NCBI GenBank assembly: GCA_050261575.1
Contig: JBLNDL010000042.1
Location: 62,001 to 99,027, forward strand
Direction: 5' to 3'
DNA: 37,027 nucleotides
DNA from: Sphingomonadaceae bacterium
GTDB lineage: Bacteria; Chloroflexota; UBA6077
The notes under the pieces: model-generated
Database searches by the model: none
The model's input: the letters and a program-made list of their open reading frames with translations, nothing else
What the model was told of the DNA's origin: nothing
Position numbers and translations under genes: made by a program
Shown: in pieces, positions 1 to 37,027 of the stretch
Layout: each line of letters opens with the position of its first letter
How positions within the stretch are numbered: position 1 is the stretch's first letter

Positions 1-92
1 TGCTCGACGACCTGAGCCGGGGTGAGATCTTCCATTTGTCGAGCCTCGTGAGCGAGAGTTTCCTTCGGTTCGGCAGGGGATACTTGAGTCAT
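1..92 (-). CDS. hslU: ATP-dependent protease ATPase subunit HslU, 5' fragment (runs off the window start)
   Basis: Manual translation from ATG at 92 (ATGA overlap with the hslV stop) gives [30 protein letters not shown]. LTPxQ(V/I)V matches the HslU N-terminus, and the gene follows hslV. Alternative start at ATG 35. Confidence 0.8.
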
Positions 93-643
93 GGCTCGAG
101 GACGTCCACGGTGATGGAGGTGTTGGTAAAGATGCACAGGCCGGCAGCGATCTCCAGCGCGGTCCGAGCGATCTCGGCTGCGGACAATCCGCTGTGCTGC
201 AGTAGCGCGATCGCCGCGGCCTGGGCGTAGGCGCCACCCGAACCTATGGCGACTATCCCCATGTCGGGCTCGATGACCTCCCCGTCGCCGGACACCAGCA
301 ACAGGTCATGGGCATCGGCGACTATCAACTGGGCTTCCAACCGCCGGAGGTACTTGTCTGTGCGCCACTCCTTGGCGACCTCGACCGCTGCCTTTCGCAG
401 GTTGCCGGCATGCTGCTCGAGTCGAGCTTCGAAGCGCTCGAAGAGGGTAATCGCGTCAGCCACGGCTCCCGCGAAGCCTCCCAGAACCCTCCCTCCGTAG
501 AGCCGCCTCGTCTTCCGGGCGGTATGCTTCATCACCACGTCACCCACCGTGATCTGCCCGTCAGCGGCGATCGCGACTGTGCCGTCCCGCCTCACCGCAA
601 GCACGGTGGTTCCGTGCATCTTGCTGTCCTGCACTGTCTTCAC
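89..643 (-). CDS. hslV: ATP-dependent protease peptidase subunit HslV
   Basis: HGTTVLAVR with catalytic Thr, [42 protein letters not shown]. The start may be the later ATG at 619 (MHGTT). Confidence 0.96.
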
Positions 644-686
644 CTATGTGAACTGGGTGGTCCATTCAACAGCCCAACGGTGCAGC

Positions 687-774
687 GTAGCCGCAGGCTT
701 TAGACTGCGCGTCTCTCGTTGTGAGCGGCAAGAGGGCCGCGCGAGACCACGCGCACTCTAAAGCCTGCGGCTAC
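687..774. repeat. GTAG-type REP-like inverted doublet (REPIN-like)
   Basis: GTAGCCGCAGGCTTTAGA (687-704) is the exact reverse complement of 757-774. The match extends to 26 bp with one mismatch. The left arm also contains a CGCAG..CTGCG mini-hairpin after GTAG. Confidence 0.75.
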
Positions 775-834
775 CATCGTGAACACCATTCGCTGAATGC
801 ACCACGTAGAGCGAAACTCGCTGCCTGAAGCGGC

Positions 835-843
835 ATTATAGCA
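835..843 (-). promoter_or_regulatory. Extended -10 promoter (TGcTATAAT) for hslVU
   Basis: The minus strand reads GTGTGCTATAATGCC in a GC-rich intergenic region upstream of hslV. No recognisable -35. Confidence 0.6.
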
Positions 844-899
844 CACGGTTTGGTCCCTCCCCTGGAGCCGGTGCCATCGGCAGGGCAGGCGCGCTCCTC

Positions 900-1991
900 T
901 CAGCGGCTGTACGTGGCCACGTTGGCGTTGTGCTCGTCCAGCGTTGCCGCGAAGGCGTGGGAGCCGTCGGGCTTCGCTACGAAGTAGAGAAAGTCGGTGC
1001 TCTCAGGCTCGACGGCCGCCCGAAGTGACGCCAGCCCTGGGTTGCAGATGGGTCCGGCCGGCAGGCCGGGGTACCGGTAGGTGTTGTAAGGAGAGTCTAT
1101 CTCCAGATCCTGGACGGTCAACTCCCTCTTCCACCATCCGTGCTCCGCCCGAGACTGCGGATCGGCAGTGGCCAGGGCGTACTGGACGGTGGGATCCGAT
1201 TGCAGCGGCATTCCCTCCCGAAGCCGGTTGAAGAACACCCCTGCCATCAGCGGCCGCTCCGAGGGGATCACCGCCTCTCGCTCGATCACCGACGCCAGGA
1301 TGACGATCTGGTGGATCGTCATCCCCAGGCGATCCGCCTTCTCCCTCATCTCCGGGGTGAACTGCGACTCGAACTGCTCCACCATCCGGGCGACCATGCT
1401 CTCCGGCGTCGTCTTGTTGTCGATCGCGTAGGTCTCCGGAAACAGGTAGCCCTCCAGGCTGGCGCCGGGAGGGAGCCCAGCGAGCGCGGGAGAGGTGGAC
1501 TTCCCCTGCCGCACGACCGCCATGAACTGCTCCGCGCTGCCGATGCCCCTCGCGGCCATCCTCTCGGCGATCTCCTCGGCCCTCCAGCCCTCGGGCACGG
1601 TGACCAGAGGGGTTGGCCTGGTCTCCCCCGCGGCGATCCTCGCCAGGATCTCGCTGGGCTTCATTCCTGCTGATAACTCGTACTCACCAGCAGCCAAGTC
1701 CCCCGCGACTCCCCTCAGATCGGCCATGTATCTGAAGACTCGGGCGTCCCTTATCAGGCCTTCCGATTGGAGCCGCTCCCCTATCGTCGAGGCCGTCTCC
1801 CCGTTTTGCACCACGAAGACCCGTGCCGAGGTGTCGCCCGAGACGGCCGGCTCGTCGAGTCTGGACAATAGTTCATTCAACAGAGGCTCGGGATCCCTCA
1901 CCAGGTTCCATCCGACCGCCACGACGGTGGCAACGATCACCAAACCCGCCAGCACGGCCGAAAGCCTCAGCACCCACCTGACATCAGGCAT
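900..1991 (-). CDS. mltG: Endolytic transglycosylase MltG (YceG-like)
   Basis: N-terminal TM helix, VTVPEGW, LEGYLFPETY, LASVIERE (catalytic Glu), VFFNRL, LQSDPTVQY, SPYNTY, GLPAGPICNPG, FLYFVA. Confidence 0.96.
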   Translation of the reverse strand: MPDVRWVLRLSAVLAGLVIVATVVAVGWNLVRDPEPLLNELLSRLDEPAVSGDTSARVFVVQNGETASTIGERLQSEGLIRDARVFRYMADLRGVAGDLAAGEYELSAGMKPSEILARIAAGETRPTPLVTVPEGWRAEEIAERMAARGIGSAEQFMAVVRQGKSTSPALAGLPPGASLEGYLFPETYAIDNKTTPESMVARMVEQFESQFTPEMREKADRLGMTIHQIVILASVIEREAVIPSERPLMAGVFFNRLREGMPLQSDPTVQYALATADPQSRAEHGWWKRELTVQDLEIDSPYNTYRYPGLPAGPICNPGLASLRAAVEPESTDFLYFVAKPDGSHAFAATLDEHNANVATYSR

Positions 1992-2418
1992 GACCCCCCC
2001 TAGACTGTTGGCTGCTGTCCAAGTAGCTCTGGAGTATCACCGCCGCGGCGACGTCGTCGACGGCCACCCTTCCACCGCGGCCTCGGGTCCGGGATCGTGC
2101 CGCCGCGATCCGCTCGGCATCCGCCGTGGAGTACCTCTCGTCCCAGTACACAACCGGCACGTGTAGCACCTCGGCAAGGTGCTCGCCGAATCGTCGCACC
2201 CGTCGGGCCTGCGGCCCCTCCTCGCCGCTGAGGGTCCGCGGCAATCCAATCACCACCCGGTCCACCGCGTGTTGCTCCACCAGGTCGCAGATCGCCTCCA
2301 GGTCCTTCTTCTCGGCGACGCGGTGAAGAATGGTCAGGGGGGATGCAATGGTGCCGGTGGGGTCACTGAGGGCCACGCCGATCCGCCTCTCACCCACGTC
2401 CAGAGCCATCACTCTCAC
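1984..2418 (-). CDS. ruvX: Holliday-junction-resolvase-like RuvX/YqgF (pre-16S rRNA nuclease)
   Basis: MRVMALDVGERRIGVALSD, VIGLP, WDERYST, DDVAAAVILQSYLD. The GTG start at 2418 overlaps the upstream TGA (GTGA), and the 3' end overlaps the mltG start. Confidence 0.94.
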   Translation of the reverse strand: MRVMALDVGERRIGVALSDPTGTIASPLTILHRVAEKKDLEAICDLVEQHAVDRVVIGLPRTLSGEEGPQARRVRRFGEHLAEVLHVPVVYWDERYSTADAERIAAARSRTRGRGGRVAVDDVAAAVILQSYLDSSQQSRGGHA

Positions 2419-3908
2419 TGGACGGTCTGGACCTCGATCCTGAAAGCCCGTGTGGCCCAACCCGGCCACATCTCAATGCTCATCAGCTTGAAGCCACCCT
2501 CCAGGTTGCTCAGCTTGGCTCGAGCGTCGCTCAGAGGAACGCCCCGGAGGGCTTCCGTGAGCTTGTCGATCTCCATCAAGGGCTCGGCTTGCCCGGACAC
2601 CCTGACTTTCAGAGTAGCCGTCCGTCCAGCAGCTTCCACGACCTCCGGAGGTGAGACGCTCAGGTTGCCCGGCAGCGCCCGATACCCCTTCGGTATCGAC
2701 TCCTTCCAGCTTCGCTCGACGACACTGTTCAGATCCTGGTTGGCAAAGGCCATACCGCTCGCCACCACGTACGCAGTCCCCTTGAGTCGGTCGCCCTCCT
2801 CGTCCTGGGCCTTGTCGTACTCCTCTCCGGCGATCTGCACCTGCATCGAGTGGGGGATGATCGATTCGGACTGCCGGACCCTCACCGTCAGTTCCGATAG
2901 CGATTGCGACTGCGCACGCTGGAACAGCGCCTCCTTCAGCCGAGTCCTGTCCTCCGCAGATATCGACTTCTTGTTCTCGTCGGTCCCGCCCGTGAGGGGC
3001 TGCTCGTTTACCACGGTCAGCCCGCGATAGGCGTCCCCCTCGATCCTGCTGATAGAGAGCGCCGGCACGTTGCCTTTCGCGCCGGGCTCGGCGGCAACCA
3101 CCGCAACCTTCACACCTCCCTCCGTGCCCGCCGGGAACCCTGCCCCGCGAGTAGACGCTCCGGTCGGCTGGGTATAGGGAGGCACGATCGCGGAGGCGAC
3201 CGTGGTGAACCTGACACCACCGTCCGTGAAGAGCGTGGTGCCGGCCGGAAGGGTGACCGTGGCCGCACCCGAGTTGATGATGGTCACCTCCCCCTTCGCT
3301 CTCTCCTTCCCGACCTTCTTCTCTCCCGTCGTCTCCACGAAATCGGAGACCGTGAAGCGGTGCTCGATAGCGCGCCCGGGGATGGACATCGATGCGGCAT
3401 CCACCGTAACGGTGCCGATGTCGACCTTGACCGTGGCTTCCTGCGTTAGCGTCTGGGCCGGGGCACGGAGGGTGATGCGCATGACGGGAAGGCCGAAGAA
3501 CGCGAAGGCGCCCAACAGCAGCACCACCACGGCCGCGACTGGCCAGACCTGTCTGAGGCTCGACGGGTGGAGTGTCGAGACGAGGCTGTCAGCCCAAGCT
3601 TCTGGTGTTGCGATGGCCGATCGTCTCCGAGCACGTCGCAGCGCGCCTTGCGAGGGGTAGGCGTGGAGGCCGTGCTCCCTGGCCATCCGTCTCCATCCAG
3701 GGTTGCCACTGACCACTGCCATCGGCACACCGATACGCGCTGAAGCCCTCGCAAGCAGTCGGTAGGTGACGGGGTTCTCGGCGATCGTGCAGCCAGGGGC
3801 CAGAACGACCACCGCCGCGCCGTCGCACGGAAGCTCCAGCTTGGCGAGGGCACTGTGCAGTGTGTCCGAGCTATCGAGAGTGATCGCTTCTCTGCCCCAG
3901 GGCGGCAT
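2415..3908 (-). CDS. Membrane-anchored baseplate J/gp47-like domain protein
   Basis: RBS GAGGAAGG. One TM segment (VWPVAAVVVLLLGAFAFFGL), then AKGEVTIIN..VTLPAGT....GVRFTT, VAVVAAEPGAKGNVPA..I and VVNEQPLTGGTDE, which are typical of baseplate-J-like domains. Confidence 0.7.
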   Translation of the reverse strand: MPPWGREAITLDSSDTLHSALAKLELPCDGAAVVVLAPGCTIAENPVTYRLLARASARIGVPMAVVSGNPGWRRMAREHGLHAYPSQGALRRARRRSAIATPEAWADSLVSTLHPSSLRQVWPVAAVVVLLLGAFAFFGLPVMRITLRAPAQTLTQEATVKVDIGTVTVDAASMSIPGRAIEHRFTVSDFVETTGEKKVGKERAKGEVTIINSGAATVTLPAGTTLFTDGGVRFTTVASAIVPPYTQPTGASTRGAGFPAGTEGGVKVAVVAAEPGAKGNVPALSISRIEGDAYRGLTVVNEQPLTGGTDENKKSISAEDRTRLKEALFQRAQSQSLSELTVRVRQSESIIPHSMQVQIAGEEYDKAQDEEGDRLKGTAYVVASGMAFANQDLNSVVERSWKESIPKGYRALPGNLSVSPPEVVEAAGRTATLKVRVSGQAEPLMEIDKLTEALRGVPLSDARAKLSNLEGGFKLMSIEMWPGWATRAFRIEVQTVQ

Positions 3909-4050
3909 CGGACCTTCCTCTCACCTCTCCCAACGCGGAGAGGCGCCAACGTGCCCTCCGGCACGCTAGAAGGTGAGGGTGACAGTATCGGAGTACAGGC
4001 CGAGTGTCAGCAGGGTCACCAGGGAAGGTGCGTGGTAAGCCGGAACCGGA

Positions 4051-4078
4051 GTGGGAGCCGACGATACGAGGCTCCCAC
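4051..4078 (-). terminator. Hairpin just downstream of alaS, possible terminator or stabiliser
   Basis: GTGGGAGCC (4051-4059) pairs with GGCTCCCAC (4070-4078), a 9-bp stem 11 nt after the alaS stop. No U-tract. Confidence 0.35.
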
Positions 4079-4089
4079 CGCAACCTGTC

Positions 4090-6714
4090 TCAGTCGCGAA
4101 GGGCCTCCTGAACCAGCCGAGGCACGCTATCTAGGGCGCTCCGCAACTGCTGTGGGTCCTTGCCCCCGGCCTGCGCCATCTCGGGGCGCCCGCCGCCTCC
4201 CCCGCCGGTTTGCGCGGCCACCTGCCGCACCAGCTTCACGGCGTCGAGGCGGGGCGAGATCAACTCTTTGCTGACGCTGGCCACGAAGTTCGGCCGATCG
4301 TTGAATACGGCGCCCAACACGATGACGCCCGCCCCCAGCTTGGGCCGCAGCCAGTCCACCATCTCGCGCATGGCGTCCATGCTCTCCGCCTCCACGGCGG
4401 AGGCGATGACACCGGCCCCGTTCAGCCGGACGGCCTTGGCGAGCAGCGAGTCCGCCTCGACGCGGGCGAGCCGCGACCGCAGCCTGCTCACCTCTTTGCG
4501 TGCGGCGTTCAACTCCTCGACGGTGGCACGCACCCGCTCCAGCGCCATGTCTGCGACGGTGCCGACCTCCGCTCCCACCGCCTCGAGGGCGTCTATCCGT
4601 GACCGAATTGCCCGCAGCGCGGGCCTCCCCGCAACCGCCTCGATCCTGCGAACGCCCGCACCGACGCTGCCCTCCGTGAGGATGTGCGCCACGCCCAGGA
4701 CGCCGGTGTTGGAGACGTGAGTGCCTCCGCACAGCTCCAGGCTGTAGTCGCCGATGCCGACCGTGCGCACCAGCTCGGCGTACTTCTCCGTGAAGAGCGC
4801 CATCGCGCCGGCCGCCTTGGCCTCCTCAAGCGTGCGATCCGTGATCTCGACCGGAATGTTCGCCAGGATCTTGGCGTTGATCTCCGCCTCGACCGCTCGC
4901 AGATCCTCGGGCGCCAGCGCGGCATCGTGCGTGAAGTCGAAGCGCGCCACCTCGGGGGCGACCAGGGATCCGGCCTGCGCCACGTGGGTGCCGAGGCGGT
5001 CCCGCAGGGCCTTGTGCAGGAGGTGGGTCAGTGTGTGGTGGCGGGCGGTATCCAGCCGCCGCTCGATGTCGATGGACGCCTTCGCGGTGGAGGACACCTC
5101 CAGGAAGCCCTCGACGACCGTCCCAATGTGCAGGATGCGGCCGCCCTCGTCCCGCTGGGTGTCGTGCACCTCGAAACGACCGTCAGCGGTGACGATGAGC
5201 CCTGTGTCGCCCACCTGGCCACCCGACTCGGCGTAGAAGGGAGTCCGATCCAGGATCACGATGCCGGCGGTCCCTGAGTCCAGCCTGGGCTGCCACTTGC
5301 CGGCCTCCAGCAAGGCCACGATCTGGCCCTCCGTCTCGGTCAACTGGTAGCCGAGGAACCGCGTCTCCTCCACCTCGTCGACGGCGCCCGCTGCGTCGCG
5401 CACCTCCAGGACCCGGCCGAACTTGGCTGCGGCGCGGCTCAACTGCCTCTGCCGCTCCATGGCCGCCTGGAATCCCTTCTCGTCGACGCCCAGCCCCGCC
5501 TCCCTGGCGATCTCGGCGCTTAACTCCCTGGGGAAGCCGTAGGTGTCGTACAGGCGGAACATCAGGTCGCCGGGCAGGGCCGGCAACTGCTGCTCCTTGG
5601 CCTCGGCGATCCAGCGATCCAGCAGTCCGAGGCCCGTCTGAAGGGTTCGGTTGAACCGCTCCTCCTCCTGAGAGACTACTCGGCGGATGAACTGGTGCCG
5701 CTCCGCCAGTTCCGGGTAGGCACGCGCCATGTGGTTCACCACCACGTCGACGACGCTGGAGAGGAACGGACCCTCCACGCCGAGGAGGCGGCCGTGGCGT
5801 ACGGCCCGCCGGATCACTCGGCGCAGCACGTAGCCCCTGCCCTCGTTGGAGGGCAGAACGCCATCGCCTGTCAGGAAGGTCATCGCGCGGCCGTGGTCCG
5901 CGATGACCCGGAGCGAGAAGTCGGTCCTATCGTCGGAGCCGTACTGGCGGCGCGACAGCGACTCCGCGGCCTGGAGGATCGGCCTGAACAGGTCGGTCTC
6001 GTAGACGGTCCTGTGTCCTTGCTTGATGGCGGCCATCCGCTCCAGCCCCAGGCCGGTGTCGATGTTCTTCCTCGGCAGGGGGGTGCGGGTGCCGTCCACG
6101 TCCTGGAAGTACTGCATAAACACCAGGTTCCAGTACTCCAGGTAGCGGTTGCAGTCGCAGCCGGGGGCGCACTCGGGTCGCCCGCAGCCCATCTCCGGCC
6201 CCATGTCGATGAACAACTCGGAGTCGGGGCCGCACGGGCCACTGTCGCCCGGAGGACCCCAGAAGTTGTCCTCCAGGTAGGAGATCCGCTCCTCGGGGAT
6301 GCCCACCTCCAACCAGTAGCCCTTGGCCTCGTCGTCGGTGGGATGGACGGTGACGTAGATCTTGTCCTTGGGCAGCTTCAGCCAATCCAGCGAGAACTCC
6401 CAGGCGAAGGCGATCGCTTCCTTCTTGAAGTAGTCGCCGATGGAGAAGTTCCCCAGCATTTCGAAGAACGTGAGGTTCCGCGGATTCCCTACGCTGTCGA
6501 TGTCGGTCGTGCGGAAGCACTTCTGGCAGGAGGTCAGCCGCGGATGGGGCGGTGCCTGTTTCCCGACCATGTACGGGATCATCTGTTGCATGCCCGCGGT
6601 CGTCAGCAGCACCGTGGGGTCGTCCCTCGGGACCAGGCTGGAGCTGGGCATAACCAGATGGCCCTTCGAGGCAAAGAAATCCAGAAACGCCTTGCGGATC
6701 TCGTCACCGGTCAC
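4090..6714 (-). CDS. alaS: Alanine--tRNA ligase
   Basis: GTG start with RBS GAGGGGG gives MTGDEIRKAFLDFF. Motifs TAGMQQ, FFEMLGNFSIGDYFK, WNLVFMQ, DTGLGLER, TPFYAESGGQVGD, HTLTHLL, ELCGGTH, GGGGGRPEMAQAGG. The ORF-track extension to 6888 is not supported. Confidence 0.98.
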   Translation of the reverse strand: MTGDEIRKAFLDFFASKGHLVMPSSSLVPRDDPTVLLTTAGMQQMIPYMVGKQAPPHPRLTSCQKCFRTTDIDSVGNPRNLTFFEMLGNFSIGDYFKKEAIAFAWEFSLDWLKLPKDKIYVTVHPTDDEAKGYWLEVGIPEERISYLEDNFWGPPGDSGPCGPDSELFIDMGPEMGCGRPECAPGCDCNRYLEYWNLVFMQYFQDVDGTRTPLPRKNIDTGLGLERMAAIKQGHRTVYETDLFRPILQAAESLSRRQYGSDDRTDFSLRVIADHGRAMTFLTGDGVLPSNEGRGYVLRRVIRRAVRHGRLLGVEGPFLSSVVDVVVNHMARAYPELAERHQFIRRVVSQEEERFNRTLQTGLGLLDRWIAEAKEQQLPALPGDLMFRLYDTYGFPRELSAEIAREAGLGVDEKGFQAAMERQRQLSRAAAKFGRVLEVRDAAGAVDEVEETRFLGYQLTETEGQIVALLEAGKWQPRLDSGTAGIVILDRTPFYAESGGQVGDTGLIVTADGRFEVHDTQRDEGGRILHIGTVVEGFLEVSSTAKASIDIERRLDTARHHTLTHLLHKALRDRLGTHVAQAGSLVAPEVARFDFTHDAALAPEDLRAVEAEINAKILANIPVEITDRTLEEAKAAGAMALFTEKYAELVRTVGIGDYSLELCGGTHVSNTGVLGVAHILTEGSVGAGVRRIEAVAGRPALRAIRSRIDALEAVGAEVGTVADMALERVRATVEELNAARKEVSRLRSRLARVEADSLLAKAVRLNGAGVIASAVEAESMDAMREMVDWLRPKLGAGVIVLGAVFNDRPNFVASVSKELISPRLDAVKLVRQVAAQTGGGGGGRPEMAQAGGKDPQQLRSALDSVPRLVQEALRD

Positions 6715-6748
6715 GGGACATTCCCCCTCATGCGCCAGAATCTCGAGA

Positions 6749-6777
6749 ATCTTAAACGAGCCCGCGGGGGGTGTCAA
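6749..6777 (-). promoter_or_regulatory. Sigma70-type promoter of alaS
   Basis: The minus strand reads TTGACA-N17-TAAGAT, ending 35 nt upstream of the alaS start. Confidence 0.75.
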
Positions 6778-6970
6778 TTTTCGTGTGGGCCACCACGTTT
6801 TTGGAGACCCGATGGCAAGGCGTGCGACTGTTCGAGAAGCTGGCCAGCGGCGACCGGATCCAGAGGTTGGTGAGCTTGACCCCGCCATCGATCCGGCGTC
6901 CAGGCACTCGGCGAGGCTGCCACGGATCCTCGGGAAAGCGCGGATGACGAGTGGACCTCGGGGTCGACGC

Positions 6971-7639
6971 TCAGGGAGTCCTCCTCACCAGCAGGCACTG
7001 GCCGGAAGGGATACGGCCCGGCCAGCGGAAGGTCGCAACCATGCCATCGCCGAAGGGGCTGGCAGCCGCCAACTCCATCAGGCTCAGCCCAGGCCCGTGG
7101 TGGGTGAGCCGCTGCAACCAGTCGGGGATATCGTAGATGCGGGCCGAGCCGCCACGCTTCAGCACGCGGTAGATCTCGGCCAGCCCCCGCCGGGCGTCGG
7201 CCCAGTGGTGAAGGGAGAAGGTGCTGAACACGAGATCGAACCGCTCGTCGGGGAAGGGAAGATCCACCACGTCGGCCACCTGGAACTGGACCCGACCCAG
7301 CACCCCCGCCGCCGCGGCGTTGGCCCTCGCCCTCTCCACCATGTCCGGGTTCAGGTCCACGCCGGTGACGTACAGCTCGGGTGCCAGGTGGGCCAGCCGG
7401 ACATCCAGAAGGCCCGGACCGCATCCGACGTCCAGCGCGGTCCCTCTAGGTAAGGCGGTAGCCACCTCCCTGGCGATACGGTCGTACAGGCCGCCGAAGA
7501 AGCGGCGTGCTCCCCACTCGTACACCGCCGCGCTCGGCATGGCAGGGGGCACCGCGCCGCGCGCCCCGCTTCGGTACCACCCGTAAACCAGCACCCCTCC
7601 CAACGCGGCCGCGGGGATCAGCCATCTCCGCTTGCTCAT
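6971..7639 (-). CDS. Class I SAM-dependent methyltransferase with N-terminal hydrophobic segment
   Basis: LDVGCGPG, GVDLNPDM, ADVVDLPFPDERFDLVFSTFSLHHW, EIYRVLKRGG. RBS GGAGG. Confidence 0.9.
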   Translation of the reverse strand: MSKRRWLIPAAALGGVLVYGWYRSGARGAVPPAMPSAAVYEWGARRFFGGLYDRIAREVATALPRGTALDVGCGPGLLDVRLAHLAPELYVTGVDLNPDMVERARANAAAAGVLGRVQFQVADVVDLPFPDERFDLVFSTFSLHHWADARRGLAEIYRVLKRGGSARIYDIPDWLQRLTHHGPGLSLMELAAASPFGDGMVATFRWPGRIPSGQCLLVRRTP

Positions 7640-7805
7640 CGATCCGTTCCTCCAATACGGTCACGATCATCCTCATCGAGCCATTGCAAGTGGCGAGCCT
7701 GCAGGTCCACCCCAGCCCAGAAGGGGCTCGCTTCCCCAGCCCGAGCCTTCAACGCCCCTCCCCCTCGTGAGAGGTAGGCAGATTCGAGACTAGCGGCCAT
7801 CGGCG

Positions 7806-10202
7806 CTACGGCGACGCCGTCTCCGGCAGACCGTACAGCTCGGCCACCCTGCGGTCGATCTCCCCCTGGATCGCCTTCACCTCCAGGTCGGCAGCGGGGT
7901 CAAGAGGCAGACCGTGCCTCTGCAGGATCGACTGGATCCGTGCGACAGCCGCCTCCAGTTGAACGCGCTCCTGCTCCGTCGGGACGGCTATCGGGAGCCG
8001 GTTCACCAGGGCGATCTTCACCTGCGCCAGCGTTCGCCCCTCCTCCTGCGCGAGCGCCCGATAGACCCACCGGAGCGTGGCTGAGTTGAGCAGCGCCAGG
8101 AGGTACCGGTACGTGAGCCCGAGCCGCCGCCCCAGCTCCGTGAGCAGCAGGGTGTGGAGGGTGTTGTCGGTGTAAACCCGCTCCTCTCCCTGAAAGAGGT
8201 GGCCCACGAACGGTTCGTCCCCCGTCTGCCGCATCAGCAATCGCTCCGGCACGTGGTGGTTCTCCTTCGCGCCGGAGAAGTGCCAGTACTCACCTCGGCC
8301 GGAGGGCTTGCCCCCTCTACCAATGCCTCTGAGTTCGGGCTTCGGGGTGTACGACACGTCCACGTAGCGATACCGGGCCTCCGGGTTCTCCCACCAGACG
8401 CCGTAGCGGACGATCTGGGTGCCCTGCAGCAGCCGGTGCAGGTCCCTGCCCGGGACGAGGTTCCTGAAGAACAATCGATGGCGGACGTTGCCGCTGTGGA
8501 TACCGGTGTCCAGGGCCGGAGCCACCACCGCGAGCCTGACGAAGCGCCGATTGCCCGCCGAGCGCGCCCCAGCGGAGGTGGTAATGCTGGGCACGGCGCT
8601 GCCGGCCGGCGCCGCTGCCCGCGTCGGGGACGGCTCACCGCGCTCATCTGGCCAGGCGGGTTCGTCGGGATCGGGTCCTCTGAGGTCGTGTGCCAGCAGG
8701 GTGCCGAACAGGCACCGTTTGGCCGGCGTGGGCTCGAAGAACACGGCACCGAAGGCCTTTTCGTATTCCTCGACTGGCACCGCCAGGAAGAGGCGTTCCA
8801 AGAGCCCCGGATTATCCAGGGCAGCCGTGCCCTCATCCTGTAGGCGGGCGTACCGGATGAGGTGGCCTGGGGCCGGGGGGCCCTTCTGGACGACCGTTAT
8901 CGCCGAGTAGACGACTGCAGGGAAGATCCGGGGGCCGATGGGCAGGATCAGCCTGGGCGAGTGCCGCAGCAGCTCCCTCCGCAGCGGCTCCTGCCTGGCG
9001 TTGGTAAGAAAGCTGCTGGAGGTGATCGCGCACTGCGTTCCCCCCTCCTTCAGCAGGGCAAGCCCCAGGTGAAGAAAGTGGACGTAGAGATCGTCGACGA
9101 ATCCGAAGCGGCGGCGCAGCCTGTTGGTGTACGCGCGGAAGCTCTCCCGAGCGTCGCCCGCCACGTGGTTTGCCAGGAGGTACGGCGGGTTCATCAGGAC
9201 AACGTCGAACCCTCCGTCGTCGAATGGCTCCCGAAAGGTGGCTCGCCAATCGATGCCGACCAGGCTCTCGCCCACCCGGAGGTTGTCGGCGAACGGGGAT
9301 CCACCGCCCTCCCGAGGGACTCCAGCCAGAGGAGGCCATCGGTGCTGGGCGAACGAGCTGTCCTCGCCGCGAGTGGAAGGTGGCTCCGCGCTGGCCGTCC
9401 AGTGCACCGGCTCGCCCTCCACATTCCGGTCCATGTCGGCCACGATCGACAGCCACAGACGAAGGCGTGCGATCTCCACTGCCTCCGCATCCAGGTCGAC
9501 GCCGTACAGGTTGCGACGAAGGATCTCGATCCCAGTTCGATGGGAGGAGAAGGAGCCCATCCCTACAACCGCCGAGAGGCACCTTCGCAGCCTCAGCAGC
9601 AACTCCAGCGCTCCCAGGAGGAAAGCTCCGCATCCGCAGGCGGGGTCGCACACCCTCACGCGGTCCACGCGCTCCAGAGCCGACAGTGGTTCTCGCAGCC
9701 CACTCGAGTCGAGCCGCCACACCAGCCGTTTCAAGGCGCCGTGATCCTCGTCGGGCAGAGCCCGCTCCAGGTGGTACTGCAGGGCCTGCCGCACCATGAA
9801 GCCCACAATCGTCTTTGGGGTGTAGTAGCATCCCTTCTCGTGCCGGCGGCTGAGCTGCGCCTCGTGGAGTCGGCTCAACAGCTCAGGATCGATGGCCATC
9901 GACCTGCTTCGGAGGCCGTCCTCCTTCGCTGCTAACTCGAAGGGGCGGATGAGTTCGTCCTGGATCAGCGCGATAGCCTCTTCGGGAACTGAGTGTTCCC
10001 CCGAGACACTACTCTGGACTTCGAGGCCGGTGGTTCTCTCGATGAAGGCGTCCCTCAGCAACCTGACGACGACCGAACCCAGGAAGGTCCGGATCCGCTC
10101 GGGCTCACCCGGAATCGTCTGCTCCAGCCGGTCGAGGATCCGCCGGTAGGAGCGGAGGAAGTCGTCCGTTCGGTCCGGCTGCCGCCGTCGGTCTCGAACC
10201 AT
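7806..10202 (-). CDS. Eco57I/type IIG-like amino DNA methyltransferase (probably m6A) with C-terminal TaqI-C/TRD-like region and no evident nuclease domain
   Basis: GCYYTPKTIV (motif X), VCDPACGCGAFL (motif I), NLYGVDLD, FDVVLMNPPY (motif IV), DLYVHF, C-terminal YLLALLNS..LPI. Confidence 0.85.
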   Translation of the reverse strand: MVRDRRRQPDRTDDFLRSYRRILDRLEQTIPGEPERIRTFLGSVVVRLLRDAFIERTTGLEVQSSVSGEHSVPEEAIALIQDELIRPFELAAKEDGLRSRSMAIDPELLSRLHEAQLSRRHEKGCYYTPKTIVGFMVRQALQYHLERALPDEDHGALKRLVWRLDSSGLREPLSALERVDRVRVCDPACGCGAFLLGALELLLRLRRCLSAVVGMGSFSSHRTGIEILRRNLYGVDLDAEAVEIARLRLWLSIVADMDRNVEGEPVHWTASAEPPSTRGEDSSFAQHRWPPLAGVPREGGGSPFADNLRVGESLVGIDWRATFREPFDDGGFDVVLMNPPYLLANHVAGDARESFRAYTNRLRRRFGFVDDLYVHFLHLGLALLKEGGTQCAITSSSFLTNARQEPLRRELLRHSPRLILPIGPRIFPAVVYSAITVVQKGPPAPGHLIRYARLQDEGTAALDNPGLLERLFLAVPVEEYEKAFGAVFFEPTPAKRCLFGTLLAHDLRGPDPDEPAWPDERGEPSPTRAAAPAGSAVPSITTSAGARSAGNRRFVRLAVVAPALDTGIHSGNVRHRLFFRNLVPGRDLHRLLQGTQIVRYGVWWENPEARYRYVDVSYTPKPELRGIGRGGKPSGRGEYWHFSGAKENHHVPERLLMRQTGDEPFVGHLFQGEERVYTDNTLHTLLLTELGRRLGLTYRYLLALLNSATLRWVYRALAQEEGRTLAQVKIALVNRLPIAVPTEQERVQLEAAVARIQSILQRHGLPLDPAADLEVKAIQGEIDRRVAELYGLPETASP

Positions 10203-10242
10203 CGAATGCGCTCCAAGGACGATGCGTTCTACGACAGTCCCC

Positions 10243-11043
10243 TCAGAATAGCGGCAGTTGGGCGAGATTCGCCCGAGAGTCCCACGCGAGACTGCGGCGC
10301 TCCCGCAGGGCCACGCTCACCTTCAGTCCCTCCACTGCCTCCTGCCTCAGCATCGAGAGAACGCAGTCCAGGGCTACCTTCGGAGAGTTGTTGGTCTGGC
10401 TCAAGTGGGCCAACCAGAAGTCGTGCGGTCGCCCCCGCGACATGCGGACGATCGCCCTGGCCGCGTCCTCGTTGGAGAGGTGTCCCCGCTCCCCGAGGAT
10501 CCTGGTCTTCAGAAAGGCCGGGTACGGCCCCCGCACCAGCATCTCCACGTCGTGGTTGGCCTCCAGGATCACCAGGTCTGCATACAGGGCGCGCTCCACT
10601 ACCTCGTCGGTCATCCGGCCCATGTCGGTGGCGAGCAGAACGGTTGCCGCATCGCTCCGCAGCACGAAGCCAATCGGCTCTCTGGCGTCGTGGGGGATGG
10701 AGAAGGCTTCCACAGTGATCTCCCCCAGCCGCAGGGAGTGCCCGACCTTGAGGGGAGACAGCGGCGAGGTAGCGGTGTCGCCCCCTCCGGCCTCCCAACA
10801 GCCGGGCGTGCACACCAGGGGGATCTGGAGCCGGTGCGCCAGATGCGCGGCCGAGCGCCAATGGTCGACGTGCTCGTGGCTGGCAAGCACCGCCGAAAGC
10901 CGCGAGAGCGGGATGCCCAGAAGCGCCATCTCCTGGGCGAGCTCGCGAGTGCCGATGCCGGCCTCCAGCAGGAGCAGACTCTCGCCCTCACGGACGAGGT
11001 AGCAGTTGCCCGAACTGCCGCTCCTGATGGACCACACCTGCAC
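10243..11043 (-). CDS. MBL-fold metallo-hydrolase, YycJ/WalJ-like
   Basis: GTG start gives MQVWSIRSGSSGNC. Motifs SHEHVDH, PHDA.EP.GF, ATDMG, LEANHD, GPYP..LK.RI...GHLSN, LAHLSQTNN. Confidence 0.9.
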   Translation of the reverse strand: MQVWSIRSGSSGNCYLVREGESLLLLEAGIGTRELAQEMALLGIPLSRLSAVLASHEHVDHWRSAAHLAHRLQIPLVCTPGCWEAGGGDTATSPLSPLKVGHSLRLGEITVEAFSIPHDAREPIGFVLRSDAATVLLATDMGRMTDEVVERALYADLVILEANHDVEMLVRGPYPAFLKTRILGERGHLSNEDAARAIVRMSRGRPHDFWLAHLSQTNNSPKVALDCVLSMLRQEAVEGLKVSVALRERRSLAWDSRANLAQLPLF

Positions 11044-11170
11044 GTCAGAACACCGCCAGGTTAGTGCCCGATGGCACGTAACTTGCGCCGACCAGGTAAG
11101 AAGAAGTAGGATTGATGGCCGATTCCTGGCCCCCACCCCAACGTGAGAGCTTGAAGGCGGGAGACCAGCC

Positions 11171-12055
11171 TTGCTGGAAGCGATACAGTTCTGGAACGAG
11201 CCCAACAACATGTCCCACTGGGACTACACCCTCGACCCCGACTGGAGCATCTTCGCTCGGATGGTCACCTACGCCTCTCAGGAGGTGCGGAAGGAAGCGC
11301 CGCACGTCACTCAACTCCTGGGAGGGCTCTCGCCGCTGGATCCCGACTTCGTCCAGTTGATGGGGCGGCACGGGGTGCTCGACCTTGTGGACGTCGTGGC
11401 TCTCCACGGCTTCCCCCTGGACTGGAACCTTTGGCAGATCGACGAGTGGCCATCCAAGATCGCCGAGATGCGCTCCGCGGCGGGCGGCAAGCCGGTGTGG
11501 GTGACCGAGGTCGGAGCCTCCAGTTTCGGGGCGGAGGAGGTCCAGGTCTTCGGCCTGCGCAGGACGGCGGAACTGCTGCTGCCCCTGGTCCCAAGGATCC
11601 ACTGGTACAGTCTGATCGACCTGCCCAATCACAAAGGCGCCATCACTCGCCACAAAGAGAGCGAGGGTAGCGCCTACTACCGGCACTTCTATTTCGGCCT
11701 GCTGCGCAGCGATGGCAGCGCGAAAAGGGCGCTGACGCATTTTCCGCCCGACTTGGGGATCTGTCAATGGATCGAGTTCGGCGACGAGGAGATGCTGGAC
11801 CTGGTGTGTAGCTGGCTGCCGCGTCTTGGGGTGAAGGCGCTGCGCACGGGGATCAGTTGGGCCGACTGGCACCGGCCGAACGCGGTGGCCTGGTTCGACA
11901 AGATGATGGCCCCATTGAGCCGCTTCGATCTCACTGTCACCCTCTGCTTCACCCCGCCAAGTCGGGGGATAGTCCCTCACCATACGAGCCCACCCCAGGA
12001 CGTCGGCGAGTTCGCCTACTTCGCCTGGGAGGTCGCGAGGAGGTACGGCGGTTAG
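11171..12055 (+). CDS. Clan GH-A ('beta-xylosidase'-like) glycoside hydrolase, apparently circularly permuted
   Basis: TTG start with GGGAG RBS. WNEPNN (acid/base), LGGLSP, DVVALHGFP, VWVTEVG (nucleophile), IHWYSLID, FGLLR, then GICQW, LRTGISWADW, LCFTP. Confidence 0.8.
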   Translation: MLEAIQFWNEPNNMSHWDYTLDPDWSIFARMVTYASQEVRKEAPHVTQLLGGLSPLDPDFVQLMGRHGVLDLVDVVALHGFPLDWNLWQIDEWPSKIAEMRSAAGGKPVWVTEVGASSFGAEEVQVFGLRRTAELLLPLVPRIHWYSLIDLPNHKGAITRHKESEGSAYYRHFYFGLLRSDGSAKRALTHFPPDLGICQWIEFGDEEMLDLVCSWLPRLGVKALRTGISWADWHRPNAVAWFDKMMAPLSRFDLTVTLCFTPPSRGIVPHHTSPPQDVGEFAYFAWEVARRYGG

Positions 12056-14155
12056 GTGCTGTTCTACGCCGACAGGCAGAAGACCCTGGACCCGGTGGAC
12101 GTCACCTCCCGCACGGTCGAGGCCGTGGAGCGCGCCGCCCACCGCCACGGCCGCCGGCAAATCTCCCCCTACAAGTGGGCTCTCGGATCCCACGCCGGTT
12201 TGGTGGGTGCCGTCGTCGACTTCGGGGAGCTGCACCAGGCGGTGGCGGACCGGCTCAACCAGACGAGAGACGAGCTCTCCCCGGAGTTGGATGCCTTCGT
12301 ATCGGCAGCGACGCTGCTGGGTCGCTGCGTCTATCGATCCTACCGAATCCTCGCGCGACGCCCGCCGGAACCAGTGTCGGCTCCGGCACTCGCGGGCGCG
12401 ACCGCATCGGGGGGCGCTGCAGCGGGGACGCGCGCACTCTTCCGAAAGTGGCCAGGCCTTCGGTCGGTTCATACTCAGCCGGAGTCCAGTGAGACGTGTG
12501 CGCAGCCCGGATCGAGCGACAGGGTCGCACCAGGCCCTCATCCTGAGACCGACATCGAGGGTCTCCTCAAGAGCGCGGCAGTCGCCGTGGCCGAGGCCGG
12601 TGGCTTGGCCAACGTAGGTCCCCTGCCGGCGCGCGTGCCCGAGGGTTACGCCTTCTACTCCCTTTACCCCGAGATGTACTTCGCCAGCGCCGAACGTGCG
12701 ATCGAGGCGCTCAGACCTTCGGGACCCGTCGTCGTGCTCGGCATTCGCAGCATCGGAGCCTCGCTCGCCCCGGCGGTCGCGGCGGTGCTGATCGAGCGTG
12801 GCCTGCCGGTCTGGACAGCGACGCTCCGCCCCCGCGGCCACCCCTTCGAACGTTATGTCGACCTCGGTCCGTGCATGGTCGCGCGCCTGGCCTCCGCCGC
12901 CAAAGCAGGTGCCACCTTCCTCGTGGTGGACGAGGGTCCCGGCCTCACCTGCTCCTCCTTCCTTTCGGTCTGCTCGGCCCTCGGCTCCATGGGGGTGCAG
13001 GAGGACAGGATCGCCATCCTCTCGGCCTGGCGCGGGTCGCCGAGCATCTACGCGTCGGAGGAGAGCCGGCAGCGGTGGAAGCGGCTGCGTCTGTTCTACA
13101 CGGATGCTGCCGAGGCATTCGACGGGTGGCGCGCCCTCCTCCCGTTCGTCCAAGCAGCCTTCCACCGCGCGTCGCCGGGGCACGATGGGTACGATCTGGG
13201 GGTTGCGCCCGAGATCGAGGACCTCTCGTACGGCCGATGGAGAGAGCGCTGCTATGCCTCGGCCGACCACTGGCCGGTGGTCCACCGTGCATCCGAGCGA
13301 ACCAAGCTGCTGATTCGTGATCGGAGGGGGGCCAGCCCCATCTTGGCGAAGTTCGCCGGGCTCGGGGAATACGGCCGCCAGAAGCACCTCCGGGCCGTCA
13401 CCCTGGCGAGGGCCGGCTTCTCCCCGCCCGTGGTGGGCCTTGCCCACGGCTTCCTACTCTACCGATTCCTCGAGGAAGCCCGTCCACTCGAGGTGGCGGA
13501 CCTGACCCCATCCCTCCTGGAGCGGATGGTCGACTACTACGCCTTCATCGCTCGCCGCTTCAGGCTGCCGGCCGCGCCGCGTTTCGACTCCCTCGCCCAG
13601 ATGGTGTCGTTCAACGCCCGGGCGGCCCTGGGGGCGGACCCAACCCCCTTCCTAGAGCGTTGGCGGCCGTCTCGCGATGCTATCGATCGGCTCCCCCTAG
13701 TCCTGCTGGACGGAAAGCCACAGCCCCACGAATGGCTGCGGGTGGGGACGCAGTCGCCACCCGTTTTCCTCAAGGCGGACAGCGCCGACCACTTCCGCGA
13801 CCACACCCTCGTGGGAGACCAAAGCATCCTGTGGGATCTGGCCGGCTGCTGCGAGGAGTGGGAGTTGGCTCCGGAGGAGCGGCGCACTCTGACGGAGCTG
13901 TGGAGCCGGAAGTCGGGCGATGCAGAGGGACCCCGCCTCCTGGAGTTCTACCGTGCGGCCTACCTGTCCTTCCGAGTCGCCGCCCTGCACTATGCCGTCC
14001 ACAGTACTGACGAAGAGGAGATCCGGCGATCGCTGCAGCACGAGCAGTGGAGGTACCGGCATCGGCTGGCCACGGTTCTTGCCCACGACGGTCAGGGAGT
14101 CGGGGTTGGGACGACCACGAAGGTCGATGCTGTCGTTGGCGATGCAGCGCAGTGA
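12056..14155 (+). CDS. Hypothetical protein with a PRTase-like central region and a kinase/phosphotransferase-like C-terminal region
   Basis: 699-aa ORF in the operon with GC-typical codon use. PEGYAFYSLYPE, VLGIRSIG, FLVVDEGPGLTCSSF, LAKFAGLG, DGKPQPHEW, KADSADH..WDLAG. Confidence 0.7.
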   Translation: MLFYADRQKTLDPVDVTSRTVEAVERAAHRHGRRQISPYKWALGSHAGLVGAVVDFGELHQAVADRLNQTRDELSPELDAFVSAATLLGRCVYRSYRILARRPPEPVSAPALAGATASGGAAAGTRALFRKWPGLRSVHTQPESSETCAQPGSSDRVAPGPHPETDIEGLLKSAAVAVAEAGGLANVGPLPARVPEGYAFYSLYPEMYFASAERAIEALRPSGPVVVLGIRSIGASLAPAVAAVLIERGLPVWTATLRPRGHPFERYVDLGPCMVARLASAAKAGATFLVVDEGPGLTCSSFLSVCSALGSMGVQEDRIAILSAWRGSPSIYASEESRQRWKRLRLFYTDAAEAFDGWRALLPFVQAAFHRASPGHDGYDLGVAPEIEDLSYGRWRERCYASADHWPVVHRASERTKLLIRDRRGASPILAKFAGLGEYGRQKHLRAVTLARAGFSPPVVGLAHGFLLYRFLEEARPLEVADLTPSLLERMVDYYAFIARRFRLPAAPRFDSLAQMVSFNARAALGADPTPFLERWRPSRDAIDRLPLVLLDGKPQPHEWLRVGTQSPPVFLKADSADHFRDHTLVGDQSILWDLAGCCEEWELAPEERRTLTELWSRKSGDAEGPRLLEFYRAAYLSFRVAALHYAVHSTDEEEIRRSLQHEQWRYRHRLATVLAHDGQGVGVGTTTKVDAVVGDAAQ

Positions 14156-14190
14156 TAGTACTCTACGGCTGGAGTGAGAGTTGAACGCTC

Positions 14191-15414
14191 ATGGCTGAAC
14201 GGATAGATGGCGCTCGTACCGTTGCCCTGGTCAATCCGCCCTGGGACTTCGAAGACTCGCGCTACTGGGCCTGCCGCGACCCGCACCTTCCGCTGGAGCT
14301 TCTCTACTCCGAGGCGCTCCTGAAAGAGGCGGGAGTCGACGCACGGGTCTTCGACGCCCATCTGGAGGGACTTCCTCTGAGGGACCTCACCGAGCGGGTG
14401 GAGGCCTATGCGCCCGACCTGATCGTGGTGACCACGGCCCCCACCTACCTCTTCTGGCGTTGCTGCCAGCCCGAACTGGACGTTCCCGCCGCCGCGAGCC
14501 GCGCCCTCGCTGAGATCGCGCAGGTGGTGGCCATCGGGCCCCACGGGTCCGCCACCCCACGGTACGCGCTCGAGGAGTTGGGCTGCTCGGCCCTCATCCG
14601 GGGGGAGCCGGAGCAGGAGCTGGTCAGGCTTGCGCAGGGGCGGCCGACCGCTGCCACGGTGTGGGCCGGACAGGGTGGCCCGGGCGAGGTGGCCGTGGTC
14701 GACGTGGAGCAGTTGCCTGCGCTACCGTACGACGGCTACCCGCTGGAGCTGCGGAGCCATCGCCACCACGTCTTTTGGGGGGAGGGGCGCGGGGCCGAGA
14801 TCGAGTTCAGCCGTGGCTGCCCCTACGGGTGCAACTTCTGCAACCGACGGTTCTTCCGCGGGCGCTACCGCCAGCGGCCCGTCGAGCGGGTGTTGGCCGA
14901 GATGCGGACGCTCAAGGAGAGGGGCATAGACTACGTCTACTTCATCGACGAGCTGTTTGGGCTGGGTCGCTCCGCCGCTCTGCTCCAGGCGCTCGCCGAG
15001 GAGCCTATCCTCCAGTTCGGCTGCGAGACGCGGATCGATCTGTGGGACGAGGCTCGGCTGGACCGACTCGCAGCTGCAGGGTGCGTGAGCGTGGAGTTCG
15101 GCCTGGAATCCCCGTTCCCGACCGTCCAGACCTCCCTGAACAAGGGCTACGCCATCGACGCCGACCGCATCCTCGAACTGATGGTGTACGCCAAGGCCCG
15201 CATTCCGTGGGTGCAGGGGGACTTGATGGAGGTGCCGGGCGCCGACGACGAGCTGAGGCAGAAGACGGAGGAGTGGCGGCAGGAGGCGATCGGCCGTGGG
15301 GTGTGGGTCTCCGAGCCCATAAAGCTGTTCCTCTACCCCGGTTCCGATCTTCACGACCGAACGTTGGGTCCCGTGAGTGACGACTCATGGATCAAGGCCA
15401 TGGAGCGCTCCTGA
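14191..15414 (+). CDS. B12-binding domain/radical SAM protein (TIGR04295-like, rhizo-twelve system)
   Basis: ALVNPPWDFE.S.YWACR.PHLPLE, TTAPTYLFWRC, GPHGSATP, SRGCPYGCNFC (CxxxCxxC), YVYFIDE, TRIDLW, GVWVSEP..LF.YPGS. Confidence 0.85.
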   Translation: MAERIDGARTVALVNPPWDFEDSRYWACRDPHLPLELLYSEALLKEAGVDARVFDAHLEGLPLRDLTERVEAYAPDLIVVTTAPTYLFWRCCQPELDVPAAASRALAEIAQVVAIGPHGSATPRYALEELGCSALIRGEPEQELVRLAQGRPTAATVWAGQGGPGEVAVVDVEQLPALPYDGYPLELRSHRHHVFWGEGRGAEIEFSRGCPYGCNFCNRRFFRGRYRQRPVERVLAEMRTLKERGIDYVYFIDELFGLGRSAALLQALAEEPILQFGCETRIDLWDEARLDRLAAAGCVSVEFGLESPFPTVQTSLNKGYAIDADRILELMVYAKARIPWVQGDLMEVPGADDELRQKTEEWRQEAIGRGVWVSEPIKLFLYPGSDLHDRTLGPVSDDSWIKAMERS

Positions 15415-15415
15415 A

Positions 15416-16573
15416 GTGCGCGTGCTGATGACCACAGACGCCGTGGGAGGCGTGTGGCAATACAGCCTCGCTCTCTCCAGGGGGCTGGCGGAGCGGTATG
15501 GCTGCCGCGTCCTCCTCGTGTGCCTCGGCGATCCTCGCATGGAGGACTTCCACGAGACGGTGCCGCCGGACCGCGTTGACCTGGAGAGTCTCCCACTACG
15601 GCTGGAGTGGATGCATGGCGGGCTCCGAGACGTTGGACGCGGGCTCGCCATCGTCGATCGCCTGATCGACCGCTGGCGGCCGGATGTGGTGCACAGCAAC
15701 CAGTTCTGTTTCGGGTTGCTTCGGCCCCGGCTTCCGAGGGTGGTGGTCGCCCACAGCGACGTGCTCAGTTGGAGCGCATGGCACCGTGGGGGACGCTCCC
15801 GATCCTCGTCCGCGCCGCCGGATCCCCTCGTCGACTGCCCCCCCGGCTACCAAGAGCTCGTCACGGCGGGGCTCGCCGGGGCCTCGACCGTGGTGTGCCC
15901 GTCCTACTTCATGGCAGGAGCCATCCGGGAGATCTACGGTGTCTCCTCCAGGGTGATCCACAACGGGCTGTGGCCGGACCTGTATCCCGCCCTCCCGAAG
16001 GAGCCCGTGGCCATCGTGGCCGGCAGGCTGTGGGACGAGGCGAAGGGGGCCGCTACCGCCGTAGCTGCGGTGGAGGGTTTGCCCATCGAACTGCGGCTGA
16101 TCGGTCCCACCGTCGGGCCATCGGGCGAGTCGACCTGCCTGCCGGACGGACCCAACGTGCGGTACCTTGGTAGCTACGGCTGGAGAGAGACGAGGGCCGC
16201 TATGGCAAGTGCCCGCTTCTATCTCGCCACGTCCAGCTACGAACCCTTCGGCCTTGCGGCGCTGGAGGCCGCCCTCTGCGGTTGCGTGCTGCTCGCCGCG
16301 GACACCCCCTTCTACCGGGAGGTGTGGGGCGACGCCGCCCTCTACTACCGGCCAGGCGACGGCGCCGGCCTTCGCTGCAAGCTGGACGGCCTGCTCCAGA
16401 CGCCCGAGGAGACGGATCGGCTCGGCCGCGCCGCGCGGGACCGTGCCCTGGCGCGCTACACAGCCGATCGAATGGCCAGCGACTACTACGCGGTTTACGA
16501 GGAGCTATCAGGAACCGGTCGATGCGCCCCTCTGGGCGTGCCCAGTTCTGCTGATAGCCGACCGCGGCAATAG
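15416..16573 (+). CDS. Glycosyltransferase family 4
   Basis: VRVLMTTDAVGGVWQY, VVAHSDVLSW, IHNG, GRLWDEAK, YEPFGLAALEAA (EX7E). GTG start 1 nt after the rSAM stop. Confidence 0.88.
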   Translation: MRVLMTTDAVGGVWQYSLALSRGLAERYGCRVLLVCLGDPRMEDFHETVPPDRVDLESLPLRLEWMHGGLRDVGRGLAIVDRLIDRWRPDVVHSNQFCFGLLRPRLPRVVVAHSDVLSWSAWHRGGRSRSSSAPPDPLVDCPPGYQELVTAGLAGASTVVCPSYFMAGAIREIYGVSSRVIHNGLWPDLYPALPKEPVAIVAGRLWDEAKGAATAVAAVEGLPIELRLIGPTVGPSGESTCLPDGPNVRYLGSYGWRETRAAMASARFYLATSSYEPFGLAALEAALCGCVLLAADTPFYREVWGDAALYYRPGDGAGLRCKLDGLLQTPEETDRLGRAARDRALARYTADRMASDYYAVYEELSGTGRCAPLGVPSSADSRPRQ

Positions 16574-16626
16574 AGGTGTCCGAAGATGCTCACGACGATC
16601 ATCTCGAAGGCGAGGGCCAACCGCTG

Positions 16627-17811
16627 ATGGCTGATGGCTCTCCACTACGTATCGCGCTCTTCTGCCATTCCATCGTCTCGGACTGGAATCACGGCAATGC
16701 CCACTTCCTGAGGGGTCTGATCCGAAACCTCCAGGCATCGGGGCACCACGTCGTGGCCCTCGAGGAGGAGAACAACTGGTCGGTGTGCAATCTGGTGAAG
16801 GACCACGGCACCGAGCCGTTGCTGGAGTTCCGGCGGCGGTTTCCGTTCATCGACTGCCGAAACTACGTCCTCAACGGGCGCACCCACCTGTACGATTGGC
16901 TCACCGAGCTTCTCCGGGAGGTGGACGTCTGCCTGGTACACGAGTGGAACCCCACGGATCTGGTTCGCGCCATCGGCAAGACGGCCGCGCGGCTCGGTGT
17001 GGTCTCGCTGTTCCACGACACACACCATAGGTCGCTGACGGAGCCGCATCGGATAGCGGAGATGGGCCTCGATGCCTACACCGCGATCTTGGCCTATGGA
17101 CCCACGATCGCGGAGATCTACCGTGCCGCCACCCACGGTCCCGAGGTGCTGCTGTTCCACGAGGGAGCCGACACCGATCTCTTCCGGCCGTTGGATCGCC
17201 CAAAGAGCAGGGACGTCGTCTTCGTGGGGAACTGGGGCGACGAGGATCGCAACCATACCACGTGGCAGTTCTTCATCGAGCAGAGCATGGCGATGCCGGA
17301 GCTCACCTTCGCCCTCTTCGGCGTCCGCTACCCTCCCGAAGTGCTGGATGCCCTGCGGGTGGCCGGTGTCGAATGGGGCAACTGGCTTCCAAACTACGCC
17401 GCACCCGAGGTGTACGCCACGAGCAAGATCACCGTGCACATACCGCGCAAGGAGTACGTCGAGGCGCTCCGCGGCACTCCCACCATCCGAGTCTTCGAGG
17501 CGCTCGCGTGCGGCATCCCGCTGATCAGCGCCGGATGGCGCGACGACTCCGGCCTATTCCAGGAGGGGGCCGACTACCTTGCGGTGGACACTCCGGCCCA
17601 GATGAAGGAGGCACTGATCTGGCTCGCGCACGACGAGGAGGCACGCAGGCGGATCGGATCGCGGGGGCGCGACACGGTGCTCGCGCGCCACACCTGCCGC
17701 CATCGCGCCGACGAGCTGGTCCAGATCGTCGGGCGACTGCGGGGCGAACGTGCCCCATCTCAGGAGCCCGTGCCCGCCGCGAACACCACCTCCGGAAGCA
17801 GGATGGACTGA
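16627..17811 (+). CDS. CgeB-family glycosyltransferase (paralog 1)
   Basis: HSIVSDWNHGNAHFLRG, VHEWN, FHDTHHR, HEGAD, GNWGDEDR, TVHIPR, PTIRVFEALACGIPL. The ORF could start at GTG 16576. Confidence 0.85.
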   Translation: MADGSPLRIALFCHSIVSDWNHGNAHFLRGLIRNLQASGHHVVALEEENNWSVCNLVKDHGTEPLLEFRRRFPFIDCRNYVLNGRTHLYDWLTELLREVDVCLVHEWNPTDLVRAIGKTAARLGVVSLFHDTHHRSLTEPHRIAEMGLDAYTAILAYGPTIAEIYRAATHGPEVLLFHEGADTDLFRPLDRPKSRDVVFVGNWGDEDRNHTTWQFFIEQSMAMPELTFALFGVRYPPEVLDALRVAGVEWGNWLPNYAAPEVYATSKITVHIPRKEYVEALRGTPTIRVFEALACGIPLISAGWRDDSGLFQEGADYLAVDTPAQMKEALIWLAHDEEARRRIGSRGRDTVLARHTCRHRADELVQIVGRLRGERAPSQEPVPAANTTSGSRMD

Positions 17812-17815
17812 GGGG

Positions 17816-18889
17816 ATGAGGATCACCTTTTTCGGGTCGAGCATCACCTCTGCCTACTGGAACGGGGCGGCCACCTACTACCGCGGCATATGTCGGGCGT
17901 TGTACCGCCTCGGCCACCAGCCAGTCTTCGTGGAGCAGGACATCTACGAACGGCAGCAGCATCGCGACATGCAACAAGACCCCGAGTACGCCGAGGTCGT
18001 CGTCTGCCGGGACCTCTCGGACCTGGAAGGGGAGCTGGTTCGGGCCAGGGATTCCGACCTGGTCGTCAAGTGCAGCGGCGTCGGGCGCTACGACGAGCTA
18101 CTGGACGATGCAGTTCTGGCGGCCCGGACCCACACCAACCGCGTCGCCTATTGGGATGTCGATGCCCCTTTCACACTAGACCAGGCCAAGGCGTCTCCGG
18201 AGTGGTACTTCCGACGGCTGGTGCCCAGGTACGACGCCGTGCTCACGTACGGCGGTGGGCCCAAGGTAGTCGACGGCTACAGGTCATTGGGCGCGAAGCA
18301 TGTGGAACTCGTCTACAACGCCCTCGATCCCGACACCCACTATCCAGTGGAACCGGATCCGGAATACCGGTGCGACTTGCTCTTCGTTGGGAATCGCCTG
18401 CCCGACCGAGAGGCAAGGGTCAGCCGCTTCTTCCTGGAGGCGGCGCAGCTCTGCCCCGACCGGCGCTTTCTCCTGGGAGGCGAGGGTTGGGGGGACAAGC
18501 TCCTCCCGCCGAACGTCCGGTATCTAGGGCACGTTCCCACCGGCATGCACAACCTCCTCAACTGCAGCGCCCGCCTCGTCCTCAACGTCAACCGCCAGGC
18601 GATGGCGGACTACGGCTTCAGCCCGCCCACCCGGGTCTTCGAGGCCGCCGGTGCCGGCGCCTGCCTGGTTACCGACCGCTGGACGGGGATAGAGCACTTC
18701 CTCACCCCGGGGGCCGAGGTGCTAGTTGCCTCTGGACCGGAGGAGGTAGCCGCCCTGGTGAGCACGGTCGATACCGACCGGGCGGCGGCGATCGGCCTTG
18801 CGGCGCGAAGGCGGATCCTGGCCGACCACACCTACGACCGCCGCGCTATACAGCTCCAGGGCTTCTTCGCACGGCTCTTCGCGCAGTAG
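17816..18889 (+). CDS. CgeB-family glycosyltransferase (paralog 2)
   Basis: MRITFFGSSITSAYWNGAATYYRG, KCSGVG, WDVDAPFTL, TYGGG, YNALDP, GNRLPDRE.RV, FSPPTRVFEAAGAG. Confidence 0.88.
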   Translation: MRITFFGSSITSAYWNGAATYYRGICRALYRLGHQPVFVEQDIYERQQHRDMQQDPEYAEVVVCRDLSDLEGELVRARDSDLVVKCSGVGRYDELLDDAVLAARTHTNRVAYWDVDAPFTLDQAKASPEWYFRRLVPRYDAVLTYGGGPKVVDGYRSLGAKHVELVYNALDPDTHYPVEPDPEYRCDLLFVGNRLPDREARVSRFFLEAAQLCPDRRFLLGGEGWGDKLLPPNVRYLGHVPTGMHNLLNCSARLVLNVNRQAMADYGFSPPTRVFEAAGAGACLVTDRWTGIEHFLTPGAEVLVASGPEEVAALVSTVDTDRAAAIGLAARRRILADHTYDRRAIQLQGFFARLFAQ

Positions 18890-18954
18890 CCGGGCTGGTG
18901 CACCTCCTGCATTCGTGCCGGCACAGTACCGCATCGCAGGCAAGCGTGGCTATA

Positions 18955-18984
18955 TTGGCTGATTGCGACGCAATACTGTATAAT
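18955..18984 (+). promoter_or_regulatory. Putative promoter TTGGCT-N18-TATAAT with a palindromic operator in the spacer
   Basis: Perfect TATAAT at 18979-18984 and the inverted repeat ATTGCG-A-CGCAAT at 18962-18974. Confidence 0.55.
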
Positions 18985-19088
18985 ATCGGTAAACTGTCGG
19001 GACGGGCCTCTGCCCCCCCGCTCCAGTTCATAACCCCCATTACCTATCCAGCGGACACGGACAAAAGGTACACATAGGAGCTATTGCC

Positions 19089-20348
19089 GTGAGGGTCGTA
19101 GGGATCAGCAGTTGGGAGCCGCGTGCGTGTGGCATCGCCACTTACTTCAAGGAGCAGAGCGACGCGCTAGCCCGGCTCGGCCACCAGTTTCAGATCGTGA
19201 CGCACACTGACGAGGGCCTCCACCGAGATCAGCCTGGCGTCTTCGGGCTCATCGACGTGAGGGACCCCCACTGGTACCGTCCCGTCCACCATCTGATCGC
19301 CAACAACCTGCGGCCCGACCTGGTGCACATCCAGCACGAGTTCGGACTCTACTCGGCTCCAACGGCGAACGGAGAGGTCGACGCGGACGGGCTGTTGGCC
19401 CTACTGGGGCTGCTTCGGATGGAGGGGATCCCTGTCGTGGTGACCACGCACACCCTCTGCGGAACGATGAAGCCGCACGAGGCGGAACACTACCGGGCCA
19501 TGATCCCTCTCTCCACCATCACCGTGGCACACGCGCCCTACCAGGTGGAGCGTCTGAAGGATAATCTGGGTGCCATTCCCCGCAACGTGACGTACGTGGA
19601 GCACGGGGCCACTCCCCACACGCCCGAGGATGTCGAGGCCATGCGGCTCGAGGGCAAGCACAGATTCGGCCTCGAGGGCCAGCAAGTGGTCGGGCTCAAT
19701 GGCTGGTGGTCGGCAAACAAGAACTTCGTGCCTATCATTCGGGCGTGGGGCACCGAGATCTACCCTAGGCTTCGCAACCGGAATACCGTTCTCGCGGTGA
19801 TGGGGGCGCCTCGCGCGGGGGACGACAGCCAGTTGGCCTACAAAGAAGAGATGATGAGGGCCGTCGAGGAATCCCCGGCTCGCGAGACGATCCGGGTCGT
19901 GGAGAAGAGCTTCCCGCCGGAGGAGTTCGAGCTGTCGCTGGCGGCAATCGATCTCGCCGTGCTGCCCTACGTCTCCGCCTCCCAGTCGGGAGTCGCGGCA
20001 CACACGGGAGCGGTGGGCACGGCCATGGTGTTGCGAGACCTGGAGGGTCTCGGCGCATACGCGCGAGCGGCCGGTCAGGCCCTGATGCCGTTCACCGGCA
20101 ACGCCGCAGCCGACCTCGCGGCTGCTGCCGACACGATAGTGGCGATCATGAACGATCCGGCGCGGCTTCGCCGGATGCAGAGTGACGTCTGCGCATACAC
20201 CCGAGAGGTGATCTCCTGGGATCGAGTTGCCGAGCGGTACGACAGGATATACCGCGCGGCCGTCGCCGTCTCCCGCCAGATCCACGACCTGGAGCACTCC
20301 TACTCCCGTGCGGCGGTGCCATCGATCGACATGATCGTTGCTGCCTGA
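19089..20348 (+). CDS. Glycosyltransferase family 4 (PxxCGIATY subfamily)
   Basis: RBS TAGGAG. PRACGIATY, PDLVHIQHEFGLY, VVVTTHT, EHG, LPY..SQSG, SWDRVAERY. Confidence 0.85.
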   Translation: MRVVGISSWEPRACGIATYFKEQSDALARLGHQFQIVTHTDEGLHRDQPGVFGLIDVRDPHWYRPVHHLIANNLRPDLVHIQHEFGLYSAPTANGEVDADGLLALLGLLRMEGIPVVVTTHTLCGTMKPHEAEHYRAMIPLSTITVAHAPYQVERLKDNLGAIPRNVTYVEHGATPHTPEDVEAMRLEGKHRFGLEGQQVVGLNGWWSANKNFVPIIRAWGTEIYPRLRNRNTVLAVMGAPRAGDDSQLAYKEEMMRAVEESPARETIRVVEKSFPPEEFELSLAAIDLAVLPYVSASQSGVAAHTGAVGTAMVLRDLEGLGAYARAAGQALMPFTGNAAADLAAAADTIVAIMNDPARLRRMQSDVCAYTREVISWDRVAERYDRIYRAAVAVSRQIHDLEHSYSRAAVPSIDMIVAA

Positions 20349-20383
20349 TCGCAGCGCCTAACGGGACGGTGGGAGCCGTGACC

Positions 20384-21445
20384 CTACAGATCCCGCACTA
20401 GATCCAGGAACTGCCTGGCCCTCACAGCGAAGGTATGCTCCCGCAGTGCCCGCGCCCGAAAGCGCTCGCCGAGCTCCATCGCTGCCTCGGGAGTCGTTTC
20501 TCGCAGTAGGGCCAGCATCGACTCAGTGTCGTCGGCCACCAGGATCTCCTTCCCCACCTCGAACAGTTCTTCGAGGCCATCCCAACGATCGGAGATCACA
20601 CAGGCGCCGCAGCCGGCTGCCTCGAACAGCCTCACCGAAGGGCTGTAGCCGTAGACCACCATCGGCCCCCGCGTGATGTTCAGGGTCAAGTCGCACGAGC
20701 TGTAGAACGCGGAATGCATCCCAGGAGGCAGATGGTGGAAGTGGCTAACGTTGGGGGGAAGGGCCATGTCGGGGTACTGCGGTCCCGCCAGCACGAACCG
20801 CTGCTGCGGCAGACCGAGCGCCGGCCGGAGGAAGAGCCTCGCCATGGCTTCCTGCCGGTCCGCGGAGTACGTCCCCATGTATCCCAGGCGGCACCGGAAC
20901 GTCTCGACCGGCTCCACCCTGTAGTGGGTTTCGGGGTCGAGTGCGCAGTAGAAGGCCACTGTCCTCCTTGCCCCCCACCTCTTTTCCAGCTCCGCCAGTG
21001 CCCGTCCTCCGGTGAAGGAGAGCACCGCGTCGAACACAGCTAGCTGCTCTGATTCTAGATATGGGGTGGCCCCGGTGGCGGCGAAAGCCGCCAGCGTCAC
21101 CGGGGTATCGATGTCGTAGTACAGGCGAACGAGATCCCCATGGTTGGCCAGCCGAGTGGCTACCGTCACTCCGTCGGGGAAATAGCTACCCATCAGCACG
21201 ACGTCGCTCCGAGGGATCTCCGTAGCCAGGAGGTCTTCCAACTGGCCCGCCCCACGATACAGCAGGATGCGCGCGAAGTCGGTCCTGGGCAAGTCGCGGT
21301 TCTCCGCGTACCAGGGGACATCCTTTTCCACGAAGGTCACGTCCACTCGCTGGCGGTGCAATTCCTTCAACAGTCCACGGTAGACCGTCGCGTGCCCGTT
21401 TCCCCAGGAGCTAGTGATGCTCAATCCAAAGACCAACAGCCGCAA
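20384..21445 (-). CDS. CgeB-family glycosyltransferase (paralog 3)
   Basis: LLVFGLSITSSWGNGHATVYRG, YDIDTPVTL, LSFTGG, GYMGTYSADRQ, AGPQYP, YSPSVRLFEAAGCG. Start set at TTG 21445 behind AAAGGGAGG; the open frame extends to 21538. Confidence 0.85.
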   Translation of the reverse strand: MRLLVFGLSITSSWGNGHATVYRGLLKELHRQRVDVTFVEKDVPWYAENRDLPRTDFARILLYRGAGQLEDLLATEIPRSDVVLMGSYFPDGVTVATRLANHGDLVRLYYDIDTPVTLAAFAATGATPYLESEQLAVFDAVLSFTGGRALAELEKRWGARRTVAFYCALDPETHYRVEPVETFRCRLGYMGTYSADRQEAMARLFLRPALGLPQQRFVLAGPQYPDMALPPNVSHFHHLPPGMHSAFYSSCDLTLNITRGPMVVYGYSPSVRLFEAAGCGACVISDRWDGLEELFEVGKEILVADDTESMLALLRETTPEAAMELGERFRARALREHTFAVRARQFLDLVRDL

Positions 21446-21543
21446 AGCTGGACCTGCCTCCCTTTGCTGAGGGTGGTCGCCAATACACCCCTGATAGTGC
21501 AGAAGCGGCAACGCCCACGATCTGTTTTCATCCGTCAATCCCG

Positions 21544-21602
21544 TTGAACAAGCTCTGCCGGAGTGCTATTCTAGCGCTTCAGAGTATCGTGCAGAATAGC
21601 AC
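21544..21602. promoter_or_regulatory. Promoter region between divergent genes, with a 10-bp inverted repeat
   Basis: Plus strand TTGAAC-N17-TATTCT with TGn. GTGCTATTCT (21563-21572) is mirrored by AGAATAGCAC (21593-21602). Confidence 0.5.
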
Positions 21603-21637
21603 CAACCTCGCCGACCGAACAGCACACAAGGATCGTT

Positions 21638-23332
21638 GTGACCGACTCGTTCTACAGACCTGACGCCACCGAGCGCGTGACTGGGCGCCCCCCTGCAGAG
21701 ATCACAGCGCGTTTCTTGACGCGTCTGTTCCACGCTCTCGACGCATCGTCGTCCCCCATCGACCTCGCCCCTCAGATCGTAGCCGCCGCCTCGGAGGCGG
21801 TCGCGGGCTGGGCCGCCCTCTGGCTGGTCGACCACGCCGATGGCCATCTCCGTCTCGCAGCCGTACACCACCTCGACTCCGGCAAGGGCTTCCTCGTGGA
21901 GCAGTTGATCGGCGACCACCTGCCGATGTGCTGCGGGCAGGCGGCAGAGAGGCTCCTGGGGTTGCGACGGCCTGTGCGGCTCTATCCTTCCGTAGCCGAC
22001 CTCAAATCCGAAGAGTTGTTCGGGGCGGCGTGCCATGCCGTTCTCGCCACGCAGGTCGGGTTCTCGTGTCTGCTCCTGATCCCGCTGATCCAGGGCAACA
22101 GGAGCCTGGGCTTCCTCCTCGTTGCCCCCTCCGATCATAGTCTCCTCGCCAGCGCTGAGTGGGATGACTTCGCGGCCGAGATGGGCAGTCACGTCTCCAT
22201 CGCCATTACCCAGGTGGAACGGCTCGACGCTGCTCGCGAGGACGGGCAGCAGTTGACGCTGACCAGCCTGTACCTGCAGTCCATCCTCGATAGCATCCCC
22301 CTAGGCGTGGTGATCGCGTCGGCGCCGGAGGGGAGGATCCTTTCGGTCAGTAGAGCCTTGGTGCGACTGCTCGGCCGCTTGCCCGACCCTCAGGCGGCGG
22401 TGCGCCAGTACCCGCAACTCTACGGTCTGGTCAGACCAACCGGGGAACACTGCCGCCCCGAGGATGTGCCCTGGGTGCGCTGCGCGCAGACTGGAGAGCC
22501 TGTCCCGCCTCAGGAGATGATCGTTCGACACCCGAACGGCCTCGCCGTCACCGTGCTGTGCGGCGCATCCCCCATCCGAGACAACCTCGGCCGCACAGTC
22601 GGCTCGGTTGCGCTGCTGCAGGACATTTCCGATCGCAAAGAGTTGGAGCTGCAGAAGGATGAGTTCCTGGCAATGGTCTCACACGAGCTGAAGACGCCCC
22701 TTACCGCCGTCAAAGGCTACGTTCAGCTCTTGATGCGATTCGCGCAGGAGCAGCCGCGAGCCCGCATGGGCGAGCGCGAGATAGGGATGCTCCAGATCGC
22801 TGATCGCCAGGTGACTCGATTGAGCCAGCTCGTGTTCGATCTTCTGGACTTCTCTGTCATCCGAATGGGTCGTCTGGAGCTTCGCCGCTTCAGGATCGAC
22901 ATGGGGACGCTGGCTGGCGAAATCGTAGCTCAGATGCAGTCGACAGTCCCCGATCGGGAGCTAAGGGTCCTGGCCACCGCCGATAGTCTCGTCGACGCTG
23001 ATCCCCATCGGATCGAGCAGTTGCTGACGAACCTCATATCCAACGCGATCAAGGCGACCGACTCCAAGGGGAAGATCGAAGTGAGCGTGCGCCGCAGAGG
23101 CGGCGCAGTGGTCACATCGGTGAGCGACAACGGGGTTGGAATGACCGAGAGCGTCAGGCGGCACATCTTCGATCGCTACTACCGAGGGCCGGACCACCGG
23201 CACGAGGGGATTGGTCTCGGCCTGTATATCAGCAAGGGGATCGTCGACGCCCACGGCGGGGAAATCTGGGTAGAGAGCGAGCCCGGAAAAGGCACCGCAT
23301 TCCACTTCTCCCTACCGGCGGCTGCCGACTGA
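21638..23332 (+). CDS. Cytoplasmic sensor histidine kinase (GAF-PAS-HisKA-HATPase)
   Basis: EFLAMVSHELKTPL (H-box), QLLTNLISNAIK (N-box), SDNGVGM (G1), IFDRYYR (F), GIGLGLYI (G2). The PAS domain ends in LQDISDRK. No TM seen. Confidence 0.92.
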   Translation: MTDSFYRPDATERVTGRPPAEITARFLTRLFHALDASSSPIDLAPQIVAAASEAVAGWAALWLVDHADGHLRLAAVHHLDSGKGFLVEQLIGDHLPMCCGQAAERLLGLRRPVRLYPSVADLKSEELFGAACHAVLATQVGFSCLLLIPLIQGNRSLGFLLVAPSDHSLLASAEWDDFAAEMGSHVSIAITQVERLDAAREDGQQLTLTSLYLQSILDSIPLGVVIASAPEGRILSVSRALVRLLGRLPDPQAAVRQYPQLYGLVRPTGEHCRPEDVPWVRCAQTGEPVPPQEMIVRHPNGLAVTVLCGASPIRDNLGRTVGSVALLQDISDRKELELQKDEFLAMVSHELKTPLTAVKGYVQLLMRFAQEQPRARMGEREIGMLQIADRQVTRLSQLVFDLLDFSVIRMGRLELRRFRIDMGTLAGEIVAQMQSTVPDRELRVLATADSLVDADPHRIEQLLTNLISNAIKATDSKGKIEVSVRRRGGAVVTSVSDNGVGMTESVRRHIFDRYYRGPDHRHEGIGLGLYISKGIVDAHGGEIWVESEPGKGTAFHFSLPAAAD

Positions 23333-23499
23333 GTGCCCCGCCTGACGGTCGTCGCCTTTTGCGGGGCGGGGTACGAACCAGGTGTCTCTAGGCAGGGTAC
23401 GCGTTTCACGCTAGATGAGTTGGCGTGAACCAAGCAGGTATCTATAGCTGGAGTACGCGGTTTCCGCCAGAGAAGTTGACATGGACTGGAGATGCCTGC

Positions 23500-23898
23500 T
23501 CAGTCGTTGGGGTCGTCGTGCCTCGGGTCCCTGGCTGTCAGCAGTCCCCGCACCGTTTCGACCAGTTCCGAGGGCCGGCACCCCATCAACAAGACGGCAT
23601 CGGCACCAGCCTCCTCGGCGACTCTCCGCTGCGCAACGTCGTTGGCCAGTACCACATAGCTGCTATCGGGGAACGCTGTCTTCAGTCGACACAACACCTC
23701 GGCAGGCTGCGCCTCCACCGGATCGAGGTCGAGGACGATCACGGCCGGCCGCAGAGCGACCATCTCCGCCAGCGTGGATGGAAAGCTGTTCGTCCATACG
23801 ATGGCCTCGACTCCTGGAATCGTCTTCAGCAGACCCTGCAGGCCGTCGGCCAGCGGACCGGCCTTGACCACGAGCAGCAGCCGCGAGTTGGCGGTCAT
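23500..23898 (-). CDS. Stand-alone degenerate receiver-domain protein
   Basis: RBS GGGGG. RLLLV..PL.DGL..LL, RPAVIVLD, AGADAVL..G..PSEL..TVR follow the REC fold pattern. Confidence 0.65.
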   Translation of the reverse strand: MTANSRLLLVVKAGPLADGLQGLLKTIPGVEAIVWTNSFPSTLAEMVALRPAVIVLDLDPVEAQPAEVLCRLKTAFPDSSYVVLANDVAQRRVAEEAGADAVLLMGCRPSELVETVRGLLTARDPRHDDPND

Positions 23899-23983
23899 CG
23901 TTTTCCCCCGGTCCTGCCGAACTCGGGTTATCTCAGCACGAAAGGCTACACCTTCCCGCATCCGTATGCATCGGCAGGAAGGC

Positions 23984-24006
23984 GTATCCGCCGATGGTCA
24001 GAAAGG
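23984..24006 (-). promoter_or_regulatory. Putative regulator site, copy 1 (TCTGAC-N4-GGCGGA)
   Basis: The minus strand reads CCTTTCTGACCATCGGCGGATAC, 19/23 identical to 26445-26467. Confidence 0.45.
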
Positions 24007-24059
24007 ATCACTCCGCGAACGCGAGGGTGTACGCAATACGGCCTACGGGGGAGAAGCGG

Positions 24060-24716
24060 TCAGCTCCGGCCCGGTTCCACCAGTCCCTCACGCAGTGCAT
24101 AGAGCGCGGCCTGGGTGCGGCTGGGAAGCCGGAGCTTGTGCAGTATGTGGCTCACGTGGGCGTGGACGGTGCGTTCGCTGATGACGAGTGCCTCTGCGAT
24201 CTCTCGATTGGTGAATCCCCTGGCCAGGAAGGCCAGTATCTCGACTTCGCGAGGGGAGAGCGGCTCGCCGCCGGCAACCGGCGGGTTCTGAGGACGGGTG
24301 AATCCGCTGATCAGCTTCTTCGCGATGGCAGGCGGCAACGGTGCTTCGTCGCGCGCCACGTCCTGGATAGCCTTCAGAAGCTCTTGAGGAGGAGACTCTT
24401 TGAGCATGTAGCCCAAAGCCCCCGCCTTGATGGCGCTGATGATCTTCTCGTCCTCGGCGTAGCTGGTCAGCACGAGGATCCGGGTGTCGGGGGACTCCTG
24501 CAGGATCCCGGGAATCGCGCTGATGCCATCCGTTCCCGGCATAAGAAGGTCGAGCAGCACGACGTCGGGCCTAAGCTCACGCGCTCGACTCACTGCCTCC
24601 TGTCCGTCTGCTGCTTCGCCCACGGCCTCCATGTCGTCGTGGCAAGAGAGCAGTGCCCTCAATCCCTCTCTCACGACTGGATGATCGTCGGCAATGAGAA
24701 CCCGTATGCGTGCCAT
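24060..24716 (-). CDS. NarL/FixJ-family response regulator (REC + LuxR HTH)
   Basis: IRVLIADDHPVVREGL, PDVVLLDLLMP, VLTSY, GYMLK, LSPREVEIL..LARG.TNREIA..L.ISERTV..HVSHIL.KL. Confidence 0.95.
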   Translation of the reverse strand: MARIRVLIADDHPVVREGLRALLSCHDDMEAVGEAADGQEAVSRARELRPDVVLLDLLMPGTDGISAIPGILQESPDTRILVLTSYAEDEKIISAIKAGALGYMLKESPPQELLKAIQDVARDEAPLPPAIAKKLISGFTRPQNPPVAGGEPLSPREVEILAFLARGFTNREIAEALVISERTVHAHVSHILHKLRLPSRTQAALYALREGLVEPGRS

Positions 24717-26164
24717 CAGCGTGAGACCTCCGACGCCTCGACTGGGCTATCCGCCCCAATGTCATCCAGTGGCCACGAGTGGTTCTGAACGAGCGGCACC
24801 GTAACTCGGGCGATCGTTCCGTGTCCCGGGGTCGAGTGAATCGATATCGAGCCCCCTAGCCGCGCAGCGCGTTCCCGCATCGTCGTCAGGCCGAGCCCTC
24901 CCTCGTCGGCACCGCTTGGATCGAAGCCCCTTCCATTGTCGGAGATGGTCATCTCCACCACCCCATGCGTGGCTCGCAGACCGATCTCCACCGATGTGGC
25001 TTGGGCGTGCTTCAGCGCGTTGTTCAGCGCCTCCTGCGCTATTCGATAGAGCCCCTCCTCCACCGACGAATGGAGTTCCAGAGTGCCCTCGACGTGCATC
25101 CGGGCATCCATGCCCGACCGCCTCTCGACGGCGTCGAGCCTGCGCTGCAAGGAGACCACCAGCCCTTCCTCCGCCGGTCCCAACGGACGCAACTCGTACA
25201 GCAGCAACCGCATCTCCTTCAGGGCCTGCTGGGCGGTCTCGCCGAGCCTTTCGAGGTACTGCAGGGCCTCCGTGATCCGTCCGGTCGTCATCATCTGGCG
25301 AGCCGCTTCGGCCAGGAGCATCTCGCTGTAGGTGAGCTGTGTAACCGAGTCGTGGAGTTCGCTCGCCAGCCGGTGCCTCTCCGCCAACGTCGCCTTGTCC
25401 TGGGCCTCCGCAAAGAGGCGAAGGTTCTCGACCGCGCCCCCGATGTGCTCGCTGACGGCCGTCAGAAGTGCGGTCTCGTCGGTGCTGAACGGCCGGTCCG
25501 ACGGACGGAACAGGCATAGCGTTCCCACCACCTGCCCCTTGCTCCGGATTGGCAGCGCGACTTGGGCCAGTCCGCCCGCTCGGCGGACCGCAGGGCGGGT
25601 TCGGCCGTCCGACGAGAGACTCCCAGTCCCCCTGCACTCCTCGCTACCCCACTCCCCGCGGCCGCACTCCCCAAACGGCAGTGATTCCCCCATTGGGGCA
25701 GCGAGCGTGCAGAGAGGTTTGCAGGATGCGCTCTCTGGGGCCACGACGCTCAGCCTCCCGTACGTCGGATCGCGGAGTTGGATGGCTCCTGCCACGCTGT
25801 CGAGGGCAGTGACGATCCGGTCCAGGGAGCGCTGCAGCATCACCTGGACGTCGAGGCAGCCACCCACGACGGCGGCGACCTCGTACAGCGTCTTGAGCTG
25901 GAGCATGCGCTCGGACATGCGCTGCTCCAGTTGAGCCACCAACTGTTGGCTTTCCGCCACTCGCTGGCGCAGTTGGCTCTGCAGCCTCGCCCGCTCGACA
26001 TCCGCCGACTTGCGTCTTGCCCGATCCCCTATCAGCCTCGGCAGCAGCAGGCCGGCCGCGACGAGTAGGGTCAGCGGTCGGCACCTGCCCACGCCCGTTA
26101 GAAGAGCCCAGGCGCGCGCTAGTTTCACGCCGAAGAGGGGGATCACGTGCGCTCCCACAGCCAC
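24716..26164 (-). CDS. GAF-containing sensor histidine kinase, HisKA_3 type (start uncertain)
   Basis: ERHRLASELHDSVTQ, YRIAQEALNNALKHAQA, DNGRGF, GLGLTTMRERA. TGATG overlap with the response regulator start. Confidence 0.9.
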   Translation of the reverse strand: MAVGAHVIPLFGVKLARAWALLTGVGRCRPLTLLVAAGLLLPRLIGDRARRKSADVERARLQSQLRQRVAESQQLVAQLEQRMSERMLQLKTLYEVAAVVGGCLDVQVMLQRSLDRIVTALDSVAGAIQLRDPTYGRLSVVAPESASCKPLCTLAAPMGESLPFGECGRGEWGSEECRGTGSLSSDGRTRPAVRRAGGLAQVALPIRSKGQVVGTLCLFRPSDRPFSTDETALLTAVSEHIGGAVENLRLFAEAQDKATLAERHRLASELHDSVTQLTYSEMLLAEAARQMMTTGRITEALQYLERLGETAQQALKEMRLLLYELRPLGPAEEGLVVSLQRRLDAVERRSGMDARMHVEGTLELHSSVEEGLYRIAQEALNNALKHAQATSVEIGLRATHGVVEMTISDNGRGFDPSGADEGGLGLTTMRERAARLGGSISIHSTPGHGTIARVTVPLVQNHSWPLDDIGADSPVEASEVSR

Positions 26165-26444
26165 GCCGAGAGGTCACGGCGCCGGTGCTACCGAGGAAAC
26201 CGGTAGCAGGATCCACAGCAACTATCAATCAGTTTATCTTCAAGACTCATGCCATTAGCTCACTCTTTCTCGCGTATCTGCCTTCTGCCAAGCGGGTTCT
26301 CTGTCGAGATGTCCTCCATCCCAGCGAAAGCCTTCCTGCCGCCTGGCCACCGTCCCCGCAACTGCCGTCACCAGTAGGCACAATTGCCTACGGGCGTTCG
26401 CCGGTTCGTAAGCATCAATGCGGTCGTGCCACTGCACGGACGCG

Positions 26445-26467
26445 CCTTTCTGCCGATGGGCGGATGC
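26445..26467 (+). promoter_or_regulatory. Putative regulator site, copy 2 (TCTGCC-N4-GGCGGA)
   Basis: CCTTTCTGCCGATGGGCGGATGC, a near-palindrome upstream of the exported-protein operon. Confidence 0.45.
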
Positions 26468-26683
26468 ACGCTCCTACGGATGCACCTTGGGGGGGCGCTG
26501 CCGGATAATCCCGGCTGACGCTCTATACAGGGACGATTACCCAGGCTAAGCAGGTAGCTCGCATTAGAGTACCCGTATCCCGCCTGAGCCGTTGTCATGA
26601 ATTAGAGATACCTGCTGCGTGTAGCTAAAGGCCGGCCGCATCTGGCATCGCTCTGGTTCAGGTTCGGCTGCCCAAAGGGATAG

Positions 26684-28828
26684 ATGACCATGTACACATC
26701 GCGGACGAGTTCCCGACGCCCGTCGGGCATCTACTTGCTTCCCCTGCTGCTCCTACTCTCTGTTATCGCGCCTGGCGGGGTGGAGGGTAGTGACGCTCCA
26801 CCCCAGTTGGATGCCCAGCAGCTTGCCACCACCGAACCAGGCACCCCGTCGTCCACGCCGAGCCCACCGCCGACCGCGACCACGACGGCGGAGACGGCCA
26901 TCGCAACGCAGACTGCGACCACCTCGATCCATCCTACCGCCAGCCCGACCGTGACTCCGACCGAGACGCCGACGCCAACGGCCACCGTCTCCTCGACCAC
27001 GCCAACGCCGACACCAACCGGAACTCTCACGGCCACACCCACAGCCACCGCGACGGGAACCCCAACGCCAACCGTGACGGCCTCTCCGACCGTGCCGAAG
27101 TCGGCCGTCCCCAACGACGATTTCGACGCTGCGACCGAGATCGGAAGCCTCCCGTTCACCGGTGAGCAGAACGTCGTGGGCGCGACAGTGGCGCCCGACG
27201 ATCCCGATCTGGGGGCAGTCTCGTCCACCGTGTGGTACCGGTTCGTGGCGCCCGCCTCCGGCTCGGTACACGCCCACACCTTCGGTAGCGACTACGACAC
27301 GGTGCTCGCCGCCTTCCGGGGCTCGCGCGGGGCCCTGACGTTGCTCGACCTGAACGACGATCAGACGAGCGCCAACCGGCAGTCCGAGATCGCCTTCAAC
27401 GTCGAGGGCGGAGTCACCTACCACATCGAGGTGTCCGAGTGGGGGACATCCGGAGCCGGAGGACGCCTGCGCCTCACGGTCGAACACAGCACGACCTCGT
27501 TGCCACCCACCAGCACGCCGGGGACTTACATTCCCTGGGACCCGACCGCCACCCCGACGCCGTCAGCCACAAGCGGCCCGGCACCTGGCAACGACGATAT
27601 GAACTCGGCGACGACTATCGGCTCCATACCGTTCGTCTCCACGGTCGACACCACGGGCGCGACCAGGGCTGCGGACGACCCATCGATGGGTGCGGGGGCC
27701 GGCGTCAACTCCGCCACCGTGTGGTACGTCCTCTCCGTCCAGACCGCGACGACGGTAAGGGTCCACACGCTTGGGAGCAACTACGACACGGTCCTGGCGG
27801 TCTTCACCGGCACCAGGGGCAGCCTCGTCCTGGTTGCCAGCAACGACGATGCGTCCCAGGGCGTCGTCCAATCCGACCTCACGTTTGCGGCTCTGCCGGG
27901 AACGACCTACTACCTCGAGGTGGCGCGATACGGATCGGCGGGTGGCGGCCAGTTGCGGCTGGAGGTGACGCCCATCGATGGCGCCGTCCCTACGCCCATC
28001 GGCACGGCCGTTCCTTTCACGGCTGCGCCGTTCGGCACGCCAGCCGTCCAGGGTCCCGTTCCGCACGACGACCGCTACTTCCGAGAGACCGGTTTTCGGA
28101 TCGATGAGGATAGATTCTGGGACTACTTTCTGCGGCGCGGGGGCGTACGCAACTTCGGATACCCCGTCTCTCGGACCTTTCCCTTCCTCGGCTTCCGTGT
28201 CCAGTTCTTCCAGCGAGGGATTCTCCAACTGAAGCCCGATGGGAGTGTCGCCACGATGAACCTCCTAGAGGAAGGGCTCATGCCCTACGAACGGATCAAC
28301 GGCACCACTCTCCCCAGGCCGGACAAAGCACTGATCGATGGCGCCCCACTGCCGGTCACCCCCGATTATGGCGACAGGGCCATCGCCTTCGTCTGGCAGC
28401 ACGTGCCCGATCAGTGGGAGGGGATGAACGTGAGATTCCTCAAGACGTTCCTCTCCACCGTCACCTACGAGGACGCCTACCCCAGGCACGACGGAGAGTC
28501 GGCCCTCGTGCCATTGCTGAACCTGGAACTGTGGGGATTGCCGACCAGCCGGCCGTCGAAGGACCCCGCGAACAGCCAGTTCGTGTACCAGAGGTTCCAG
28601 CGCGGCATCCTTCACTACGATGCCAGCACCGGTGCCACCCAGGGGCTTCTGCTGGCCGACTACCTGAAGTCCATCATCATCGGGGAAAGGCTTCCGCCAG
28701 ACCTGGAGGAGCAGGCTCGGGCGAGCCGCTTCTTCAGGCAGTACGACCCGACCAGGCCAGGTCACGTCGCGAGACCTCAGGAGCTACCGGGCACCAACCT
28801 GGTGGGCGCCTTCGACGCAGACTTCTAG
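26684..28828 (+). CDS. Exported surface protein: signal peptide, Thr/Pro linker, two PPC-like beta-sandwich repeats and a C-terminal FQR/LGFP-like putative anchoring domain
   Basis: Hydrophobic N-terminus and T/P-rich stretches. Two copies of NDD..AT.IGS.PF..GAT..DDP..TVWY..HT.GS.YDTVLA.F.G..NDD..QS..TY..EV. C-terminal RYFRETG, FGYPVSR..VQFFQR and WGLPTSR..QRFQR. Confidence 0.8.
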   Translation: MTMYTSRTSSRRPSGIYLLPLLLLLSVIAPGGVEGSDAPPQLDAQQLATTEPGTPSSTPSPPPTATTTAETAIATQTATTSIHPTASPTVTPTETPTPTATVSSTTPTPTPTGTLTATPTATATGTPTPTVTASPTVPKSAVPNDDFDAATEIGSLPFTGEQNVVGATVAPDDPDLGAVSSTVWYRFVAPASGSVHAHTFGSDYDTVLAAFRGSRGALTLLDLNDDQTSANRQSEIAFNVEGGVTYHIEVSEWGTSGAGGRLRLTVEHSTTSLPPTSTPGTYIPWDPTATPTPSATSGPAPGNDDMNSATTIGSIPFVSTVDTTGATRAADDPSMGAGAGVNSATVWYVLSVQTATTVRVHTLGSNYDTVLAVFTGTRGSLVLVASNDDASQGVVQSDLTFAALPGTTYYLEVARYGSAGGGQLRLEVTPIDGAVPTPIGTAVPFTAAPFGTPAVQGPVPHDDRYFRETGFRIDEDRFWDYFLRRGGVRNFGYPVSRTFPFLGFRVQFFQRGILQLKPDGSVATMNLLEEGLMPYERINGTTLPRPDKALIDGAPLPVTPDYGDRAIAFVWQHVPDQWEGMNVRFLKTFLSTVTYEDAYPRHDGESALVPLLNLELWGLPTSRPSKDPANSQFVYQRFQRGILHYDASTGATQGLLLADYLKSIIIGERLPPDLEEQARASRFFRQYDPTRPGHVARPQELPGTNLVGAFDADF

Positions 28829-28857
28829 TGGAGCAGATCTCAAAGGAGGGCAGACGA

Positions 28858-31800
28858 ATGAGACGAAAGTGGGCCGCGATCGCCATAGCCATGCTGCTCG
28901 TGGCACAGGTTTCCGGCGCACCTCTGCCTGTGCCCGGCGCGGGCAAGCCTCCACCTGCCTCCGCGCAGGCCGCGACCACGAACACGATCAAGCTCAGGGT
29001 AACCAGTGCAAGGACGGAGCCCAAGGCTGGGGTCCAGAAGGGTGACCCGATCACAGACTACAGATTCCTCATCAACGTCGACAACACAGGCGATCCCTTC
29101 GACGAGACAGCCTGCAACCCCTTCCTGGACGAGGCGATGACCCAGCGCAACCCCAACTACCCAGACGGTTGCGACCTGCCGTCGATTCGGACTGTTCCAG
29201 CTTGGTCTCCGATCTACACGCAGGGTGGGGCAAGCGACCTCAACGAGACCACCACGATGACGCTGACCCCAGGCAAGTACCTCATCTCCGTGGAGGCCGA
29301 GGGGTACAAGATGGATGGCGAACACTTCACCATCCCGATGCCGGACCCCGACGGCGATGGCGTCGGCCTCGTAGAAGTGCAGATGCATCCCCTGCCCTTG
29401 CCCCCGGCCACCATGGTGATCAAGGTCTTCGAAGATGTCTCGATGACCAACGGCCAGTTCGACGGGCCGGTGGAAGACGGGCTGGCGGGTTTCCGAGCCA
29501 GTCTCAACGACATCGCGGGTGAGATCACCACCGACCTGTTCGGCAACCCACTGTGCACGCAGTACGAGAAGGACGCAGCGGGAAACGTAGTGCTCAACCC
29601 AGATGGGACCCCGCAGGTCAAGTCGCTCGGGAACGGCTGCTACAGCGACTCCGAGGGGATCATCACTATCCCCAATATCGGCCCGCTCCGGTACGACGTG
29701 CTGGTGTTCCCACCCGCCGGCCAGCAATGGATCCAGACTACCACCCTGGAGGGCTCGCAGGGTTGGGACACCTGGCTCCAGGAGGCTGGCACGGGGCTGG
29801 ACAACGAGTTCGTCGTGGCCGGAGAGCCCTTCCCGTGGACGATCTTCGGCTTCGTCAAGCCCAAGACCCCTGACCTCGGCGGGACGGGCTCGATCAAGGG
29901 CGTCATCATGGCCTCCGCCACCTTCTTCCCATCCGAGGGAGGGCTCCCCTACCAGGGACGGATTTTCGGTGGCCTGGCCGGCACCAAGACATTCCGACCG
30001 ATCAACAGGCCGTGGCTAGCCTTGAACGACCTGCAGCAGGGCGACACCGCCGTGTGGGTCGGGCAGGGCAACCCCGATGGCAGTTTCAACATCCCGAACG
30101 TCCCGCCGGGCAACTACTTCTTGACCTACTGGGACGAGAAGCAGCACTTCATTCTGGACTTCGTCCAGGTGACGGTGGAAGCCGGCAAGACAACCGACGT
30201 CGGGGTTCGCACCATCTCCGGCTGGTTCACCGAGATCTCGGGGACCGTTTTCCACGATTACAACGAAAACGGGAAGCGAGACACGGGTGAGCCGGGGATC
30301 CCCAACTACACTGTGGTGCTGAAGGATCGGGACAACACCCAGATCGACCGCATGTCGGTCGCCGCGCTTACCGACGGCAACGGTTTCTACGAACTCGAGA
30401 AGGGCTACCCCATGGGCTCCTGGATGGTGCTGGAAGCCTACAGCGACCTGCACCGCACCACGGGGGTCACCTACCAGACACTCAACATGCCTGAGGAGGT
30501 GACCCTGAAAGACGCCGTCGTCGACCTGGGCATACTCCCAATCCTAGGCCAGCCGGTCAGGGTAGATTGGGGCGTGAAGCCTTACGGTCCCGACGAGAAC
30601 GGCGGAATCGGGGGCACGGTCTACTACGATACCGTCCGGGCTGAGGACAACGCCCGCTACGCCGGGGCCGAACCGTGGCAGCCCGGCATTCCCGGCCTCA
30701 CCGTGAACCTCTATGCCGCACAGGTCGACGCCTTCGGAGTCCCGATGAAGGCGCCCGACGGCTCCCTAGCCAAGGGCCAGCTCCTGGCTACTACGGTGAC
30801 CGAGACCTACGAGCGCCCCAAAGGATGCCAGCCGCGGGACGTCGACGGCAATCCCATGGACTTCCCGGCGGTGCCTCCGGCGGGATCGAACAAGGACTGC
30901 CTGGAAGCCCCTCTCATGGGAACACAGGTCGGGAACGGGCAGAACCCTCTGGACGGCAACTGGGGCTTCTCGGAGATCATGTTCAACCCAGACGGTTCCC
31001 TCATACCGGAGGGTAGCCGGCCCACGCTGCCGCCGGGCAACTACCTGGTGGAGGTCGTCATCCCCAACGACAAGTCCGGCAAGCCCATGTTTCAGGTGAC
31101 GCGGGAAGAGGACCTGAACGTATTCGACGGAGACGAGTTCGAGCCAGCCATACCTCCGCCGCCATGCGCCGGTCCTCTGCACATCGTGGACATCAAGGGC
31201 GTCGGGCAGGACAACTACCCTGCCAGGACCCTGGACGATGGGACCGTGGTGCCCGCCTCCACGCCGGTGGACAACCCTGCTTTCGCCGCCGCCTACCCCA
31301 GCCGCTACGAGGGACAGGTGATGCCGCTCTGCAACGTCAAGCACGTTGTCCTGCAGAACGGCCGATCGGTGGCACCCATCTTCAACCTCTTCACCGACGT
31401 TCCGATCCCCGGCAGGTGGAAGGGCTACATCATCAACGACTTGAGCCTCTCGGTGAACCCTGCCGAGCTGTTCTTCGGTGAACTGGCGGGGCTGCCCAAG
31501 GTTCCCATCGGCCTGTACGACTACAGCGGTCGCCTGGTGCACACCATTCACTCCGACAGAAACGGCGTGTACGAGGCACTTCTGCCATCCGATGGGACCA
31601 CCAACGCACCATCGCCGAGCGGGATGCTCGCCAACGTCTACTATATCTATGGCAACGATCCTGGTCCTGTGGGCAGGCCGAACCCGACCTACAACCCGCA
31701 GTTCCGCTCCATCGGCACCAGCTTCGAGGTCTACCCAGGCACCATCCTCCCATCGGACCTGGCGCCGGTCCAGAACGGGGCCACCATATTGAGCCCCGGC

Positions 31801-33897
31801 AGCCAATTCGCCCAGCCTTCTCAGTGCAAGCTGGAGCCGACGACTCCGCAGATCTACGCCGTATCCCAACCGTACGTGAGCGGACGCGGCCAGATCACGA
31901 TCTCCGGAACCGGGTTCGGCAGTTCCCCCGGGAAGGTAGTAGTCGGAAAGGCCACCGTCGTGGTGAGGGAGTGGAGCGACCGTAGGATCGTGGCGGAGAT
32001 CAGTGGCCAGACTGGACCGCATCAACTGATCGTGACCGCTGCCAACGGTGAATCCACTCGCAACGGCCTGACGATCCACGTGATCGGCGGAGGCTACGTC
32101 CCGAAGGTGTACGAGGTGGGACCGGGGAAGACCTACGATCCTGCTAACTACGATGGAACGGGCCGAGGTCCCATCCAGCACGCCCTGGACGATGCGTGGG
32201 CGGCCCGTGGCCCGGCGCTAGTCGTCGTCTACCCCGGCAGGCCGGTTCCGATGGTCAACCCACTGGGCGCCTACCTGGAGAATCCGGTGATCTACTCGCC
32301 TGTGAGGCTGCAGGGGGTGGGGCCTGGTGGAACCTATCCGGATGCCGACGCCGTGGCCGGATCCATCATCGATGGGCGCGCGGTCGGCGGCGATAGCCCG
32401 TATTCGGACTGGTGGCGCAAAACACTGATCCCGGACATCTGGAACAACCGCGGAGGATGGGACCGGGGCCTGGTGGACGGTGACGGCAACCCAATGGTCT
32501 ACGAGGGCGCGGTCATCACCGTCTTCGGTGAGAGGAACGAGTTCGTCTCGGGGTTCAACGCGGCGATGATCGACGGGTTCGCAATTCAGGGTGGCGACCA
32601 GCAGGGCTTCCCGAACAACCTGGAACAAATCGGTGGCACTCCCATCCCGGGTGCCCAGCCGGCTGTGGTCACCCAAGGCGGCGGCATCTTCGTGGATGGG
32701 TTTGCTCACTACCTCCAGATTACCAACAACGTGATCCAGGGCAACGGCGGGAGCTACGGCGGAGCCATCCGGCTGGGGACCCCTAACGTGGCGGCACCGC
32801 TCACCGACAACAACAACGACAACATCGTCATCTCCAGGAACCGCATCATCGCCAATGGCGGGACCAACCTGGCGGGGGGGATCGGAGTGTTCGCAGGCTC
32901 GGACAACTACGAGATCTCCTACAACGACCTGTGCGGAAACACCTCGGTCGAGTACGGTGGCGGCATAAGCCACTACGGTTACAGCCCTGGTGGCAAGATC
33001 CACCACAACCGTATCTACTTCAACTCGGCGTACGACGAGGGCGGAGGCATCATGATCGCCGGAGAGCTACCGGCCGATCCGACCAAGCTCTCGCCGGGGG
33101 CCGGCCCCGTCGACATCTACAACAACTTGATCCAGTCCAACCTGTCCAACGACGACGGTGGCGGCCTACGCTTCCTGATGGCGGGCACCTTCACCTACAA
33201 CGTGTACAACAACCTGATCGTGAACAACGTCTCCACCCACGAGGGTGGCGGGATATCCCTGAACGATGCGACGAACGTGCGCATCTTCAACAACACGATA
33301 ATGAAAAACATCACCACCGCCACGGCCATGACCAGCAATGGTCTTCCGGCTCCGGCTGGCCTGTCATCGTCGAGGAACAGCGCGCTGCTTCAGGCCAAGC
33401 TGCCCTCGAACGCCCCGAAGTTCAGCAATCCGGTCCTGTTCAACAACGTCTTCTGGGACAACCGCGCCGGCACCTGGACCGGAGATGGCGTCTCGGGCAT
33501 CGGCCTGCCTGGGGATCCGGCAGCGGTCTTCCACTGGGATCTCGGGCTGGCAGATGGATCGGGTCAGCTCAACCCTCAGTACTGTCTGCTGCAGGTTCCG
33601 TACGGCAACAACGAGACCAACATCGTGGGAAGGAATCCGGCCGTGGTGCAAGAGTACGACACCACGGTGCGGGTCTTCCCATGGCGCGGGAATCCCAACT
33701 TCATCGGCGCCACCATCGTGGCGGTCGATCTGCCGGTGACACTGATGGGGAACTACCGCCTCACCAGCCTGTCGCCAGCCATCGATGTCGGTGCCTCGTG
33801 GGTGTCTGGAACGGCGGCGCCCAGGCAGGACTACGACGATCAATACCGGCCGTTCGGCAGCAAGTATGACCTCGGAGCCGACGAGGTCGTCAAGTAA
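28858..33897 (+). CDS. Large exported protein (1679 aa): SdrD-B-like repeats, IPT/TIG domain, right-handed beta-helix and choice-of-anchor-Q-like C-terminus
   Basis: RBS AAGGAGG and a Sec-type signal MRRKWAAIAIAMLL. ISGTVFHDYNENGKRDTGEPGI, ITISGTGFG..WSD, repeated GGGI..NN.I..N, YRL..SPAID.G..D...RP...DLGADE. The ORF-track start at 28414 is a spurious extension. Confidence 0.85.
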   Translation: MRRKWAAIAIAMLLVAQVSGAPLPVPGAGKPPPASAQAATTNTIKLRVTSARTEPKAGVQKGDPITDYRFLINVDNTGDPFDETACNPFLDEAMTQRNPNYPDGCDLPSIRTVPAWSPIYTQGGASDLNETTTMTLTPGKYLISVEAEGYKMDGEHFTIPMPDPDGDGVGLVEVQMHPLPLPPATMVIKVFEDVSMTNGQFDGPVEDGLAGFRASLNDIAGEITTDLFGNPLCTQYEKDAAGNVVLNPDGTPQVKSLGNGCYSDSEGIITIPNIGPLRYDVLVFPPAGQQWIQTTTLEGSQGWDTWLQEAGTGLDNEFVVAGEPFPWTIFGFVKPKTPDLGGTGSIKGVIMASATFFPSEGGLPYQGRIFGGLAGTKTFRPINRPWLALNDLQQGDTAVWVGQGNPDGSFNIPNVPPGNYFLTYWDEKQHFILDFVQVTVEAGKTTDVGVRTISGWFTEISGTVFHDYNENGKRDTGEPGIPNYTVVLKDRDNTQIDRMSVAALTDGNGFYELEKGYPMGSWMVLEAYSDLHRTTGVTYQTLNMPEEVTLKDAVVDLGILPILGQPVRVDWGVKPYGPDENGGIGGTVYYDTVRAEDNARYAGAEPWQPGIPGLTVNLYAAQVDAFGVPMKAPDGSLAKGQLLATTVTETYERPKGCQPRDVDGNPMDFPAVPPAGSNKDCLEAPLMGTQVGNGQNPLDGNWGFSEIMFNPDGSLIPEGSRPTLPPGNYLVEVVIPNDKSGKPMFQVTREEDLNVFDGDEFEPAIPPPPCAGPLHIVDIKGVGQDNYPARTLDDGTVVPASTPVDNPAFAAAYPSRYEGQVMPLCNVKHVVLQNGRSVAPIFNLFTDVPIPGRWKGYIINDLSLSVNPAELFFGELAGLPKVPIGLYDYSGRLVHTIHSDRNGVYEALLPSDGTTNAPSPSGMLANVYYIYGNDPGPVGRPNPTYNPQFRSIGTSFEVYPGTILPSDLAPVQNGATILSPGSQFAQPSQCKLEPTTPQIYAVSQPYVSGRGQITISGTGFGSSPGKVVVGKATVVVREWSDRRIVAEISGQTGPHQLIVTAANGESTRNGLTIHVIGGGYVPKVYEVGPGKTYDPANYDGTGRGPIQHALDDAWAARGPALVVVYPGRPVPMVNPLGAYLENPVIYSPVRLQGVGPGGTYPDADAVAGSIIDGRAVGGDSPYSDWWRKTLIPDIWNNRGGWDRGLVDGDGNPMVYEGAVITVFGERNEFVSGFNAAMIDGFAIQGGDQQGFPNNLEQIGGTPIPGAQPAVVTQGGGIFVDGFAHYLQITNNVIQGNGGSYGGAIRLGTPNVAAPLTDNNNDNIVISRNRIIANGGTNLAGGIGVFAGSDNYEISYNDLCGNTSVEYGGGISHYGYSPGGKIHHNRIYFNSAYDEGGGIMIAGELPADPTKLSPGAGPVDIYNNLIQSNLSNDDGGGLRFLMAGTFTYNVYNNLIVNNVSTHEGGGISLNDATNVRIFNNTIMKNITTATAMTSNGLPAPAGLSSSRNSALLQAKLPSNAPKFSNPVLFNNVFWDNRAGTWTGDGVSGIGLPGDPAAVFHWDLGLADGSGQLNPQYCLLQVPYGNNETNIVGRNPAVVQEYDTTVRVFPWRGNPNFIGATIVAVDLPVTLMGNYRLTSLSPAIDVGASWVSGTAAPRQDYDDQYRPFGSKYDLGADEVVK

Positions 33898-33934
33898 ACC
33901 GGTCCGCTGCCGGTTCGTATGGCGCCCAACACTG

Positions 33935-33974
33935 CGGTGGTACCGGCACCGAGGTGTCGGTGCCGGTACCACCG
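33935..33974. other. Perfect 18-bp-stem intergenic hairpin
   Basis: CGGTGGTACCGGCACCGA-ggtg-TCGGTGCCGGTACCACCG, with no U-tract. Confidence 0.8.
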
Positions 33975-34003
33975 ACATGTGGAGCAAGAAGAGAGGGGAC
34001 GAC

Positions 34004-35407
34004 ATGATCAGACGTAGTTCTCCTGCTTCTCTCACCCGCAGAGACTTCCTCAAACTCGGCGGCGGAGTCCTGGGAGCGATGGCGGGATCGAACCTGGTGG
34101 CCAGGGCGCTCCTGCAGCCGGAGAAGGCGCACGCGGCCACGGCAAGTCGTGCGCCCGCGCGGTCAGTGGCACCGGCAACTAATGCACAAACCACCGCGCC
34201 CAGCCTGCACCTGGTTGCCACCGACGGATGGATTTCGCTTCCGCCTGAGGCCGTCGTCTTTCCCTATCACCCGGACGACATGGCGCCGGAGCCGTTCACG
34301 ACCTACATCTTCGGGTTCCGCGACGTCACATCGGTGTCGGCGAACGGCGACCTGGTCGCCGCGCAGAAGATGAAGGCGCAGCTCACAGCGCCGCTGTTCT
34401 GGATCGAGCAGGAGGCCGACTACACCCTGAGGCTCAGCAACCTCGGGCTGAGACTCCGGCCGGACCTGGTCGACGCTCACACGGTGCACTTTCACGGCTT
34501 CCGCAACGCCATCCCCGTCTTCGATGGGGAGCCTCACTCGTCGGTGGGCGTGCCAATCAAACGCGACCTGACCTACTTCTACCGCCCTCACCACCCGGGG
34601 ACCTACATGTATCACTGCCACTTCGAGGAGATCGAGCACGTCCACATGGGGATGATAGGTCCCTGCTTCGTCACGCCGATCCAGAACTATGGGCGCACCA
34701 CCCCCGGCGGACCGGAGGTGGTGACTCCGGCGAGGCTCGGCGGAAACACCGATCCCGGGGCACCCAGAGGCTATTGCTACAACGACGGCGACGGCTCGAC
34801 CGCCTACGACAGAGAGTTCGTCTTGGTACTTAGCGAGATCTGGGCAGAATCCCACTGGTGCGACTCGCACATTCAGTTGCCCGAGTGGAGTGACTACAAG
34901 CCCGACTTCTATCTCATCAACGGAAGGGCGTACCCCGACACACTCCTCCCGAACGGGGCTGGCACCGATCCGGCCACCGGCGACCTGATGCCCCCGCCGG
35001 GGCATCCCGAGTTGCAGTACCAGCCGACATCCTCCCTTATCCAGGCCAACGCGGGCGACCGCGTGCTGCTGAGGATCATCAACCTCGGCTACGAGGAGCA
35101 TGCGATGCGGCTCGACGGCATCAAGATGCGGGTGGTGGGGAAGGATGCATCTCTACTGCGGGGCCGTGACGGCGCGGACCTGACCTACCTGACCAACACT
35201 GTGGTGATCGGACCCGGCGAGAGCGTGGATGCCATCTTCGTCGCGCCGCCGCACACGGGCACGGCCGGCTACGATCGCTTCCTGTTCTACAACCGCAACT
35301 ACCATCGCCTCAGCAACGGAGGGCACACCGGCTATGGCGGGCAGATGACGGAGGTCCGAGTGTTTCCCGCGGGCGCACTGCCCGCGCAGACAGCCCCCAA
35401 CACGTAG
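34004..35407 (+). CDS. Tat-exported two-domain multicopper-oxidase-like protein A (copper ligands in domain 1 only)
   Basis: RBS GAGGGG and Tat motif TRRDFLK. HTVHFHG (34478-34498), PGTYMYHCHFEEIEHVHMGM, INGRAYP, GDRVLLRIINLG. Domain 2 reads HAMRLDG and FLFYNRN. Confidence 0.88.
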   Translation: MIRRSSPASLTRRDFLKLGGGVLGAMAGSNLVARALLQPEKAHAATASRAPARSVAPATNAQTTAPSLHLVATDGWISLPPEAVVFPYHPDDMAPEPFTTYIFGFRDVTSVSANGDLVAAQKMKAQLTAPLFWIEQEADYTLRLSNLGLRLRPDLVDAHTVHFHGFRNAIPVFDGEPHSSVGVPIKRDLTYFYRPHHPGTYMYHCHFEEIEHVHMGMIGPCFVTPIQNYGRTTPGGPEVVTPARLGGNTDPGAPRGYCYNDGDGSTAYDREFVLVLSEIWAESHWCDSHIQLPEWSDYKPDFYLINGRAYPDTLLPNGAGTDPATGDLMPPPGHPELQYQPTSSLIQANAGDRVLLRIINLGYEEHAMRLDGIKMRVVGKDASLLRGRDGADLTYLTNTVVIGPGESVDAIFVAPPHTGTAGYDRFLFYNRNYHRLSNGGHTGYGGQMTEVRVFPAGALPAQTAPNT

Positions 35408-35439
35408 GGGTGGAGCGAGCGTTTGAAGCGAGGTGAACC

Positions 35440-37027
35440 ATGAGACCACGAATCGGGCTTACCCGACTTCCCTCGTTTGTGATGCTGGGGTTGGCGGCGC
35501 TGGCAGTGTTGGCCCTCACCGGCGTTGACGGGCCGGCCACGGCCCAGAGTGCGGCGTTGCCCCGGACGGGCATGATCTGCTCTACCAGCCCATCCGCCAC
35601 CTTCACGCTCACAACCAAGGAGGGGTACATTTCCATTCCCGACGGCAACACCGTGTACATGTGGGGCTTCAGCGAAGGGAACAAGTCCTTCCAGCATCCG
35701 AGTCCAGTGCTCTGCGTGCAGGAAGGGGACACGGTGACCATCACTCTCCACAACACCCTCAATGAGGACGTGTCGATCGTCTTCCCCGGCCAGGAGAACG
35801 TGCTTGCCAACGGGGTGCCTTCCCAACCGGTGTTCAACGATGCGGGTGAACTTCTCTCGCTTGCACCCGTTGCTCCGGCCAACGGCGGCAGCGTGACCTA
35901 CAGCTTCGTTGCCAACCGGCCGGGGACATTCATCTACGAGAGTGGCACCGAGCCAGCGAAGCAGGTCAACATGGGACTGTACGGAGCCCTCGTCGTCCGT
36001 CCTGCGCTCGATCCGTCGCTGCCGACCACCGACCCCCACACCGGCCAGCCGATCGCCTATGCGTATAACGACGCCGGCACGGCGTACGACCCATCGACGG
36101 AATACCTGCTGATCATGGCCGAGATCGACCCCGAACTGCACACGGCCGTGGAGCAGGGGCTCCTGTACGACATGAACCGGTACACCCCGCGCTACTGGAC
36201 TTACAACGGTCGGAGCTTTCCGGACACGGTGGCCGACAACGGCGCGACTCATCTGCCGAACCAGCCGTACAGCGCGCTGGTGTACATGCGACCGCTGGAT
36301 CCCAACCCCACGCTGAGCGATGGCAGTCCGAACCCGGGCTACAACCCGCGACCCGTCCTGATCCGCCACCTGAACGTGGGAACCGTCGACTTCTCCCACC
36401 ACCCACACGGCAACCACGGCAGGGTCATCGCGTGGGACGGCCACCAATTGAAGGGAGAGGACGGTAGGGACAGATCGATCGAGAAGTTCACCGTTACCGT
36501 GGCTCCCGGGCGGACCCTGGACGCCCTCTTCGCATGGGTCGATGTCGAGAAGTGGAACCCGGTGACCAACCCCATCCCGGTGGCCATACCTCAATTGCAG
36601 GATCTGACCATCGGCCAGTTCTTCGGCGGCAGTCCATATCTGGGCCAGGAGGAGAACCTTCCTGTGGGCACCCAATCCTTCAACCAGTGCGGGGAGTACT
36701 ACCACATCGCGCACAGCCACTCACTGCACAAGATCTCCGCCTGGGGCATCGTGCTGAGCGGGCACATCACCTTCGCCCGCATCGATCCGCCGTTGCCGAA
36801 CCAGTGTCCCGACGTGGGGCTTCCCACACCCGCAGCAACTTCGACGGCGACGGCCACCGGGGAGCCGACGACGCCTACGCCGACAGACACGGCCACTCCG
36901 ACCGAGACGGCCACTCCGACCCCGACGGCCACTCCGACCGAGACACCTCTGCCTGCCACGGAGACGCCGACCGCGACCCCCACCGCCACGGAGACCCCGA
37001 CCGCCACACCCACAGCCACCCAGGACA
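35440..37027 (+). CDS. Exported two-domain multicopper-oxidase-like protein B (His ligands in domain 2 only) with T/P-rich tail, truncated by the window end
   Basis: Absent from the ORF track because it has no stop in the window. Manual translation from ATG 35440 (RBS GAGGTG): MRPRIGLTRLPSFVMLGLAALAVLAL, VYMWGF, PSPVLCVQEGDTVTITLHN, VSIVFPG, PGTFIYESGT..QVNMGLYGALVVRP, NGRSFPDT, FSHHPHGNH, YYHIAHSH, then PTATPTET repeats. Confidence 0.88.
   Translation, partial: MRPRIGLTRLPSFVMLGLAALAVLALTGVDGPATAQSAALPRTGMICSTSPSATFTLTTKEGYISIPDGNTVYMWGFSEGNKSFQHPSPVLCVQEGDTVTITLHNTLNEDVSIVFPGQENVLANGVPSQPVFNDAGELLSLAPVAPANGGSVTYSFVANRPGTFIYESGTEPAKQVNMGLYGALVVRPALDPSLPTTDPHTGQPIAYAYNDAGTAYDPSTEYLLIMAEIDPELHTAVEQGLLYDMNRYTPRYWTYNGRSFPDTVADNGATHLPNQPYSALVYMRPLDPNPTLSDGSPNPGYNPRPVLIRHLNVGTVDFSHHPHGNHGRVIAWDGHQLKGEDGRDRSIEKFTVTVAPGRTLDALFAWVDVEKWNPVTNPIPVAIPQLQDLTIGQFFGGSPYLGQEENLPVGTQSFNQCGEYYHIAHSHSLHKISAWGIVLSGHITFARIDPPLPNQCPDVGLPTPAATSTATATGEPTTPTPTDTATPTETATPTPTATPTETPLPATETPTATPTATETPTATPTATQD
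36889..37014 (+). repeat. Coding tandem repeats in the T/P-rich linker
   Basis: Three 18-bp units ACGGCCACTCCGACC(GA/CC)G at 36889-36942, and two imperfect 30-bp units at 36955-36984 and 36985-37014. Confidence 0.8.

Follow-up and report, generated by a model that had tools for sequence, protein, structure and literature searches.

The window, that is, the whole stretch of 37,027 nucleotides analysed here, ends with two neighbouring genes for two-domain multicopper oxidase (MCO) paralogs, designated A and B. Together with a third paralog, C, they are, judged by motifs and alignments, a set of two-domain MCOs in which the copper ligands are partitioned between A and B, and most likely only these two different subunits are jointly able to build one active site. 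We propose that A, B and C form a secreted hetero-oligomeric two-domain MCO, most likely a 1:1:1 ring with one active site, which is part of the surface cassette G-A-B-C-D (rough probability 0.7). MCOs belong to the best-studied metalloenzymes and, to our knowledge, occur either as single chains or as homo-oligomers with the full ligand set in every chain. The first-pass annotation of the window had suggested a hetero-oligomer made of A and B. A site at the A/B interface is supported by the present analysis, but the pair is incomplete and the genes C, G and D had been overlooked; as far as gene order and sequence can tell, the functional unit is the five-gene cassette rather than the A/B pair. 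The following features were located in the window:

28858..33897, + strand: G, first gene of the cassette, encoding a secreted protein of 1679 aa (Pfam, NCBIfam)
34004..35407, + strand: A, two-domain MCO paralog of 467 aa with a Tat signal (translation)
34034..34054, + strand: twin-arginine motif TRRDFLK of A, residues 11-17 (TIGR01409 TAT_signal_seq)
34478..34498, + strand: HTVHFHG in domain 1 of A, residues 159-165, with H159 (T1) and H162 and H164 (cluster)
34613..34654, + strand: HCHFEEIEHVHMGM in domain 1 of A, residues 204-217, with H204 and H206 (cluster) and C205, H212 and M217 (T1)
35099..35119, + strand: degenerate first His motif HAMRLDG in domain 2 of A, residues 366-372
35285..35299, + strand: degenerate second His motif FYNRN in domain 2 of A, residues 428-432
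35440..37027, + strand: B, two-domain MCO paralog with a Sec-type signal peptide, frame open at the contig end (translation)
35773..35790, + strand: dead first motif SIVFPG in domain 1 of B, residues 112-117, no His
35932..35946, + strand: dead second motif IYESG in domain 1 of B, residues 165-169
36400..36411, + strand: HPHG in domain 2 of B, residues 321-324, with the cluster ligands H321 and H323
36712..36720, + strand: HSH in domain 2 of B, residues 425-427, with the cluster ligands H425 and H427
36826..37027, + strand: Pro/Thr-rich linker at the C-terminus of B (translation)

Distribution of the copper ligands over A and B

According to the motif reading, A carries the only T1 site of the cassette and half of the ligands of the trinuclear cluster. 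The translation reproduces exactly the coordinates that had been reported for all four motifs (HTVHFHG, HCHFEEIEHVHMGM, HPHG and HSH), and together with the alignments it bears out the earlier claim that A combines a full T1 site and four cluster His in domain 1 with none in domain 2. The ligands in both domain 1 motifs are invariant in 81/81 orthologs, in 35/35 long G-A proteins and in 69/69 metagenome loci; E208 and E211 are invariant as well. The His pair was found in domain 2 of A in none of the 81, 35 or 69 sequences of these three ortholog sets, and R431 of the degenerate second motif is retained in 80/81. The Pfam families Cu-oxidase_2, Cu-oxidase_3 and Cu-oxidase are all called on A with scores above the cut-off (PF07731, 46.1 bits; PF07732, 37.8; PF00394, 28.6). 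The best solved relatives identified by phmmer are 3g5w (BCO; E 3.3e-10) and 2zwn (mgLAC; E 4.4e-10), and the alignments span both domains of the two structures. Here, HAMRLDG of A pairs with HAMHSHG of mgLAC, and FYNRNYH with FHDHVDTH. The Tat signal of A scores 19.8 bits with TIGR01409 (cut-off 16.7), and both of its arginines, R12 and R13, show at least 90% conservation among 76 orthologs.

Protein B had been described as the mirror image of A, and this description also holds in the translation and the alignments: domain 1 is dead, domain 2 contains four His and the T1 Cys is absent. In domain 1, E167, S168 and G169 take the place of His-Cys-His, and Q175 that of the T1 His; copper ligands were never found in this domain of the orthologs examined. 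The dead motif SIVFPG is strongly conserved (S112 76/76, F115 75/76, P116 73/76, G117 76/76). The His of HPHG are kept in 76/76 orthologs, in 50/50 metagenome loci and in 109/112 B-type cluster representatives. HSH is present in 75/76 orthologs, the one miss being a truncated sequence, in 50/50 metagenome loci, and in 84/85 and 83/85 representatives. There are 142 B-type representatives in total, of which 85-112 could be scored per His, and the one to three lacking a His may be fragments or misalignments. B exceeds the cut-off of PF07732 (39.0 bits), and its AlphaFold model (mean pLDDT 85.1) has 2zwn (E 9.1e-20) and 3g5w (E 1.0e-18) as top Foldseek matches. The interval given in the first-pass annotation stops at position 36800, but B continues beyond it: window and contig end at the same base, up to which the frame remains open, and the frame exits within the Pro/Thr-rich linker.

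Profile-profile alignments with hhalign reveal that A, B and C are related over their modules (A-B, E 2.6e-41; B-C, 2.6e-63; A-C, 2.4e-36) and show where the ligands were exchanged for other residues. H159, H162 and H164 of A correspond to V111, V114 and P116 of B, and H204-C205-H206-H212 of A to E167-S168-G169-Q175 of B. Conversely, H321 and H323 of B align with R369 and D371 of A, and H425 and H427 of B with F428 and N430 of A. The ligand set of the MCO superfamily, a T1 site plus eight cluster His, is complete only when A and B are combined, as the first-pass annotation had stated from the motifs. In all orthologs examined, a T1 site in domain 1 occurs in A and is missing from B and C. The three paralogs each occupy one side of a branch in a tree of 93 modules (SH-aLRT 100, 94 and 91 for A, B and C, respectively), and their internal splits are parallel.

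The third paralog and the five-gene cassette

The last 121 nt of the linker of B are an exact repeat at which the assembly breaks. The genome contains just three copies of this repeat: one closes the window, and the other two lie at the start and at the end of contig C79. The simplest join is therefore from the window end into C79 (locus L009), on which the following features were located:

L009:1-537, contig C79: discoidin domain
L009:592-2976, contig C79: C, third MCO paralog, no copper ligands
L009:3081-3572, contig C79, after C: D, small membrane-anchored protein

Copper ligands were found in none of 70 C sequences from genome loci and in none of 38 from metagenomes. C scores 50.3 bits with PF07732, which is above the cut-off, and its dead half-sites are highly conserved (Y164, A166, Q175 and G179, each 70/70). 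The model of C (pLDDT 89.8) has 2zwn and 3g5w as best fold matches (TM 0.74 and rmsd 2.9 A for 3g5w), and the models of B and C align to both structures across about 300-410 columns. The protein also possesses a membrane helix at the N-terminus and long Ig-like repeats at the C-terminus. This genome is 100% complete according to marker genes, and a search of it assigned PF07732 to B and C only and PF07731 to A only; A, B and C are the sole genes with MCO domains found in it.

The linkage of the genes was followed in 80 genome loci from Chloroflexota and Actinomycetota and in 76 more distant metagenome loci, and genes that follow were counted only where the contig leaves room. The ligand pattern is invariant across both sets and nearly so in the B-type representatives. 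B follows A in 78/78 genome loci and 58/58 metagenome loci, C follows B in 73/73 and 44/44, and in the genome loci G, A, B and C lie on one strand. Across 301 sampled genomes from this phylum, the three paralogs are present in the same 10 genomes, where they are always adjacent; at orthologue level, none of them occurs in the rest of the sample. Co-occurrence of the partners and conservation of the His of B had both been named as checks on the original proposal, and it passes them. The cassette is also found in records of the cultured genera Micromonospora, Kribbella, Actinoplanes, Nonomuraea and Nocardioides. The locus described here was detected in 11 DNA datasets, all of them soil metagenomes from 5 studies, and in none of the RNA datasets listed.

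The cassette starts with G, which has a Sec-type signal peptide, beta-sandwiches of the SdrD_B, CarboxypepD_reg and fn3_3 types and a TIG domain. The C-terminus of G is a right-handed beta-helix with a weak choice-of-anchor-Q match. A NosD-like role was rejected for G because the NCBIfam score of 16.2 bits, compared to a cut-off of 300, reflects the beta-helix repeats only. In 77/80 genome loci, G precedes A in the same orientation, and in the three exceptions A is located at the start of a contig. Moreover, G-like sequence precedes the A module at the N-terminus of 35/35 long A relatives. Among the metagenome loci, G and A form a single open reading frame only in L092, L119, L131 and L161, and many others have separate frames; thus, some of the 35 long fusions could be read-throughs of gene calling. 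B and C are fused in 9 of 28 long B relatives, with a linker of about 150 aa; among themselves, the fusions share 57-89% identity across the full length. A single chain of A, B and C was not seen, the longest natural joins being G-A and B-C. D was found behind C in 65 loci from genomes and in 30 from metagenomes. It belongs to no family in Pfam, NCBIfam or Atlas, and it was discarded as a candidate copper chaperone given that 97 aligned sequences share no conserved His, Cys or Met. Further neighbours were not counted as members of the cassette: an ABC transporter and an S8 peptidase encoded further downstream on C79 were found again in no more than 7-16 of 80 loci, and the two-component genes upstream were recovered in 15-43 loci at only 67-94 bits, which are generic family matches.

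Predicted A-B complex and alternative explanations

For the prediction of the complex, residues 66-462 of A and 50-462 of B were used. The ipSAE values were 0.89, 0.89 and 0.90 (best control, 0.00), the partner pLDDT was 92, and the runs share at least 96% of the contacts. The ipSAE mark is reached by 116/157 solved complexes and 2/215 mismatched pairs; these counts are approximate here, since own alignments were used. The predicted interface consists of residues 162, 164-172, 206-211 and 213-214 of A and residues 321, 323-326 and 426-430 of B. It includes H162, H164 and H206 of A as well as H321, H323 and H427 of B, so that the model places the two His sets in one interface, as the original proposal demanded. 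Domain 1 of B is free of contacts in the model and left open for a third subunit. As A+B was the one pair modelled, the score says nothing about a preference of A for B over itself, and its high value may echo the remembered geometry of homotrimeric two-domain MCOs rather than the affinity of the pair.

How C relates to the A/B site is the point at which the nearest alternative departs. Here, A and B would still form the composite copper site, either as A-B pairs or as a ring in which one subunit is doubled, and C would stand apart from the oxidase as a surface protein without catalytic function that has kept the cupredoxin fold. This would fit with the absence of ligands from C, with the helix that it has at the N-terminus and the long Ig-like repeats at the C-terminus, and with the fact that the modelling covered the A-B pair. 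However, a three-membered ring of A and B only would set a ligand-free face against a ligand-bearing one. Moreover, a protein outside the ring would not be expected to follow B without exception, to be fused to B in nine long proteins, to keep the same two-domain fold as BCO or to conserve its dead half-sites, as expected of a maintained interface, and the surface of domain 1 of B would stay unoccupied. We therefore regard this arrangement as unlikely. The presence of a ligand-free paralog in the cassette rather makes the A-B-C heterotrimer the likeliest stoichiometry, over A2B or AB2, and the position of C in the ring is proposed from linkage, paralogy, fold and the B-C fusions.

It is also conceivable that there is no common site at all. 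A would then be a lone blue-copper T1 carrier or an enzyme with a partial site, B and C would serve at the surface as structural or copper-binding proteins, and the complementarity would result from independent decay after gene triplication. Indeed, ligand-depleted MCO folds do exist, as exemplified by SufI/FtsP, which is among the fold matches of B (2uxt) and gives a weak NCBIfam match, and the trinuclear cluster is here a prediction from sequence and model. However, independent decay would not hold four plus four His invariant in lineages that are only 35-40% identical and come from two collections, nor would it explain why His never occurs at the remaining eight positions. In a pure T1 protein, the four His that A provides for the cluster would lack a role, and the model brings both His sets into one interface, which makes this explanation quite improbable. 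An assembly or annotation artefact, or a group of decaying pseudogenes, has next to nothing in its favour apart from the contig-breaking repeat at the window end and a relative from the phylum sample, G285, which has the cassette but in which A and B are split over several frames. The three frames are all open and of full length, intact copies of the cassette were seen at over 130 independent loci, in cultured Actinomycetota as well as in metagenome-assembled genomes, and the matches to B that are flagged for an internal stop turned out to be intact single-frame alignments.

Relation to known oxidases and a possible mechanism

Two-domain MCOs of type C are homotrimers with the cluster at the subunit interface (available text of PMC3192119 and PMC11761707). 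The type C enzymes, to which the blue copper oxidase of Nitrosomonas europaea (3g5w) and the metagenomic mgLAC (2zwn) belong, resemble A in having the T1 site in domain 1 and the motifs HxxHxH and HCH-x5-H, and they share two cupredoxin domains per chain with A, B and C. Their cluster is formed where domain 1 of a chain meets domain 2 of its neighbour, and the A/B composite would function as a single interface of this kind. However, the type C ring is built from one gene product with 12 ligands per chain and three active sites, whereas here the ligands are spread over two gene products, the third has none and there is at most one active site per ring. As none of A, B and C, in all orthologs examined, has four His in each domain of the chain, they are not filed as type C proper.

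Copper nitrite reductases coordinate their T2 copper with two His from domain 1 plus a single His contributed by domain 2 of the adjacent subunit, and they lack the MCO-type HxH pairs. This identity was rejected: TIGR02376 matches weakly (A, 17.6 bits; B, 34.6; cut-off 296.3), as do nitrite reductase chains, and A has HxxHxH and HCH and B two HxH pairs. Six-domain MCOs such as ceruloplasmin and MnxG of Bacillus arrange six cupredoxin domains as a pseudo-threefold ring, in which one trinuclear cluster is located between two of the domains. They are single polypeptides; here, each of A, B and C has its own reading frame, and the six domains would come from three genes, or from two if B and C are fused, with one T1 site kept. 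The sole sequence-level comparison with the ceruloplasmin/MnxG type is a weak match of A to 5n0k (E 0.0051). MnxE and MnxF are small proteins that are not known to be MCO paralogs, and the catalytic coppers are all in MnxG. By this description they differ from A-B-C, which is similar in being encoded by neighbouring genes. The division of MCOs into 2d, 3d and 6d classes is outlined in the accessible part of PMC7036934, and the Mnx complex (MnxG plus MnxE3F3) is described as a multimeric bacterial MCO assembly from neighbouring genes in that of PMC5622069.

The G-A fusion proteins of roughly 2000 aa are, by description, similar in size and secretion to MofA/OmpB, which are large extracellular MCOs of metal-oxidising or metal-reducing bacteria with mofB (peptidyl-prolyl isomerase) and mofC (cytochrome c) in their clusters, according to the sections available from PMC5566968. 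Neither mofB nor mofC was seen beside this cassette, and an identity of G-A with MofA/OmpB was considered but, on this gene context, not adopted. Nmar_1354 (PDB 9cck) is likewise a two-domain MCO ring of non-identical chains, but this 'alpha-alpha-alpha-prime heterotrimer' consists of the same gene product with or without an extra domain that is lost proteolytically, and unlike A-B-C it has a full cluster at every interface (PMC11761707, available portion). In fungal laccase heterodimers with small subunits, the partners are non-MCO proteins, as far as the available portion of PMC10443355 goes. The first-pass annotation named no characterised enzyme of this build, and none was found in the literature outside subscription journals; within the same scope no hetero-oligomeric two-domain MCO was found described, so an earlier description is possible.

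The ring would have the shape of the homotrimeric two-domain MCOs, with pseudo-six-domain architecture, the order B-A-C, a single T1 site and a single trinuclear cluster. The substrate would be oxidised in one-electron steps at the T1 copper in domain 1 of A (H159, C205, H212, M217), and the electrons would pass via the C205-H204/H206 bridge to the trinuclear cluster. This cluster would be held at the A/B interface by H162, H164, H204 and H206 of A domain 1 and H321, H323, H425 and H427 of B domain 2, and O2 would be reduced there to water. The other interfaces (B domain 1/C domain 2 and C domain 1/A domain 2) would be ligand-free and purely structural. The giant beta-helix protein G would be attached to A, being part of the same polypeptide in some lineages, and the ring would dock to G; C could contribute its Ig-like repeats and N-terminal membrane helix and D its membrane anchor. 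Based on these features of G, C and D, we read the whole as a machine of the cell surface. The invariant E208 and E211 beside the T1 His give a weak hint of a metal ion as substrate, possibly Mn(II), Fe(II) or Cu(I), and the strict tie to a 1700-aa beta-helix protein points to an extracellular substrate.

We would put at even odds a broader view, in which the cassette represents an unrecognised class of extracellular oxidases that is widespread in soil Actinomycetota and Chloroflexota, and G-A-fused in other phyla. In these enzymes, an obligate A-B-C heterotrimer, as an unfused counterpart of the six-domain MCOs, would sit on a scaffold of G, the C repeats and D, and this scaffold would present an insoluble or polymeric substrate, or a metal ion such as Mn(II) or Fe(II), to one T1 site. 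If true, a copper cluster obligatorily shared by two gene products, with a catalytically empty third ring member, would be a new quaternary solution and a clear case of the transition from a homo-oligomer to a hetero-oligomer through complementary loss. It would provide living evidence for the subfunctionalisation of a homotrimer on the proposed route to six-domain MCOs and would serve as a present-day model of the step that leads from trimeric two-domain oxidases to six-domain ones on a single chain. Expression of single genes, which is the usual route in laccase mining, should then yield inactive protein. The presence of the cassette in cultured genera makes these ideas directly testable.

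With a Tat signal in A and Sec-type signals in B, C and G, the chains would be exported separately, and assembly of the cluster would have to take place once they are outside the cytoplasm. This Tat/Sec split counts against the proposed hetero-oligomer. In the databases, the genes are named 'multicopper oxidase' and even 'manganese oxidase'.

Copper ligands of A and B

The two multicopper oxidase (MCO) paralogs A and B adjoin each other at the 3' end of the window, whose last base (37027) coincides with the end of contig C42. The genes and their live copper motifs are as follows.

34004-35407, + strand: A, 467 aa, two-domain MCO paralog
34478-34498, + strand: live motif HTVHFHG of A
34613-34654, + strand: live motif HCHFEEIEHVHMGM of A
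35440 to the last base, 37027, + strand, frame still open: B, with a Sec-type signal peptide
36400-36411, + strand: live motif HPHG of B
36712-36720, + strand: live motif HSH of B

The N-terminus of A carries a twin-arginine signal (TRRDFLK; TIGR01409 score above the cut-off), both Arg residues of which show at least 90% conservation among 76 orthologs. A also exceeds the cut-offs of the Pfam Cu-oxidase models, and its closest solved relatives are the blue copper oxidase BCO from Nitrosomonas europaea (3g5w, E 3.3e-10) and the metagenomic mgLAC (2zwn, E 4.4e-10), both of them characterised two-domain MCOs of type C. The live motifs of A align onto those of both enzymes, and in the same alignment HAMRLDG and FYNRNYH of A stand opposite HAMHSHG and FHDHVDTH of mgLAC, respectively. 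HAMRLDG and FYNRN in A and SIVFPG and IYESG in B are the degenerate counterparts of the live motifs. In B, Pfam detects domain 1 only; the AlphaFold model of the protein (mean pLDDT 85.1) has 2zwn (E 9.1e-20) and 3g5w (E 1.0e-18) as its top Foldseek matches.

A profile-profile alignment of the A family with the B family (E 2.6e-41, 326 columns) yielded the following residue map.

Live and dead ligand positions of A and B in the profile-profile alignment
A H159/H162/H164 opposite B V111/V114/P116
A H204-C205-H206 ... H212 ... M217 opposite B E167-S168-G169 ... Q175 ... L180
A R369/D371 opposite B H321/H323
A F428/N430 opposite B H425/H427

The distribution of live and dead positions in this map shows that the first-pass annotation, which had described the ligand sets of A and B as mirror images, was correct, and the translations of both genes place all four live motifs exactly where it had put them.

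The cassette and its conservation

The gene 5' of A encodes the large secreted protein G, and the window ends within a Pro/Thr-rich (PT) linker of B. The final 121 nt (36907-37027) are an exact repeat that breaks the assembly; the genome has only three copies of it, one where the window ends and two on contig C79, at its start (L009:1-121) and its end (L009:9266-9386). Since the C79 start is the sole outgoing copy, the window and the B frame most simply continue into C79, on which the third paralog C and the small protein D are located.

28858-33897, + strand: G, 1679 aa, signal peptide
L009:1-537: PT linker, then a discoidin (F5/8 type C) domain, ahead of C
L009:592-2976: C, 794 aa, third MCO-like gene
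L009:3081-3572: D, 163 aa, one N-terminal membrane helix and a beta-rich domain

The repeat is common to B, the ORF at the C79 start (linker and discoidin domain) and an S8 peptidase at the C79 end. Near-identical PT linkers seem to be common to several secreted proteins of the source organism, and weaker copies of the linker repeat are present on C59, C96, C88 and C66 and at C42:88944.

G combines beta-sandwich domains (SdrD_B/CarboxypepD_reg/fn3_3), a TIG domain and a C-terminal right-handed beta-helix. In C, a two-domain MCO module is combined with an N-terminal helix and with Ig-like repeats. The model of the MCO module (pLDDT 89.8) matches BCO best (3g5w: E 1.7e-23, TM 0.74, rmsd 2.9 A), and neither domain of C holds copper ligands. 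D belongs to no Pfam or NCBIfam family and has no conserved His, Cys or Met. The signal peptides, the membrane helices of C and D, the Ig-like repeats and, in the source genome, the discoidin domain suggest that the cassette proteins are located at the cell surface.

Two genes for FtsX-like ABC permeases and an ATPase gene lie 3' of D (L009:4049-7194); only 7-10 of 80 related loci have them. Directly 5' of the cassette (21575-26173), a PAS histidine kinase is encoded on the + strand, and a GAF histidine kinase and a LuxR-type response regulator on the - strand. Their matches in other loci are weak and generic, at the family level, and so give no support to a regulatory link with the cassette. 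Further upstream are a cluster comprising the gene of a radical SAM protein and those of five glycosyltransferases of the GT4/Glyco_trans_1_2 types (14185-21565), two ORFs without a Pfam match (11147-12052 and 12056-14152) and, on the - strand, a large Eco57I/MmeI-like fused restriction-modification methylase with a TaqI-like specificity domain (7809-10316).

A scan of one genome per species yielded 396 stretches encoding an A relative, of which the best 80 (48-67% identity) were kept. Their record labels comprise Chloroflexota, Anaerolineae and related groups and many Actinomycetota genera (Micromonospora, Kribbella, Actinoplanes, Nonomuraea, Nocardioides, Amycolatopsis, Dactylosporangium); one locus is a MAG contig labelled Anaeromyxobacter. 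Cultured carriers are represented by records of Kribbella, Micromonospora and Actinoplanes (within L045-L083). G is encoded 5' of A in 77 of the 80 loci, the three misses having A at the contig start. B follows A in all 78 loci with at least 600 nt of room and C follows B in all 73 with room, on a single strand and often with overlapping gene ends. D comes after C in 65 loci of the genome set and in 30 of the metagenome set.

In all 35 long A relatives (819-2335 aa), the A module is preceded by G-like sequence, and each of the 35 modules has kept the ligands of domain 1 and lacks those of domain 2. The source names of these G-A proteins include Methyloprofundus, Bathyarchaeia, Hydrogenedentes and Gammaproteobacteria. 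Scanning metagenome contigs with an alignment of 11 long G-A proteins gave 496 relatives; 76 loci were kept and their ORFs were scored with HMMs of A, B and C. A was found in 70 of these 76 loci, B lies 3' of A in 58/58 and the third paralog 3' of B in 44/44 loci with room.

In the genome set, H159, H162, H164, H204, C205, H206, H212, M215 and M217 of A are each present in 81/81 sequences, of which none has the His pair at the domain 2 positions. H321 and H323 of B are invariant (76/76), and H425 and H427 are missing only from one truncated sequence (75/76). The B orthologs of this set have no domain 1 ligands, and no ligand is conserved among 70 C sequences. The same holds for the metagenome set, with A complete at all nine ligand positions (69/69), B at all four His (50/50) and no conserved ligands among 38 C sequences. 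When 1.84 billion cluster representatives were searched exhaustively with B, 201 had E <= 1e-30; among the best 150 of these, 142 are of the B type and, where the residue is aligned, keep H321 (109/112), H323 (109/112), H425 (84/85) and H427 (83/85).

The distribution of the cassette is patchy (10 of 301 genomes sampled from the phylum of the window). A was detected at E <= 1e-50 in nine genomes and B, adjoining A, in the same nine and in G285; C occurs in the same ten and gave two weak matches (33-34% identity) that are probably other MCOs. None of the 301 genomes has A, B or C without the other two at the orthologue level. In G285 (L090, C2:396000-413000), G, A, B and C are in order, and A and B are broken over several frames with TGA stops inside the match, reflecting either decay or indel errors in this 7-contig assembly. 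Three B matches with a flagged internal stop proved to align without interruption in one frame, from residue 33/34 to 457. In the source genome (103 contigs, 100% complete by marker genes), no other MCO partner was found: PF07732 matches only B and C, PF07731 only A, and protein searches with A and B returned A, B and C only.

Paralogy and gene fusions

A, B and C can be aligned over both domains (A-B E 2.6e-41, B-C 2.6e-63, A-C 2.4e-36). A maximum-likelihood tree was calculated from 93 modules. Each family was represented by 31 of them, namely the reference plus 18 sequences drawn at random from the genome set and 12 from the metagenome set; the rest were left out. Each family forms one side of a branch (SH-aLRT 100, 94 and 91 for A, B and C, respectively), B and C are sisters under midpoint rooting, and all three families split alike into genome and metagenome sets. 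The triplication and the division of the ligands are thus older than the spread of all the cassettes sampled.

G and A form one ORF in some metagenome loci only (L092, L119, L131, L161) and separate frames in others. Thus, the G-A fusion is lineage-specific, and some database G-A "fusions" may be read-through gene calls. B and C are also found fused: in nine of 28 long B relatives (P0158-P0164, P0167 and the partial P0166; P0159 has 866 aa), a linker of about 150 aa joins a B module (approximately residues 10-430) to a C module downstream. The core group shares 57-89% identity over 850-940 aligned residues, so that the fusions are not isolated errors. The B modules of the fusions keep the four His, with the exception of K at position 427 in P0167, the most distant member, which may be a misalignment.

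Proposed assembly, reaction and known relatives

It is established that the trinuclear cluster of two-domain MCOs is built where domain 1 of one chain meets domain 2 of its neighbour (PMC3192119, PMC11761707). This interface geometry and the A/B ligand map lead to a scheme in which the substrate would be oxidised at the T1 site of A and electrons would pass via the Cys205-His204/206 bridge to a cluster whose ligands would come from domain 1 of A and domain 2 of B, where O2 would be reduced. The complex of A(66-462) and B(50-462) was predicted with custom 76-row alignments and three controls. The A-B ipSAE was 0.89, 0.89 and 0.90 vs 0.00 for the best control, with a partner pLDDT of 92 and at least 96% contact agreement between runs. 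Of 157 solved complexes, 116 reach the mark set for the prediction, as do 2 of 215 mismatched pairs; these counts are only rough for custom alignments. Because homotrimeric two-domain MCOs have been solved, the pass of the model is a measure of likeness to their interface and not of affinity. The predicted interface comprises residues 158, 162, 164-172, 206-211 and 213-214 of A and 321, 323-326, 420-423 and 426-430 of B; in A as in B, all but one of the four cluster His touch the partner, and domain 1 of B makes no contact with A in the model.

Closing a ring would require contacts between domain 1 of B and domain 2 of a chain X and between domain 1 of X and domain 2 of A. C would be the parsimonious choice for X, giving the ring order B-A-C, in which a B-C fusion would have to bridge non-adjacent termini; the long linker of the fusions fits this. 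The dead half-sites are still strongly conserved, for example in B (S112, G117, Y166, G169, Q175, G179; all 76/76), C (Y164, A166, Q175, G179; all 70/70) and A (R431; 80/81). Such conservation would be expected of maintained interfaces, although some of the positions are part of the cupredoxin core. The motif coordinates, the residue map and the invariant ligands confirm the complementary copper ligands of the first-pass annotation. Its reading of them as one shared active site is supported and is extended from the pair to a cassette G-A-B-C-D with a probable A-B-C heterotrimer. A and B likely share one trinuclear cluster, and C probably completes the ring; for both taken together, we put the probability at about 0.7.

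Acidic residues near the T1 site mark metallo-oxidases such as Fet3p and ceruloplasmin. In A, E208 (34625-34627) and E211 (34634-34636) lie in the loop connecting HCH to the T1 His and flank the T1 His loop. Both are invariant (81/81) and conserved in the consensus of the G-A alignment; E211 is common to A, BCO and mgLAC, and E208 is absent from BCO and mgLAC. E208 and E211 may form a cation-binding site beside T1, and by analogy with the metallo-oxidases we lean weakly towards a metal ion as the substrate. The name "manganese oxidase" given to 3 of 120 homologs is an automatic label and was rejected as evidence for the substrate. The beta-helix and beta-sandwich domains of G would be equally suited to binding a polymer or a mineral surface.

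All three proteins are members of the MCO superfamily descended from type C two-domain MCOs. A full ligand set per chain is the defining feature of type C enzymes, and none of the three has it, so that they cannot be counted as type C in the strict sense. The A-B-C assembly would work like one interface of the type C trimer and would share with six-domain MCOs the ratio of one cluster per six domains. A natural hetero-oligomeric two-domain MCO was not found in the literature searched, most subscription journals being beyond its reach. The nearest cases in that literature are Mnx, in which MnxG is combined with small non-MCO subunits, the heterodimers of fungal laccases with small subunits, and the Nmar_1354 ring, whose chains differ by proteolysis only (PMC11761707).
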